NCBI GenBank assembly: GCA_021158185.1
Contig: JAGGVC010000056.1
Location: 714 to 64,713, forward strand
From: a bacterium
GTDB lineage: Bacteria > 4484-113 > JAGGVC01
Direction: 5' to 3'
DNA: 64,000 nucleotides
Numbering within the stretch: position 1 is the first letter of the stretch; each line of letters begins with the position of its first letter. Below the pieces are notes generated by a model. The model saw only the letters and a program-made list of their open reading frames with translations, did no database searches and had not been told where the DNA came from. Position numbers and translations under genes: made by a program. Of this stretch, positions 1 through 64,000 are shown piece after piece.

Positions 1-1986
1 AGCGATCCCGACAGTGGGCGGAGGCGCTTCAGCTTTCAGCTTTTGGAGGGTCAGGACGGCGAATTCTACGTTGCGCCCAGGTCGGCAAGCGGCCCCCACG
101 GGGAGTTGAGCAACAAGGTAGTTGTCGTTGCCCCTGTTCCGCCATCCGCACCCACGGGGCTTGCTGTCGAGACCGTATCCGACACTTCTGTAACGCTCAT
201 CTGGGACGAAATGCCGCCCGACGGCGAAGAGTTCAGACTTTATATGGCGGACAACGCCGAGATGACTGGAAAAAGCCGCATTACACAGTCCGGCCACACA
301 ACGCAGACTTTCACAGCGATAGATCTGTCGCCTGAAACGGAGTACTTCTTCTGTCTCACTGCGGCAAACGACGCCGGCGAAAGCGAACCGTCGGATGTCG
401 TACCGGCGACCACCGATCCATCGCCCAATGGCGATTACGATTACGAGTGGCTTTTCATGGTCTACATCGGCGGCGATAACAATCTTGCGCCGGTTGCACT
501 CATCGACATTAACGAAATGGAATTGGTCGGAAGCACCGACGATATTGCAATCGCGGTTGAAGTCGAGGCGTATTACGAAGAATCCATCGCACAACTCGAT
601 ACTGTATACCGATTCAAGGTTGTGTACGACGACAATAAGGCTGTATTCGTAAGCGACGCATACGAGAACAATATGACGTTCCCCCACGACGGATACGACA
701 GTACGGACCCTGCAAACATACTCGATTTCGCGAACTGGGCGAAAGGGGAATTCAATGCGCGCCAGGCCTGTCTCGTGCTTTGGGATCACGGTGGAAGCTG
801 GTTTCCCGGAACGGACAGAACGCCCGAAATGATCATAATGGACGATACCGAAGGAACCGAGGGCGACAACTATCTGATAGCCGAGGCGCTTGCGGATTCC
901 GATCTGGATATCATTATGTTCGATGCCTGCAACATGGGAGGCATTGAGGTTGCGGACGCGTTTGCGCCCGTTGCGGACTGGCTGATGTTCAGCGAGAACT
1001 TCGTTCCATGGGATGGCTTCAACTACGACGAGCAATTGGCGTGGCTTGCTGCAAACCCGACCTGCACACCCAAGGAGCTTTCGAACGCATTCTCAGTCAT
1101 TTATGTAGACTATTACAGGGAACTCGATGAATCCTCGGTTACGATGTCCACTTTCGATTCATCCAAGTATCCCGCGCTTAAGGAAGCTGTTATCGCATTC
1201 CGCGAAGCTTTCACGCAGATTCCCGAAGCCGATCTCGATAAATTGAGAGAGGCTAGGAGCGATGCGGAGCAATACGGATACGAAGAGGATCGCGACCTTC
1301 TACACTTCCTCGACAATTACTTGGCGCTTTCTCCCGATCCTTCGGTTCTTGATGCGGTGAACAATCTCAAGACTGCCGCGGAAGATGCCATTTATTCATC
1401 CTACTTTTTCGGATGCGAGAATGATTTCTGGGGGTATGTCGAGAATGCCAACGGGTTGATGATATGGCTGCCGGGCGCGGACAGCTACCAGTGGTCGCTC
1501 GAAGAGTACGAATCCCTTCCATTCGACCAGGATACCGTCTGGTCGGGTTTCCTCGGCGAGCTTTTGCAGATCGAACCTCCCGACACCGAGGGCGGTTTCG
1601 AAGTGGTTATGACCTGGGGAACGTATCCCGACAGGATAGACTTGCTTATGGGTGAGCCGGACGGATTCGGCGAGCGGGATTATTACTGGATATGGATGGA
1701 ATACTCGCTCAACGGCATATTCGGGCTGGATTCGTTCTTCTCCGAGGAAACCGTGGAGCGGTACAAGGCGAACGACATCGTTTACGGCGGCGATTACGCC
1801 ATCTTCGCCGATTACACAAGCTGGGATGGCTTCGAGGATGTTACCGTCGAAATATACGATGCGAACGACGATCTCTATGCAACCTACGGGCCGATAAGGG
1901 TAGACGCCGACAGCACTTGCGAAGAGCTTCCATGGGACGGTGTCGCAAAGATATGCGAATTCACAGTTCCGCTCGTCGGCGAGTAG
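1..1986 (+). CDS. Secreted FN3-domain / clostripain-like (peptidase C11) cysteine protease; 5' end lies outside the window
   Basis: The frame is open from nt 1 (track ORF 43..1986 starts at an internal TTG). FN3-like segment APTGLAVETVSDTSVTLIWDE. C11 His/Cys dyad contexts LVLWDHGGSW and IIMFDACNMGG. Confidence 0.7.
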   Translation, partial: SDPDSGRRRFSFQLLEGQDGEFYVAPRSASGPHGELSNKVVVVAPVPPSAPTGLAVETVSDTSVTLIWDEMPPDGEEFRLYMADNAEMTGKSRITQSGHTTQTFTAIDLSPETEYFFCLTAANDAGESEPSDVVPATTDPSPNGDYDYEWLFMVYIGGDNNLAPVALIDINEMELVGSTDDIAIAVEVEAYYEESIAQLDTVYRFKVVYDDNKAVFVSDAYENNMTFPHDGYDSTDPANILDFANWAKGEFNARQACLVLWDHGGSWFPGTDRTPEMIIMDDTEGTEGDNYLIAEALADSDLDIIMFDACNMGGIEVADAFAPVADWLMFSENFVPWDGFNYDEQLAWLAANPTCTPKELSNAFSVIYVDYYRELDESSVTMSTFDSSKYPALKEAVIAFREAFTQIPEADLDKLREARSDAEQYGYEEDRDLLHFLDNYLALSPDPSVLDAVNNLKTAAEDAIYSSYFFGCENDFWGYVENANGLMIWLPGADSYQWSLEEYESLPFDQDTVWSGFLGELLQIEPPDTEGGFEVVMTWGTYPDRIDLLMGEPDGFGERDYYWIWMEYSLNGIFGLDSFFSEETVERYKANDIVYGGDYAIFADYTSWDGFEDVTVEIYDANDDLYATYGPIRVDADSTCEELPWDGVAKICEFTVPLVGE

Positions 1987-2034
1987 CCGCGGCCCAGCGC
2001 CCTCACTTGTGCCGTATGCTAATATCAGGCCGTA

Positions 2035-2832
2035 TTGAGTGATCGGGATTACAAAGCAGTATCGAAGGGATTTGCCGAGCGTTTCGCAGCTGAATGGCGC
2101 ATACGCTACGTCAAGGTAGTTATTTTCGCGTCCGTCTTTTTTCTACTGCCGGGCGCTCTGATCGTGATTACCCTTTTTCTGGCAGCAACAAATATATTCG
2201 GTATTCACGACTGGGAGCTATTTTATCTTGCCAGCTGGACGGAGCTTACCGTTTTTAGCATTTTCGTCTCACTTATTGCAGTTTTCTTTATCCTTCCTTC
2301 CGGGATTATGATGATCACCGCGCCAAGGGTGCTCGCGCCCGTTGCAGCCGGCCTGATCGAAAGGCTCGATCTGCTGTTCATTCTGTTCGTGCCCATCAGG
2401 GATGAAGATTTCGTGCGAAACCGGTTTATGGAGTACATGGCCGGCGCGCCGGTGTCGGATACCAGGATAAACGAGTCCATTAGCGCACGCATCTGGTGGC
2501 TGTCCGGGCAGATGAAGCCGGAGCTTCTGCTCGGCGGAATACCGAAACACCTCGGAAGCCGCTACCCGTACCTTCCGCGCTCCCTTACTAACATCGGGCT
2601 GCCTGTCGGGCGGCTCGGAAGCATCATCGTCCGCCAGTGGTACATGTACCTCTGTCAGTTCATGTCGTGGTCTTCCTGCTGCTGTTCATCCTTCGGCTGC
2701 GGCCTTTTTCTTGTTCCTCTTCTCGTTTATCGCGTTCTGATAAATCTCCACAGCCTCGCGTTCGCCGCGGCGTATATGAAACTCCTGACGGACAAATACC
2801 CGTGGGAAGTAGGGAAGCGAAAGCGGCGGTAG
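2035..2832 (+). CDS. Hypothetical multi-pass membrane protein
   Basis: 265-aa ORF with several hydrophobic helices (VVIFASVFFLLPGALIVITLFLAA, FSIFVSLIAVFFILPSGIMMI). No recognisable family motif. Confidence 0.4.
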   Translation: MSDRDYKAVSKGFAERFAAEWRIRYVKVVIFASVFFLLPGALIVITLFLAATNIFGIHDWELFYLASWTELTVFSIFVSLIAVFFILPSGIMMITAPRVLAPVAAGLIERLDLLFILFVPIRDEDFVRNRFMEYMAGAPVSDTRINESISARIWWLSGQMKPELLLGGIPKHLGSRYPYLPRSLTNIGLPVGRLGSIIVRQWYMYLCQFMSWSSCCCSSFGCGLFLVPLLVYRVLINLHSLAFAAAYMKLLTDKYPWEVGKRKRR

Positions 2833-2911
2833 GCACTGCGATTACGCGTGGTAAACTTGACGCGCTCTCTCTATCGCTCATCTAGAGGAGTTCCCGGTTA
2901 AGGAGATCGAA

Positions 2912-5900
2912 ATGATTAGGCTAATCGACTTCAGGATTTTACGTGTGCTTCTCGCTTTCTCAATTCTGTGCATCGTGCTAAGCGCGCAAGTTGCTCTTGC
3001 GGACATTGCTGAAGAGCAGGAATCGCAGACGGACGGCGAAACATCGCAGGATGCAGATGAAGGAAATAACCCATACGGCGACAGCTATCTCGACAGCGAG
3101 ATAGACGCGATACGTATGGCGCTCTATGCGGCCAACATGGATTTCACGGATATGACGTTCAACAAGCATTACGCCAAGGGCTACGAGTGTTTGCCGATAG
3201 TGCTTGAGATGATGCACGATCCGATGCTGATCGCGCCGACGATGGACGCATATGCCACGAGCGTTATGGAGGCTGAGGATGAAATTCTGAGTCCTTTCAG
3301 GGAGCTGATTTCTTGCCTGTATTTCTTGCCGGAAAAGTCCGAGATTATCAAGAATTTAGAGATCATTTGCAAAAAAGGACTTGATGGCACTGGCCTAGCG
3401 GATTACGACGAGTTGATCGTGGCTTTAGAAGCGATCCTCGCGACAGAACTGGAGATGCCGTTCAGCGAAATCGAGCTAAAGACGCTGCGCGAAAAGCTCC
3501 CCTACCAAATGGCATGGCACGACGTGTTCGAATCGCCTTTCGACGAAGCCACGCGGGCCGAAATCGAAGCTGCAATCGAGGATGCGCCGGATAAATACCT
3601 GTACGAGCTTGCATCGAGAATGGATCTGACGGCGACGCTTGAAGCGTTCTTCAGAATGTCCGTTATAGACATTGAAGCCTTGAGCAACTCGAAATTCGAC
3701 AGCTTCCCCGCGGACGAGCCGCTTATCGTGGATACCGAGCACGGGCGGATCTGCCTCGGCACACTCGGCGACGATTATTACGAAGGCGATTTTGCGCTGA
3801 TGATCGAGCCTGGCGGGAACGACGTTTACAGGAACTGCAGGATCGGCGCAGCATTCGGCGCGCCAGCGGACGGTCTCGGCGACGGGCGAATCGGTCTCTT
3901 CGTGGATTTCTCCGGCGACGATTTCTACGACTGCGGCGAAACCAACATCACGCTCGGCGCAGCGGTGCTCGGAGTAGCTGCGTTCTATGACCTCGGAAGC
4001 GGGAACGACAGGTACGTCGCGGGGAGTCTGACGCTCGGCGCGGCGGTCGCGGGCATCGCCACTTTCTACGACGACGGGGGAAGCGATTCGTACGAGGGCA
4101 AGGTCTTCACAGAGGGAGCGGCGGGTTTCGGCATAGGGCTTATGATCGACGATTCGGTGAATCCCGCACCCGATTTCCCTACCGATGTTGAAACGCCCGA
4201 TCCGATCAGAATCGAAGTATTCGACAACGACAGATACCACGCCTGGACGAATTCGCAGGCGTTCGCACGCACGCGCGGGATCGCGATCTGCCAGAACAAG
4301 CGCGGCAACGAAATCTACGAGGCTGGCGGCGTGTATCTGCACGCACCGCTGTTCGCCGACCGCTACCAGAGCTTCAGCCAGGGCTTCGCTATCGGCGAGC
4401 GCGGCATCGACTACGCCGGGGGCATCGCGTTCATCATCGACTTCGACGGGAACGACCGCTACCTGGGCGACATCTACAACCAGGGCGTGGGGTACTGGTA
4501 CAGCGCAGGGCTGCTCTGGGACGGCGGCGGGAACGACAGCTACGAGATGACGCAGTACGGCCAGGGAAGCGGCATCCACCTTGCCATCGGCGGGCTCGTG
4601 GATGTCGGCGGGAACGATACCTACGTTATGCACAGCGGGCTCGGACAGGGCGGAAGCCACGATTTCGCCGCAAGTATCCTCCACGACCGCGGCGGCAACG
4701 ACCACTACATGGGAATGACGAGTTGCAACGGCAGCGGGCTGACGAACAGCGTCGGCATTCATATCGACAGGAGCGGCAACGATACTTACGCGGGACGCCG
4801 CAACAGCGGAGTCAATTTCGGCAGGCCCGCGCGCGGGTTTTCGAGCATCGGCATCCTCGTCGATCTCGCGGGCGCGGATGATTACCTCGGAATAATGAAC
4901 GACGGCGATTTCTGGCGGCACACGGAAATCGGCGTAGGCTGGGACATCGCGCCGCCGTCCGCGCCCGAACCCGAAGCAGCACCGGCAGCGGCTGAACCTG
5001 CCGAAATCCCGGTCGAGATTCCCGAAATCTGCTTCTACGAGGGCGAGCTGAATCAGGAAGTGTTCGACGAGCTCTGGGAAATTTCGATTCGCTGGGAAGT
5101 GGGCGACAACCGATATATCGTGCCCGAAGCGCGGCAGAGGCTTATCGAATTTGGCGCGGCGGCTCTTCCGTACATGTCCGAAGAGATGGACAACAGCGCT
5201 TCGAGCCTTGCATTTCGCGCATACGATTTCATTTTTAGGGCGTTGATCGAAAAGGGCGCGCGCGCGGAAGTAATCGCTGTCGTGCTCGAAAACGCTGAGT
5301 CGGATAATGAAACGAGGCGGCGCATAGCGCTCTACCTCATCGGCTCTCAAAAGCTTACCGAGCTTGAGGACGTTGTCGTGGGCTTCCTCGAATCCGACGA
5401 TGATTCGATGATGAGGCGCGCTATCGGCGTCATCGCGCAGCTCGAAAGCCATACAGCGGACGAAATGCTCATCGGGTTCATTTCGCCGGACGAAGACGAG
5501 ATGAAAATCAGGGCTGCGATGACGACGCTTATGTCGCTCGAAGCGGACTGCTACGATTCGATGCGCCCGCTCCTGGATCATCCGCTGATGAGCATCCGCG
5601 ATTCGCTCACTAGGCTTCTGGCCGCGCACTGGGAGATGTACGGCGCGCGCGCGCGCGCGGATATCGCGTACGCCGCACAAGTGCAGATTGCAGGTGTTGC
5701 GAATAATGAGGTCGATAGGACGGATTCCGCGCTGTCATCTCGTGCGCTTCGCACACTTCTAGACACGCTTACGAGGGTGAGCGAGCCGCCGGACGCCGAG
5801 CTTGCGGATGCCGTGGCGTCGCTTCTCGATTCGGATGATTGGGGGATGCGTGCGGACGCTGCGCGCGTGATCCGCTACTGGCAGACGCTGCCTGGCACCG

Positions 5901-5995
5901 ATTGGGAAGTGCTCAAGCCCGTACTCGCAAAGCTCCGCGAGATGCTCACAAACGAGGATGAGCCGTATGTAAAGTTTGCTGGTGAGCAGAAGTAA
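2912..5995 (+). CDS. Secreted repeat protein: about 12 GGxDxY-type repeats (beta-helix-like) plus a C-terminal HEAT-like helical repeat region
   Basis: AAGGAG lies 6 nt upstream of the ATG. Signal peptide LLAFSILCIVLSAQVALA-D. Repeats include GGNDVYRN, SGDDFYDC, SGNDRYVAG, GGSDSYEG, GNDRYLG, GGNDSYEM, GGNDTYVM, GGNDHYMG, SGNDTYAG and GADDYLG. The C-terminal ~330 aa are alpha-helical and HEAT-like. Confidence 0.6.
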   Translation: MIRLIDFRILRVLLAFSILCIVLSAQVALADIAEEQESQTDGETSQDADEGNNPYGDSYLDSEIDAIRMALYAANMDFTDMTFNKHYAKGYECLPIVLEMMHDPMLIAPTMDAYATSVMEAEDEILSPFRELISCLYFLPEKSEIIKNLEIICKKGLDGTGLADYDELIVALEAILATELEMPFSEIELKTLREKLPYQMAWHDVFESPFDEATRAEIEAAIEDAPDKYLYELASRMDLTATLEAFFRMSVIDIEALSNSKFDSFPADEPLIVDTEHGRICLGTLGDDYYEGDFALMIEPGGNDVYRNCRIGAAFGAPADGLGDGRIGLFVDFSGDDFYDCGETNITLGAAVLGVAAFYDLGSGNDRYVAGSLTLGAAVAGIATFYDDGGSDSYEGKVFTEGAAGFGIGLMIDDSVNPAPDFPTDVETPDPIRIEVFDNDRYHAWTNSQAFARTRGIAICQNKRGNEIYEAGGVYLHAPLFADRYQSFSQGFAIGERGIDYAGGIAFIIDFDGNDRYLGDIYNQGVGYWYSAGLLWDGGGNDSYEMTQYGQGSGIHLAIGGLVDVGGNDTYVMHSGLGQGGSHDFAASILHDRGGNDHYMGMTSCNGSGLTNSVGIHIDRSGNDTYAGRRNSGVNFGRPARGFSSIGILVDLAGADDYLGIMNDGDFWRHTEIGVGWDIAPPSAPEPEAAPAAAEPAEIPVEIPEICFYEGELNQEVFDELWEISIRWEVGDNRYIVPEARQRLIEFGAAALPYMSEEMDNSASSLAFRAYDFIFRALIEKGARAEVIAVVLENAESDNETRRRIALYLIGSQKLTELEDVVVGFLESDDDSMMRRAIGVIAQLESHTADEMLIGFISPDEDEMKIRAAMTTLMSLEADCYDSMRPLLDHPLMSIRDSLTRLLAAHWEMYGARARADIAYAAQVQIAGVANNEVDRTDSALSSRALRTLLDTLTRVSEPPDAELADAVASLLDSDDWGMRADAARVIRYWQTLPGTDWEVLKPVLAKLREMLTNEDEPYVKFAGEQK

Positions 5996-6096
5996 GTGCT
6001 GGAAGCTCCGATGCAAACGCTGTTTTCGGGCAGGAGGCAATTGCCTAGTAAACGGCGTACTGTAGAGCGGGACTGCAATCGAAACGGAGGTGGGCT

Positions 6097-7362
6097 TTGA
6101 AGCTTACGCCTGATGAACGGAAGATGCTTGAGGGAGGGTACGGAGCTGCGAAGGCGCGCGCCCTCGATTACATAATCCAGTTCGGCGAAGCGTTCGATGC
6201 GGAGCGGCTCGTGGACGTGATTTACGTGCATTACCCCGCAGAAATGAGCATTTATAAAGGCCTCGTCGAAGACCTGCTCGAATACGCAGAGACGGGCGCG
6301 ACGGTCGCAGTGCCGACGACGACATCCACGCTCGCCTGCGACCTGGAACAATGGGACAGGCTAGGCTGCCCGGCGCCCGTTCACGACCTGCAGGCGAAAG
6401 CCGTAGCAGCGCATCGGAAGATGGGAATGGCCTGTACGTACACCTGCACGCCCCAATTCCTCGGCTACGTCCCTCCCAAAGGGAGCTACATAATAAGCGT
6501 CGAAAGCTCGGCCATAATCTACTTCAACTCGGTGCTCGGCGCACGCACGAACCGAGGCGGGCATCTGACCAGGTATTCGGCGATAACCGGGAAGTACCCG
6601 CTGATAGGGTACTTGCTCGACGAGAACCGCAGGGGCACGCATCTGATCAGGGTCAAGCTTGCGCCTGAGGAATTAAGGCACGACTGCGACTACTCCGCGC
6701 TGGGATTCGCCGTCGGCAGAATCGTAGGCAGCCAGGTGCCCATTTTCGATTTCCTGGGTACGCCGACGCAGACTTCCTTGCTGGCACTGGGCGCAGCGCT
6801 CGCAACATCAGGTTCGGTCGCACTGTTCCACGCTCCGCCGCACACCGCAGAGGCGAAAACCGTGGACGAAGCGTTCCAAGGAGCAAAGCCCGTAGAGGTG
6901 CACGAAATCACAAAATCTAGTATCGATGCGGCTTTTCAGGCGATGACCACGATAGCGCCAGGCGACGAAATAGATTTCGTCACGCTCGGCTGCCCGCACT
7001 ACAACCTCGAACAGATCAGGTATGTCGCGGAGTTTTTCCGCTCGACAGGCGAAAAGGTCAATCCCGGTGTGCGTTTGTGGATCTGTACGAATCGCATGAC
7101 GAAGCAGGCGGCGGCCTGGGAAGGCTACACGCGGATAATCGAGGATGCAGGCGGTTTCGTCGTTTGCGACACCTGTCCTGTGGAAAGTCATATGCGAATC
7201 TCGACGTGCAGGGAGCATGGGCTCAGTGTTCCGCAGATAAGAGCGATGGTCACGGACAGCTTCAAGATGGCCAGGTACGTCCGCGATCTAATCGGGTGTG
7301 AGACTGCGATTCGTGATCGCGATTCATGCCTCAAGGCCGCGATTTCGGGGAGAATGTCATGA
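6097..7362 (+). CDS. Aconitase X catalytic (large) subunit, DUF521 family
   Basis: N-terminus MKLTPDERKMLEGGYGAAKARALDYIIQFGEAFDAERLVDV is typical of DUF521/AcnX. GGAGG lies upstream of the TTG start. It is followed by a DUF126 gene. Confidence 0.75.
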   Translation: MKLTPDERKMLEGGYGAAKARALDYIIQFGEAFDAERLVDVIYVHYPAEMSIYKGLVEDLLEYAETGATVAVPTTTSTLACDLEQWDRLGCPAPVHDLQAKAVAAHRKMGMACTYTCTPQFLGYVPPKGSYIISVESSAIIYFNSVLGARTNRGGHLTRYSAITGKYPLIGYLLDENRRGTHLIRVKLAPEELRHDCDYSALGFAVGRIVGSQVPIFDFLGTPTQTSLLALGAALATSGSVALFHAPPHTAEAKTVDEAFQGAKPVEVHEITKSSIDAAFQAMTTIAPGDEIDFVTLGCPHYNLEQIRYVAEFFRSTGEKVNPGVRLWICTNRMTKQAAAWEGYTRIIEDAGGFVVCDTCPVESHMRISTCREHGLSVPQIRAMVTDSFKMARYVRDLIGCETAIRDRDSCLKAAISGRMS

Positions 7363-7461
7363 AAAATGGGCTGAAAAACGATCGATCGCGGGTTTTTCGG
7401 GCAATTATTTGCATTTCGCGCCCCGCGATTACGTATGACCGCAAAAGGACGGCGGTGTGAT

Positions 7462-7881
7462 ATGGCTGACAGAATCGTAAAAGCGAAGGGAATGATTCGG
7501 GGCGAGGCCGCGGGCGAGGCGCTCGTATGCCACAAGGCGTTCTCGTTTCTGGGCGACGTCGATATGGACACGGGCGTCATCATCGCGCGCGGGCACGAGC
7601 ACGAGGGCGTATCCATCGCAGGACGCGTGATGATCTATCCCGAAACGAAGGGCTCAAGCGGCGGCTGCATCGTACTCATGGTGCTTGCAAAGCTCGACAA
7701 GCAGCCAGCTGCAATCGTGCTGATGAAGCCAGCAGATCCGAACATAGTCGAAGGCGCGATCCTTTGCGGGATTCCGCTTCTCTCAGAACCCGACGAGGAC
7801 CTGCTCGCCGCAGTGCCGAACGGTACAACCGTGACCGTAAACGGCACAACGGGCGAGATAAGGTGGCGGAAAGCTACATAA
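7462..7881 (+). CDS. Aconitase X swivel (small) subunit, DUF126 family
   Basis: KAKGMIRGEAAGEALVCHKAFSFLGDVDMDTGVII matches the DUF126 pattern. The track ORF starts at 7435; the in-frame ATG at 7462 has a GGA-rich region upstream. Confidence 0.7.
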   Translation: MADRIVKAKGMIRGEAAGEALVCHKAFSFLGDVDMDTGVIIARGHEHEGVSIAGRVMIYPETKGSSGGCIVLMVLAKLDKQPAAIVLMKPADPNIVEGAILCGIPLLSEPDEDLLAAVPNGTTVTVNGTTGEIRWRKAT

Positions 7882-7901
7882 AAAATCAATCAGCGGATCC
7901 T

Positions 7902-9719
7902 CTAATGCCCGCTGTCTACGGCTTTCTGCACCTGAAGGAGAAGCTCGACGTTCGATTTGGTCTTGAGAAGCTTGTTGATCAGGCGGCTCATCCGCTCTGC
8001 CTCGTCCATCTCGGAGATCATCTTGCGGAGCTGCCACAGGCACTCCATTTCCTCGGCGTTGTAAAGGAGTTCCTCGTGGCGCGTGCCGCTCTTCAGAAGG
8101 TCGACCGCAGGAAAGATACGCTTATCGGCAAGCTCGCGTATAAGATGGACTTCGCTGTTGGCAGTGCCCTTGAATTCCTCGTAGATGATGTCGTCAAGAC
8201 GGCTTCCGGTTTCGATGAGCGCAGTCGAAATAATGGTGAGGCTTCCGCCACCTTCAATATTTCGTGCAGCTCCGAGGAAGCGCTTGGGCTTGTAGAGAGA
8301 GTTCGGGTCGAGACCGCCCGATAGTGTCTTTCCGCTGGGCGGGCAGGTCAGGTTGTAGCTTCGTGCAAGCCTCGTCAAGCTGTCGAGCAGGATCATTACG
8401 TCGAATCCCTGCTCAACACGCCGCTTAGCGTATTCGATCGTAAGCTCCGCAGTTTGGATGTGGTTTTCCGGCTTCTCATCAAATGTCGATGAAATGACGA
8501 GCCCGTCGATATTCCTCTCGAAGTCCGTTACCTCTTCGGGACGCTCGTCGATCAAAAGCGCGATAAGCTCGATATCCGGATGGTTATTTGCAATGGCGGC
8601 AGCGATCTTCTTGAGCATCACGGTTTTGCCGGCCTTGGGCTTTGCGACGATGATGCATCGCTGGCCGCGCCCTATCGGGCTGAACAGGTCGAGAAGCCGC
8701 GTGCTTATTTCGTACTGTTCGCTTTCGAGGTAAAGCCGCTGGTCGGGGTACACTGGGACCAGCTTCTCAAACGGCCTGGGCACCACGTATTGATCGGGCG
8801 GAAGCTCGTTGATGCGCTCGATCTTGATAAGGCTCTTGTAGCGCTCCTGGTCGCGCGGCGGGCGTACGGTACCTGCAACGACATCGCCGGTTTTGAGTGC
8901 GAACTTCTTAATCTGGCTAATGCTGACGTAGATGTCTTCCTCGCCGAGCTTGAATTCCTTTTGGCGTACGAATCCGTATGTGCCTTCGGGGTGTATATCC
9001 AGGACGCCCTTCTGCAACTCGCCCTCGACCGGAACCGATGGAGGCACGGCTACTCCGCGCCTTACATAATCCTGCGTCGGTCGGGGCTTAATTTCGATAC
9101 GTTCCTCGCGCGGCGCTTGAATCTGTTCTTGGTACGTTTCAGGCTCTCGCGCTTCCTGTGGTTTGAACGTGCTTTCCATACCGCGCTCGGTACGATCGAA
9201 TGTTCTTGCGCTGTTTTGTGCTTGCGGTTCGTATCTGGGGCGCACTGTCGGACGTCTAACTTCGTCCCTTTTGATCTCAGGCTTGGCGGGAACTTCTTTC
9301 GCGGGCCTAATCGGCGGAGCAGATTCCCTGAAGGCGCGCTGATCGCTCGCGGCAAAGTCTCTGCCGAAGCCCGTTGAACGAATTCCTTCCTGCTTGGGTT
9401 CATCCTTGTATTCCGTATCGGGACGCTCTAACTTTTTCGCATACTTTTCTTCGAGCTCTTCTTCATCTTCTTCGGTATCGGGATCGCCGAAGGCAAGAGG
9501 TGTAACTGGTTTGAGCGGTGACGAGAGATCCTTGGGCACGCTTGCAATAGTGATCTCGACATGCCGGTGCATAGCCTTTTCAAAATCCAGAATCTCCTCG
9601 ATAATGTCGTGCTTTTTTAGCTTACGGTAGTTCTTGATGCTGCGCTCCTTGGCAAGCTCGTAAAGATCGTTAAGCGTCATCGATTCCAAAGCTTCGTAAT
9701 CAAGCGGTTTATTAGCCAT
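7902..9719 (-). CDS. rho: Transcription termination factor Rho with a long charged N-terminal insertion
   Basis: Rho N-terminal motif [29 protein letters not shown]. Cold-shock-like RNA-binding segment [16 protein letters not shown]. Walker [10 protein letters not shown]-terminal [17 protein letters not shown]. Confidence 0.95.
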
Positions 9720-9751
9720 TTTTCACTCCATAATACAAACAGTATTCGTTA

Positions 9752-10279
9752 TCAGTTGATAGCGTAGATGTCCTTGAACTGGCGGTATTTATGTTCAAAA
9801 TCCAGACCGTATCCCACTACGTAATGATCCGGAATAACAAAACCAACATAATCCAGCTCCAAATCAACTTTGCGTCTGTGGGGGCGATCCAGAAAACTTG
9901 CAAGCGCCAGGCTTGCTACTTTGCGGGTTTTGAGGTTGCGCTCTATGTAATGGAGCGTCAACCCGGTGTCTATTATATCCTCAATTACGAGAACATGTCT
10001 ACTTTCTATGTCTTCATCGAGATCTTTTGTGAATCGGACAACCCCGCTCGATTCGGTGCCGCGGTAGCTTGAAACCGAAAGGAAGTCGAAAGTAACCGGC
10101 AATGTAAGCTCCCTGACAAGATCTGCGAGGAAATACACCCCGCCTTTCAGGACGCAGATTATGTGAAGTTCTTTGCCCTCATAGTCGGCGCTGATCTCGC
10201 GTCCGAGTTCGCTAACCCTGCGCGCTATCTCGTTTTCATCCAGCAAAAGCCTGAAATGCCGCGGTACACTTAATGTCAT
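9752..10279 (-). CDS. hpt: Hypoxanthine phosphoribosyltransferase
   Basis: HIICVLKGGVYFLADLVREL and the PRPP-binding motif VLVIEDIIDTGLTL. Confidence 0.9.
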   Translation of the reverse strand: MTLSVPRHFRLLLDENEIARRVSELGREISADYEGKELHIICVLKGGVYFLADLVRELTLPVTFDFLSVSSYRGTESSGVVRFTKDLDEDIESRHVLVIEDIIDTGLTLHYIERNLKTRKVASLALASFLDRPHRRKVDLELDYVGFVIPDHYVVGYGLDFEHKYRQFKDIYAIN

Positions 10280-10363
10280 AGCCGCTCACCGATCCCGTCG
10301 AAGATCCTGAATACCAGATTTAGCCTGCGTTTTCCGACAGTCATATGTCAATCTCCAATATAG

Positions 10364-11923
10364 CTACTCCCATTCTATCGTGCCGGGAGGCTTTGAGGTT
10401 ATATCGAGAACCGTCCTCACCACACCGACAACTTCGTTGAGCACACGGTTTGCGATTTGGTCAAGAACCGCGTACGGAACCCGTGTCCAATCCGCAGTCA
10501 TCTCGTCATCGCTCGTGACAGCCCTGATTACAATAGGATAGCCGTACGCACGAGCATCACCCGTCACGCCGGTAGTCTTGATTGCAGGCAGCACACCGAA
10601 TGCGCGCGTCCTGCCGTCATACAGATTTGCAGCAATAATCTCCTCTCGAATAATCGCATCTGCGTGCTGGAGAATTGCGATACGTTCGCGCGTAACATCG
10701 CCTATGATCCGGATGCCAAGCCCAGGCCCGGGAAACGGAGGACGGTACGCGATTGCATCCGGCAGGCCAAGCTCGACAGCAAGCGCGCGGATTTCATCCT
10801 TGAAAAGGTCGCGCAGCGGTTCGATCAGCTCGAGGTTCATCCGCTCCGGAAGCCCGCCGACGTTGTGATGGCTCTTTATCACGTGCGCATGCAGTCCGAT
10901 GCCGCTCGACTCGATGACATCGGGATAACTCGTCCCCTGCGCGAGATACCTGATATTCTCAAGTTTGACCGCCTCCCCTTCAAAGACGCGTATGAATTCC
11001 TCACCGATTATCTTGCGCTTGCGTTCCGGTTCGGTTTCGCCATCGAGCTTTGAAAGGAATCTGTCGCTTGCATCTACTCGGATAAGCTTGCTCTGAAAAT
11101 GCTCGTTGAATGCCTGCTCGACCTCGTCCGCCTCGTCTAAGCGCATCATCCCATGATCCACGAACACGCACTCAAGCTGCTTTCCTATTGCCTTATCCAC
11201 GATCGCCGCTGTAACAAAGCTGTCCACACCGCCTGATAGCCCGCATATGACCTTAGCAGAGCCGACTCGTTGCCGGATTTCGATTACGTTCCGCTCGATG
11301 AAATCGGTCATCTGCCACTTCGGCTCGGCTTTGCAGATGCGATAGAGGAAGTTCGATAGAAGGTCTTTACCCCACGGCGTGTGCGTCACCTCAGGATGGA
11401 ACTGGACGCCGTAGGCCCGGCGCTCCACGTTCTCGAAGCTTGCTACGGGCGTGTTGAGAGTGTGGCTCGTAGCGATGAACCCCGCGGGGAGCACAGGCGT
11501 GATGTCGCCGTGGCTCATCCAGCATATCAAATCCGGGTTGAGTCCCGCGTAAAGAGCGCTTTCAGGCTTGGTGACGGTCAGTTCGGTTTTGCCGTACTCG
11601 CGATTGTTCGCCGCCGTGATGCCCACTCCGAATACCTTGCCGATAAGCTGCATTCCGTAGCAGATTCCGAGAATAGGTATACCGAGTTCGAATATCTCCG
11701 TGTCGATTTCGGGACTGCCGAACTGGTAGACGCTGTTCGGTCCGCCTGAAAGCACAATTCCAGAAGGCGACATCTCGCGAATCTCGTCGACCGTGAGGGT
11801 ATTGTCGAATATTTCACTGTAGACCTTGAGCTCGCGAATCCTGCGCGCGATGAGTTGGGTGTATTGTGATCCAAGGTCGAGAATCGCGACCTTGTCAAAA
11901 TCACCTGATGTCTGCCAACTCAT
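10364..11923 (-). CDS. guaA: GMP synthase (glutamine-hydrolysing)
   Basis: GATase segment ILDLGSQYTQLIARRIREL; ATP-PPase SGGVDS; C-terminal SKPPGTIEWE. I chose the ATG at 11923 (MSWQTSGDFDKVAILD) rather than the track start 11983. Confidence 0.95.
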   Translation of the reverse strand: MSWQTSGDFDKVAILDLGSQYTQLIARRIRELKVYSEIFDNTLTVDEIREMSPSGIVLSGGPNSVYQFGSPEIDTEIFELGIPILGICYGMQLIGKVFGVGITAANNREYGKTELTVTKPESALYAGLNPDLICWMSHGDITPVLPAGFIATSHTLNTPVASFENVERRAYGVQFHPEVTHTPWGKDLLSNFLYRICKAEPKWQMTDFIERNVIEIRQRVGSAKVICGLSGGVDSFVTAAIVDKAIGKQLECVFVDHGMMRLDEADEVEQAFNEHFQSKLIRVDASDRFLSKLDGETEPERKRKIIGEEFIRVFEGEAVKLENIRYLAQGTSYPDVIESSGIGLHAHVIKSHHNVGGLPERMNLELIEPLRDLFKDEIRALAVELGLPDAIAYRPPFPGPGLGIRIIGDVTRERIAILQHADAIIREEIIAANLYDGRTRAFGVLPAIKTTGVTGDARAYGYPIVIRAVTSDDEMTADWTRVPYAVLDQIANRVLNEVVGVVRTVLDITSKPPGTIEWE

Positions 11924-12125
11924 CTTTGGAAACACTCCATAGAAAAATGTAAAGCGCTGATTGCGATTTGAAGGGTGGTGCAAATGAAGGGTTCACGCTG
12001 TCAGGCTTATATTACCCAATTGACTGGAAGATTTACCTTTCAACGGCTGGCTTTCGGGCTTAAATGAGCTGTCCTGACACACAGCACCCATTTTTCAAGA
12101 TCGCAGTCGGCTCTCTCGTTCCCGA

Positions 12126-13283
12126 TCAGATCGACCGCTTTTGCGACATTTGAAAACCCTTGCCCTCGGTCCTGAAGCTCAAGCTCACGTAAAGCTCGGT
12201 TTCGTGGAAATCCTCAATTGTTGCTGCGCCTGCAAGTCCCATGCTGCTCTTGATACCGCCCACGATGTTCTGTGTGCCGTCCGATACGCGCGCAGGACCG
12301 AACAAAACCTGCTCGAGCGGTACTCCCGAATCCACGCGCACACGAGTACCCCGCGGAAGATTGGGATGCGGCGCAGCCATCCCCCAGTGATACGGATGAG
12401 CAGGTGCGTCGGGACATCCGGTAAACACGCTTCCGAACATAACAGCGTCAGCACCCGCGGCAAGGCACTTGGCGACCTGTCCGGACGTGCGCATTCCGCC
12501 GTCGGTGATGACGGTAACACGCCTGCCGCTTTCTTCGAAGTAATCATCGCGGGCATCGGCCGCTTCAGCGGTCGCAGTTATCTGGGGCACACCTACCCCC
12601 GTTACATCGCGAGTAGTACAAGCCTGCCCTGGACCCACGCCGATAAGAATGCCGTCGGCGCCAGCGCGCATCAGCTCGATTGCGACGTTGTAACCAACGC
12701 AGTTACCAACGATGAGCGGAATATCGATGTTCGAGCATAGATCAGCGATATTAAGCACCTCTCCAGACGAACTCTTGTGCTTGGGACTCGTTACCGTGCT
12801 CTGCACGACCAGCAATTCAGCACCTTCTTCCTTTGCAACGGGCCAGAAGCGCTTCACTCCGAGTGGAGTAAGACTTACGGCTGCTAGTGCGCCTGAATCC
12901 TTCATCGCACGTATGGATCGGGCAATATATTTCTCGTTCACAGATTCAGCGGAATAGACTTCCTGGAGAAGCGGTGTGGCTTCGTCATCCGTCGCGCGCG
13001 CGATCTTCGCGAGTATTTCGCGCGGGTTTTGATATCTTCCCCAAACACCTTCGAGATTGAGCACGCCGAAGCTTCCGAATCCGGTGAACCGCGCCGCCAT
13101 CCCTGGATCCACAACGCTGTCCATCGCGGCTGCGATGATGGGAAGCTCGAACTCGCGCTCGCCAAGCCGCCACGAAACATTGGTATCCTCAGGATCGATT
13201 GTGGACGCGGAAGGTGCGAGGGAAATATCATCGAACCCCAGTGCCAGCTTTGCTCTTCTCTTTTTCGAAATCAGAAAATCCAC
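12126..13283 (-). CDS. IMP dehydrogenase/GMP reductase family protein lacking CBS domains (GuaB3-like)
   Basis: [11 protein letters not shown]..., [10 protein letters not shown], and catalytic-loop-like [21 protein letters not shown]. At 385 aa there is no CBS insert. Confidence 0.8.
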
Positions 13284-13451
13284 TCTAAGACCATCCCTGG
13301 ACCAAATATCGCATTATTTTTAATGGCAAAGGTCTTACCCGGCTATTGTGAATGAACAAACCCGCTAACCTCTAAATGGAAAAAAGGAACTCCGCTGGCA
13401 AGACCCGCACAGGACCTGGTTAACACTGGGTTACCTGCAAGAAGATATCGG

Positions 13452-13480
13452 AATATACCACCGTGGAGCGGCACTGTCAA
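13452..13480 (-). promoter_or_regulatory. Sigma70-type promoter for the IMPDH-like gene
   Basis: Minus strand reads TTGACA-17 nt-(TGG)TATATT. It would give a ~160-nt 5' UTR before the GTG at 13283. Confidence 0.5.
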
Positions 13481-13527
13481 GAAGGCGATATCGGCGCCAT
13501 AAATTTGGCGCGTGCACATCACCTTTA

Positions 13528-15000
13528 TCAGAACACCATATCATCGTGCAGCACCGCATCTTCCCGCAAGAGCAGATCGTGCACGAGTGAATACGGAAGT
13601 TTCATATCGCTTTCGGCATCAGGCGATGCAATCATTGACTGCGTAAACATCGCTTCATTTATATGGTCAACCGCTACGTTCATTCCCCTCGTCATCACCG
13701 CGGCTGTTGCGCCTGCCGCTTGCCCGACAGCCATAGAAGTTGGAATCACGCGCGTTGAGGCAAACGCCTCGCGCGTTACACTGATATGCCTCCCTGCCAT
13801 CACTAGATTACCCACTTCGTTTGTCAATAGACACCTGAGCGGAATATCGTAGTGCCCGCGCCCGCTGAGTTTCTCGGTGTGCAGTCCGCTATCGTCTGCG
13901 GAATGAATGTCAATCGGGAACGCTCCCAGTGCAACGACATCATCGAATTTCGCACCCGCGATCACATCTTCGCGCGTTAGAACGTAGCGTCCGACCGCGC
14001 GCCAGCTTTCGCGGACACCGATGTACTCGGCCTTCCTGCTTATGTATGAATCCTTGAATCCCGGAACATGCTTTTTGAAAAAACGAGTGAGAAATTCGAT
14101 CTGCCTGATTCCCTCCGCGGCGATCTCCTCATCCGTTCCAAATCCGCTCGGTATCCTCGTCGTATTGACAAGGAACTCGCCCGGGTGCGGAGTCCCGAAG
14201 AACAATAGGCGGTCTCGCGGTACAAGCCATTCCCCCCGTGCTTTCGCATCCTCGACTAGCGAAAAGAAGCCGCACACTCCAAGGTAGCCTTCTTCGATGA
14301 TGCCTTTATCGGGGTTGAGCACGAAATCGTCCTGGTTTGCATGGACGTGCTTTCTCAGGCGCGCTTCATCCACACCTGCAAGCGCAAACAGCCAGCTCAT
14401 AGGCTGGCATTCATCCGACAATTCGCATTCCACACCTGCAAGCCGCGCAACGCCCGCGTTTCCCGTGGCATCCACAACCGCGCCTACGTCCATCCACCAG
14501 GTCTGAACCTCTGGAACTGTTCCTCTTTGCCAGTGTCCGAATGGTATGCCCAAAGGCAGCCGTGACTGGTCGAGTGTCGCGAGCTTCAGAGCTGTAATTC
14601 TACCTGCATTTGTTTTGACATCGGTTACCGCTGTACTCAGATACAACTCCACGCCTTCCTCATCGATCCATTCGAGCAATACGCGGCGCGCCACGCGGTC
14701 GTCCACGGGCGTAACCGTCGTCGCAAATCCGAGTGGATCGGGCTTGTGACCCAGAGAGCCGTTGTACGAGATCAGACGTTCGATGTATTCCTCGGCAAGC
14801 CCGCGTATCACCTGTCCGCGCGGTGAATGAAACGTCTGGTAAGGCTGTACGAGAGCTTGAGTGGCAATTCCACCTGGGTAGGAGTGCGCTTCAACGAGAA
14901 CAACGTCGCAACCTGCCCGTCTTGCGGCAATTGCTGCGATCACGCCTGCAACACCGGCACCGACGACCATTATCTCTGTTTTAGAAGGAAAACTCGACAT
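13528..15000 (-). CDS. FAD-dependent oxidoreductase
   Basis: Dinucleotide-binding motif IMVVGAGVAGVIAAIAARRAGCDVVLVE. The ATG at 15000 is preceded by AAGGAG; the track start is 15039. Confidence 0.7.
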   Translation of the reverse strand: MSSFPSKTEIMVVGAGVAGVIAAIAARRAGCDVVLVEAHSYPGGIATQALVQPYQTFHSPRGQVIRGLAEEYIERLISYNGSLGHKPDPLGFATTVTPVDDRVARRVLLEWIDEEGVELYLSTAVTDVKTNAGRITALKLATLDQSRLPLGIPFGHWQRGTVPEVQTWWMDVGAVVDATGNAGVARLAGVECELSDECQPMSWLFALAGVDEARLRKHVHANQDDFVLNPDKGIIEEGYLGVCGFFSLVEDAKARGEWLVPRDRLLFFGTPHPGEFLVNTTRIPSGFGTDEEIAAEGIRQIEFLTRFFKKHVPGFKDSYISRKAEYIGVRESWRAVGRYVLTREDVIAGAKFDDVVALGAFPIDIHSADDSGLHTEKLSGRGHYDIPLRCLLTNEVGNLVMAGRHISVTREAFASTRVIPTSMAVGQAAGATAAVMTRGMNVAVDHINEAMFTQSMIASPDAESDMKLPYSLVHDLLLREDAVLHDDMVF

Positions 15001-15273
15001 TTTTCCCTTACACTCCTTATGCAATTTGGCTGCACACAAAGATTACACACGTAATCACTTACGTAGATTGCACGCGTCTAAAATCAATTACCCTGTTGAA
15101 TCACCATTCCATTCATTTTATTTGGTCTTAACCTGTTGTGCGAGTTGTAACTAGGCAGGGCTTTTCCTTACACCAATGCGAATTGAGGAAATAGTCCGAA
15201 CGAAGAATCACAGTTCGGGCGCGTCGTATAAAGCTGCGCCCGATGTTAATACGCGGTTTGAACCAGTTTCAGG

Positions 15274-17127
15274 CTACTCGGTCTTTCCCGACGAAAACTC
15301 GTCAATGAAAACATCTTCTGCATAAACCCTAAGGTCAATCTCGAAGAGCCTGTTCCAGGGAAATGTGATTTCCGCATCGATTGTCTGTGGAACAACAAAG
15401 CTTCTTCCTCTGTATATTGCGCGGTGTCGGCTCTCGTAGCTGGATCTAACCGGCTTTGCAAGTTCCTTGCATCCCTTTTCAACGAGATCGATCGTGTAGA
15501 GGTTGAAGTTCCACGGATCGCCTCCGTTTTCAGTAACGAGATTCCAAAGCCGTCTCCGCACTATCTGAGGAAACCATCTATCCGTAAGAAGGCTTTCGAA
15601 CTTGAACCGCTCCGCAGCCCACGCCGCAAGCGTAGCCGCCTTTCCTCTGATACCGAACAAACCGCGGTATGCACGACATACTATCTGCGCGAGCGCCTTG
15701 CCGAACGTGTTTCCCGCTGTGTTCCAACTGGAGTAGCCTTGTAGATAGTTTCCGTTGCCCAGCGCAAGCACGGAGTCGAGCATCGGATCACCGCCGTTGG
15801 CCCAGGCGATGTCTGCAACGTGAATATCGGCAAGATCGGCAAGGAGAAGCGGGGACAAGAAAGATATCGGGCAGTCGCCGCCTTCCTCCGGAAGCGGAGA
15901 GGGACGCCCGTCAACGATGTGATCGAGCTGCTCGGATTCGAAATTATTTATGATCAATAGCGGTGTTTTACGCGATGTGATTTCCTTGGGTGTGCTTCCA
16001 AGAATGACCGACGGTTCGGTCGACCAGGATGAAAGATCCGCCTCGATTGGAGAAATGCGAAGATGATCCATAAACCGCGCAAGGTTTTTTCCGACATTGA
16101 TGCATTCATACTTGGCCGTTAGGTTGATTGACTCAGGGAACGACCACCAGAGCCCCAAGGGAAGCCTGCCCTCGATGCGGTCGCGCAAATGGCGTGCAAG
16201 CATAACCATCCCCTGTTCGTCGCATCCGCAGAGCGCGGTCACTTTCTTGCGTGCATTTTCGGGTACATTTTCAAGGAGTTCCTCCGCTTCACCGTTTTGA
16301 GGCCCAGCGGGATCTCCGTCTTCGATTGCGATGCACCACGACGTAGACATGGGGAGAAGCTCGCTGAGAAGCTCCAGATGATTCGATTTGTTCATCTCCC
16401 GTGCAGCCAGGTGTTCCTGCCATGCAGCTTCGAGCATTTCCTGTGTTATTTCTGTTTTAATGTCCTTTGGTTTGGCTTCGTCCTTATCGCTGGGAGGAAC
16501 TTCGGGTGCATCTTCTTTTTTACTCCCGTCTCCTGAATCTTCGGATGCCGCATCCTTATCATCCAGGGCTTCCTGCACTTCAGGGAGGTCTTGGTCGGAC
16601 AGTGTTGAAGTTCCTTTCTTCCACAGTTCCTCGTGGAGAACCAGGTCGGATGTTCTCAGAACTGTTGTGCCGATTCGCGGGATTGATTTCATGCAGTGCA
16701 GCCTGCACCCCGGCCTTTCGCGCAGAAATCTAGCAAGGAAGCCGGCAATCTCACCCGGGGTTTTAATCGGTGCTGTTGATGAACGGCTTTGCACGAGCCC
16801 TCCGTACAACAGTGCATCGAGCGAAACGAGCACGCCCTCAACCTGCTTCGGCATCGAGTCCAGCCAGTCCATCAGCGCTTGCGGATCGCCATGCTTATCG
16901 CGCCAGCCGAGATACTCCAGTGGCGGAACTGCGAGCCGCACACCTGCAATATCCGCAAGCCTGAGTGGATACAGCCAGCTTGAGGGACGCCCGTCGAGCG
17001 GAATGAGCACGATCAAGGGAGAGATCGGATCAGAGAAAATCGCTTCCTCCATCGGATTCGACAGTGCGTCAATGTCCGATTCCGATTCTTGAACGCCAGC
17101 TTCAACAGGTGATACTACCTTTTCCAT
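15274..17127 (-). CDS. DUF4127-like protein with an acidic insertion
   Basis: N-terminal LIVLIPLDGRPSS resembles the DUF4127 PLDxRP signature, which I recall from memory. The Asp/Glu/Lys-rich insert is near residues 190-230. Confidence 0.45.
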   Translation of the reverse strand: MEKVVSPVEAGVQESESDIDALSNPMEEAIFSDPISPLIVLIPLDGRPSSWLYPLRLADIAGVRLAVPPLEYLGWRDKHGDPQALMDWLDSMPKQVEGVLVSLDALLYGGLVQSRSSTAPIKTPGEIAGFLARFLRERPGCRLHCMKSIPRIGTTVLRTSDLVLHEELWKKGTSTLSDQDLPEVQEALDDKDAASEDSGDGSKKEDAPEVPPSDKDEAKPKDIKTEITQEMLEAAWQEHLAAREMNKSNHLELLSELLPMSTSWCIAIEDGDPAGPQNGEAEELLENVPENARKKVTALCGCDEQGMVMLARHLRDRIEGRLPLGLWWSFPESINLTAKYECINVGKNLARFMDHLRISPIEADLSSWSTEPSVILGSTPKEITSRKTPLLIINNFESEQLDHIVDGRPSPLPEEGGDCPISFLSPLLLADLADIHVADIAWANGGDPMLDSVLALGNGNYLQGYSSWNTAGNTFGKALAQIVCRAYRGLFGIRGKAATLAAWAAERFKFESLLTDRWFPQIVRRRLWNLVTENGGDPWNFNLYTIDLVEKGCKELAKPVRSSYESRHRAIYRGRSFVVPQTIDAEITFPWNRLFEIDLRVYAEDVFIDEFSSGKTE

Positions 17128-17359
17128 GATTCAATTTTAGCATCGCCCGCGTTCTTTGTAACCAATATGTTACGCAAAACCGAAGTTTGCGAAAAAAATT
17201 ACGTATATTTTTTCGGCTGGTCGTTGAAGCGCGGACGAGGGTGCAAGATAAAGGAATATGCGCCTTATCAGCTATTCCACACGGCAGGAGCTTCATTGTC
17301 AGCTTGCCTGAACAGGAATTCACCCCTGTTTTCCGCGTTAAGCCGGCAGCAGGATTCGT

Positions 17360-20224
17360 CTACAGGGTTTCACCGAAGTGATACCCGATGAGTGCCGCAT
17401 CCATCTCGTCCACCGTGCCGTCGCCGTTGCAATCGAACCACTGCCTGAACGAGGGATTCGATGACCCGATCCCGAAGTTTTGACGGAGCAAGTCGACATC
17501 GGAATCGTCAACAATGCCATCCCCGTTCGTATCACCGACGAGGTTATAGCAGTCAACTTCTACAACGTCCGATGCGTAGAGACCGCTGGCTGTTACAGCG
17601 CGAACCTCCAGTAGCAGACGCTGGTTATTGAAATCTCCGGTATATACGTGTGCAGTATAAGGCGGATTGGAGGATTTGCTCTTGAGCATTCCGTCTGAAT
17701 AGTAGATATGGTATTCAACGTGGTCGAACTCGCCCGCCGTTTCCACAGTCACAGTCATCTGCTCTTGAACGAGTTCCAGGTTTTCAGGCGTCAGAATCTG
17801 GATTTCGGGAATCGAGCTTACGGGCCCGTCAAACACTACGATGTCGTCAATCCACCATCCACTGCCGTCAATCACGTCACCGTTGTCGGTGCCGGAGTCG
17901 TCGCTTTCGAAGAAAAACAGCACACGGATTACCTGGTCCTTGAATTCGGAAAGAGACAGGCTCTCGCGAACGTCCGTCTGGGTGCCCGTATAGCCTGCAA
18001 GCTCCGTATACGTTTCGCCTTCGTCCGCGGTAACATAAACCCGCGCATAATCCATGTTCTCTTCGATGTCGTACTGATGACTGAACGAGAGCACGGGGCT
18101 CTCGACATCGCTGAGATCGATCCGGCGCGAAACAAGGTAGTCGTTTTCGTTATCGCCGTATATTCCGCCACCGCCGCCAAAATAGAAGCAGACATCGCCC
18201 GATGTATGATATGCGCTCGACTGGCGCCATTTTGCAGGTCCTGATTCTTCCGCTGCAAGCACTTCGGGATCTATTGCGATAGTACGAGTACCGTACATAA
18301 GATCGCTCGATGGATAGTGCGCTTCGACCGGGAAGAACTGGTAGAATCCGTTTTCCGCAGTTTCTGACAGCGGGTAAAGCGCCGACATATTGTCAACGAG
18401 CAGATCCTGTGCATTTTCTTTCTGTTCGCCTTCGCCGTAACCTACTCCGCCCACCGTTACATGATCGTGCAGAATTCCTGTCGTGTCCCATGAATAAACG
18501 AACGGTGCGGAATCGGACGCGAAAACCGTAGCCCCGTCGATGAAAAGCTCGACCCACTCGACCTTTTCATTTACAGCGGGAGCTATCTCTACAATGCCGT
18601 TCGCAATTAGGGGAGGCAGTGTATTCATACTGAACATAAAGCCGCTCACAGAAATATCAACGGTGATTGTTTCGTTACTCGTGCTCTTGCGAATATTGAA
18701 AATGCGAACCTGCGAATCCACACCCTCATAGTCCGTACTCGCGGGATAGCTTTCGAAGCTGAACTCCTTGTCGCCCTGGGGATAAACATCTCCGGAATCA
18801 CCAAAGGAATACATATGATCGAGGCCGTCCAGTCCGTCGGCTTCTTCCAGATCCAGCGCCTTGTGATCCTCGTTATCGTTTACTCCCCAGTCGTCATAAG
18901 GATAATGGTCCGAGTAAACATCTTCATCAATGTGCCAGACAAGAAGGCCCTTGCCGGGGGCATGCCCGGTCTCGGACGTTGCAGTGAGCCAGCGGTTCTC
19001 GATGAGGAAATACTCCTTGTTGTAGATACCGTCTGTCCAGAGAAGGTAAACCTCATTCGGGTTGTCAATATAATTACTCGGATGAATTACGAGGTCATCC
19101 ATATCGCTGGTGATCACATTAGGCTCGATCCAGCCCATGAGCCACTTGTTGTATGCGCCCATGTGCATCGGCGGGTTTACATAATTACCGCCGCTCATCA
19201 GTTCCCAGTAGCCCAGCCCGAAGCTTTCGTTGCCGTCCATGCCGGGACTCGGATCGTGGGAGTCGCCTCCCAAGTCATAATAGTCCGGGATCATGAAGAA
19301 GTGCCCCATCTCGTGGTGCGCCGTGCGGCTTTCGGGTGCAAGATCGTCGTAGCCGAGTATGCCGACCGCTCCGATGCTCTTTCCATCGAGCTTTCCTGCT
19401 GAAACAAACCCATATGTCACGAACGCCCGTAGACTGTAGGGAAGGATAATCGTGATCGAGTCGATATAGCCGTCGCCGTCGCCGTCGAAGCTCGCATAAT
19501 TAACGTCGGGATTCGACGCGTTGAGCGCGTCGGAAACGATCCGCGACAGATTGCTGTTTGAAGTGACGCTGTATGCTCCAGCTTCCGGGTAAACACCGCC
19601 GGTGAGATCAAGCTGACCGTAGCTCATTTCATCATAAAATGCGGTAATAGAAGGACAGGTGTGACCGGCGTTTTCCCCGAACAGTTTTTCGTTTACCGCT
19701 GCGTGTGTTCTCTCCTGCGTATAGCTGGGAGTGCTTACAAGAAGATAGATAGCTTTACATGAGCCGATCGATGCAGGTCTGGGGTGTGCAAGGTATATTT
19801 TGCTCGCATCACGATCTCCAGTTGGATTCGGATCGCTGTTCATGCCATCAATATCATCGCCTACCTGTATGTCGATACCAAGCTCAGGAACCGGCATCCC
19901 TTCGGGTACAATGACGCCCTCGCGAGTGAGAATCGGGCCGATATACGGAAGCTCGAACTTGTCCTTCCATTTCGGGATGAGCACGGGAACGCCTGTCCTA
20001 AGATATTCGCGTACCTGGTCTATATACGGGTCCGTTTCGGTCGCGCTGTCAACTGCGTTTGACGCGGCTGCATCGTCTGCACCCGAATTGATGGAAGCCG
20101 ATTGCTTAATGCTGTTTTCCGAAGGTGATGTGGCGCGGGAACCTGCACCGCACGCGCTGAAAAACGCGATGGCAAGAACGATCAGGACACTGATGAAAAC
20201 AGCCAATGAAGTTTTTTCGGTCAT
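17360..20224 (-). CDS. M6-family (immune inhibitor A-like) metalloprotease lipoprotein with a C-terminal dockerin module
   Basis: Zinc motif HHEMGHFFMIPDYYD. Lipobox AFFSAC after the ATG at 20224 (track start 20419). C-terminal GDTNGDGIVDDSDVDLLRQNFG...CNGDGTVDEMDAALIGYHFG is a duplicated dockerin-type Ca-binding repeat. Confidence 0.75.
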   Translation of the reverse strand: MTEKTSLAVFISVLIVLAIAFFSACGAGSRATSPSENSIKQSASINSGADDAAASNAVDSATETDPYIDQVREYLRTGVPVLIPKWKDKFELPYIGPILTREGVIVPEGMPVPELGIDIQVGDDIDGMNSDPNPTGDRDASKIYLAHPRPASIGSCKAIYLLVSTPSYTQERTHAAVNEKLFGENAGHTCPSITAFYDEMSYGQLDLTGGVYPEAGAYSVTSNSNLSRIVSDALNASNPDVNYASFDGDGDGYIDSITIILPYSLRAFVTYGFVSAGKLDGKSIGAVGILGYDDLAPESRTAHHEMGHFFMIPDYYDLGGDSHDPSPGMDGNESFGLGYWELMSGGNYVNPPMHMGAYNKWLMGWIEPNVITSDMDDLVIHPSNYIDNPNEVYLLWTDGIYNKEYFLIENRWLTATSETGHAPGKGLLVWHIDEDVYSDHYPYDDWGVNDNEDHKALDLEEADGLDGLDHMYSFGDSGDVYPQGDKEFSFESYPASTDYEGVDSQVRIFNIRKSTSNETITVDISVSGFMFSMNTLPPLIANGIVEIAPAVNEKVEWVELFIDGATVFASDSAPFVYSWDTTGILHDHVTVGGVGYGEGEQKENAQDLLVDNMSALYPLSETAENGFYQFFPVEAHYPSSDLMYGTRTIAIDPEVLAAEESGPAKWRQSSAYHTSGDVCFYFGGGGGIYGDNENDYLVSRRIDLSDVESPVLSFSHQYDIEENMDYARVYVTADEGETYTELAGYTGTQTDVRESLSLSEFKDQVIRVLFFFESDDSGTDNGDVIDGSGWWIDDIVVFDGPVSSIPEIQILTPENLELVQEQMTVTVETAGEFDHVEYHIYYSDGMLKSKSSNPPYTAHVYTGDFNNQRLLLEVRAVTASGLYASDVVEVDCYNLVGDTNGDGIVDDSDVDLLRQNFGIGSSNPSFRQWFDCNGDGTVDEMDAALIGYHFGETL

Positions 20225-20503
20225 AAATACTCCGTGCAAAAATACACATGAAACCCGGCACGCGGACAAATGTATGTGCCGAATAAGGCAAAGCCCATTA
20301 TTATACCTTCCATACAGGGATAAATTCTTTATAAGACTCTTGCACACCGATGTTCGGGATGCATGTGAACGCCGTAGCTTTAACATCCACAGACTTTTTT
20401 TCTCACAGTTATCCTGCATGCCAGCTCACAATTGAACATAATGCGTGCTGATATGTGAAAAGATGTTAAAATATATGGCTATATGCAAAAATACGCGAAC
20501 TTA

Positions 20504-20512
20504 TGTTACAAT
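20504..20512 (+). promoter_or_regulatory. Extended -10 promoter element (TGTTACAAT)
   Basis: TGnTACAAT sits in an AT-rich stretch. The same element type precedes several genes in this window. Confidence 0.4.
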
Positions 20513-20519
20513 GTAGTGT

Positions 20520-20890
20520 CCAACCGGAGTGGTGGATGTCTTGTAGGTGCCTAAGTTGAGGCTCTCAGGGGGTGATACCGGATTTGGATGGCCCGGTATC
20601 CGGCGGAGACATCACAGTAAACCTGTGCAGGGCCGGCGAGAAGGTCGAACGAGCCTGCCCGCGAGAGTTTTCCGGCATTCACCTGACCGTAGGGATTGAG
20701 GGCCGCACCCGTAATCCCGCGAAGGTAAAACCGGTCGGACGAATTGCTGTAAATGTAACTAGTTGTTGTCAAACTAATTGCTGTTTGCCGGGGCTTGCGC
20801 TCCGGCTGTCGTTGAGGTACTGGAACGCCGTCCTTTATGTGACGGTTACGGGCGGAGCCGCGGGATCACGCGGCCCCGCCTTTTCATTTT
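20520..20890 (+). ncRNA. Candidate orphan structured RNA of unknown family
   Basis: Bounded by the extended -10 at 20504-20512 and a strong intrinsic terminator at 20851-20890. There is no SD-preceded ORF. Stems I checked by hand: 20535-41/20607-13, 20574-81/20593-600, and 20692-97/20713-18 with an inner GGG/CCC. Confidence 0.3.
20851..20890 (+). terminator. Rho-independent terminator
   Basis: GGCGGAGCCGCG-GGATCA-CGCGGCCCCGCC forms a 12-bp stem with one mismatch, followed by TTTTCATTTT. Confidence 0.7.
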
Positions 20891-20987
20891 CAGATGCAAT
20901 TCATTCTGAATAAAGTTCATGCAAAAACCGAAATGACGGCAAAAACTCATTCGGGAACGGCTTCAAATATGCTGAGCCAATCAAGTT

Positions 20988-20996
20988 TGCTAATAT
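20988..20996 (+). promoter_or_regulatory. Extended -10 promoter element (TGCTAATAT) for the sugar transferase gene
   Basis: Matches TGnTAATAT. It lies downstream of the 20851-20890 terminator and ~45 nt upstream of the ATG at 21042. Confidence 0.35.
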
Positions 20997-21041
20997 TGTA
21001 GGGCTACTGGTGGTGAATTATGTTAGCCCCGAGCGTGCAAT

Positions 21042-22559
21042 ATGACCGGTGATGGAACAAAGGACGAGATGAGCGTGCATCCAGCGTCGGAACAACAGGA
21101 AGCCGCTGCTTCCAGCGCGCTTGACGCATCGGGTGATGCGGATATTTCGAGCGGGACAGACGGCTCCGGTTCCCCGATGACAAACGCAGATGAGCATCTG
21201 CCGTTATCCTGGCTGCATCTTATCGGGGAGTTGCTGATCATCATCGGTGCATTCGCACTCGCCCATTTTATCCGCTACACGAGTGGAATTCTGCCTGCAC
21301 CCACCGAGTTCATCCCACTCTCGCAATATATGGTTATGGGCGTGATCGTCGCGCCACTCTGGATTCTGCTTCATCTCGGTCATGGCCTTTACTTCCAGAA
21401 GATCGCGGGCACTGCCAGCGAGGAGATCGGCGCGCTCGTGAACGCTCAGGTGCAGGGCTTCCTCCTGCTAATTCTGATGAGCTTTTTCATAAGAAACTTT
21501 CCATCGAGCCGGCTGACTTTGATATTGATTCTCGTTTCGGCATTAGCGGGTTGTCTAGTTTTCAGGTTGATCCTTCGAGCAGGACGCACCTTTTTGCTCA
21601 GACGCGGAATAGGCATACGCCCGTTGATCGTCATAGGTGACAGCCCTCTCGGTGCTCTTCTGATCAGGCGCATCGAAAAGAACACGGCTCTTGGACTGAA
21701 GGTCCGGGAGCGCGTTGCGCTTTTAGACGTGCCTTGCGGCAATGTTTCTGCCATCATCCGTCACCTCCTTTCTGATTCGCCTGAGATACCTGCCGTGCTT
21801 ATCGCGGGCAACATCCCGGAAGACTGCGTGTCCGAAGTGATCGTCGAATGCCATCGGGCTGGTGTGGAGTGTATCCTCCCGTCCGAGAGGAGCGCAGCAG
21901 CAGGACTTCCGACCGATGCAAGGATGATGGAAGGAGTCCCGGTGCTCAAGCTGACAGCCGCGGGCGAACTTGCATGGATAAGGTTCAAGAAGCGCGTGTT
22001 CGATCTCTTCATCGTCATCCTCGTTTCTCCGCTCTGGTTTCCCGTGATGGTTCTGATTGCTCTGCTCTCTATCATCCTGCAGGGCTTGCCCGTCCTTTTC
22101 AAGCACAAGCGGCTTGGCCGTGCAGGGCGTGAGATTGTGACCCACAAATTCAGGACGATGGTTAGGAATGCACACCTGATAAGCCTGCCCGATGATTTCG
22201 ACGAGAAGTACAAGAGCAAGGACGACCCGCGGGTGACGAAGTGGGGACGGATGCTCCGCAAGCTGAGCCTTGACGAACTTCCACAGGTGCTTGACATTCT
22301 CAGCGGAAACATAAGCCTGGTCGGCCCGCGGCCGATCGTGAAAGACGAGTTGAGCCGGTACGGAGCTTGGGCGGAGCTTTTGCTCAGCGTTCCACCGGGA
22401 CTTACAGGACTCTGGCAGGTGAGCGGGCGGAGCGACCTTTCGTACGAGCAACGGGTTGAGCTTGACACATATTACATACACAACTGGTCGCTCGCACTCG
22501 ACATTCGGATCTTAATGCAAACGATCCCAGCCGTGCTATTGAGGAAGGGCGCATATTAG
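21042..22559 (+). CDS. Exopolysaccharide polyprenyl glycosylphosphotransferase (WbaP-type bacterial sugar transferase)
   Basis: C-terminal domain KRVFDLFIVILVSPLWFPVMVLIALL...HKFRTM...DELPQVLDILSGNISLVGPRP...PGLTGLWQVSGRSDL. N-terminal TM helices. The true start may be an internal Met. Confidence 0.9.
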   Translation: MTGDGTKDEMSVHPASEQQEAAASSALDASGDADISSGTDGSGSPMTNADEHLPLSWLHLIGELLIIIGAFALAHFIRYTSGILPAPTEFIPLSQYMVMGVIVAPLWILLHLGHGLYFQKIAGTASEEIGALVNAQVQGFLLLILMSFFIRNFPSSRLTLILILVSALAGCLVFRLILRAGRTFLLRRGIGIRPLIVIGDSPLGALLIRRIEKNTALGLKVRERVALLDVPCGNVSAIIRHLLSDSPEIPAVLIAGNIPEDCVSEVIVECHRAGVECILPSERSAAAGLPTDARMMEGVPVLKLTAAGELAWIRFKKRVFDLFIVILVSPLWFPVMVLIALLSIILQGLPVLFKHKRLGRAGREIVTHKFRTMVRNAHLISLPDDFDEKYKSKDDPRVTKWGRMLRKLSLDELPQVLDILSGNISLVGPRPIVKDELSRYGAWAELLLSVPPGLTGLWQVSGRSDLSYEQRVELDTYYIHNWSLALDIRILMQTIPAVLLRKGAY

Positions 22560-22606
22560 GCGCGCGCGTGGACTCAATTGATGTAGGAATTAAACGGTGC
22601 TTTGAC

Positions 22607-22636
22607 AAAAAAAAGGGTCCTCCCGCACGAGGACCC
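22607..22636 (-). terminator. Rho-independent terminator downstream of the LarA-like gene
   Basis: Minus strand reads GGGTCCTC-GTGCGG-GAGGACCC followed by TTTTTTTT. Confidence 0.7.
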
Positions 22637-22790
22637 TCAGGGGGTGATACAGTTTAAAAGGGATTTCCCATGAGAATTTATCCTGCCCGTATCCACATTT
22701 CAAGGCCGGTAACAAACACATACAGTGTTTTACGTTTTTTCACAATCGCGATTAACAGGCAGTTATCGGAAAAATGAGCGGACTGCCGAC

Positions 22791-24230
22791 CTATCCACCG
22801 AATATTTCCTTGGCAAGGTCGCTTCTGTCGTCGTCATCCGGTGGCGGCTTGCCGGTCTCCCCATCTGCATCCTCTTCATCGCCAGTTCCGAAGTAGGCTT
22901 CCATTTCCTTCGATGTGATGCCGACCCGCTCCGTTACGCCTATGGGCGTAGTCAGGCTTGCATGAGGCATTATCGTTACGGGTGGGAACGGCGGCCTGAG
23001 TTTTGAAAACACTTCGCCGAGCGCCTGGGAAACGCTCTTTGCGGGCGTCATCCCCCAGGTGGTCACATCGGACTCGGCAAGCGAGCTTATAAGGAATATC
23101 CTGTGCTGCTCGGTGCGCTTTCTGAGCGACAGTACGAGGTGGCCAATCGGCGAGTAGTTGTGCGTGAGTTTCATCCTGATATCATCACTCGCTTTGAGCG
23201 CCTTCCACGACTCGAAGCCCGGATGTCCCATCCCTTCACCGCACTCGGCAAGCAGGATGAGCGTCCCGCCGCCGGGATTCAGGATGTTCGTCGCGTTGAC
23301 GAGCGATTTATGCACTTGGTAGAAGTTGATGTCACGCGGCGATCCCCCCGCGCTTGCGATCACGATTTCGGCGTGTTTTATTTCCTCATCATCAACAACG
23401 AAGCCGAAGTGGTTTTCGACGAACTGGCAGCCGAGCCTGTGCGCATAGCTGAAATCGCCCGCGAAAACGCCCGAAAGCTCGCCATCGGGGTTGAGCACGA
23501 CGTCCATCAGGAAATCCGGGCGAAGCTCGCTCGCGGCATCGAGCATATCCTCGTGCACCGGATTGCCGAGCAGGCTTCCGGGCTTTACGCGCTCGTGGAA
23601 ATCGCCCGTCGCCCGATCTATCGTGAGCGAGTGGTTCTGGATGATGCTTTCGTTCGCTGCGACGCCGGGGAAAAGCATCTTTCGCCCGCCGGTGAACCCT
23701 GCGAAGTAGTGGTATGTGATGCTTCCGGCGAGGATGATGAAATCGGCGGTTGCGGCGATGGGATTATAGTAGAGGATCGTGCCCCGCTCGGTTCGGCCGG
23801 CGCGCCGCATCTTATCCGGGTTCGAGCCGTCGTGCTGCTCGATCTTGAACTTTTTTACGATCTCGCTTCCGAGATGCTCCTTGAGCTCGCCCGCGGACAT
23901 TTTCCTGTGTGTCCCGAGCGCGATCAGGATCGTCACGTCCCTCGGGTTCACTCCTCCGCGACCTACCATCTCTTCGAAGAGGATGGGCAGCGTGAGAGGG
24001 TAAAGGCACTTGCGCGTGTTGTCGCTCACGATAAGGCATATCTTCTTTTTACCGCGCACGGCCTCGGCAAGCCGCCTCGCTCCAATGGGATTCCTAAGCG
24101 TGCGCAGGATTTCGTTGCGCGGGTTTTCGAGCTTGAAAAGCGATCGCGGCCTGATCTCCACGGTGTCGATCCCGGCAGGAATCGAAACCGCCTTTATCCC
24201 GTCCCCGTATCTCAGCTCAAATTCCGGCAT
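22791..24230 (-). CDS. LarA-like nickel-pincer-dependent racemase/epimerase family protein (DUF2088)
   Basis: MPEFELRYGDGIKAVSIP..., LIVSDNTRK, ALGTHRKM, and ITYHYFAGFTGGRKMLFPG match LarA N-terminal domain signatures. Confidence 0.8.
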   Translation of the reverse strand: MPEFELRYGDGIKAVSIPAGIDTVEIRPRSLFKLENPRNEILRTLRNPIGARRLAEAVRGKKKICLIVSDNTRKCLYPLTLPILFEEMVGRGGVNPRDVTILIALGTHRKMSAGELKEHLGSEIVKKFKIEQHDGSNPDKMRRAGRTERGTILYYNPIAATADFIILAGSITYHYFAGFTGGRKMLFPGVAANESIIQNHSLTIDRATGDFHERVKPGSLLGNPVHEDMLDAASELRPDFLMDVVLNPDGELSGVFAGDFSYAHRLGCQFVENHFGFVVDDEEIKHAEIVIASAGGSPRDINFYQVHKSLVNATNILNPGGGTLILLAECGEGMGHPGFESWKALKASDDIRMKLTHNYSPIGHLVLSLRKRTEQHRIFLISSLAESDVTTWGMTPAKSVSQALGEVFSKLRPPFPPVTIMPHASLTTPIGVTERVGITSKEMEAYFGTGDEEDADGETGKPPPDDDDRSDLAKEIFGG

Positions 24231-24240
24231 ACGACTATAT

Positions 24241-24550
24241 TACACGATGAAGGGGGAATATGGGGGGACAGGAAGTAGGGCGCGGGTTTTATACCCGCCC
24301 ACCGATGAATAATATGTAACGGCGCGGATTGCCCGACGTAGGGGCTTCTGGCAGAAGCCCGTCTTTGAAGAACATGTCTGAAAAACATGTAATGGCCGTT
24401 TTCCGTGATTGACGAAAAAAACCGCGTCGTGGAGCCGAGGCTTCAGCCTCGGAATGCCTGTCTTCGCATGTAGCACAGGCTTCCAGCAAGGAACACGAGC
24501 GTCTCGCTTGTGAACATTAAACACGCTGACGAGACGTCCGTGCTACGTTG
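24241..24550. repeat. Intergenic repeat family, copy A (short purine tract + 5' module + variable hairpins + conserved 3' module)
   Basis: Collinear with 41640-41953. The 5' module GGGCGCGGGTTTTATACCCGCCC..GATGAATAATATGTAACGGCG and the 3' module at 24461-24550 are about 90% identical by eye to 41863-41953. Confidence 0.8.
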
Positions 24551-24597
24551 GCCGTTACACTTTCACACCAAAATGACACCTTCCCGCCGGTGGTACA

Positions 24598-24789
24598 ATG
24601 TTATCCGATGTTATTATCCCGCGAACGCTGATCGGCTTGTTTCTGGAGACGGTTTACAACCGAAAACGTCTGCATTCTGCGCTAGGATATGTCCCTCCTG
24701 CCGAATTTGAGGTATCATTGTTGCGCTCGAAAGACACGACCCTAAATCAGGGGAAAGGTTTCCAGTCTGAGGGGTGCAGTGTATTATGA
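24598..24789 (+). pseudogene. C-terminal remnant of an IS3-family transposase (integrase-domain tail)
   Basis: LIGLFLETVYNRKRLHSALGYVPPAEFE matches the conserved C-terminal tail of IS3 OrfB proteins. The upstream ~250 aa of the domain are absent. Confidence 0.65.
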
Positions 24790-25238
24790 AGTTCCGGTAT
24801 AGCTTCATTATCAGCTTCATTACAATTCTCATAATTGTATATTATGTTACATATCACATTATTATTCATATTATAGACCATATTCATGGTCTTGAGGCTA
24901 TATGCTGGTTGTCGGTAGTATGTTTTTTGATGGGATTATTGTATGGGTCGTATCTTGCATATGTATTACGCGGGTACAGCAAGATACGCATTGTCCTTGC
25001 TTCATTGATTGTAGGGATAGCATATGCATTGGCAAGTCCGTTTATATTCTTTGCAGTAGCCCAAGTTCTTGCATTAACATTGTTTAGTGAAGTGGAATAC
25101 CTTTCTTATTTCGAGTTATGGTTCGGTCTTACGGGCTTACTAAACTGGCGTAATCCATATTTGGTTTTTTCACCCATTGTGTTAACGGAGGTTTTGGTGC
25201 TGCGAGAAATTGTTAAAGAATTGTGTAAACGAAGGTGA
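24786..25238 (+). CDS. Hypothetical small membrane protein encoded in a low-GC islet
   Basis: Markedly AT-rich relative to its flanks. Four hydrophobic helices. GAGGGG lies upstream of the ATG at 24786 (track start GTG 24774). Confidence 0.5.
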   Translation: MKFRYSFIISFITILIIVYYVTYHIIIHIIDHIHGLEAICWLSVVCFLMGLLYGSYLAYVLRGYSKIRIVLASLIVGIAYALASPFIFFAVAQVLALTLFSEVEYLSYFELWFGLTGLLNWRNPYLVFSPIVLTEVLVLREIVKELCKRR

Positions 25239-25274
25239 TTATGCTTTTGGTACAAGAATAAATAAATGAAGAAA

Positions 25275-25400
25275 ATGGGAAGCTTCCAGTTCGATCACAC
25301 GTACGATTCGGCGGGTAACCGGACGGCGCTTGCGATATATGCAGGGGAGATACACCTTCATTTTTCTGATAGGTTGCTGCTTGCCCCCGCTGCGAATTGA
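25275..25400 (+). pseudogene. Possible YD/RHS-repeat remnant
   Basis: The 41-codon ORF MGSFQFDHTYDSAGNRTALAIYAG... contains one YD-repeat-like unit (YDxxGNRT). It is too short to be a functional gene. Confidence 0.3.
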
Positions 25401-25774
25401 TCGTCTATCGTCCGCAAAAATATCATTGCCCGTCCGCGATAACATCTTTGCCGCCTTCTCCCCCCTCTGCAACGTTACCGCAGATCCAATCCCGCTAAGT
25501 GCGAGCTGCCTCAAGGTTCATATATGATAATATTGCTATCAAATTATCTTACCAATATAGCCTTATATTTTTTCTGTTCTCGGCTTGATTTTCGTGACAA
25601 GATTCGATTTTCGAGGTATATTCAGATAGTCGGGGAAATGTTCGGGTCGATGCGGGTATGTGAACGGCTTGCCAAGCTGACAAGTGCTGTAGTAGACTGG
25701 AATCTGATTGTTGCGGCTGTTTCGACGCAGATTTGGTGCCGAGAGGCAGCCGCCGTCGAGGGATGTGAATATAA

Positions 25775-28204
25775 TTGGAGAAGATCAAGTTTGAGCTTTT
25801 TACGGAGAAAGCGCGCTCCGCGATGGAGACCGCGCAGGACGTGCTCGGCTGGCTCAAGCAGTCACAGCTTGACACCGAGCATCTGCTGTATGGAATAACG
25901 TTCGTGGACGGCTCGATTATGGACGCCGTTTTCGGCTCCGCCGGGATAGATTCGAAGAAGGCGCGCGAAAAGATACGCGAGCTTGTGGTTCGAAGCCAGG
26001 TTCTCGACGATACGGGCGGCGGCGGGACGGCGCAGATTTACCTTACCCGTGATGCAGCAGCCGCTCTTTCGAATGCTGAAGACGAGATGGATGCTCTCGG
26101 CGACAAGTTCATCGGGACGGAGCATATTCTGCTGGCGATTCTAAAAAGGCTTGAATCGCGGGCGTACGCTCTCCTGCGGAATCTGGGGCTAGATCGTGAA
26201 AAGGTGCTTCAGGCATTGAAGGAACTTCGGGGGAGTTTTGCTCTCGACTCGGAATCCGGCGAGGATAAATACAGATCGCTCGATCGTTTTACGACCGATT
26301 TGACCGAGCGCGCGCGGCAGGGGCGGATCGATCCGATCATCGGGCGCGATGTGGAGATAGACCGCGCGGTGCAGATTCTCGCGCGCAGGAACAAGAATAA
26401 CCCCGTGCTCATCGGCGAGCCGGGCGTGGGCAAAACGGCGATTGCGGAAGGGCTTGCGCTGAGGATTTCAGAGGGCGGGGTGCCGGACGTAATACGCGAC
26501 AAGCGCATCCTTGCGCTCGACCTTGCGGCGATGATTGCCGGAAGCAAGTTTCGCGGCGAATTCGAGGACAGGCTCAAAGCTGTGCTGGATGAGCTCAAGG
26601 GTGCAAAGCGCGGGATTGTTCTTTTTATAGACGAGCTTCACACCGTGGTCGGCGCGGGTGCGGCGGAAGGCGCGATGGACGCGTCGAACATTCTCAAGCC
26701 TGCGCTTGCACGCGGCGATCTTCAGTGCATCGGCGCAACGACGCTCAAGGAGTACCGCAAGTATATCGAGAAGGATGCGGCGCTGGAGCGCAGGTTTCAG
26801 CCGATTATTGTGAGCGAGCCGTCGCCTGACGAGGCAAGGGAAATCTTGAGGGGGCTGCGCGAGAAGTACGAGGAGCATCACAAGATCGAGATTTCTAACG
26901 AAGCGATAGATGCCGCGGTCGACCTTTCGGTGCGCTACATAAGCGGGCGATTTCTGCCTGATAAGGCGATCGACCTCATTGACGAGGCGGCGGCGCGTGT
27001 GCGGATCGACAGCATGGGCGCGGGATCGAAGCTGAAGGAGCTCGAAGCCATAATCGAGCGCTTGAACCAGGAATCGCGCGAGGCGACGGTTGCGGGCGAG
27101 TACGAACGTGCGGCGGAGCTGCGGCAGAAGGTGCTTACACTCGAAGGCGAGCTTGCGCAGGAGCGCGAGCGCGTGGAGAGCGAGGAGGCGGATAACGTCG
27201 TCAACGCGGACGATATTGCGCTAGTGGTGGCGCAGTGGAGCGGAGTTCCGGTGGACAAGATGAGCACGGTCGAAACCGAGCGTTACCTCACGATGGAGGA
27301 TGTGCTTCACGAGAAACTGATCGGCCAGGATCAGGCGGTGACTGCGGTAAGCGAGACGATCAGACGAGCGAAGGCCGGGCTTGCCGATCCGAAGCGGCCG
27401 CTCGGAAGTTTCCTGTTCTGCGGACCGACGGGAGTGGGCAAGACCGAGCTTGTCAAGGTGCTGGCGGAATTCCTGTTCCAGAATCGCGATGCCGTGGTGC
27501 GGATAGATATGAGCGAGTACGGCGAGAAGTTTTCGACAACAAGGCTCGTGGGTGCGCCGCCGGGCTACGTCGGGTACGAGGAAGGCGGGCAGCTTACCGA
27601 GGCCGTGCGCAGAAGGCCGTTCAGCATTTTGCTCCTCGACGAAATCGAGAAGGCGCATCCGGACGTGTGGAACGTGCTCTTGCAGGTGCTCGACGACGGG
27701 CGGCTGACGGATGCGAAGGGCGTCACCGTGGATTTCAAGAACACGGTGATCGTGATGACATCGAACATCGCGAGCGGCGAGATTGCGGAGCTTACGGCGG
27801 ACAAGACCGAGGCGCAGCTCGAAGAAGGTTATCCGGTGCTGAGAAGCCGCGTGATGGAAAGGCTCAAGGATTATTTCAAGCCGGAGCTTCTGAACCGCAT
27901 CGACGAAATCGTCGTGTTCCACACACTCACGCGGGCGCAGGCTGCGGACATTGCACGGCTTCAGATGGCGGAGCTTGCGGAAAGGCTCGACGAGCAAGGG
28001 ATGAAGCTCGAAGTGACGGACGCTGCTTACGAGCACCTCGCGGAGGCGGGATACGACACGACGTTCGGTGCGAGACCGATGCGGCGCGCTATCCAGCGCG
28101 AGGTCGCAAACCCGATTGCAGGCAAGGTAATCGCAGGCGAAATCGAGAAGGGCGATACAGTTCGCGTGGACGCGGAAAAGCGCGGGATTGTCATATCCAA
28201 ATAG
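25775..28204 (+). CDS. clpC: ATP-dependent Clp protease ATP-binding subunit ClpC (class I AAA+)
   Basis: Clp_N segment FTEKARSAMETAQ. Two Walker A motifs, GEPGVGKTA and GPTGVGKTE. A UVR-like motif YERAAELRQKV sits between the AAA modules. The 809-aa length fits ClpC rather than ClpB. Confidence 0.9.
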   Translation: MEKIKFELFTEKARSAMETAQDVLGWLKQSQLDTEHLLYGITFVDGSIMDAVFGSAGIDSKKAREKIRELVVRSQVLDDTGGGGTAQIYLTRDAAAALSNAEDEMDALGDKFIGTEHILLAILKRLESRAYALLRNLGLDREKVLQALKELRGSFALDSESGEDKYRSLDRFTTDLTERARQGRIDPIIGRDVEIDRAVQILARRNKNNPVLIGEPGVGKTAIAEGLALRISEGGVPDVIRDKRILALDLAAMIAGSKFRGEFEDRLKAVLDELKGAKRGIVLFIDELHTVVGAGAAEGAMDASNILKPALARGDLQCIGATTLKEYRKYIEKDAALERRFQPIIVSEPSPDEAREILRGLREKYEEHHKIEISNEAIDAAVDLSVRYISGRFLPDKAIDLIDEAAARVRIDSMGAGSKLKELEAIIERLNQESREATVAGEYERAAELRQKVLTLEGELAQERERVESEEADNVVNADDIALVVAQWSGVPVDKMSTVETERYLTMEDVLHEKLIGQDQAVTAVSETIRRAKAGLADPKRPLGSFLFCGPTGVGKTELVKVLAEFLFQNRDAVVRIDMSEYGEKFSTTRLVGAPPGYVGYEEGGQLTEAVRRRPFSILLLDEIEKAHPDVWNVLLQVLDDGRLTDAKGVTVDFKNTVIVMTSNIASGEIAELTADKTEAQLEEGYPVLRSRVMERLKDYFKPELLNRIDEIVVFHTLTRAQAADIARLQMAELAERLDEQGMKLEVTDAAYEHLAEAGYDTTFGARPMRRAIQREVANPIAGKVIAGEIEKGDTVRVDAEKRGIVISK

Positions 28205-28292
28205 GATGCGATCTTTAGTGGGATCGTCAGATTTCGTTATTCAAGAGATTCCTGTTTGAGCAGCCGATGCATTCGCGGAATCGTGCAGGCGG

Positions 28293-28490
28293 TGAAATAT
28301 TTCAAAAGCTGCTAATGGGCAAACGCGGATTAAGGGATAGGAAAGGGAGCGCGAGGTGGATGAAGGGAAAGTGAATGCGGGAATGAGCGGAGGAGGAATG
28401 GGCGGCGAGCGGGATGGAATGAGGGACAGGAAAAAATGGCGGGCGATGATGGCTTTTCAGCATCTATAGCTCGGATTCCGCGGATGGCTC
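28293..28490. repeat. Intergenic repeat family, 5'-partial copy (palindrome TGAAATATTTCA + GGA-dense purine tract)
   Basis: TGAAATATTTCAAAAGCTGC here matches TGAAATATTTCACAAGCGGC at 41545. Shared strings are GAAAGGGAGCG, GGCAAACG and CGGATTC.GCGG. The 3' module is absent. Confidence 0.6.
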
Positions 28491-28499
28491 TATGCACGG

Positions 28500-28528
28500 T
28501 TGACGTTGAGGCTTTGAGCGCATAAACT
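28500..28528 (+). promoter_or_regulatory. Sigma70-type promoter for purN (near-leaderless transcript predicted)
   Basis: TTGACG-17 nt-TAAACT. The -10 ends 9 nt before the ATG at 28538, and no SD lies between them. Confidence 0.45.
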
Positions 28529-28537
28529 GGCCGTGTC

Positions 28538-29203
28538 ATGGCGAAGCGCGAAACCAAGCCGATCAATCTTGCGGTGCTTCTGAGCGGAAGCGGAACTACG
28601 CTTGAGAATTTCATAAAACACATCGATGCAGGCAAGCTCGATGCAAAGATTCAGGTAGTCGTTTCATCCAGGCCGAAGGTGCGCGGGCTTGAGATCGCGC
28701 GAGACGCCGGAATCGAAACACGCATCGTCAGCAGAAAGAAAAACCCCGACGAACGCGAATTCAGCCGGAAGATCGATGACGCGTTGAACGGGTTTCCTAT
28801 TGACCTTATATGCTTCGCCGGGTTTATGAGCAAATACTTCGCTCACGACAGGTACTTCGGCAAGATCATCAATATCCATCCCGCCCTCATCCCGATGTTC
28901 TGCGGGGAAGGCTACTACGGACACTATGTCCACGAGTCCGTGCTCAACCGCGGCGTACAGGTGTCGGGCTGCACCGTTCACATCGTCGATGATGAATACG
29001 ACCACGGGCCGATCGTCGCCCAGCGGGTGGTGCCGGTCCTCGAAGACGACACTCCCGACACGCTTGCCGCCCGCGTCCAGGCCGAGGAGAGACGGCTCTA
29101 CCCCCAGGTCATTCAGTGGTTCGCGGAAGGGCGTGTGCGCGTAAAGTGCGGCAAGGTTTATATCGAGGGACGCTCCCGAAGCAGCATTATGCCGGAGAAA
29201 TAG
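28538..29203 (+). CDS. purN: Phosphoribosylglycinamide formyltransferase
   Basis: INLAVLLSGSGTTLENFI, INIHPALIP, and SGCTVHIVDDEYDHGPIVAQ. Confidence 0.9.
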   Translation: MAKRETKPINLAVLLSGSGTTLENFIKHIDAGKLDAKIQVVVSSRPKVRGLEIARDAGIETRIVSRKKNPDEREFSRKIDDALNGFPIDLICFAGFMSKYFAHDRYFGKIINIHPALIPMFCGEGYYGHYVHESVLNRGVQVSGCTVHIVDDEYDHGPIVAQRVVPVLEDDTPDTLAARVQAEERRLYPQVIQWFAEGRVRVKCGKVYIEGRSRSSIMPEK

Positions 29204-29284
29204 AGAAACATGGAGATGTTTCGGCTCGCGCGCGCAGTTAAAATGGTTTATGGCCGCGCGACTGCTTGACAGTAGAACGGAAAG

Positions 29285-30070
29285 CTAGATCAGCTTCCTG
29301 CGAACGAGAATCACCTTGCCGAGAATCGACAGTTCGTCGGGATCTGTTATCGTAACGGGTGGATACTCCGGATTGCAGGGTTGCAGTACGAAAACCTCGC
29401 CAAGGCAGTAGAACTTCTTCAGCGTGATATCCACGCCCTGATAGCCCACCGCTGCGATGTCGCCATTCTCAACGTGCGAGCTCGGGCTGACGATCACGAT
29501 GTCGTCTTCCAGAATACCCGCGTTTACCATCGAACTGCCCCTGACGCGCAATGCAAACGCCTTTGGATCATAGCCGATTTCTTCTTCAGTAAGGATAATC
29601 TGCTCAATATTGTCGAAGTCGTGAACCACGTTCGCTTCATCGAAAGCACCGGCAGGTATACGATCGTATACAGGCACAGGACGCCGCTGGTGACGCGCCC
29701 TGGTATCAAACGCGGGATCACGGGGAGAAACGGGGCTTTTTTCCATTGTGGCAACGATGTTCTTGAGGTCCTGAATCGTCTTTGAAATGTCCTTACGCGG
29801 CGCCATCGCTCCAGCTTTCGGCACAATCGTAAAATCGTCGCTGATGAGTCCGCTTGCCTGAACGAGATCTTCGTAGGTCGTAGGCAAAACTTTTGCCATC
29901 TTTTTCATGATCTTTGGACTCGGCCTGCGCTCGCCGTTTTCGATTCGTGACAGGTAACTGTTGTTGATGCCGATTTGTTCTGCAAGCTCATGCTGCGCGA
30001 ACCCCGCACTGATTCTCAGATTCCGAATCAAACGGCCAATCTCCAGAAAAGGCTTTTCTGAATTACTCAA
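29285..30070 (-). CDS. XRE-family HTH / S24 (LexA-like) peptidase repressor
   Basis: HTH segment LIRNLRISAGFAQHELAEQIGINNSYLSRIENGERRPS. S24 domain FALRVRGSSMVNAGILEDDIVIV...LKK. The TTG at 30070 is preceded by GGAGGG; the track start is 30139. Confidence 0.8.
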   Translation of the reverse strand: MSNSEKPFLEIGRLIRNLRISAGFAQHELAEQIGINNSYLSRIENGERRPSPKIMKKMAKVLPTTYEDLVQASGLISDDFTIVPKAGAMAPRKDISKTIQDLKNIVATMEKSPVSPRDPAFDTRARHQRRPVPVYDRIPAGAFDEANVVHDFDNIEQIILTEEEIGYDPKAFALRVRGSSMVNAGILEDDIVIVSPSSHVENGDIAAVGYQGVDITLKKFYCLGEVFVLQPCNPEYPPVTITDPDELSILGKVILVRRKLI

Positions 30071-30261
30071 GATTGCCCTCCAATAATACACATTGCCCTG
30101 ACGATACATCTGAAATGTCAGACTTCCCAAAAAAAACAACGAAACAAATCCTACGCATCAAGTATAACATAATAATACTCACGATGGCATGGTTATGCAA
30201 CCTCGCTTGCATTACATTTCATTCCACTAGCCTTCACTCAATAATCTTGACGTTCATGCGA

Positions 30262-31320
30262 CTAAACATGTTCTATCTTGGACAATGATATCCTGTTTTG
30301 CGAGTAGAGCCAAGTGGCAGCGAGAATCGAAATTATTATGGCAAAAAGAACAGTGGTACAAGCGATGCCCCCTTCGAGCCCGAATGCGCCGCCGCCGACA
30401 ATTCCTCTGTCTGCAAGCCTGAAGGAAACTATGTGCTGTCCGGTTCCAATCACGATTCCACTGACAGGTAGATCGTACACCTCATAACTGAAATTCCACA
30501 GCCAGTGCGCACCTATCGCAGCGTAAAATCCCCCCTTACGATATGCGAGAAATGCGAAAAGGACTCCTGCGAGGAAAATGTTTATTAGAGCCAAGGATGT
30601 CAAATTGGGATTGGATGAATGAGCAAGCGAGAATGCCACAGCCTGAGCCATCAAAATTACCGTGAAGGCGATAACAAAAAACACTGTTCTTATGGAACGG
30701 CTTGCGAAAACATCTGTCGCGTAAGGGAATGCTGGAAACCGTGATAATGCAGACAACCTGAGTATCGAATTGTATTTTACGCGTATCTGGCCTGATTCAG
30801 GGCCTTTCAGGAAAGGCAGTTCGGAATCCGGAAGCTCACCGCCAAGAGTGTCCATTCCGGCAGAGCTTATGTCAGCATACGGCTCTTCCCTGCAATCGCT
30901 GTGGCGTGCGTATTTCCTCAAGCCAAGATCGATCATCGCCTGGACTATCCAAAGCGGGATGAGGAACAGAAGCCCGCGAAAAATGAGCTCCTCGTTGAGA
31001 GAGACAGTGAGAAATCCTGATAGGAGCTTCCACCAGTCTGTTCGGATATCCGCTGCAAGGCCGAACGAATCGTCAATGCCGAATCCGATGAATTCAGCCT
31101 GGCCGAACGCCCACGCAATCATGAGCATTATGCTCGGAGCGGCAAAGCCGATAGTCATTCCCAAGGCAAGCTGCTTCGCCGCAACAGGAATACCGGGCAG
31201 GATAAATCGTCTTCCATAGTGCCGGAGAGGAAATGCGGAAAGGCCGATCAGAACCACAAATAATGCAAGCGAAATCAGCAGTTCCAAAGGCGAGAAACCA
31301 GGAAGATATGCCCGCGTCAT
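30262..31320 (-). CDS. CPBP-family intramembrane glutamic endopeptidase (CAAX protease/Abi family)
   Basis: Motifs NEELIFRG, FSLAHS and HWLWNF in a multi-pass membrane protein. Confidence 0.8.
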   Translation of the reverse strand: MTRAYLPGFSPLELLISLALFVVLIGLSAFPLRHYGRRFILPGIPVAAKQLALGMTIGFAAPSIMLMIAWAFGQAEFIGFGIDDSFGLAADIRTDWWKLLSGFLTVSLNEELIFRGLLFLIPLWIVQAMIDLGLRKYARHSDCREEPYADISSAGMDTLGGELPDSELPFLKGPESGQIRVKYNSILRLSALSRFPAFPYATDVFASRSIRTVFFVIAFTVILMAQAVAFSLAHSSNPNLTSLALINIFLAGVLFAFLAYRKGGFYAAIGAHWLWNFSYEVYDLPVSGIVIGTGQHIVSFRLADRGIVGGGAFGLEGGIACTTVLFAIIISILAATWLYSQNRISLSKIEHV

Positions 31321-31937
31321 AAGTCCATTTCGACCGCGTCAGTGATTTCGATAATGCCGGTAGACAGATCGATACTCATGGATTTACCTTTTGCCGTGAA
31401 CTGCGGGTCGTTCATCTCAACGTTGTGCGCGGTAATCACGGCGGCGTCTTCGCTCCAGGCAAGCCTGTCCGCAGTGAAGCTCTGGTGCTTTTCAGTAATC
31501 TCGCCCCGGACATATCCTTCGATTTCGGCTGTTTTGCCTGAAACACGGTACTTGCAATCACGCGCATCAATAGACAGCTTCCCGCCCGTTTCAAGCGTGA
31601 ATTCGGCCGTGATTTCGCGCACGCCAATGACCTCACTTTCACCGATGATTGCATCTGTGAAAAGCCTGAGCTTGATCGAGCCGTCCGATTCGCTGATAAC
31701 GATCTCCGCGCGTTCCACCGTAAAATCCGGCGGCTTGTTCGGATCGAACGAATGCTCTCCAATTTCGGACTTGAGCTTGGCCTGCGCGGTTATTGCCGTT
31801 TCATCAACCGGATTCTTCCTTGCAAGGCTGATAAGCGTAATCACCACCAGAAAAACTACGATGGCTGCGCTCCACAGGAAAGCGTAGGCGTCAAATCCTC
31901 TTTTCCGCCTTCGCCCCTGAACTGTACGATCAACCAT
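31317..31937 (-). CDS. Hypothetical membrane-anchored protein (possible LptC/OstA-like beta fold)
   Basis: Single N-terminal TM helix followed by a beta-rich ~150 aa. There is a 4-nt overlap with the downstream CPBP gene. The fold assignment is a guess. Confidence 0.3.
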   Translation of the reverse strand: MVDRTVQGRRRKRGFDAYAFLWSAAIVVFLVVITLISLARKNPVDETAITAQAKLKSEIGEHSFDPNKPPDFTVERAEIVISESDGSIKLRLFTDAIIGESEVIGVREITAEFTLETGGKLSIDARDCKYRVSGKTAEIEGYVRGEITEKHQSFTADRLAWSEDAAVITAHNVEMNDPQFTAKGKSMSIDLSTGIIEITDAVEMDL

Positions 31938-32061
31938 TATCTGTTCCCCCCACCCTTCATTTTCGCAGGTGCTTTTGCTCCCAAGAGAGCGTAATCACGG
32001 GCGATTCTTCAATACATCGAGGTTCTTGCCGCTTCCTGAAGGATCGCCTTCGTCCGCCAAG

Positions 32062-32616
32062 CTAAAACTGAACCTTCGGCACTTCCTTTTCTTCGGGGAT
32101 CTCGATCTCGAAATACTCTTCCAGGCCGAATCCCGCCATCCCGGCCACGATGCTTGCGGGGAACTGCATCCGCGTGGTTTCGTACACCATAACGACATCG
32201 TTGTAATGCTGACGGGCGTATGCAATTTTCGATTCTATGCCTGCAAGTTCCTCCTGGAGCATCAGGAAGTTCTGATTGGCCTTGAGATCGGGATATGCTT
32301 CGCTTACCGCAAAAAGGCTTCTTAACGTCGAGGTCAGGAAATTCTCGGCTTTCTGCTGTTCCTGCACATTTGACGCATCGACGGCCATCTGCCGCGCTTT
32401 GGTGACATTCTCAAGCGTTTCCCTTTCGTGCGCGGCATAGCCCTTGACAGTTTCGACGAGGTTGGGAACAAGGTCGTAGCGCTTCTTGAGCTGGACATCG
32501 ATCTGCGCCCAGCTTGCTCTGACATCCTGCCTTTTTCTCACAAGTCCGTTGTAGATGCCGATGAAGATGATTATTACAACCAGAACAAGGGCGACGACAA
32601 AAATCAAATAAGGCAC
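32062..32616 (-). CDS. lemA: LemA family protein
   Basis: YNGLVRKRQDVRASWAQIDVQLKKRYDLVPNLVETVKGYAAHERETL. Confidence 0.9.
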   Translation of the reverse strand: MPYLIFVVALVLVVIIIFIGIYNGLVRKRQDVRASWAQIDVQLKKRYDLVPNLVETVKGYAAHERETLENVTKARQMAVDASNVQEQQKAENFLTSTLRSLFAVSEAYPDLKANQNFLMLQEELAGIESKIAYARQHYNDVVMVYETTRMQFPASIVAGMAGFGLEEYFEIEIPEEKEVPKVQF

Positions 32617-32777
32617 AGGAAGCCTCCTTGGAGAGAAGATTCGAAAGGGATTATATCACGGTGAACTCATACAGAAATCAAAATGGCTGAAATGCTCTCC
32701 CTTATAAGGCATTTGGAAAAAGATCGATGCAGCGAAATATTCTGCAGTATCAGATACTGTCGATTGGATTTGAGTCG

Positions 32778-33233
32778 CTAGAATCCAAGTTCCCTGTCGA
32801 GCTGTTTTGCATCGGGAGTAAGCGGTGTGACGTCGTTAGTCTCCAAGCTCAGCTTCCAGCGGTAAACTTTCGGCTCGCTTGCTCTGGGGGGCGTTGCAGT
32901 CCAGAGATAGAATATTTCACCTTCCCTGATGAAGGGTTCGGACGGTACAACGAGATAGTCGAGCTTGCTGAGCTTGTCGAAGTAGGCCTCGTATTCCTTG
33001 ATCCTCTGTTGCGGCTCGGAATAATCGGTGGTTCTGATTTCACCAAGTACATTCATAAAATAATCGGTGGCATAGATCCCCGCGCAAATGACTGCGAGAA
33101 GAATGAGCGAAAGCAGAATCAGGAGCAGATTTCCCAATACACTTAGGACTACATACACCGTGCTTCTGCGGCGGATTACCTTCTTCTTGTGCCTCGTCTG
33201 TTTTTTGGCAGTACTTTTTTCTTTCGCCATCAT
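32778..33233 (-). CDS. Hypothetical membrane-anchored protein
   Basis: Basic N-terminus followed by TM helix VVLSVLGNLLLILLSLILLAVICAGIY. The ATGATG overlap with the upstream ORF's stop suggests translational coupling. Confidence 0.4.
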   Translation of the reverse strand: MMAKEKSTAKKQTRHKKKVIRRRSTVYVVLSVLGNLLLILLSLILLAVICAGIYATDYFMNVLGEIRTTDYSEPQQRIKEYEAYFDKLSKLDYLVVPSEPFIREGEIFYLWTATPPRASEPKVYRWKLSLETNDVTPLTPDAKQLDRELGF

Positions 33234-33535
33234 ACGGATTTCGCCCCAGGCTTTCTAATTGCCGCTCTTTGCCAGGCTTCGATTTTACTGAGGAATCCTT
33301 CGTCATCGGCAGACAGAGGGTTTCCGTCGGCGGGGATTTTCCTCCATTGAGCGAGTCTCTTTCTGGCAGTGATGTCGTTGATAACACCTCGCGCAGTCGA
33401 GCATCTGTTTTTGATGAACTTGTTTACGCGACTGAATGATGCGCCGCTCCTTGCGCCACGACCGAGGAGCAGGAGTCCGACAAGCGAGATACCGATCAGC
33501 CCCAGTCCAACCCAAGATAAATCACCGTAATACAC
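33230..33535 (-). CDS. Hypothetical small membrane protein
   Basis: TM helix WVGLGLIGISLVGLLLLG. The GTG start overlaps the upstream stop by 1 nt (TAGTG). Confidence 0.35.
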   Translation of the reverse strand: MYYGDLSWVGLGLIGISLVGLLLLGRGARSGASFSRVNKFIKNRCSTARGVINDITARKRLAQWRKIPADGNPLSADDEGFLSKIEAWQRAAIRKPGAKSV

Positions 33536-34503
33536 TATTCGTCCACCGGAAAGGCGTTGCCCTTCCTCTCACTAATTATCGTCGAAAAATTGAATTTCTC
33601 AAGCTCTGCGCTCACTTGAACAGCACGTTCGAATGTGTCGTAGATGCCTTCGATGAAAAATTTGTCGCCGATAACAACGATCTGCGGCTCGAAACACTCG
33701 GGGAAACGTCCGGTGTCGAGAAGCTCGAATGCCCTCTCGACGCTCTCGATGCCGATAACCTGCACGACGTTGATACGAGGAATATCTACATTGTTCTTGA
33801 ATTTGATATCGAGTGCAAGACGAGCGGGATCGTCAACTTCGATCACCTTGAACATCGCCGGACGGGTTATGAAAAACTCAAGCTGCATCACGCGGCCATG
33901 CGAATCCGCAACCAGGCTGAAAGGCAAGGCGTTCTTGCGCTGGACGATTGCGTCGTCGTAGTAGTTTACACCGCTGAAGGTTATGGAATATCTGTACGGG
34001 CAGGTTCTGTATTCAACCTTGTATTTCGGAAGAACTTCGGTCTGCACAATTCGCCCCGATTCACGGTCCACAACGCCGAAATCGATAACGATCCGCCGGA
34101 AATCCGGATGCTTGCCGAACCTGAAACCGGTAACCATTATGCCGTTGTCAACCTTGCCGCCCGCAAAGTAGCCGCTGTCCTTGAATTCCGCCGGTGTCTT
34201 CCGTTCAGCTTCCGCGTCGTTTTCCGGCTTGACGCTCTCTTCGTCCGTGACATCGGGATTTTCCCTTGGAATGATGGAAGGGGGCGTTGATTCCGTTTCA
34301 TCCTGCGTCATTACTCCACTCTCACTCTGATAATCCGGTGGAAGCGGGCCGATAATGTAATTAAGCTCGCCGTTTCGTACAGCCGAAATATGCGGCGCAC
34401 CGTTCGAACTCAACACCGCGTATTTCATCACGACCCCGCCGACGATAATCAGTGCAAGAATCGTTAGAAGCAGCGGACTTCTCCTTCTTGGCCTGAATTT
34501 CAT
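33535..34503 (-). CDS. Hypothetical membrane-anchored protein (AMIN-like middle, SPOR-like C-terminus possible)
   Basis: N-terminal TM helix LLLTILALIIVGGVV. RRIVIDFG...KYKVEY is AMIN-like. The C-terminal ~75 aa have a SPOR-like pattern. Domain calls are by eye only. Confidence 0.4.
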   Translation of the reverse strand: MKFRPRRRSPLLLTILALIIVGGVVMKYAVLSSNGAPHISAVRNGELNYIIGPLPPDYQSESGVMTQDETESTPPSIIPRENPDVTDEESVKPENDAEAERKTPAEFKDSGYFAGGKVDNGIMVTGFRFGKHPDFRRIVIDFGVVDRESGRIVQTEVLPKYKVEYRTCPYRYSITFSGVNYYDDAIVQRKNALPFSLVADSHGRVMQLEFFITRPAMFKVIEVDDPARLALDIKFKNNVDIPRINVVQVIGIESVERAFELLDTGRFPECFEPQIVVIGDKFFIEGIYDTFERAVQVSAELEKFNFSTIISERKGNAFPVDE

Positions 34504-34611
34504 CTCTCACCCCGCCCAAAACGGGCAAAGTTGAATTTGGCAGCAAAACCGACAACACGTAAGGCGGCGATACCCTGAAAATATATCAGTAAATCACGAT
34601 GTAGTCAAGAA

Positions 34612-34673
34612 TTATCAACAATCACCGAGCGCCGATGTAGATAAATTGTGGATAAGTGAGCAACTTATCAACA
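34612..34673. promoter_or_regulatory. Cluster of three DnaA-box-like 9-mers
   Basis: TTATCAACA (34612-20), TGTGGATAA (34647-55, a perfect reverse box) and TTATCAACA (34665-73), in the intergenic region upstream of the 34503 gene start. Confidence 0.35.
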
Positions 34674-34922
34674 TTTGCCGGCGCAAATCCACGCCCTTCC
34701 ACAGGAATCAACCGATTTGCGCATCCGAACACATTCAAGTTATGAAGCGCGTCCTGAGTTGCGAACGACGACTGTGCGGTTCGCGCGCGCGAAAGTGCGG
34801 TTTAGAATGCTGAATCGGGATCGACGCGTCACGACCAGGATTGCATTGGCACAGGACGAGCGTTTACTCCCCGGCAGGAACGATGTGTGCCTCGTGCATT
34901 GCTATATCCGCTTAGCGCTGTT

Positions 34923-36686
34923 TTACTCCGACTTGCGGAAGCCGAAAACGCCTACCTTGCGCTCCACGACCGCCTCTTCCGGCTCATCGTACTGGTCGCC
35001 TGGTACGCAGGTCGGGTACGGGAACTTGACGAAGATCGGCTGGATGAACTTCGCATGCTTGAGGAGGAAAGTTCCGCGCGGAATAGTCGTAAGGCGGTTT
35101 CGGACCTCCTCTGTGAGCCAGGCGTACTCAACCGTCATAAGCTCTGCCGGGCCTGTACGGCCATAGATGATCGTCGAGCTGTTGTCCACGACTTGGCGGT
35201 CGATCTGGCTCATGAACTGCTCTACGCCGAAGAGTGACACACCGAGCGAACGTCCGCGGGCCGCGATCTCGATGAGCGACTGCTTGATGGGCGCTCGGAC
35301 GTTCGGGTCGCGCGGGACGAACTTGTTGAGCTCGTCGATGAAGAATATGGCTGTGTCGAAGTCCTTCTTCTCGTTCTTGTCCACAAGAATGTTGTATACC
35401 TTCTTCAGTATCTTATTGAATACCATCATCTGACCGCGGTCGTTCATAGACTGGATGTCTATGACGAATATGCTGCCGTTGTGGAGGTCGCCGAGCGGGA
35501 TATCAACGGGATCGATTCCGCCAGTACAAATCAGGCCTTCGTAAAGGCCTGCAAGCGAGTCGAGGTTCTTAAGCGCCTTATAGAACACTTCCTTGATGTG
35601 GCCGCGCCAGTGTGTAATGCGCGCGTTGGCGATGGTTCGGCGTTCCTCGTTGAGCCAGTCCATCAGCTCATCGTACGTGCGGAGCGGCTGACGTTCGATC
35701 TGCTCAACAATATCTATCCAACACGCCTCAACCGGCTCGTCCCACACCTCTGGATCGAATAGCTCCGGAATGTCTTTCACGATCTGCCCAAGCTCCCAGA
35801 TGAAATACTCGACCTTGCCGTCGCGGCGGAAGCTCTTCGTGTGGCCCTCGTAACGCCTGTCGTATGGAGCAAAAACGCGCACGTTCTCGAACGGCTTCAG
35901 TTCGACCTCAAGCTCGTCGTACATACGCAGGCACTTCTGGATGTACGGATCATCGCGGTTTTCCGGTTCGTAAACGGGATTCGGCTTGTCGAGGTAAAGC
36001 ATGTCCTTACCCTTGACGTTGAAGAAGACGGCGCAAATGCGGCGCTGCTCGCTCTTGATCATCTTATCGAGGATGGACTTCAGCAGGAACTCGACGAGCG
36101 ACGTTTTCGTGGCGAGACCTGAGATACCGGACATGTTCATGTGGGAGCCTTCCGGGCCGAGCAGGAACGTGTCGTCGAGGAAAATCGGGATGAAGCTCCC
36201 GTCGCCGTTCTCCATAATGCCGATCGGTACGCCTCGGCCTTCCGAAACGTAGTCGCTCATTCCAAGCCCCCAGCCTACGCCCACAGGTGTTGCAAAGAAG
36301 ACCTGGCCTCGCGCGAGAGGCTTGACCCTGTCCTCGGTATTGCGAATTACGAGTACCTTCGCAATATGCATCTCGGCAATGTCGCTAGGCGGTTCCACGT
36401 TCGGGTCGCCGAAGTCGTGGCTGATGTAATCCGTAAGGTAATTATCGATGTCCATTATCGCTCTGAGCTCGACAACCGAGCCGAGCGTAACATGGCCGTT
36501 TTCGGTCACGCAGGCCACGATATTACCAAGCTCCACGCTTTCCTCCCCTTCACCGAGCCAGAAGTGAAATTCGGACGCTGTGTTGGGGTTGATTTTTGTG
36601 GACATTGCTTTGCCGATCGGCCCGAAATCGAAATTAACATAATCAGGGAACTTGCATCGATCCTTCCATTCAAATTTCTTTCCCAT
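34923..36686 (-). CDS. HerA-like (COG0433/DUF87-type) ATPase
   Basis: Walker B IFFIDELNKF. The downstream IAARGRSLGVSLFGVEQFMSQIDRQVVDNSSTIIYGRT is typical of HerA. The P-loop is deviant (SGISGLATKTS). The ATG at 36686 is preceded by AAGGAGGA; the track start is 36752. Confidence 0.65.
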   Translation of the reverse strand: MGKKFEWKDRCKFPDYVNFDFGPIGKAMSTKINPNTASEFHFWLGEGEESVELGNIVACVTENGHVTLGSVVELRAIMDIDNYLTDYISHDFGDPNVEPPSDIAEMHIAKVLVIRNTEDRVKPLARGQVFFATPVGVGWGLGMSDYVSEGRGVPIGIMENGDGSFIPIFLDDTFLLGPEGSHMNMSGISGLATKTSLVEFLLKSILDKMIKSEQRRICAVFFNVKGKDMLYLDKPNPVYEPENRDDPYIQKCLRMYDELEVELKPFENVRVFAPYDRRYEGHTKSFRRDGKVEYFIWELGQIVKDIPELFDPEVWDEPVEACWIDIVEQIERQPLRTYDELMDWLNEERRTIANARITHWRGHIKEVFYKALKNLDSLAGLYEGLICTGGIDPVDIPLGDLHNGSIFVIDIQSMNDRGQMMVFNKILKKVYNILVDKNEKKDFDTAIFFIDELNKFVPRDPNVRAPIKQSLIEIAARGRSLGVSLFGVEQFMSQIDRQVVDNSSTIIYGRTGPAELMTVEYAWLTEEVRNRLTTIPRGTFLLKHAKFIQPIFVKFPYPTCVPGDQYDEPEEAVVERKVGVFGFRKSE

Positions 36687-36752
36687 CTTTATTCCTCCTT
36701 GCCGGCGAAAACCGCCATCCAGTTTTTCAGGCGTTGCCGCCGAAAACAACAT

Positions 36753-37802
36753 CTACGCCCGGTCAAAAAACGACCGGATTGTTTCATGCGTGGGCACGAT
36801 TCCATCCAGGTAAGTGCGACAGAGCTTTATGGGAAAGATAAGCTTGTCCCAGCCCTTTGCGGGAAACGTTGCAGGCTGCCTCTCTTTGAGCAGAACAAAT
36901 GTCATCCATTCAGCTTTCTCAACCGCTTCTCCGTCCGAGCCCGCGATGATGACCGGCTTGATAAGGCCGAATTCGGGGCCGTGGCGCGTATGCTCGCGCA
37001 GCTTGATGAACCAGGCGTATTTCGTTGTAGCGCCATCATCGTCATCACGGAAGAGCTTGAACACGCTCGTACGCTGAAAGCTCGAAAGCTCCAGGTGTTT
37101 GACGCCCGCTTCCTTTGCGCCTTTGAACGGAAGGTAAACGGTCTTGCTCAATCCGATCACACGCGGACTTAGCTTGCCGTTTTCATCTTCGAGAGTGCTC
37201 CCATTGTGAATGAGATAATCGCCGTCACCCTTCGTCGCTTCAAACCATTCGGAGAGAAGCTCGATCTTCATTTTTGTAAGCTCGCGGTGCGCAATCTGAA
37301 TCGATTGAACTCGAATCTGCGTGTAGTCTGAAGTGGAGATTTCAGTATCTACAACCTCAATCTCTCTGTGTGCGGAATCAACAGACGAGCGGTCTTCCAG
37401 AAATGCAGACGGCAGAAGCACCAAGTGTTTCAATCTCGGCGCGCCCCATACTTTGAATTTGCGCTCCTGCCTTTCGAGGATGATGCTCGATATGATGCAG
37501 TAGTGGATCGGCACCTGAAAGCCGAGTGGAGTTATGAAATGTCCGATAAGCTGTGTGCGCTGGTTGGTATCGAGGAAATATGAAATTCTCCCTGGTATGC
37601 CCTGCGTTGGTTGCGCGTTGTAGAACCTTTCCTTGTCGTGATCCTCGACATTGCGAAGGGTGTATTCACGCTCGTTGTCGCGAAGGCGATAGATATCTTC
37701 CTCGAGTTGCGGGATTGGCGATGTATGACCGCCTACGTTCATAAGCACGTCCATAACATGTTGAAGCGTATTACGCTCGATGACAACCTGTTCAGGTTTC
37801 AT
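36753..37802 (-). CDS. NurA-like (RNase H-fold nuclease family) protein, partner of the HerA-like ATPase
   Basis: The motif order resembles NurA: SYFLDTNQ, AHRELTKMKIE, DYLIHNGSTLE, RVIGLSKTVY, LIFPIKLCRTYL. The assignment is from memory of the family pattern. Confidence 0.45.
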   Translation of the reverse strand: MKPEQVVIERNTLQHVMDVLMNVGGHTSPIPQLEEDIYRLRDNEREYTLRNVEDHDKERFYNAQPTQGIPGRISYFLDTNQRTQLIGHFITPLGFQVPIHYCIISSIILERQERKFKVWGAPRLKHLVLLPSAFLEDRSSVDSAHREIEVVDTEISTSDYTQIRVQSIQIAHRELTKMKIELLSEWFEATKGDGDYLIHNGSTLEDENGKLSPRVIGLSKTVYLPFKGAKEAGVKHLELSSFQRTSVFKLFRDDDDGATTKYAWFIKLREHTRHGPEFGLIKPVIIAGSDGEAVEKAEWMTFVLLKERQPATFPAKGWDKLIFPIKLCRTYLDGIVPTHETIRSFFDRA

Positions 37803-37813
37803 AATGCCAAAAC

Positions 37814-38143
37814 CTACCCGTTTCTCACGATGAATTCAATGTGCGAGTAATCACGCGTAATAATGTCGCGCTGTAGCTCGCCGAGTCTTGCAGAATATTC
37901 ATCCTCTCCGACGCGAATTACGAACTCCATCTCATCTCGCGGATTGCCGCCATCGGCATCAACCATTGCAGCAACGCGGTTTATGATGGATTCGACCTCG
38001 CTTCGTTGGAAAGACAGAGGAATGGAGCCGTCGATTCCGCGTCCGTAAATGTTGCCGGGCAGTATGCCTTCCTTGCGCACCCGGCCTACTTCAGGACTTC
38101 CGCTGGATTCTCGCGGCTCCGCATTCAGAACGATTTTTTCCAT
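37814..38143 (-). CDS. rplY: 50S ribosomal protein L25 (short form)
   Basis: MEKIVLNAEPRESSGSPEVGRVRKEGILPGNIYGRG. AGGAGG lies upstream of the ATG at 38143 (track start 38179). Confidence 0.85.
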   Translation of the reverse strand: MEKIVLNAEPRESSGSPEVGRVRKEGILPGNIYGRGIDGSIPLSFQRSEVESIINRVAAMVDADGGNPRDEMEFVIRVGEDEYSARLGELQRDIITRDYSHIEFIVRNG

Positions 38144-38301
38144 TACGCCAACCTCCTGACCGAAAGCCGATTGTAGCATAAGTGAGCGACTATGCTATGT
38201 GGAATCGCGCAAGCCGGGAGGAAGAATAACCGGGGAACAGGGCGACGTAGCCTTCGGTGGTGCTATGCAGTCGTCACATGCAAGTCGGTATGATCGGATG
38301 C

Positions 38302-38310
38302 TGATATAAT
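38302..38310 (+). promoter_or_regulatory. Extended -10 promoter element (TGATATAAT)
   Basis: TGnTATAAT lies ~38 nt upstream of the ATG at 38348, with GGAGGAG as the SD. Confidence 0.45.
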
Positions 38311-38347
38311 CGGACTCGGCAGGAATCGAGGAGCAATCGGAGGAGCA

Positions 38348-39472
38348 ATGGAGCTTAAGAAAGTTGATTTCAGCGAGCTTATCTATCCAGACCTGAATTT
38401 CAAGGTCAGCGTCCCTACCGGCTGGATTCCGCTGAACAAGCAGACCGATACGCCGGGATCGCTTTTCAACAACCTATGGAGTTCATCCGATCCGGGATTT
38501 CTCTATGTAAATTTATCGCTTACCGTCTACCCGCTTGGTGACGGCAGTCAGGAAGCTTATTTTCTTGAACACAAGAAGCTGTATGAAAGAGAAGCGAGCA
38601 TCGAGATTGTCGATTCAGGGAAACTCAAGGACTACAAACAGGGCTATAGCTTCATCCGCATTAGAACGATGCGCGACCCCGTTATGTGCATCGGCGTTGT
38701 CGCATTTCTCTCATTCGGCAAGTACTGCTACATCCTCCAGTTCGTCGCGCCTGAAGAAATATTCGAAAATGTACGCCCGATGATGGATTACTTCTTCGGC
38801 AACTTCGAAGAATACAGATCCGAGGGCTACCCTCCGCCGGTACGCCCCGAATCCGGCACAAAGGACGCTCTCGACGGCTGGATCATCGCTGCGAGCCCTA
38901 TGCTCCTCGGCGAGGATTCGATCCCCGCGCTTGCATACGTAAACGAGGAGCACGGTTTCAGCTTTATCGTTCCCGTGGATTCAAGGTTCGTTACGCCGAA
39001 AGGCAACGCGCTCTGGTCGGCGATCGTTAACCTGCCTTTCAAGGGTAATGACCGCCAGGCTACGTTCTTCATCCAGGTTCTTCCCGGCCAGGAAAAAACC
39101 TCGGCAATCTTCATGGACGATATCGAAACCAGGCTTTTGGAAGAAAGAGGCGGTTCAAGGGAAAAACGGGTTTCGCTTATGGCGCAGTACGGCGGAATAG
39201 AGCACCTTTGCTCGGTGTATATCCATAATGATACGACAGTTAAAAGCTACGTCTGGGCACACGTCCGTCCCGACCGCTCATTCGTCCTCGAATTGCTTAT
39301 TCCCGAAGGCGTGGTTGCGCAACCTGAGGAGTTCGCATTGCTTTTGTGCAACGGCTTCAAAGTTTATGAACGTGAGTATGAAGACGCAGAAGGCGATGCG
39401 TCAAAACCTGGTGAAACAGACGACGATTCAAATGCTGAAGATAAGAGAGCATCAGATGCGGGCGATGAATAG
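38348..39472 (+). CDS. Hypothetical protein with an acidic C-terminal tail
   Basis: 374-aa ORF with a good SD. The two halves each start with a similar pattern (VSVPTGWIPL / FIVPVDSRFV). No family was recognised. Confidence 0.5.
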   Translation: MELKKVDFSELIYPDLNFKVSVPTGWIPLNKQTDTPGSLFNNLWSSSDPGFLYVNLSLTVYPLGDGSQEAYFLEHKKLYEREASIEIVDSGKLKDYKQGYSFIRIRTMRDPVMCIGVVAFLSFGKYCYILQFVAPEEIFENVRPMMDYFFGNFEEYRSEGYPPPVRPESGTKDALDGWIIAASPMLLGEDSIPALAYVNEEHGFSFIVPVDSRFVTPKGNALWSAIVNLPFKGNDRQATFFIQVLPGQEKTSAIFMDDIETRLLEERGGSREKRVSLMAQYGGIEHLCSVYIHNDTTVKSYVWAHVRPDRSFVLELLIPEGVVAQPEEFALLLCNGFKVYEREYEDAEGDASKPGETDDDSNAEDKRASDAGDE

Positions 39473-39531
39473 CTGGATCGTTCATCAGTAACTGCGCGTT
39501 TCCCCTTTATCATCAGACAGATTGCAGTGAA

Positions 39532-40497
39532 TCATTCACGCTTCGCGGTGATAATGGAAAGGAGAATTTCCTCGCCGGTATCGACGTATTTTCCCCACGT
39601 GTAGATGTAGTAAATCCCCGGCTGCCACCCGTACTCGAACGTTATGTCGCCGCTTACGATTCCCGCTTCACGATCGTAATCGAGAACTGCTCTCTTGAGC
39701 GCGCCGGGAAGCACGACATTCGAGGCACCTTCCTCGATATACAGCGCGATGTAATCTTCCGGCAGGCTGTATCCAGTGTTCTCGTTTAGCCAGTCTGCGG
39801 TTCTTGCCTGCGGAGCATCGCGCCTTGAAATCAATATTTCACTGAACCTGATTCGTTCCGGATCGAATGCGAGCAGATATTCGGCGTCATCGCCATCCTT
39901 CAAAGTGGTTTCGGACAAACCCGCGGCATAGGCATGGCGATCTATGAACATCTCGACGCCGTACATCGTGGATGTCTTCTCGTCGTACTGAAAGCCGATA
40001 CCGACATGCGTATGACCTTCCGACATCATGTTTTCGCGATGCCCCGGGCTTTTAAGCCAGCGCTCGTGCATATCCCTGATGGACTCGGAATCGAGTGAAT
40101 CGTCACCCTTGCGTCGCCACGCGTTTTCGTACGCAGGCTCCCAGCCGCCCGCGGCGCTGTACCGCTCAACAGGATTTAATCCGCTCATATCCAGATGTGA
40201 AAGATAACCGTACTCGGCCATTTCGTCGGCATGAGCCTGCGCGGCCGATGTTGCGATGGGATCGAGCGAAACCTCCGCAAGCCCGGCGGATCGGCGCGTT
40301 TCGTTGATCTCGGCCACGAGTAGATTGCGTGCGAGCAAAAGGTTCAGCCCCGGCGGTGTGCCCGGCCGACTGTCGAAATCGTTCGGTTCGTTTGTCGTGT
40401 TCGCACGGCAGGCTGCAACAACAGCCAGCAATCCGAATACAAGAACAATGGCCTGTATTCTCCGCAGGAACACGGCAGTCATACGAAAAGTATCCAT
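39532..40497 (-). CDS. Secreted CAP/SCP (PR-1-like) domain protein
   Basis: Signal/TM helix AIVLVFGLLAVVAA. CAP-domain segments EINETRRSAGL...AQAHADEMAEYGYLSH...SPGHRENMMSEGHTHVGIG. Confidence 0.75.
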   Translation of the reverse strand: MDTFRMTAVFLRRIQAIVLVFGLLAVVAACRANTTNEPNDFDSRPGTPPGLNLLLARNLLVAEINETRRSAGLAEVSLDPIATSAAQAHADEMAEYGYLSHLDMSGLNPVERYSAAGGWEPAYENAWRRKGDDSLDSESIRDMHERWLKSPGHRENMMSEGHTHVGIGFQYDEKTSTMYGVEMFIDRHAYAAGLSETTLKDGDDAEYLLAFDPERIRFSEILISRRDAPQARTADWLNENTGYSLPEDYIALYIEEGASNVVLPGALKRAVLDYDREAGIVSGDITFEYGWQPGIYYIYTWGKYVDTGEEILLSIITAKRE

Positions 40498-40549
40498 AGG
40501 TAAGGAATAATACCCTTAATCGCAGTGTTTCTATCGGGGTAAGGGACAA

Positions 40550-41407
40550 TCAGCGTACGGGCTCGCCTTTCGCATCCAGAATGAGCGCTCGCTCGGCAAA
40601 AACCGGCAGTGAACCGAAATTCTGAACAAGGTGATTTACGATTTTCATAACCGGGAGCATCGCGGACACGCCTGCCGCGCCGTTTATAAACACTCGAACG
40701 ATTTTGCCCTTACGCCGTACATCAAGATTCGATGCAAGCGGGCGCACGTCCACAGGTGTCGAGCCGGGCTTCTTCTGAACGATCCACTCATCCGATTCAA
40801 GCCACGCCTGCGACGCTTCTGCATCGCGCAGATTCTCGTGCGAAAGCTCGATTCTGAACAGCGCGGATTCGACCACCTTTGAAACCGAAGACTCGCCTTC
40901 TTCGAGAACGCGCGCGGAAACGACGTGAATCAGCGGATGCGCGCGCGCCAAGAGCATATCGCGCGCGCGAAAAAGGCTATCATCGCGCACGCGCGCCGGA
41001 TACGGATTCCCCGGCCACCATTCCGGCAGTACTTCATCCTTCGTCCCGCCTGCGTCCTGCGCGTCATCACCATCCGTGTCTATCTGCCCCGGGTATGCGA
41101 CAGTCATCGTGGATTCGCGCATCTCGACATCGCCCGCGCCCGGAAAATCGCCGGACAGTTCGGGCTCGGAAAGCGGATCGAGGCTTATCAAGCCCACATC
41201 CACGACATCGGCGCCCGCGGTCAAGCCAACCGGCTTTGCAGGGCCGTATTTCAGCTTCGGATGCGGGTTGAATCCCTCGGTGAACCGGATATCGAGCCTT
41301 GCGCGCCTCAGCCAGCGTTCGAGCTCCCTCGTAATGTCGAGATGGCTTGCGAACCGAAGCGCTCCGCCGACCGAGTAAACAAGTCTTACTGAATACACCG
41401 GCTGCAT
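40550..41407 (-). CDS. DUF2344 (TIGR03936-type, radical-SAM-associated) family protein
   Basis: VRLVYSVGGALRFASHLDITRELERWLRRARLDIRFTEGFNPHPKLKYGPAKPVGL. Start set at ATG 41407; the track start 41557 runs into the intergenic repeat. Confidence 0.75.
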   Translation of the reverse strand: MQPVYSVRLVYSVGGALRFASHLDITRELERWLRRARLDIRFTEGFNPHPKLKYGPAKPVGLTAGADVVDVGLISLDPLSEPELSGDFPGAGDVEMRESTMTVAYPGQIDTDGDDAQDAGGTKDEVLPEWWPGNPYPARVRDDSLFRARDMLLARAHPLIHVVSARVLEEGESSVSKVVESALFRIELSHENLRDAEASQAWLESDEWIVQKKPGSTPVDVRPLASNLDVRRKGKIVRVFINGAAGVSAMLPVMKIVNHLVQNFGSLPVFAERALILDAKGEPVR

Positions 41408-41544
41408 TATATCGAGATTAAGCCGATCTTCCGCTCGAAATGCCGAAGCGTGCGTTATTGCGGATTGTTTCATACCGGCGCACAGGCGAATTTGATTCGT
41501 CGAATAGCCAATACGATACAGAGCTCGGATACTTATCCGGATGA

Positions 41545-41953
41545 TGAAATATTTCACAAGCGGCGGATGGAGAAAGGGAGCGTGATTTTAGGGGTGGGAG
41601 TAGAGCGGCAAACGTGGGGGCGTGAGATGGGGAAATGGAAGGTAGATGGGAAGCGCAGGATTCGCGGACGCAGGGCGCGGATTTTACACCCGCCCGTCGA
41701 TGAAGAATATGCAACGGCGTGTAATCGTCGTGCGGGATTCGCGCGGTAGGGGCGTGCGGCGGCACGCCCGTCTTTTGCAAGACGCGCCCAAGACTGGGCG
41801 CTGTACAGGATGGTTATGGTTGCCGTAAACGGCGCTGTTTATGAGACCGGGGTTGACGCTCGTCTTCATATGTAGCACAGGCTTCCAGCAAGGAGCACGA
41901 GCGTCTCGCTTGTGAACATTAAACGACACAGACGGGACGTCCGTGCTACGTTG
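41545..41953. repeat. Intergenic repeat family, full-length copy B (palindrome + GGA-rich tract + 5' module + hairpins + 3' module)
   Basis: Carries both the 5' portion shared with 28293-28490 and the 41673-41953 portion collinear with 24278-24550. Confidence 0.8.
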
Positions 41954-41983
41954 AGAGCGGCGCTCCACAATTGGCTTCAGGGA

Positions 41984-42454
41984 CTACGGGCCCAAATACG
42001 CATACTTGAGATCGCCGCTTAAGGAGTAAGTAATGTGCGGGTTATCTGATGAATCAAGCGCAATAGATGTAGTATTGCCCACCCATCCCGCGCTGTCCAC
42101 GGTTTCAATTATCCAACCAAGTACCACGAGCGTAAAAGGAAAACTGTCCTCGCCGTAATCATTGGTGACAGTCAGGCTCGCATCGTACGTTCCCGCTGAA
42201 CCGAGCGTAACAGTCGGCGATGCTTCAGTACTCGTATTCGGTGTCGCCCCTCCTCCGAAATCCCAGGCGTAAGTGAACGGCTCGGTGCCTGTAACCGTTG
42301 CACCGAACGTAACTTCAGCTCCTTCAACGCCGCTTTGTGGCTGAGCATCGGTGATATCCGGCGGTTCGGGAAAGTGCGCTTCTAACAGCAAGGGGTTTGT
42401 CATGAGCGATATGAATTGCCTGCATTCATCCGCGCAAAATCCCGCAGGCCGCAT
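41984..42454 (-). pseudogene. Truncated paralog of the PKD/beta-propeller lipoproteins (one PKD domain plus the start of the C-terminal region)
   Basis: GAEVTFGATVTGTEPFTYAWDFGGGATPNTSTEASPTVTLGSAGTYDASLTVTNDYGEDSFPFTL parallels the PKD units of 47134..50325 and 50662..53616. It has no signal peptide or dockerin part and stops early in the propeller-like region. Confidence 0.55.
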
Positions 42455-42475
42455 ATAGCGATCAGTTGTACTGGT

Positions 42476-43693
42476 TTATTTGATTACGTTGACCAGGTTG
42501 AAAATCGGCAGATAAAGCCCGACGACGATGATGCCTACAAGACCGCCGATGAAAACGATCATCGCAGGCTCGATCATGCTTGCAAGAGCACGAATTGTGG
42601 AATCGATCTCGCTGTCGTAATAGTCGGACAGCTTGTTAAGGATCTCTTCGAGGTTACCGGCTTCCTCGCCGACGCTTATCAAGTTCGTAACGATAGGCGG
42701 GAAAACCCTTGTGCGCTTCATCGGAGCGTTAAGGCTTTCACCCTCGCGGATGCGGTCGCGGGTGTACAAGATTGCATTTTTGATGACATCGTTCGTTGCA
42801 ACGTTTTTCGAAACCTCAAGAGCCTCGAGGATGGGTACGCCGCTTTCGTTGAGTGTTGCAAACGTGCGGGTGAAGCGCGTGATAGCGACCTTTCGTGCGA
42901 GCGGGCCGAAGAGCGGCAGCCTGAGAATGATCGGGTCGAGAAGCTTGTGCCCCCATTTGCTGTTCCTGAATTTCAGGAAACCGATGATGACAACGGGAAT
43001 TATAAGCAGGTAATACCAGTTCGTCAGAAGCCAGTCGCTGACCTCAAGCAGCTTTCTTGTAAGGAGCGGAAGCTGAGCCTGCCCGCCCGAGAAGTCATTG
43101 TAGAACGCCGCGAATTGCGGAACGATGTAAAGGAGCATAAACAGCGTGATTGCCACCGCGAAGATGGACACGACGATCGGGTAGACCATTGCGCTTTTCA
43201 CTTTGTTTTTCAGCTCGAGCTCTTTTTCATAGAACGCGGCTACTCGCTCAAGAATATTGTCGAGTGCACCACCGATTTCACCGGAGTGGATCATCGAGAC
43301 GAAGAACGTGGAAAACGCTCTCGGATGCTTCTTCATCGCGCTTGTCAGGGTCTCGCCGGATTGGATATCCGTCTTGACTCTGTGGAGGATATCCCGAAAA
43401 CTCTCGTTCTGAGTCTGTTCTTCGATCGTATCGAGCGTTTCGGAAATTGTTAGGCCTGCGTTGAGAAGCAGCGAAAACTGGCGGGAGAAGATCGTCAGCT
43501 CTTTCAGACCAACCTTAAAGAGCTTTTCAAACAGGGAAAAGGGATTGAAAGGACGCTTTCTCTCATGGATTCTCGTTACGAAAAAGCCCTCGTTCCGCAG
43601 GGCGTCGATAATCGCCTTTGGATTATCCGCCTCAACGGTGGAAGTTATCACCTTCCCCTGTGCATCCTTCGCTGAGTAAACAAAGGTCTTCAT
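42476..43693 (-). CDS. pilC: Type IV pilus assembly platform protein PilC (GspF family)
   Basis: Duplicated T2SS-F domains: FSRQFSLLLNAGLTISETL and FTRTFATLNESGVPILEAL. Three TM segments. Confidence 0.9.
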   Translation of the reverse strand: MKTFVYSAKDAQGKVITSTVEADNPKAIIDALRNEGFFVTRIHERKRPFNPFSLFEKLFKVGLKELTIFSRQFSLLLNAGLTISETLDTIEEQTQNESFRDILHRVKTDIQSGETLTSAMKKHPRAFSTFFVSMIHSGEIGGALDNILERVAAFYEKELELKNKVKSAMVYPIVVSIFAVAITLFMLLYIVPQFAAFYNDFSGGQAQLPLLTRKLLEVSDWLLTNWYYLLIIPVVIIGFLKFRNSKWGHKLLDPIILRLPLFGPLARKVAITRFTRTFATLNESGVPILEALEVSKNVATNDVIKNAILYTRDRIREGESLNAPMKRTRVFPPIVTNLISVGEEAGNLEEILNKLSDYYDSEIDSTIRALASMIEPAMIVFIGGLVGIIVVGLYLPIFNLVNVIK

Positions 43694-43873
43694 AATAAAC
43701 CATCTCCTTGATCAGTCTGGCTTTGGAATCGGGCTCCCGATCCACAAAGCCTTCCACGCAAGAACCTAAAGTTGCACCGAATATTAGACCGGAGCCATAT
43801 CAGTTTGTTCCGCCTCGCTACAACCAAAACAGGGCGTAGCATTGACGGTCCGGCTTGCTTGGAGGTTTGCAAT

Positions 43874-45037
43874 CTAAACACCTACACTTGCGCCGTCGAA
43901 GAACGATTCACCATCCTCGGAAGTGCCCTTGCCTGAGGCTCTACGCCTTGGACGTTCTGCTCCCTGTGCAGCGGCAGCACTGATAAGCCTCTGCAGATTC
44001 CCGACGTTTCCTGCATGCGCAAGCGCAGTTTCAAGGGTGATGAGCCTGTCGAGATAGCGGTCACGCAGATTCTGATCCATCGTCTGCATTCCGAGCTTCG
44101 CGTGCGTCATCATCGTTGAGTGAATCTGGAACTCCTTCTTCTCACGAATCAGGTTGCGGATAGCGGGAACGTTGAGCATAACCTCGAATGACGCCACGCG
44201 TCCTCCGCCCTCGGCGAGCGGGAGAAGTTGCTGGGAAAGAATGCACTGAAGCGAGTTTGCCAGCTGTGCTCGGATTTGATCCTGCCCTCCAGTCGGAAAC
44301 ACGTCAACGATACGGTCAATCGTGAGCGGCGCGTTGTTCGTGTGAAGCGTAGCGAAGACGAGGTGGCCAGTCTCGGCAGCTGTAATCGCGGTGCTTATCG
44401 TTTCGAGGTCGCGCATCTCGCCTACGAGAATCACGTCCGGGTCCTGGCGCAGTACCCGTTTCAGCGCACCTGCGAATGAAAGAGTATCACTACCGATTTC
44501 GCGCTGATTCACGTTGCATTTCTTATGCTGGTGCACGTACTCGATGGGGTCTTCCATCGTAACGATGTGGAGGTCCTTCGTTTCATTGATGACGTTGATC
44601 ATCGAGGCAAGCGATGTGCTTTTGCCGCTCCCCGTCGGTCCAGTTACGAGAACCAGTCCGCGGGGCATCATGATGACTTCCTTCATCACTTCAGGAAGAA
44701 GCAGCTCTTCCATCGTCGGAATCTTCTCCGAAATGGCACGCATAACCAGCCCGACCGATTCACGCTGCCAGAACATGTTACAGCGGAACCGTCCGATTCC
44801 TTTCTGACTGTATCCAAAGTCGAGCTCGCGCTCCACCTCGAATTTCTTGCGCTGATCTTCGCGAATCATGCTGAACGCTATGCTCCGCGTGTCTTCAGGC
44901 GTCATCGGCTTGTAGTCCAGCCTGACAAGGTGACCATGAATCCTAAGGGACGCCGGTACTCCCGCTGTGATATGAAGGTCGCTCGCGGAGTGCTCGACCA
45001 GCTGCACCAGAAGATCCAGAATTGTAATATCAGTCAT
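43874..45037 (-). CDS. pilT: Type IV pilus retraction ATPase PilT with a C-terminal extension
   Basis: ASDLHITAGVPASLRIHG; Walker A GPTGSGKST; ILVGEMRDLETI; GHLVFATLHTN. The ATG at 45037 is preceded by GAGGGGAG; the track start is 45112. Confidence 0.9.
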   Translation of the reverse strand: MTDITILDLLVQLVEHSASDLHITAGVPASLRIHGHLVRLDYKPMTPEDTRSIAFSMIREDQRKKFEVERELDFGYSQKGIGRFRCNMFWQRESVGLVMRAISEKIPTMEELLLPEVMKEVIMMPRGLVLVTGPTGSGKSTSLASMINVINETKDLHIVTMEDPIEYVHQHKKCNVNQREIGSDTLSFAGALKRVLRQDPDVILVGEMRDLETISTAITAAETGHLVFATLHTNNAPLTIDRIVDVFPTGGQDQIRAQLANSLQCILSQQLLPLAEGGGRVASFEVMLNVPAIRNLIREKKEFQIHSTMMTHAKLGMQTMDQNLRDRYLDRLITLETALAHAGNVGNLQRLISAAAAQGAERPRRRASGKGTSEDGESFFDGASVGV

Positions 45038-45152
45038 ATACTCCCCTCGCTTGAGCGTATATTGTGCCTTCGGAATGCACCGAAAATCACCGCTCGCTTG
45101 AACATACATCAAGCATGCTCATACCCCAATGCAACAAATGCTGGGGCAAAGA

Positions 45153-46955
45153 TTAAATGTTCGTTTCGACTTCGGCAAGTTTGGGTGCGGCTTCGCGTAG
45201 CTTGCCTGCACGATCCGTGGTTGGCTCGAAACCTTCCTCTCCTGCCTGCTCGTAGTCGGGCCTGGCAACGCGGAGGAGTTCCTCCATACTTGTTTCGCCC
45301 TTCAAAACCTTCTTGATTCCGCTCTCGAACAACGTCTGCATTCCTTCCTGACGGGCGAGATTCTTTATGGCATGGATACCGGTTTCGCGGACAATTAGCT
45401 CGCGCAACTTGTTGGACATACGGAATATCTCGAAGATACCGGCTCTACCCCTGTAGCCGACATGGTTGCAGAATTTGCATCCGCGTGCCTTATAAATGAT
45501 CGGAGCCTTGTCGAGTGTACTGAGATCGTAGGCAGAAGAGATGATTTCAAGTTCCTCTTCACTTGGTTCGTAGCTCTTCTTGCACTGAGGGCAGAGCTTC
45601 CTTGTAAGACGCTGGGCCATTATGCCGCTTACCGTGGCGTTGATCAGATACGGTGGAACTTCCATATTCACAAGTCGCGGAATTGCACCCGGCGCGTCGT
45701 TAGTATGGAGAGTGGAAAACACCAAGTGCCCGGTGAGGGCAGCTTGTACGGCAAGGTCTGCCGTTTCGGGGTCGCGAATCTCGCCGACCATAATGATGTC
45801 GGGGTCCTGACGCATTATTGTTCTCAAACCGGATGCAAAGGTAAGCCCGACCTTTCTGTTCACGTGCACCTGGTTGATCTTCGGAAGCAGGTACTCGACG
45901 GGATCCTCCATCGTAACTACGTTATTAGTCTCGTTGGCGATCTTGTCGAGTGCAGCAACGAGTGTCGTGGATTTGCCGCTACCGGTGGGCCCGGTAACGA
46001 GGATAATCCCGTGCGGCTGCTCTACCATTTCCTCGAAAACGGGCAGTTCATCCTCGTCGAACCCGAGGTCCTGGAGCGTCAGGAGAGCGGAACTCTTGTT
46101 GAGAAGACGCATCACGATCTTCTCACCGAACACCGTCGGCAACGTCGAAAAACGGATATCAATCTCGTTTTCCCTTATTTTTACGCTGATACGGCCGTCC
46201 TGAGGCATCCTGCGCTCGCTCGTATCGAGTCGGGCAAGAATCTTGAGGCGCGCGGTAACGGCAGGAATAGCGTTCCTGGGTACAGTGAGTATCCTCTGGA
46301 GCATGCCGTCAACACGGTAGCGAACCTCCATTTTGTCTTCCTTGGGTTCGAGGTGGATGTCTGATGCCTTGTAGTCTACTGCGCCGTTCAGGATTGTTTC
46401 GACAAGCTTGACGATGGGCGCCTGCTCAACTTCCGAAAGAGTCTGTTTGTCAAGTATAGTATCGTCAATAATGAAGCCCTTGTTGATCTGATCCTGCTTG
46501 AATAATTCGAGGGATTTCTCCGCTTCGTGCGAGACTCCGAAAAGCTTGTCGAAAGCGAACTTGAGCGCGTGTGGGCTCGCAATGCGCGGTGAAACTTCAA
46601 AGCCCGTAGACAGACGGATATCGTCGATCGCGAGAAGGTTGAGCGGATCGACCATAGCAACCAGAAGATTAGAGCCTTCTATCTTGATTGGAAATGCCTG
46701 GTGGCGCTGAATCATATCAGGTGAAATTAGCTTTGCAGCATCAAGGTCAATTTGCGCTTCATAAAGGTCTATCTTTTCAATGCCGAGCTGCTTTGCAAGA
46801 GCATCCATCACCTCTTCTTCGACGGCAAGCTGCATCTCGATGATAACCTCACCGAGTCTCTTGCCCGAATCCTTCTGCTCCTCAAGAGCATCCTGTAGCT
46901 TGTCAAGGGAAAGCACTCCCTCGTCGACAAGCATATCGCCTAATTTTTTTTGCAT
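45153..46955 (-). CDS. pilB: Type IV pilus assembly ATPase PilB (GspE family)
   Basis: N-terminal T2SSE_N-type domain. Walker A GPTGSGKST; IMVGEIRDPETA; tetra-Cys motif CPQC...CKFC. Confidence 0.9.
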   Translation of the reverse strand: MQKKLGDMLVDEGVLSLDKLQDALEEQKDSGKRLGEVIIEMQLAVEEEVMDALAKQLGIEKIDLYEAQIDLDAAKLISPDMIQRHQAFPIKIEGSNLLVAMVDPLNLLAIDDIRLSTGFEVSPRIASPHALKFAFDKLFGVSHEAEKSLELFKQDQINKGFIIDDTILDKQTLSEVEQAPIVKLVETILNGAVDYKASDIHLEPKEDKMEVRYRVDGMLQRILTVPRNAIPAVTARLKILARLDTSERRMPQDGRISVKIRENEIDIRFSTLPTVFGEKIVMRLLNKSSALLTLQDLGFDEDELPVFEEMVEQPHGIILVTGPTGSGKSTTLVAALDKIANETNNVVTMEDPVEYLLPKINQVHVNRKVGLTFASGLRTIMRQDPDIIMVGEIRDPETADLAVQAALTGHLVFSTLHTNDAPGAIPRLVNMEVPPYLINATVSGIMAQRLTRKLCPQCKKSYEPSEEELEIISSAYDLSTLDKAPIIYKARGCKFCNHVGYRGRAGIFEIFRMSNKLRELIVRETGIHAIKNLARQEGMQTLFESGIKKVLKGETSMEELLRVARPDYEQAGEEGFEPTTDRAGKLREAAPKLAEVETNI

Positions 46956-47133
46956 CGGTTACACTCTCCTAACCTCCACCCTTAAGCCTGAAAAGGATAA
47001 CATGTTAGCTCGGCAGTGTCAATTTAACAATGTGAAACCCGATGTAAGATTGCTTTGAATTGAAATCGGCAGGTGCGGTGTTTATCTCGATTTCACGTTA
47101 TAATATGGCGGATACTAATTTTGGGAGGTTGAT

Positions 47134-50100
47134 ATGATGCGTGGAATCATTTCTTTCATTATCGTACTTGCTACGCTGACATACGTTTTATTCGCCTGTT
47201 CGGGCAGACAAGGGCCGCCAGGCGAACCAGGAGGGCTAACGACGGGGGTCTCTGGAGTCAGTTCTTCCACAGTTGATTCTCTAAAAACCGACATTCAGGA
47301 ATATGTTCCACCCGCGGACATTGATAACGACCTTTTCGATAAGCTTGCCGAAAAGCTCCTAAGCGATTTTACAGCATTCAGCGAAGGCCGTCTGCCTTCT
47401 CAAGGGGGCGGTGAAACGGTTGAGCTCGATGTCGTAATCACGGATAATGAAGATGAAACGTCTACTTACGCGTGGCGGTTCCATCATTCCGGAGATTACG
47501 ATCTTTCGGGAGACGTGGGAGTGCCTGACATTACGCCCATCGCGCAGAATTATCTCAGTTCAACAACAGACGGCGTAAATGACAGGTTTGAATCGTTCAT
47601 TGACGGAGACAGTTCCGGGGAAATCGGTATCGCAGATATTACACCGATTGCGGAAAACTACCTGAGCATCTACCAGGTGTGCGCGGGGTTCTTCTCCGTG
47701 GAACCACAGCCGGATGCAAGTCTGGAAGAATGGCAGAGCGGGGCATCGTCTTTTGTGCAGGCGATGCTTCCACCACCTGATGAAGGCTTCGTACCTCTCA
47801 CCATCAATCTAGATGCGGAAGACGATTATTACGGTCAAGTGAGTTTGACATTTTCCGACAGCCTGCTCCCCGAATCTCCCGGCGAGTACTTCTTCGTTGT
47901 TCGCAGCCTCGCCGATCCACCTGCGTTCATCGCAACTGCTGCATTCAGCGTAGAAAGCACGGGGCCGCCTGTGATAGAAAGCGTGACACCGACTGCGGGA
48001 GCTATCGAGCAGGAAACTACGTTTGAAGTGCATCTGGCATCCGGCGAAGCACCCTTTACGTATGCTTGGGATTTTAACGGAGCGGCGACGCCCGAGACAT
48101 CAGAGGAAGCATCCCCGACCGTTCTTCTCGGCGAAGAAGGTGCATACGTCGTAAGCGTGACAGTGACGAACGAGCTTGGTTCGGATTATTTCGAGAATAT
48201 TTTCGAGATACTGGCCGCACCTGAGATTCTCGGTGTTGAGCCTGCGATTGTCTATACAGGACAGGAAACAACGTTCGTTGCCGATGTGGAGGGGGTGAAA
48301 CCTACGGAATACTCCTGGGATTTCGGCGGCGGTGCAACCCCCGGTACGTCGGATGAAGAAAGCCCGACGGTTACAGTAGGCGCGATAGGTACTTACAGTG
48401 CGAGCTTGTCGGTATCAAACGAATATGGAAGTGATTCGTTCGAATGGTCGCTTGATATTATAAGCCCTGCTCCTGTGATTAACTCGGTTGAACCTACTAA
48501 CGGGTTCGCTGGCGAGTGGATTACTATGACCGCGGATCTTCTCGGCGCGCCGCCGTTCCAGTATGCTTGGATGTTCGATAATGCGGCTGAGCCTTCTATT
48601 TCCAGTCTGGCTTCACCGACAATATTCCTGACAACACCGGGTGTATACGACATGCGATTGACCGTTTCAAACGAGTTCGGAGATTCCGAGTACAACTGGA
48701 GTTTCTGGGTCTACGAAGGTGTACCGCAAATACTGGAGGTTTCTCCTCTCGTTGCACCGAATGGTAGGGAAATAACCTTCTCGGCAACCGTAATAGGCCG
48801 CGAAACGCTCCATTACATGTGGGACTTCGGCGACGGCGCGACGCCCAAGCTGGCCTTCGAAGAAAATCCTACAGTTACAACCAATCCTTCTTCCGGAAAG
48901 TACAGCGGAAGCCTTACCGTGGTAAACGACTTGGGCGAGGACGTCTTTCCCTTCACGCTTAATGTGATAGCTTCTCCGTTCCCGCCCGTGATTGAAAGCG
49001 TAACGCCTACCGAGGGCGATTCCGGCGAGGAGATTACGATGTCTGCAGTTGTGACCGGTACTTTACCCATCTTCTACTCGTGGGATTTCGGAGATGGAGC
49101 GGACCCGAACACATCAACCTCTCTTTCGCCTACTGTAACGCTTCTCGGACCGGGTACTTACGATGCTAGTCTGAACGTATCGAATGATGCCGGTTCCGAT
49201 ACTTATCCATTTACACTTACGGTTCATCCGATTGCCGGGCAGTGGACAACGGAGATTGTCGAATTCGGTGGAGACTTGCCGACTGGCTGGTATGCAAGCC
49301 TCGTGTTCCTTCCCACCGGCGAGCCGATGATCGCATATCAGGAAAAGATGTCCTCCAGCACTGCAGCACTAATGACCACAGTTAAAAGAGATTCTGTATG
49401 GGAAACTGAAATAGTCGACGACGGCAGTGGCGGAATCACAGCAAATGTATTGGACATGGCCCTGGACGGCGACGGCAATCCGGTAATCGCATACCAGTAC
49501 GTAGGAGGAGAGGAGCCGGGATTCTTTTTCGATCTGATGGTAGCCTGGTGGAACGGTGTCTCCTGGGATATCTCCTCAGTCGACAGCGATCCTAGTGGTA
49601 CCCATCAAACCGGACTCTACATCGATATCGACTTCGCTCCGAGCGGAAAGGGGCTTATCGCTCACCTCTACGGCCATGGAGGGCAAGATTACCATACCGA
49701 GCTAAGGTCGGTCATATGGGACGGTTCATCCTGGAATGCAGAAACCGTCATTGGTGATCCGCATGAACCTTTGGACATAGCCGGAATACTAGACGCAAAC
49801 GAAACCCCCGTCTGTGCTGGCAGGGTCTTCGATTTCGATACGGGGGACAAAATGGGGCTCAGGGTATTCTGGTACGACGGCTCAGACTGGGTCGATCATC
49901 AGATCACAACCGATATTGATGATGGGTACCACATTTCGATGGCGCTCGACGGCGAAGGAAATCCATCGCTCTGCTGGTACGACTATAACCTGGGCGACCT
50001 CAAGTACATCCGCTGGACAGGAACTGAATGGGGTGCAGTGGAAACCGTCCGCGGCATGGGCGACGCCGGTACGTACAGTTGCCTTGCATACAGCCCCGAC

Positions 50101-50325
50101 GGAGTTCCTTACATCAGCTATTACTACATCAGTCATAGACGGCTTCAGTTAGCATACAAGCCAGGTTCGATTTGGATCAACAAGGTTATAGACGACGGCG
50201 GAGCGGAGGGACATCCTGTAGGCAAGTTTTCGTCGATTGCTTTCGATCTTGACGGCCTTCCGCATATCGCATACCAGCAGTTCGGCGCAGGGCAGTTCGC
50301 CTTGAAGTACGCAACGCTGCACTAG
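47134..50325 (+). CDS. Large lipoprotein: N-terminal dockerin-like repeats, five PKD-like domains, C-terminal beta-propeller-like repeats
   Basis: GGGAGG SD and lipobox VLFACSG. Dockerin-like DYDLSGDVGVPDITPIAQNYL and DGDSSGEIGIADITPIAENYL. There are five Y.WDFG..A.P units. C-terminal repeats resemble ALDGDGNPVIAYQ. Confidence 0.8.
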   Translation: MMRGIISFIIVLATLTYVLFACSGRQGPPGEPGGLTTGVSGVSSSTVDSLKTDIQEYVPPADIDNDLFDKLAEKLLSDFTAFSEGRLPSQGGGETVELDVVITDNEDETSTYAWRFHHSGDYDLSGDVGVPDITPIAQNYLSSTTDGVNDRFESFIDGDSSGEIGIADITPIAENYLSIYQVCAGFFSVEPQPDASLEEWQSGASSFVQAMLPPPDEGFVPLTINLDAEDDYYGQVSLTFSDSLLPESPGEYFFVVRSLADPPAFIATAAFSVESTGPPVIESVTPTAGAIEQETTFEVHLASGEAPFTYAWDFNGAATPETSEEASPTVLLGEEGAYVVSVTVTNELGSDYFENIFEILAAPEILGVEPAIVYTGQETTFVADVEGVKPTEYSWDFGGGATPGTSDEESPTVTVGAIGTYSASLSVSNEYGSDSFEWSLDIISPAPVINSVEPTNGFAGEWITMTADLLGAPPFQYAWMFDNAAEPSISSLASPTIFLTTPGVYDMRLTVSNEFGDSEYNWSFWVYEGVPQILEVSPLVAPNGREITFSATVIGRETLHYMWDFGDGATPKLAFEENPTVTTNPSSGKYSGSLTVVNDLGEDVFPFTLNVIASPFPPVIESVTPTEGDSGEEITMSAVVTGTLPIFYSWDFGDGADPNTSTSLSPTVTLLGPGTYDASLNVSNDAGSDTYPFTLTVHPIAGQWTTEIVEFGGDLPTGWYASLVFLPTGEPMIAYQEKMSSSTAALMTTVKRDSVWETEIVDDGSGGITANVLDMALDGDGNPVIAYQYVGGEEPGFFFDLMVAWWNGVSWDISSVDSDPSGTHQTGLYIDIDFAPSGKGLIAHLYGHGGQDYHTELRSVIWDGSSWNAETVIGDPHEPLDIAGILDANETPVCAGRVFDFDTGDKMGLRVFWYDGSDWVDHQITTDIDDGYHISMALDGEGNPSLCWYDYNLGDLKYIRWTGTEWGAVETVRGMGDAGTYSCLAYSPDGVPYISYYYISHRRLQLAYKPGSIWINKVIDDGGAEGHPVGKFSSIAFDLDGLPHIAYQQFGAGQFALKYATLH

Positions 50326-50661
50326 TTGGCACAACGGTTCTTGGAGATTGAGCATCGTGGATGATGCTTGTGATGGGCAAATCTAGTCGTGTGCCCGGTC
50401 GCACATCCACGTTTCAAGCTGGCGGGATAAAGTGTCGTGTTGCTTGATCAGCCGTATCACGCGTACGAGCACTTGCTGTGCTGACGCTGGGTAGACCGTA
50501 TTAGAATCATTTTCTGATGTGCGAGCCACGTTGAACCTGTTTTGAGGAAATCAGCGATTTACATATTTTAACGTCTTCTATGCCTAAAATTCGGTGATGA
50601 ACCTCATTATCACGATATAATCTTATGTACTTATAATTTTTTGTTTTCTTTGGTGGTAATC

Positions 50662-53616
50662 ATGAATCTTGAAAGAGCTTTGGTATTTTTTGTTGTTGTC
50701 GCGGTTTTTCTCGCAACCGTGTCCGCTTGCTCGGGCAAGAACGGAACGAGCCGCTTTTCTGGCGATACGCCAGCCGCCGATTCGGCTGTAACATCCGTGA
50801 GTGTCGAAGGCGCAAAAAGTGCGGTAGAGAACTATTCACCGCCAGAGGGTGTCGATCCCGAACTTTTCGCGATGCTCTCCGAGAAGTTCATGAAGGACTA
50901 CGAGGCCATTTCCGAGGGGCGAATGGTTGCCCAGGATGAAACCGCCGAGCCCGATCTAGTTCTTACAACGACCGACAACGGCAACGAGTCGTGGACATAC
51001 GAATGGGAGTATTACAACATCGGCGACTACGACCTCAACGGAGAAGTGGGCGTTCCCGACATTACGCCGATCGCCGTCAATTATCTTCTACCTGTAGAAG
51101 GCATACTTGTACGTATACGCAGCTTCATTGACGGCGATGGCGATGGGGAAATCGGCGTTCCCGATATCACGCCCATTGCGACGAACTATCTGAACATATA
51201 CGAGATATCCGCCGCGTTCTTCGTTGATGCCCCTAGCCTCGAGTGGAGCCTGAGCGAGTGGGATGAAAACGCACTCTATTCGATAAGGACAGGGACGAAC
51301 TGGCAGGAACACGGGATGCAGAAGCTTACGCTCAATAACAATAAAGACTTCTATGGAGTCTACGGAAGGGCCAGCGTTATTTTTGCAAACGCGGTCCTTC
51401 CCCAGGAGCCTGGTGCGTACTATTTTGGCGTCAGGAGCGCTGCCGATCCTCCAAGGTTTGTTTCGACAGGCCGGATCTCCATCGGCCAGTCCGGCGTGCC
51501 GGTTGTGGGCAGCGTTTCCCCGCTTGAGGGATGGGAAGGCGACGAAGCCACGTTCTCCGTTGAAATGATCGAAGGCATTGAGCCGTTCGAGTACAGCTGG
51601 GGCTTCGGAGGAGCTGCCACTCCCAATACGTCAACCGAGGAGAGTCCGACTGTCACGCTTGGTGAACCTGGGACGTACGACGCTGTTCTCACGGTAACCA
51701 ATGATTTCGGCGAGGACGTCTTCGACTTCGAGTTCGAAGTTATTTCCCTTGCGCCCAGCATAAAGGATGTCCAGCCGCAGTCCGGTACGACCAATTCCGA
51801 GGTGACGTTCACTCCTACAATAACTGGAATTTTGCCGATGACTTACGACTGGGACTTCGGCGGCGGAGCCGATCCCGACACATCTACCGACGAAACTCCC
51901 ACAGTTACACTCGTCGCGGACAGTGATGACTACAGCGCGAGTCTTACCGCAACGAACGAGTACGGTACTGACGAGTTCGACTTCACGCTCACCGTGGGCG
52001 GAGAAGCACCGGTAATCACGGAAGTATCGCCGCTTGAAGGCGATATGGATGAAGAGGTGACGTTCTCTGCCACCGTGATCGGCGAGGAGCCGCTTTCCTA
52101 CACCTGGACTTTCGGCGATGCAGCCACTCCTGCAACCTCAACGCAGGCCAGTCCGACGGTTACGCTGGCCAGGTTCGACGGTAAATACGACTGCAACTTG
52201 AGCGTTTCGAATTCTTGGGGAGAAGGAACGTTCGATTTCGAGATTACTGTGAACTACGTGGACCTTCCGCCGCTCGTTCACAGCGTGTCGCCGACTGGCG
52301 GGCCGACCGGCACACCAATTACGATCCAGGCCGTCGTATCCGGCATGGAGCCCATTACATACGCCTGGGATTTCGGAGGCGGCGCCGATCCTGATACATC
52401 CGATCTCCCAAGCCCGACGATCACGCTCGGCGATCCCGGGGAATACAGTGCAAGCCTGTATGTTGAAAACGGTCTCGGTAATGACACTTATGACTTCGCA
52501 TTGAACTCCTATCCCGAGGGAGGCGATTGGGCGTCCGAAATAGTCGATTTCGGCGGCTCGAATGCAACAGGACTCGGAATCAGCCTCGTGTTCCTTCCCA
52601 CCGGTGAGCCGATGATCGCATACAAAGCCAAGGTCTCCTCCTCCAACAGGGTGCTAAAGGTCGCCAAGAAAGTTGGTGAAACCTGGCAGATAGAAGTTGT
52701 CCACGACGGCGATGGCGGATATACGGGTGCGGAGCCCTGTATTACCCTTGATCCATCGGGCAATCCGGTCATCGCATTCCAGTACGAGAACGACGGCGAT
52801 TACAACACTTACAACGATCTTTTAGCCGCCTGGTGGAACGGTTCTTCCTGGGATATTTCGCTTATTGAAGGTGACGGCACAGGGCTTAACCGCTGTGGAT
52901 TCGGCACAGATATCGGGTTCCTTCCTTCCGGCGAGGGCTTTGTCGCACATTTCCGCCATATGGACATGTCAACCCCATCGCAGGTCAGGCAGCTTCTCTG
53001 GAACGGATCGAGCTGGTCGGGACAGACCGTCGTGTCATTGACAGACATCCAAGAGGACGGCATTTACGACACTGGCTCAGTGTTGATCGCAGACGGCAAT
53101 CCGGTAATCACTGCCGCATACTTTATCGGTTCATCGGTCTCCTTCAATTCGTTCTGGTACAACGGATCAGGCTGGAACCAAAGCACTATCGCTTCGATCA
53201 AGCAGGCCTCAAGTATTTCAGCGGCGCTCGACGGCAACGGCAATCCCTGCGTTGCATATTACCATTACGATCCCGACATTTCCGACGGCGATCTCAAGTA
53301 CGTCGCCTGGAACGGATCGTGGGGAGCGTCCGAGCCAGTCTATACCGTAGGTAAAGCAGGCTCGTACTGTTCACTCGCATTCAGCCCAACCGGAAATCCA
53401 TGGATCAGTTTCCTGGACAAGGACAACAGCGAGCTCAGAGTCAGCAATAAAGTGGGCGCTTCCTGGGAGAATGAAGTGGTCGACAGCGGCGGTGGCAGCG
53501 ACTTCAAGGTCGGGAAGTACACTTCGCTCGCGTTCGACAGCGACGGCGTACCGCACATCGCCTACCAACAGTACTCGAGCGGCGACTATGCTCTTAAGTA
53601 CGCAACGCTTTACTAG
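50662..53616 (+). CDS. Paralogous large lipoprotein: dockerin-like repeats, four PKD-like domains, beta-propeller-like C-terminus
   Basis: Same architecture as 47134..50325. Lipobox TVSACSG after the ATG at 50662 (track TTG start 50641). Both proteins end in (F)ALKYATL(H/Y). Confidence 0.8.
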   Translation: MNLERALVFFVVVAVFLATVSACSGKNGTSRFSGDTPAADSAVTSVSVEGAKSAVENYSPPEGVDPELFAMLSEKFMKDYEAISEGRMVAQDETAEPDLVLTTTDNGNESWTYEWEYYNIGDYDLNGEVGVPDITPIAVNYLLPVEGILVRIRSFIDGDGDGEIGVPDITPIATNYLNIYEISAAFFVDAPSLEWSLSEWDENALYSIRTGTNWQEHGMQKLTLNNNKDFYGVYGRASVIFANAVLPQEPGAYYFGVRSAADPPRFVSTGRISIGQSGVPVVGSVSPLEGWEGDEATFSVEMIEGIEPFEYSWGFGGAATPNTSTEESPTVTLGEPGTYDAVLTVTNDFGEDVFDFEFEVISLAPSIKDVQPQSGTTNSEVTFTPTITGILPMTYDWDFGGGADPDTSTDETPTVTLVADSDDYSASLTATNEYGTDEFDFTLTVGGEAPVITEVSPLEGDMDEEVTFSATVIGEEPLSYTWTFGDAATPATSTQASPTVTLARFDGKYDCNLSVSNSWGEGTFDFEITVNYVDLPPLVHSVSPTGGPTGTPITIQAVVSGMEPITYAWDFGGGADPDTSDLPSPTITLGDPGEYSASLYVENGLGNDTYDFALNSYPEGGDWASEIVDFGGSNATGLGISLVFLPTGEPMIAYKAKVSSSNRVLKVAKKVGETWQIEVVHDGDGGYTGAEPCITLDPSGNPVIAFQYENDGDYNTYNDLLAAWWNGSSWDISLIEGDGTGLNRCGFGTDIGFLPSGEGFVAHFRHMDMSTPSQVRQLLWNGSSWSGQTVVSLTDIQEDGIYDTGSVLIADGNPVITAAYFIGSSVSFNSFWYNGSGWNQSTIASIKQASSISAALDGNGNPCVAYYHYDPDISDGDLKYVAWNGSWGASEPVYTVGKAGSYCSLAFSPTGNPWISFLDKDNSELRVSNKVGASWENEVVDSGGGSDFKVGKYTSLAFDSDGVPHIAYQQYSSGDYALKYATLY

Positions 53617-53706
53617 CAACTCAGGGCGTTAGCGCCTGAATGGAATAATTGCCGGCGCGCAGCTTGTTTGTGTGCTGGTACTGAAGTTGTTTGGATTCTG
53701 ACGAAT

Positions 53707-53740
53707 AAGGCGGAGCATGTAGCTCCGCCTTTCATTTCAT
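53707..53740 (+). terminator. Rho-independent terminator
   Basis: AAGGCGGAGC-ATGTA-GCTCCGCCTT followed by TCATTTCAT. Confidence 0.65.
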
Positions 53741-53814
53741 AGAGCGTTCAAAGCAGTACTTCCCGTCTGAATAGCGCAAATACGCGCATTGTAATGTGAT
53801 ATTATTCCGGCGCT

Positions 53815-54150
53815 ATGGATGAAGCTGGAACCGATGAACTGATCGAGCATTTGCTGCTGCTTTCGAGGCTTAAGTTGAGCGACGACGAGCGTGCCGAGTT
53901 TACGCGCAAGTTCGAGAGGCTTCTTGAGTTTGTTGAAGCGGTGAACGAAAGTGAAGCGGTTTCGGACGTCGGCAGAGCGTCTGGAGCGGGAAGCTTGAGC
54001 TACATGGATTCGATGCCTCTGGGCGAAGATGAACCGAGGCGGTTTGAATGGCCGGACGGCTTTCATCATGAATACATCGTTCCGATCATCGTCGGCGGGG
54101 AAACCGCTCAAGAAAGTGAAGATGGCGAAAGCGGCGGTGGCGAAATATGA
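53815..54150 (+). CDS. gatC: Asp/Glu-tRNA amidotransferase subunit C
   Basis: LIEHLLLLSRLKLSDDERAEFTRKFERLLEFVEAVNE. ATGA overlap with gatA. Confidence 0.85.
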   Translation: MDEAGTDELIEHLLLLSRLKLSDDERAEFTRKFERLLEFVEAVNESEAVSDVGRASGAGSLSYMDSMPLGEDEPRRFEWPDGFHHEYIVPIIVGGETAQESEDGESGGGEI

Positions 54151-55847
54151 GCGGCACGACCGGCGCAGACAGCGGTAACACGCAGGGAAATGATGCGAGA
54201 CATCCGCTGTCACTCACGGCTCACGAGCTTATGGACAAGTTCGGTTCCGGGGAACTCGCGCCTGACGATCGCGCGCGCGATCAGCTCGATTTCGCGCGCG
54301 AAATGGACAAAATCCTGCGCGCGTTTTACGAAATCGCGCCCTCTCCGACAAACCAAAAGGAAGCTGACGAACCAGGTTCCGGCATGGGTGATAAGAGCCC
54401 TTCATCTCATTCACGTGCTGGATTTGACGGTCAGATCGACGAAAGAATGACGGTCGGGCGTGAGATACTCAAGAATATTCCAGTTAGTTTCAAGGATATC
54501 TTCACTGTTAAAGGGTTTCACGCCACCGCTGGAAGCAAAATCCTCTCCGGATACCGTCCGCCTTACGATGCAACAGTCGCCGCGCGCACGAGAGCTGCAG
54601 GCAACTTCATCGTAGGCAAGACGAGCCTCGATGAATTCGCGATGGGCAGCAGCAACGAAACGAGCGCATACGGCCCGTGCTTCAACCCATGGGACATCGG
54701 GCGGGTGCCGGGAGGAAGCTCGGGCGGCGGCGCGGTAAGCGTTGCGGCATGCCAGTCGGTTGTGGGATGGGGGACAGACACGGGCGGAAGCGTCCGCCTG
54801 CCCGCTTCGTTTTGCGGGATTGCAGGCTACAAGCCGAGTTACGGGCTTTTATCGCGCTTCGGCCTTATCGCATACGTATCGAGCATGGATTCCCCGTCGA
54901 TTTTCGCTCGCGATACGCTCGACATCGCACTTGCGATGAACACGGTGTGTTACGGCGACAGCTACGATGCAACGGTCAATGTTCCTGAACCGGTCCCTGA
55001 TTTTGTCCGTGAAAGCGATCCGAATCAGATCGGGAAACCGCGGCTTGCCGTAATCAAGGAACTAACTAGCGAAAAAATCCTTGATCCGCGTGTTGCCGGG
55101 CGATTCTACTCGGTGGTGGACAGCCTTCGCAAGGCTGGTGCGATCATCGAGGAAACGAGTTTTCCCTTGTGGGAACTGGCGCTTCCGGCGTATTACATCA
55201 TTACAACTGCGGAATGCAGCAGCAACCTGGCGCGTTTCGATGGTGTACGGTATGGTCCCGGAGGCCATACCGAATCGGCGTTGCTTGATATGTACTTTGC
55301 AAGACGGGGAGGGCCGGATGGTTTCGGGCCTGAGACGAAGCGAAGAATACTTCTCGGTACGTACGTCCTTTCGTCGGGATACTTCGATGCGTATTACAAC
55401 AAGGCGCGGGCGCTCAGAAAGATGGTGGAGTCCGGAATTGCCGAACTTATGAAGAAGTACGACGGGCTGATCTTTCCTACCGCACCCGATCCCGCATTCA
55501 AATTGGGCGAACGGATGGACGATCCGGTGAAGATGTATATGTCGGATATAGCCACAGTTGCCGCGAACCTTGCGGGCGTATGCGCGATCAGCCTGCCGTG
55601 CGGCACGGTCGAATCAGCCGACAGCTCACTCACCGATGATGCAAAGTCCGCCGGGATAACACGCGAGATGGTTGACGAATGCTGTGATGACGACGGCGAG
55701 ATAAGGCTTCCGGTGGGATTGCAGATTATGGGAGCAAGGTATGGCGATGCGAAGCTTTTGGCGCTTGCAAGGTGGTTTGAACGTGTTACCGGCCTGGGGT
55801 ACGAAATTCCTCCGCTGATCAAAAGGAAGCTCTCAGCCTGGCATTGA
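54147..55847 (+). CDS. gatA: Asp/Glu-tRNA amidotransferase subunit A, with two short insertions
   Basis: Amidase signature GKTSLDEFAMGSSNETSAYGP...VPGGSSGGGAVSVAA...GTDTGGSVRLPASFCG. Confidence 0.9.
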   Translation: MSGTTGADSGNTQGNDARHPLSLTAHELMDKFGSGELAPDDRARDQLDFAREMDKILRAFYEIAPSPTNQKEADEPGSGMGDKSPSSHSRAGFDGQIDERMTVGREILKNIPVSFKDIFTVKGFHATAGSKILSGYRPPYDATVAARTRAAGNFIVGKTSLDEFAMGSSNETSAYGPCFNPWDIGRVPGGSSGGGAVSVAACQSVVGWGTDTGGSVRLPASFCGIAGYKPSYGLLSRFGLIAYVSSMDSPSIFARDTLDIALAMNTVCYGDSYDATVNVPEPVPDFVRESDPNQIGKPRLAVIKELTSEKILDPRVAGRFYSVVDSLRKAGAIIEETSFPLWELALPAYYIITTAECSSNLARFDGVRYGPGGHTESALLDMYFARRGGPDGFGPETKRRILLGTYVLSSGYFDAYYNKARALRKMVESGIAELMKKYDGLIFPTAPDPAFKLGERMDDPVKMYMSDIATVAANLAGVCAISLPCGTVESADSSLTDDAKSAGITREMVDECCDDDGEIRLPVGLQIMGARYGDAKLLALARWFERVTGLGYEIPPLIKRKLSAWH

Positions 55848-55858
55848 ATTGAACGGTA

Positions 55859-56110
55859 ATGCCGCGCGGGAGACCGCACGAATACGACGAGGCGCCGGAG
55901 GAGCCGGATGTTAACTATGGCGAGTTCGGCTCGCTTGCCGAGAAAATGAAGGGAAGCATACCCGTACCGGACGATGCAAGGCTTAAGGAGCTTCTCGATG
56001 ACGGGAAACACACGGAAGCACGGGAGCACGCGCTGGAAATGATGGAGGTTGCGCGTTCGCTGGATGATACGAAGCGTGCCGAGACCTATCGAAGATGGCT
56101 CGGTGAGTAG
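55859..56110 (+). CDS. Hypothetical small acidic protein
   Basis: 83-aa ORF directly after gatA on the same strand. No obvious SD and no family recognised. Confidence 0.3.
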   Translation: MPRGRPHEYDEAPEEPDVNYGEFGSLAEKMKGSIPVPDDARLKELLDDGKHTEAREHALEMMEVARSLDDTKRAETYRRWLGE

Positions 56111-56153
56111 TAAGCAAGCCTTTCACATTGCGGCAGAGATTCCCTGTGCACCG

Positions 56154-56744
56154 CTAATCAGTGTCGAAGTCTATTCCGTGAAAAGAGCGCATCAGGGCTA
56201 TCATTGCCCCGCGATGCGATGCTTCATGAGAGATCATCGCTCCGAGCACGCGCACCGGATTAGGCGGGCCGTTAACGAGGTTCTCCTTTGGATACTTCCC
56301 TTCATAAGCGAGCTTCTTCAATTCCTCGAAGTGCTTGATGCTGCCTTTGGTCGGCGCATGAGCATCTTCGATCGGCCAAGCAAGCACTTCTTCCCACATT
56401 TTGCGCGCGCGAACGAGGTGATCCTGAATGTCCTCGGCGCAGAATTCGCGCGCCGGTTTCCAGATTCCGCTGTCGTCTTCAGGAAATTTCAAAAAGAATC
56501 TGTCATCCATCTCTTCGCCCATAAGCTGGCCGTAAAACATATGCGCGGCATCTGCGATGTGTGCGGCGATTTCGCCTAGGCTGAACTGCCATTTGCCGTC
56601 GGGACTGGGAGGGCGCCACGCTGCGAGCTCGTCCGTAAGTTTTGAGACGACCTGGTCGGTCAAGTCCGCATTCCAGCGGTACGCGGGGAATGCATTGGCA
56701 ATTGTCAGTGTTACTTGAGCAGACGAATCCATTGTTTCCTCCAA
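56154..56744 (-). CDS. DinB-superfamily protein
   Basis: FSLGEIAAHIADAAHMF and the C-terminal ISHEASHRGAMIALMR fit the DinB/DinB_2 metal-binding His pattern. Confidence 0.7.
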   Translation of the reverse strand: MEETMDSSAQVTLTIANAFPAYRWNADLTDQVVSKLTDELAAWRPPSPDGKWQFSLGEIAAHIADAAHMFYGQLMGEEMDDRFFLKFPEDDSGIWKPAREFCAEDIQDHLVRARKMWEEVLAWPIEDAHAPTKGSIKHFEELKKLAYEGKYPKENLVNGPPNPVRVLGAMISHEASHRGAMIALMRSFHGIDFDTD

Positions 56745-56898
56745 GCACTCTCACTACGCCGTTCAGACGTGGTTGACATCAACATAATAGCAGGTCTTAG
56801 GGGATCGCGCCCGCGATCCACACGCGCGATCAGGCGCGCGATCGCACGTTTCGCGTACGCGATTGCAGCCGATTTCATGTGCCCGGCGCCTTGTTCGC

Positions 56899-57714
56899 CT
56901 AGCCGAATCTTGCGCCGGTGAGTGCCGTTGGACAGGGGCATTCGCCATCGGGCGGCGTTTCGGGTAGCCGTGAGATAAGTTCGGCCAATACCCTCTTGAG
57001 TTTTTCGATGTTTTCGCCGAATACTTTCACGACTTCCTCGTGGCTCACCGGCTTAACATCGGGATGCTCGGTAAGTCCCGCGTCGTAATCCGTAATCGTC
57101 GAGATATTCACATAGCAAATTTCGAGTTCGCGCGCGAGAATCGCCTCGGGATACTGGGTCATGTTTATCACTTCCCACCCTTGTCCGGTGAACCATTTGC
57201 TCTCCGAGCGTGTCGAAAACCGCGGCCCCTGAATAACGACGACTGTTCCTTTAGCTTTGTAAGGAACAGATGCTGCCTTGCAGGACTCCGCAGCAAGACC
57301 GCGCATCCGCGGGCAGTACGGATCGGCGAATGAAACGTGCGTTGTGATCGGCCCATCGTAGAACGTGTCCGCGCGCCCGTTCGTCCTGTCCACAAGCTGG
57401 TCGCAGATTACGAACTCGCCTACCTTGACATCGGGTTGCAGGCTTCCAGCAGCGCACGGCCCGATGATCTGCTTTACCCCAAGCTCCTTCATCGCCCAGA
57501 GGTTAGCGCGGTAGTTTATGGCATGCGGCGGCAGGTTGTGCGCAGAGCCGTGACGCGGGATGAATGCAACCGTTTTCCCTTCCATTTCGCCTATCGTCAC
57601 TGCATCGCTCGGCGCGCCGTAAGGAGTGTTGACGATCACGCGCCGCGCTGCATCGAGAAGCGAATAGAATCCGCTTCCGCCGAATATCCCAATCGTCGGT
57701 TTCTTGTCAGTCAT
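56899..57714 (-). CDS. mtnP: S-methyl-5'-thioadenosine phosphorylase
   Basis: IGIFGGSGFY, AFIPRHG..H.LPPH.INYRAN, and VINMTQYPEAILARELEICY. The ATG at 57714 is preceded by AGGTGG; the track start is 57933. Confidence 0.9.
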   Translation of the reverse strand: MTDKKPTIGIFGGSGFYSLLDAARRVIVNTPYGAPSDAVTIGEMEGKTVAFIPRHGSAHNLPPHAINYRANLWAMKELGVKQIIGPCAAGSLQPDVKVGEFVICDQLVDRTNGRADTFYDGPITTHVSFADPYCPRMRGLAAESCKAASVPYKAKGTVVVIQGPRFSTRSESKWFTGQGWEVINMTQYPEAILARELEICYVNISTITDYDAGLTEHPDVKPVSHEEVVKVFGENIEKLKRVLAELISRLPETPPDGECPCPTALTGARFG

Positions 57715-58066
57715 ATAACCACCTGCCTGAGAATCAATTGCTGAATGAACACCGTTTGCTCGCGGGACGCTTCCATCTCCAGGATCGCCCGGCATCTCCA
57801 TCCTAGCATCAAACCTACCTGCGTGCAGCACCGGATAAATTTGGGAGATGAAATATCGGTGCGAGCGTTTTGCGGGCAAATTCCAGCGAGCGTAGTTTTG
57901 CTCCACCGCAAAAAACGACATTCGCGCAAGCAAGTTCGTGGTATTATTTTGCTGCCGCGTTTGGCGGAATCATCGGGACAAGGAACGGATTGCCCGTGAT
58001 ATGCAGGAGACTGGTTTGCAGAGGGATGCACAAAGAAGGATTGACCGGAATGGGAAGGACGAAAGC

Positions 58067-58630
58067 GTGAAGAAATCCGCTTCAGGTGTAAGCTTCTTTC
58101 GTGTTTTCGGACGGATTTTCGCAATTCTCTTCCTGCTCTTCTCGCTTGGATTCTTCGCCTGGGGGCTTTTCATGAGCGGGAAAACTGTTTTTCTGCAGTC
58201 CGTATGCGCCGAAGATGTGACCAGAGGATTCGATTTTGGACCGATCTGGCTCGATAGTGGACGAAATTACCGCGCACGGCTCGGAATGATTATCCCCGAC
58301 AGTGAAATGTTCTGGGAAACCACGTTTACTGTGCTCGATGCTGGTATGGCACCTGTTGAGAGCGAGACGGTCTTCCTCGACGTTACGCAGCCGGAGTTTG
58401 CGCCGGGAAGACATACCGTGAGGGACAACTATTTCATCCTGAATGGATCGAGTGGCTGGCATTTCTTCCGGTTCAAGCAGGTTTCAGGCACATACCCCGC
58501 GCCGGGCACGAGGGGAGCACCGGTTGCCAGTTTCGAACTCAGGCGGGGGATTGTGGAACCAAAGCTATGTTTCCTGGTTCTAATCTCCGGACTGGCAATT
58601 GCCGCAATACTGATTTTTCTTACGCGTTAA
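58067..58630 (+). CDS. Hypothetical membrane protein (TM helices at both termini)
   Basis: A GTG at 58067 follows GGAAGGA (track ORF starts at 57938). TM helices are FAILFLLFSLGFFAWGLF and FLVLISGLAIAAILIFL. Confidence 0.4.
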   Translation: MKKSASGVSFFRVFGRIFAILFLLFSLGFFAWGLFMSGKTVFLQSVCAEDVTRGFDFGPIWLDSGRNYRARLGMIIPDSEMFWETTFTVLDAGMAPVESETVFLDVTQPEFAPGRHTVRDNYFILNGSSGWHFFRFKQVSGTYPAPGTRGAPVASFELRRGIVEPKLCFLVLISGLAIAAILIFLTR

Positions 58631-58710
58631 CGGTTGCGGATGCACTGCCTTTAAGCTACAGCATCTGCAAGGCAAAGCTGGGCTGGATGTACTGAGAAGG
58701 CAAATGATTT

Positions 58711-59139
58711 ATGACGGATAAGAGCGGGAAAACTGGAGAGGGTGAGAATCACGACCGCAGGATATGCCCGAAGTGCGGACACACGATGGTGTACGGCGAA
58801 CTCTCGCATTCGGCGAACTTCGGCGTGACCAAGGACCCGCACTTCGTAACGAGCTACGGCTTCATGCAGGTCAGGTACGACCGCGCGACTCCGGTGGATT
58901 GCTTTATGTGCATGAGCTGCGGGTTCATCGAGCAATACGGCAGAACTCCGCTCTCCGTTCTCGACCCGATCGAGCGCCAGAAACTGATCAAGGATGAGTT
59001 CCCCGATCTGAAGGAATACCTCGAAAAGACCCGCGACAAGATAGATCGCGGCGACCGGATGTCAAGGCTAGACTCTTACGACGACAAAGACGATGAAGAT
59101 GAGGGCGATGACGAAGGCCCGAAACACATCGGGATATAG
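58711..59139 (+). CDS. Hypothetical zinc-ribbon protein with an acidic tail
   Basis: Two CxxC pairs, CPKCGH and CMSCGF. The C-terminus is Asp/Glu-rich (DDKDDEDEGDDEG). Confidence 0.5.
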   Translation: MTDKSGKTGEGENHDRRICPKCGHTMVYGELSHSANFGVTKDPHFVTSYGFMQVRYDRATPVDCFMCMSCGFIEQYGRTPLSVLDPIERQKLIKDEFPDLKEYLEKTRDKIDRGDRMSRLDSYDDKDDEDEGDDEGPKHIGI

Positions 59140-59261
59140 GAAAGGCGCATTCATCCATCTCGCTGCCGGTTATCGGACTGCCCCATTCTTACATATGTAA
59201 TAGCGATAGACTCGCTTTTCAAGTGCTCCATCGCACTATACGCCGTCGAGGACGGTTCGCA

Positions 59262-59870
59262 CTACTCAGGGAATGCAGTATCCGGTTTCCACACTTTCCA
59301 GACATTTCCTACAAGTTCGGGACCCGGCTTGAGAGTCGGTTTTCCAGGCGTCCAACCTGACGGCATGACTTCGCCGGTTTCACGAACATGGATGAATGCC
59401 TGCACCTGCCTGAAAAGCTCTGAGACGTTTCTCCCAACTGGAGGCGTAAGGATTTCCATCGCCTGGATTATTCCATCGGGATCAATGAGGAATCTCCCCC
59501 GAATATTTACGCCTTCAAGCTCGTCATAAACTCCGTAGGCACGTCCGATTGCCCCTCCAGAATCGGACAGCATCGGGAAAGGCACACCGCCCTCTACCAT
59601 CTTTGAAAGCTCATCCTCCTGCCACATCTTATGGACAAACTTGGAATCGGTGCTGACTGATAGAACTTCAACACCGAGCTTTTTGAGTTCATCGTATTTC
59701 ACGGCGACCGCCGAGAGTTCGGTCGGTCACACATACGTGAAGTCGCCAGGATAAAAGCAGAGGACAACCCACTTTCCGCTGTAATCCGAAAGCCTGATGT
59801 TCTCAAACCCACCATCAAAGTACGCACCCGCCTCGAAATCCGGTGCGGCATTTCCCACCAAAACACTCAT
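59262..59870 (-). CDS. Peroxiredoxin (AhpC/Prx1 type) with an in-frame TGA (predicted selenocysteine) at the peroxidatic position
   Basis: From the ATG at 59870 (AAGGAG 7 nt upstream) it reads [15 protein letters not shown]...[17 protein letters not shown](59727-59729)[16 protein letters not shown]. This continues in frame into track ORF 59262..59702, giving 202 codons in total. Confidence 0.8.
59700..59729 (-). promoter_or_regulatory. Candidate bacterial SECIS hairpin immediately 3' of the UGA
   Basis: The RNA UGACCGACCGAACUCUCGGCGGUCGCCGUG can fold two ways. One is GACCG(A)CCG/CGG-CGGUC. The other is CGGC-GGUC-GCCG, with a G/U-containing apical loop ~17 nt after the UGA. Confidence 0.35.
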
Positions 59871-60004
59871 CTTTTTTCTCCTTCAATATCAGATTCAGTC
59901 TGATCATCCGGGCAGGCTTTGCGCTGCGGGTAGTGCCCAGCAGGATTTATCAGCCCTGTGAATCGCGTATCCGAACTGAAACAGGCCTTTCTACCTATAA
60001 CCTG

Positions 60005-60841
60005 CTACTTGAAATAGGCGCGCTTGATATAATCCGCGTCAGGAAATGTCGCCTTGAACTTCTCAAGACCACCTTCTGCCGCCAGCCCCGGCTGATCCCT
60101 GAATTCGCAGCTGAAAAGTGAATCTGCAACATCCATCCCTTCAATAACCTCGCCGAATGCAGAAAATCCCTGTTGATCGAGCTTTGCTGAATTATCAACA
60201 AAATTTATGAAGATATGGGTACTGCGCGAGTCGGGCAGCGAGGATTTTCCGTATACTATCGTTCCACGCACGTTGCCCTTAATGACAGGCTCGTCCTTGA
60301 TCGTCGCTTCGCCCCACTTTTCGTTCAAAGCGGGATCGGCAGCAACGCCGCATTGCGCCACAAAGCCGTCGAGCACGCGAAACCATGGCGCGCCGTCGTA
60401 AAAGCCGGCATTTATGAGTTCCTTGAAGTGCGCAACGCCTATCGGCGCCCATTCTTCGTGCAGTTCAACAACAATGTCGCCCTTTGTAGTCTCAAAAACA
60501 ACGATGTTGCTTTCAGCCTTTTTCTCTTTTTCGTCAATCACGCCCTCTTCTCCCTCGGTTTTCCCTTCGGATTCTTCTTCAACAGTTACATCTTCGGTGC
60601 TTTCGCTCTCATCTGATTCTTCCTCGGCAGCTTCGTCCACCGCGGATTCCTCAGCATCACCCTCCTCGGGCTCTTGCGAGATTACATCGGGATCGTCGGG
60701 AGATGCCGGATCGACCGGCTGCTTCTGGGAAAAAGTAGCCGCTTCGCCATCACTTTCGCTTTCCGTCTCCAGGCATCCTGCGGCAATGAATGTAATTGCT
60801 GCAAGAAGCAGAATGGCAAATAAAATTACTGGTCGCATCAA
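60005..60841 (-). CDS. Cyclophilin-type peptidyl-prolyl isomerase lipoprotein with an acidic linker
   Basis: Lipobox FIAAGC. Cyclophilin core VVFETTKGDIVVELHEEWAPIGVAHFKELINAGFYDGAPWFRVLDGFVAQCG...HIFINF. Confidence 0.9.
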   Translation of the reverse strand: MMRPVILFAILLLAAITFIAAGCLETESESDGEAATFSQKQPVDPASPDDPDVISQEPEEGDAEESAVDEAAEEESDESESTEDVTVEEESEGKTEGEEGVIDEKEKKAESNIVVFETTKGDIVVELHEEWAPIGVAHFKELINAGFYDGAPWFRVLDGFVAQCGVAADPALNEKWGEATIKDEPVIKGNVRGTIVYGKSSLPDSRSTHIFINFVDNSAKLDQQGFSAFGEVIEGMDVADSLFSCEFRDQPGLAAEGGLEKFKATFPDADYIKRAYFK

Positions 60842-60941
60842 AAATCACCTCGAATGAAGAAACTAATAAACGAAGGAGATTTTATCATATCAATGCTGTA
60901 TCCGAGATATTCGCGGAATTATGGCTTTGCCCGTCTATTTT

Positions 60942-61790
60942 CTAGAAAGAAGGCAGCGGGGTGATTCCATCATCGTCGGGTGATGTGTCATCGGGATTTT
61001 CGGACGGCTCATCGGGTTCGATCTGCGCAGTCGGATCTTCGTCTGGTTTCTCGCCTTCATCAGCGGACACTTGTTCCTCCTTGGGCTTTTCTCCCACGCC
61101 GAACTTCATCCGGTCTACGATCCGTGTCAGGATCTCGCCCTTTTCGTCGGAAAGCGGGTAAGGGGCGACGAAATGAACGATGTAGATGTCCTCTGGTGAA
61201 ATGTAGTAGAACGCACCGCAGGCAAGCTTCTCTACCTGCCCGTTTTCAATCATTTCGATTAGTCCCGGCGGGAAATAGTCCGGCAGTTTCATACCAGGTC
61301 TAACACCCAGGCTGAAATCCTGCCGCAGGTGTTCCATTTCATCCTTGACGAATATAGTGTACGTAGGTTCGGATGGGGAGAGTTTCCATGCCTTCTGCCA
61401 CTTGTATAAATCGCTGTCGCCGATCAGATGGTAAAGTTCGGCGGTAGGCGTCGCGGTTATGAATGACTTGGAGAAGCCCTTCAGCCGATGCACGAATATG
61501 CCCCAGTCGCCCGCTATTAGGTTGAGCGGAAAATCAATGTCGTCGCCTTCGACAACGAGGAAGATATCGGTCTTGTACTCGTAATCCATGTTGAGTAGAA
61601 GACTGTGAGCCTGCATCCACAGCGGCATCGGATGTGTTTGTTCGATATCGACGGGACGCGGTATAAATCTCTCGGTACCGAAAACCGCAATAAGGGCGAC
61701 TATGATTATTGCTATCAGTGAGAACGCAGCTGTTCTGAGTGTCTTATCCACTTGAAGGAAGAACCTCTTTTCTGATTTTCTCAAGATCAT
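60942..61790 (-). CDS. Hypothetical membrane-anchored protein with an acidic C-terminus
   Basis: TM helix AAFSLIAIIIVALIAVFG. The start is uncertain because the track ATG overlaps the nusB 3' end by 47 nt. Confidence 0.5.
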   Translation of the reverse strand: MILRKSEKRFFLQVDKTLRTAAFSLIAIIIVALIAVFGTERFIPRPVDIEQTHPMPLWMQAHSLLLNMDYEYKTDIFLVVEGDDIDFPLNLIAGDWGIFVHRLKGFSKSFITATPTAELYHLIGDSDLYKWQKAWKLSPSEPTYTIFVKDEMEHLRQDFSLGVRPGMKLPDYFPPGLIEMIENGQVEKLACGAFYYISPEDIYIVHFVAPYPLSDEKGEILTRIVDRMKFGVGEKPKEEQVSADEGEKPDEDPTAQIEPDEPSENPDDTSPDDDGITPLPSF

Positions 61791-62262
61791 TGACGATGGA
61801 GCCGAGAATTCCGTTTACGAACTTGTTTGCTTCAGCCTCACCGTAAGCCTTTGCAATGTCGAGCGCCTCGTTGATCACGATCTTAATCGGCGTGTCTGTG
61901 AAAATGAGCTCTGCGAGGGCAATGCGGAGAACGACACGCTCAGGAAGACCGATTCTATCGTACGACCATTCCCAGGGGTAGTTGGTAAGTACCTTATCCA
62001 GCACTGGCGAGTTCTCTATTGTCAGAGCAGTCATTTTCATGAGAAACGCAAGATTCTCACCTTTGAAATGAGCATTTATGTTGCCTTCGGGGTCGGTCGG
62101 GTCGGTGTCGATGGGATTTGTGCATCGTTCGTGCACGAAGCTGTTGAGGTCGTCCGGTCTTTGAAATTCCGCCTCGAAGCAGATTTCAAAGAGCCTTTTG
62201 CGCGCTTTTCGCCTGGATGCCTGATGTTTCGTGCTGTCTTCTTTCTTAGGCTGATCGTTCAT
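61744..62262 (-). CDS. nusB: Transcription antitermination factor NusB
   Basis: RRKARKRLFEICFEAEF and RVVLRIALAELIFTDTPIKIVINEALDIAKAYGEAEANKFVNGILG. Start set at ATG 62262 (track 62301). Confidence 0.85.
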   Translation of the reverse strand: MNDQPKKEDSTKHQASRRKARKRLFEICFEAEFQRPDDLNSFVHERCTNPIDTDPTDPEGNINAHFKGENLAFLMKMTALTIENSPVLDKVLTNYPWEWSYDRIGLPERVVLRIALAELIFTDTPIKIVINEALDIAKAYGEAEANKFVNGILGSIVNDLEKIRKEVLPSSG

Positions 62263-62576
62263 CAATAACAACTCCGCAAACGGCTCATAACTTCTGAACA
62301 CACCCGCTCGAATTCACAATCCTGAAACCGGATGAGAATTCCTCGGGTATTGAAAGATCCAGATTATTTCAAACTGTTCAGGATTGCTCCTTAAGAGGCA
62401 ATAACTGCCGGGAATGCAACTTGCCTGCCAGAACGCAAGCGTAACTAGTATAACCCGACTTGAGGCTCACCGTTTCCTTTCCCGGCGTTGAGAGCAGATG
62501 AACATGCCTGGAATATTATGAGATGTTGGCGGATTTCAGGTTGCACTGACGAATCGCTCGTATGCGATGAACCTTT

Positions 62577-62585
62577 TGCTACAAT
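62577..62585 (+). promoter_or_regulatory. Extended -10 promoter element (TGCTACAAT)
   Basis: TGnTACAAT lies ~42 nt upstream of the ATG at 62627, with GGAGG as the SD. Confidence 0.45.
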
Positions 62586-62626
62586 CGGAGTCGAATAATC
62601 GGTCGCTTAGGTAGTGGAGGTTTTTT

Positions 62627-63679
62627 ATGCAGAAGGCAGTTCCTATCTTTGCAATTATTTTTGCGACGCTTCTCGCGCTGCTGAGTTTTTCGGGATGCAA
62701 TCCGGTTGGCAAGAAAATCGGTATGGCTGAAAAGGCGTTTGACCGCGGGGATTACGAGACTGCGCAGTTTGAATATTTCGAGCTCCTTTCATCGACATCC
62801 GGAGATGTACAGGAAAAGGCTGCACAAAGCCTATTCAACCGCGCAGCAGAACTCGTCAGCAGCTCATCGTTTGACCCGCATGATTACTTCGAATGGGCAG
62901 CGCTTTTCGACACGCTGCCAGAGTACAAGGCGAAACTGGATGCTGGTTTTGCAAAGAGCATAACAGCGCGCGCCCAGGCACTTCTCGATTCAGGCGAAAC
63001 GACCGAAAGCGCGATACTTATCGGTTATCTTCCAGATGGGCAAGATGACAACGGCCTTGGTGTACGCATTGCGCAGGCACACGAAGCTCGTCAAGAGGAA
63101 ATTTTCAACTCTGGAATGGAATGCTACAAGAACCACGATTATGACGGGGCAATCGCTGAATGGGAGACGCTCGATCCATCGGGCGAGCGAATGAAAGAAG
63201 CAAATGAAATAATCGATAGGATACCTGCAGAAAAGGAGAAGCAGTATATTCAGGAAGCGATGAAACGGCCTGTAGAGGGGATGACGGTTCTCGCTTCCGG
63301 TCCGTTAATGCGGATTATCTTTAACAGGATCAAGGGAAAGACGTTCGAGATGGAAACCGCAGGTGAGGGCAGGCAGTTTCTCAGAATTAACGCGAGGATC
63401 TCGAAGGACATTGAACTGTATGCATGGTACAAGGACGAGGGTAATTTCAAGAGCCTTGGTTCAATGCGCAGGGAGTTCGTGTGGCTTGTCGATGACGATC
63501 CTGAAATCGTAAAGCAGATCTACAAGCAGACAATTGCTTCCGACCACCCTATGGAAGTTGTGTATTTCATTAACACTCAGTATGGCCTTTACCGTGAGCA
63601 GGACATATACGTGTCAACCGAGATGAGCCCGTACAACGTTGATGATCTGAAGGAAATCGCAATCCTGTTGAAGTTCTAG
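62627..63679 (+). CDS. Hypothetical lipoprotein (helical, TPR-like N-terminal half)
   Basis: Lipobox LLSFSGC. The FDRGDYETAQFEYFELL and YKNHDYDGAIAEWETL motifs are TPR-like. Confidence 0.5.
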   Translation: MQKAVPIFAIIFATLLALLSFSGCNPVGKKIGMAEKAFDRGDYETAQFEYFELLSSTSGDVQEKAAQSLFNRAAELVSSSSFDPHDYFEWAALFDTLPEYKAKLDAGFAKSITARAQALLDSGETTESAILIGYLPDGQDDNGLGVRIAQAHEARQEEIFNSGMECYKNHDYDGAIAEWETLDPSGERMKEANEIIDRIPAEKEKQYIQEAMKRPVEGMTVLASGPLMRIIFNRIKGKTFEMETAGEGRQFLRINARISKDIELYAWYKDEGNFKSLGSMRREFVWLVDDDPEIVKQIYKQTIASDHPMEVVYFINTQYGLYREQDIYVSTEMSPYNVDDLKEIAILLKF

Positions 63680-63795
63680 TTTCAGCGTCAGCTCAGAATT
63701 TTATCGAGAACGAATGCAGGTTGAATCCTGATAATTTGGCGCAGTTGATTTCCCCAATGAGCCATTATCGCATGTTTTTTGAAACGAGTTATTGC

Positions 63796-63833
63796 AAAAA
63801 GAAGAAGAGGCGGTATAGACGCGCCTCTTCTTC
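63796..63833 (-). terminator. Rho-independent terminator
   Basis: A perfect 12-bp stem, GAAGAAGAGGCG/CGCCTCTTCTTC, with a 9-nt loop. On the minus strand it is followed by TTTTTG. Confidence 0.7.
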
Positions 63834-63854
63834 CATGATGATTCCTTGAAGGAT

Positions 63855-64000
63855 CTAATTGTAGATCTGTATGGTAACTTCCTCCCAGTTTGTTCCTCCA
63901 TCAAAGGTTCTATAAAGCTTGTCGGCACTCACAGCGAATACAACATCCTGATCGACTGCAGACAGTTTCGCAAATTCGCGCTCGAAAGTGGTCGGAAGGA
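63855..64000 (-). CDS. 3' end of a gene continuing beyond the window (BNR/Ycf48-like DGGxxW motif)
   Basis: The minus-strand frame is open from nt 64000: ...VVFAVSADKLYRTFDGGTNWEEVTIQIYN-stop (63855-63857). It is followed by the 63796-63833 terminator. Confidence 0.4.
   Translation of the reverse strand, partial: LPTTFEREFAKLSAVDQDVVFAVSADKLYRTFDGGTNWEEVTIQIYN

Follow-up and report, generated by a model that had tools for sequence, protein, structure and literature searches.

The gene considered here lies on the minus strand of a 64-kb stretch of bacterial DNA, all of which was analysed and which is called the window in the following. Reading from the ATG at 59870 to the stop codon at 59262 gives 202 codons with a single internal TGA, and the joined product begins with MSVLVGN and contains the motif GEVMPSGW further on. 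The ORF can start no earlier than this ATG, because there is an in-frame stop a few codons upstream, and 59870 is the first start codon after that stop. In the ORF list, the gene, which we call prxU, is broken into 59727..59870 (47 residues) and 59262..59702 (146 residues), the latter beginning at the first GTG past the TGA, and the public gene calls for the same DNA are split identically.

An earlier reading made from the sequence only had proposed that the listed ORF 59262..59702 is a part of a longer gene with an AAGGAG upstream of its ATG. When the sequence and its translation were re-read, the coordinates and sequence strings of that reading were all found to be correct, the AAGGAG was where it had been placed, and the frame from 59870 to 59262 was continuous save for the TGA at codon 48. 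The observations support one peroxiredoxin gene on the minus strand, split by ORF calling. Its features are collected in Table 1, together with those of some other genes of the window.

Table 1. Window coordinates of the prxU features and of the other genes located by Pfam.
Feature	Position	Strand	Remarks and basis
prxU coding sequence	59262..59870	-	202 codons including predicted Sec48, then TAG at 59264-59262; sequence, translation, Pfam, NCBIfam
Shine-Dalgarno-like AAGGAG	59878..59883	-	7-nt spacer to the ATG at 59870-59868; read off the sequence
In-frame TGA, codon 48, predicted selenocysteine	59727..59729	-	peroxidatic position (T45-x-x-U48); translation, homologue codons, 4fh8/1qmv alignment
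Cys38 codon (TGC)	59757..59759	-	10 residues N-terminal of Sec48; Cys in 111 of 120 homologues
Pro41 codon	59750-59748	-	active-site set; invariant in the family alignment
Thr45 codon	59738-59736	-	active-site set; invariant in the family alignment
Arg124 codon	59499..59501	-	active-site set with Pro41 and Thr45 around Sec48
Met169 codon	59364..59366	-	at the resolving-Cys (GEVCP) position of typical 2-Cys peroxiredoxins; alignment
Bacterial SECIS hairpin, nt 14-31 (U of UGA = 1)	59699..59716	-	covariation, -8.0 kcal/mol, bSECIS constraints
SECIS apical loop, G21-G22-U23-C24	59709-59706	-	GGUC
Type IV pilus or type II secretion cluster	42476-46955	-	Pfam
T2SSE ATPase with MshEN domain	45153-46955	-	Pfam
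PilT-like ATPase	43874-45112	-	Pfam
T2SSF platform protein	42476-43693	-	Pfam
Aconitase X (AcnX)	6097-7362		Pfam
AcnX swivel-domain small subunit, adjoining AcnX	7435-7881		Pfam

Family membership and active site

For the profile searches, Cys was substituted at codon 48. The product matches the NCBIfam model NF040737 (peroxi_PrxU), a family that NCBI names 'thioredoxin-dependent peroxiredoxin', with 374.4 bits against an equivalog cut-off of 270 (E 2.2e-112), residues 3-197 being aligned to profile positions 36-232 of 233. The Pfam domain AhpC-TSA is matched with 137 bits (E 3.6e-40), residues 5-137 falling on positions 1-123 of 124, and since this domain crosses the TGA uninterrupted, the joined frame is not a product of chance. 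There is also a weak match to Pfam 1-cysPrx_C (25.7 bits), while the AhpC model TIGR03137 gives 191 bits, under its cut-off of 272, and the other NCBIfam peroxiredoxin models stay well below theirs. Alignment to the PrxU and AhpC models thus leads to the same type that had been assigned by the sequence-only reading: judged by these profiles, the product is a PrxU-type peroxiredoxin of the short form, which departs from the family in minor residues only.

The closest solved structures are those of typical 2-Cys peroxiredoxins, namely 4fh8 (Ancylostoma AcePrx-1, E 2e-51) and human Prx2 (1qmv, E 1e-48). In both alignments, codon 48 falls on the peroxidatic Cys, Met169 on the resolving Cys of GEVCP, and Cys38 on the first Phe of FFYP. 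The first two of these correspondences are those that had been proposed before, with the TGA at the peroxidatic-Cys position and, in GEVMPSGW, a Met for the usual resolving Cys. Pro41, Thr45 and Arg124, the residues expected around the peroxidatic position of a peroxiredoxin, are invariant in the family alignment. The resolving Cys in a C-terminal GEVCP, which would mark a typical 2-Cys or AhpC enzyme, is replaced by Met169. At this position, the residues found in the 121 aligned rows (120 database hits and the query) are Thr (102), Ala (8), Met (5), Leu (3) and Cys (only 3), where the five Met are those of the query itself and of 4 homologues, the window's own 146-residue ORF (P0027) being counted among the latter.

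The protein shares with the PrxU family the T-x-x-U site, here T45-Y-V-U48, the lack of a canonical resolving Cys, the C-terminal tail LVGxVWKVWKP and, as in most members, a Cys ten residues before the peroxidatic position (Cp-10). It differs in having Met at position 169, where the family usually has Thr. Compared to the clostridial PrxU proteins, it is shorter, with 202 residues, and lacks the N-terminal extension of ca 35 residues, its profile match beginning at position 36 of 233. The C. sticklandii PrxU, for example, has 240 residues with Sec84 (PMC3091704). The long form of this type is also seen in one of the database relatives (P0054) and in four of the fetched loci (L005-L008), but not in the window protein.

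The likeness to the typical 2-Cys Prx1/AhpC enzymes (1qmv, 4fh8 and Salmonella AhpC) comprises the fold family and the set of Pro41, Thr45, the peroxidatic residue 48 and Arg124, with ca 180 residues aligned (E 1e-48 to 2e-51). Unlike them, the window protein has a predicted Sec for the peroxidatic Cys, Met for the Cys of GEVCP and Cys38 for the first Phe of FFYP; it also scores under the TIGR03137 cut-off, and no AhpF gene was found among the ORFs scanned. With the Prx6-type 1-Cys peroxiredoxins, it has in common the absence of a canonical resolving Cys, a presumed recycling by an external thiol and the weak 1-cysPrx_C match. By sequence, however, it is Prx1/AhpC-like, and the NCBIfam models of the 1-Cys type are far below their cut-offs.

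The sequence-only reading had concluded from the missing resolving Cys that catalysis would rest on the single Sec. This has to be modified, as a second Cys-like residue exists: Cys38, which is located at Cp-10 and replaces the first Phe of FFYP, is conserved as Cys in 111 of 120 homologues, in Sec and Cys forms alike, whereas the residue aligned with it in the two closest solved structures is Phe. A C-terminal Cys is somewhat commoner in members without Cys38 (3 of 12, versus 9 of 191 with it), and nine members have neither. These patterns could be taken to mean that Cys38 is the resolving residue of the PrxU enzymes, forming an intramolecular selenenylsulfide with Sec48, but we consider such a role rather unlikely. 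We know of no described peroxiredoxin subfamily that uses a resolving Cys at Cp-10.

In three of the homologous loci, two prxU paralogues lie close together, both with TGA, namely L037 (3581 and 6130), L048 (5140 and 6142) and L058 (166 and 1165), so that the two Sec codons are ca 2.5 kb apart in L037 and ca 1 kb apart in the other two. In L048 and L058, one copy has both Cys38 and the canonical GEVCP resolving Cys, and the other has no Cys38 and carries a Cys in a TCDW motif. A different peculiarity is found in L043, from an uncultured Chloroflexia MAG, where a second in-frame TGA is present at coordinate 6076, at about codon 26 (FKNG*MSDY), a position at which the relatives have Lys or Arg. 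This second TGA may be an assembly error, a sign of a pseudogene or something else.

The hairpin downstream of the UGA

The SECIS of Escherichia coli fdhF, the model for bacteria, is a short hairpin inside the ORF, located just 3' of the UGA, with a GGUC-type loop, an exposed G-U, and the nucleotides U17 and G23. In the PrxU family, counting the U of UGA as nt 1, a hairpin can be formed at a similar location in which nt 13-20 pair with nt 25-32 and nt 21-24 make up the loop. The window version has the pairs U14-A31, C15-G30, C17-G28, G18-C27, G19-C26 and C20-G25 with a U16.U29 mismatch, and its C15-G30 is a flip of the family's usual G-C. Like the fdhF element, it has the GGUC loop and an unpaired U six nucleotides 5' of the loop G, the same spacing as between U17 and G23. 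It differs in that G22-U23 is one nucleotide closer to the UGA, and in a stem of unrelated sequence, set by the codons for ELSAVAVK.

According to the bSECIS model as described in a 2026 review (PMC13188914), the apical loop has 3-9 nt with a G in its first two positions, the upper stem has at least 4 bp, the distance from the UGA to the loop is 16-37 nt, and the free energy is -7.5 kcal/mol or lower. The nt 14-31 hairpin of the window agrees with this on all counts, with its 4-nt loop, a stem in which 4 bp are followed, beyond the U.U mismatch, by 2 more, a distance of 17 nt and a free energy of -8.0 kcal/mol. It lies within 59690-59735, the segment for which a check of the bSECIS type had been suggested earlier.

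To evaluate covariation, the structure nt 13-21/24-32, which has nine pairs, was specified and compared with shuffled and slid controls in 83 aligned homologues. The hairpin was found to have 87% of its cells paired and compensatory changes in 7 of the 9 pairs. Changes on both sides of a pair occur in 66 cells, compared to a shuffled mean of 17.7; none of the 500 shuffles reaches the observed value, and the slid controls are all far lower. Among the covarying pairs, 15:30, 18:27 and 21:24 involve synonymous third positions, and pair 16:29 couples amino acids (Thr with Val, Ala with Ala, Ser with Val). The hairpin sits in strongly conserved coding sequence (ELSAVAVK), and constraint on the protein accounts for a part of its conservation.

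In the loop, G22 and U23 are invariant, and positions 21 and 24 remain complementary. In 87 Sec forms it reads AGUU (61), GGUC (25) or GGUU (1), that is, RGUY in every case, versus 3 of 8 Cys forms. Some of the Cys forms nevertheless retain most of the SECIS stem.

The sequence-only reading had mentioned GC-rich hairpins directly 3' of the UGA. A hairpin is indeed there, but the one that folds best is not the one that is conserved. The minimum-free-energy (MFE) local fold is a hairpin of nt 2-24, which includes the UGA itself and has -15.6 kcal/mol (z-score -3.0), and in the window it is thus more stable than the nt 14-31 hairpin with its -8.0 kcal/mol. As a functional element it was rejected, its pairs covarying no better than shuffles in the 83 homologues. 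What the earlier reader drew is probably this nt 2-24 fold. With a ribosome sitting on the UGA, the nt 2-24 hairpin should not be able to exist; the first 12 nucleotides would be hidden under the paused ribosome, and when nt 1-12 are removed, the nt 14-31 hairpin becomes the MFE structure.

With default settings, RNAalifold gave no consensus structure for the 83-sequence alignment, nor did the plain alifold wrapper, and the nt 14-31 hairpin was recovered only with RIBOSUM scoring or with a lower penalty for incompatible pairs. Rfam returned nothing in the window at gathering thresholds, nor in 59200-59950 at E up to 10. To our knowledge, Rfam does not include a model for SECIS elements that lie within bacterial ORFs, and this null result is the expected one.

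Conservation of codon 48 and alternative explanations

We now turn to the question of whether the TGA is real and maintained. Seven further loci that were fetched from this organism (L001-L004 and L096-L098) carry prxU in identical form, with the TGA. They are located on at least five different contigs and originate from JGI sample 3300016457 and ENA assembly ERZ23499370. In the flanking DNA, the same loci have 4-27 nt differences from the window, and therefore they do not stem from a single assembly that was copied.

Among the 120 closest database proteins, the residue at site 48 is given as 'W' in 86, Cys in 32, Arg in 1 and Ser in 1. For one of the 'W' clusters (four loci) the DNA was inspected and the codon was found to be TGA, which indicates that the 'W' at this site is a gene-caller artefact. 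In a scan of genomes, relatives of the window product are encoded by 582 of the 600 pattern-matched stretches among the matches listed. In the best 80 loci of species-representative genomes, codon 48 is TGA in 79 and TGC in 1; the highest identity to the window product in this set is 79%, and the window's own species is not part of it. The labels of these loci include Syntrophaceae, Zixiibacteriota, Actinomycetota, Chloroflexota, Ignavibacteria, Acidobacteriota, Calditrichota and Bacillota. Sec forms with TGA and Cys forms with TGC or TGT share one alignment column, that is, UGA is paired with Cys at this site.

Sec-containing peroxiredoxins had been described as rare in the sequence-only reading. 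This does not hold in view of the at least 582 relatives among the matches listed and of the TGA in 79 of the best 80 loci, and Zhang et al. 2006 (PMC1794560) had already placed Prx fifth among the selenoprotein families of bacteria when ranked by number. The same study found Sec-Prx in Syntrophus, Syntrophobacter, Geobacter, Anaeromyxobacter, Alkaliphilus, Syntrophomonas and Symbiobacterium. On the evidence of these homologues, the PrxU family is widespread, not rare. As to experiments, the first purification of PrxU, a Sec-peroxiredoxin, was achieved with Eubacterium acidaminophilum (Sohling et al. 2001, PMID 11501765, as cited in PMC13188914), and a Prx with the TxxU motif is named among the experimentally verified prokaryotic selenoproteins in the 2026 review (PMC13188914).

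With 83 homologous gene copies in the 80 loci, pN was calculated to be 0.17 and pN/pS ca 0.20 for codons 5-47, as compared to 0.18 and ca 0.23 for codons 49-160, with synonymous sites being saturated. Purifying selection acts equally on the two halves of the gene.

Taken as a whole, the locus is very probably a single functional PrxU-type peroxiredoxin gene (59870 to 59262, minus strand) with a peroxidatic Sec inserted at UGA 48. Four other explanations were considered. The first is that Sec decoding has recently been lost in this organism, such that the UGA is either read through by near-cognate decoding as Cys or Trp, or a truncated product is re-initiated at the in-frame GTG at 59702. In its favour, no tRNA gene, tRNA-Sec included, was found in the 64-kb window, Pfam scans of essentially all its large ORFs gave no SelA, SelB or SelD, and no sel genes or tRNA were found in the 10 kb beyond its right end. 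On the other hand, the GTG has no evident ribosome-binding site before it and is itself located inside the SECIS stem region, and the 146-residue product would be without Pro41, Thr45 and the peroxidatic residue. Neither the loop nor the stem of the SECIS is disrupted, and there are no substitutions in prxU among the strain-level variants, and we thus consider this scenario highly improbable.

The second explanation, to which we assign a still lower probability, is that a nonsense mutation from TGC or TGT to TGA has turned an ordinary Cys-peroxiredoxin gene into a pseudogene, of which the two ORFs would be decaying remnants. The splitting of prxU by the ORF callers and the lack of visible Sec machinery in the window would fit with this. 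It is difficult to reconcile, however, with the presence of the same TGA in 79 of the best 80 homologous loci from many phyla, with the absence of any other stop or frameshift in prxU, with the equal selection on its two halves, and with a gene that has stayed identical in seven loci on at least five contigs even though their flanks differ. The SECIS has also been retained, with the lineage-specific compensatory pair C15-G30.

In the third explanation, UGA is reassigned to Trp or Gly (codes 4 or 25) and the residue is not Sec. The 'W' given for the homologous codon in 86 of 120 database proteins seems at first to speak for it, but these calls come mostly from contigs of ca 1 kb, which would be consistent with the gene-caller artefact. 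Moreover, 8 of the 33 other window genes that were confidently identified end in TGA, and no gene but prxU has an internal stop, from which it follows that the genetic code is the standard one. A lone TGA situated exactly at the catalytic Cys position and followed by a SECIS leaves this explanation with a negligible probability. Finally, the TGA could stem from a Cys codon that was misread or misassembled, TGC and TGT being only one base away from it. This can practically be dismissed, as the TGA occurs in all seven loci on at least five contigs from two archives (JGI 3300016457 and ENA ERZ23499370), and 79 of the best 80 unrelated genomes also have it at this codon.

The stop usage of the 33 window genes is in itself unusual, with TAG 21, TGA 8 and TAA 4 at 53% G+C. 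This is a strong skew to TAG, of the three stop codons the one that bacteria usually employ least.

Proposed reaction, genomic context and annotation

With prxU read as a selenoprotein gene, the following sequence of events can be envisaged. When the ribosome reaches the UGA, nt 14-31 of the mRNA would fold into the short hairpin, with G22-U23 extruded from the GGUC loop. SelB carrying Sec-tRNA(Sec) would bind this hairpin and deliver Sec, and termination by release factor would be avoided. In the folded enzyme, the selenolate of U48, located in the pocket of Pro41, Thr45 and Arg124, would then attack H2O2 or an organic hydroperoxide to yield a selenenic acid. With Met169 in place of the canonical C-terminal resolving Cys, the oxidised Sec would most likely be reduced directly by a thiol of the thioredoxin or glutaredoxin type, as in the 1-Cys mechanism. 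The alternative would be a selenenylsulfide between Sec48 and the conserved Cys38. For the incorporation of selenium, the binding of SelB and the identity of the reductant, we infer these steps from what is established on Sec decoding in bacteria and on peroxiredoxins.

The neighbours of prxU in the window are genes for a cyclophilin-type PPIase, NusB, a phosphorylase of the PNP/UDP family and hypothetical proteins, and no reductant gene linked to prxU was found in the window. Across the 80 homologous loci, no conserved partner and no sel genes adjoin prxU. What is found there are scattered neighbours related to oxidative stress, namely rubrerythrin (7 members), ferritin (4), desulfoferrodoxin (3), catalase (2) and Fur-family regulators (2). 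These are genes of the oxidative-stress defence of anaerobes, and they count in favour of the PrxU reading.

That a peroxiredoxin can contain Sec and that a SECIS can lie inside an ORF is already established biology, and the gain here is a correction of the annotation. The gene is to be recorded as one selenoprotein of 202 residues, with a transl_except for Sec at codon 48, rather than as separate ORFs of 47 and 146 residues. The call should be reproduced by any pipeline in which the PrxU model is used. The gene also marks this uncultured organism as a likely selenocysteine user.

The same problem affects most of the close database relatives (P0001-P0120), which are stored wrongly, either with a 'W' at the Sec site (mostly those from ca 1-kb contigs) or split at the UGA. 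The split ones appear as fragments of 80-83 and 123-146 residues under the names 'hypothetical protein' or 'redoxin domain-containing protein'. Entries of this kind distort the family alignments as well as metagenomic selenoprotein counts.

Other selenoprotein genes in the window were also looked for, both as pairs of ORFs joined by a TGA and as a TGA followed by a hairpin with a GU loop. All candidates were rejected, being antisense, out of frame or overlapping with real genes. For the 60 codons that precede the pilT-like gene, no Pfam match was obtained.

Some further observations concern the rest of the window. Judged by its GuaA, which has at most about 62% identity to any named protein, the organism has no close relative with a name. 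Several proteins of very large size and secreted appearance, carrying PKD, Ig-like, dockerin and (faint) cohesin domains, are encoded at 17360-20419, 41984-42454 and 47134-53616, and also at 11229-19948 of locus L096, which hints at a cellulosome-like surface system.
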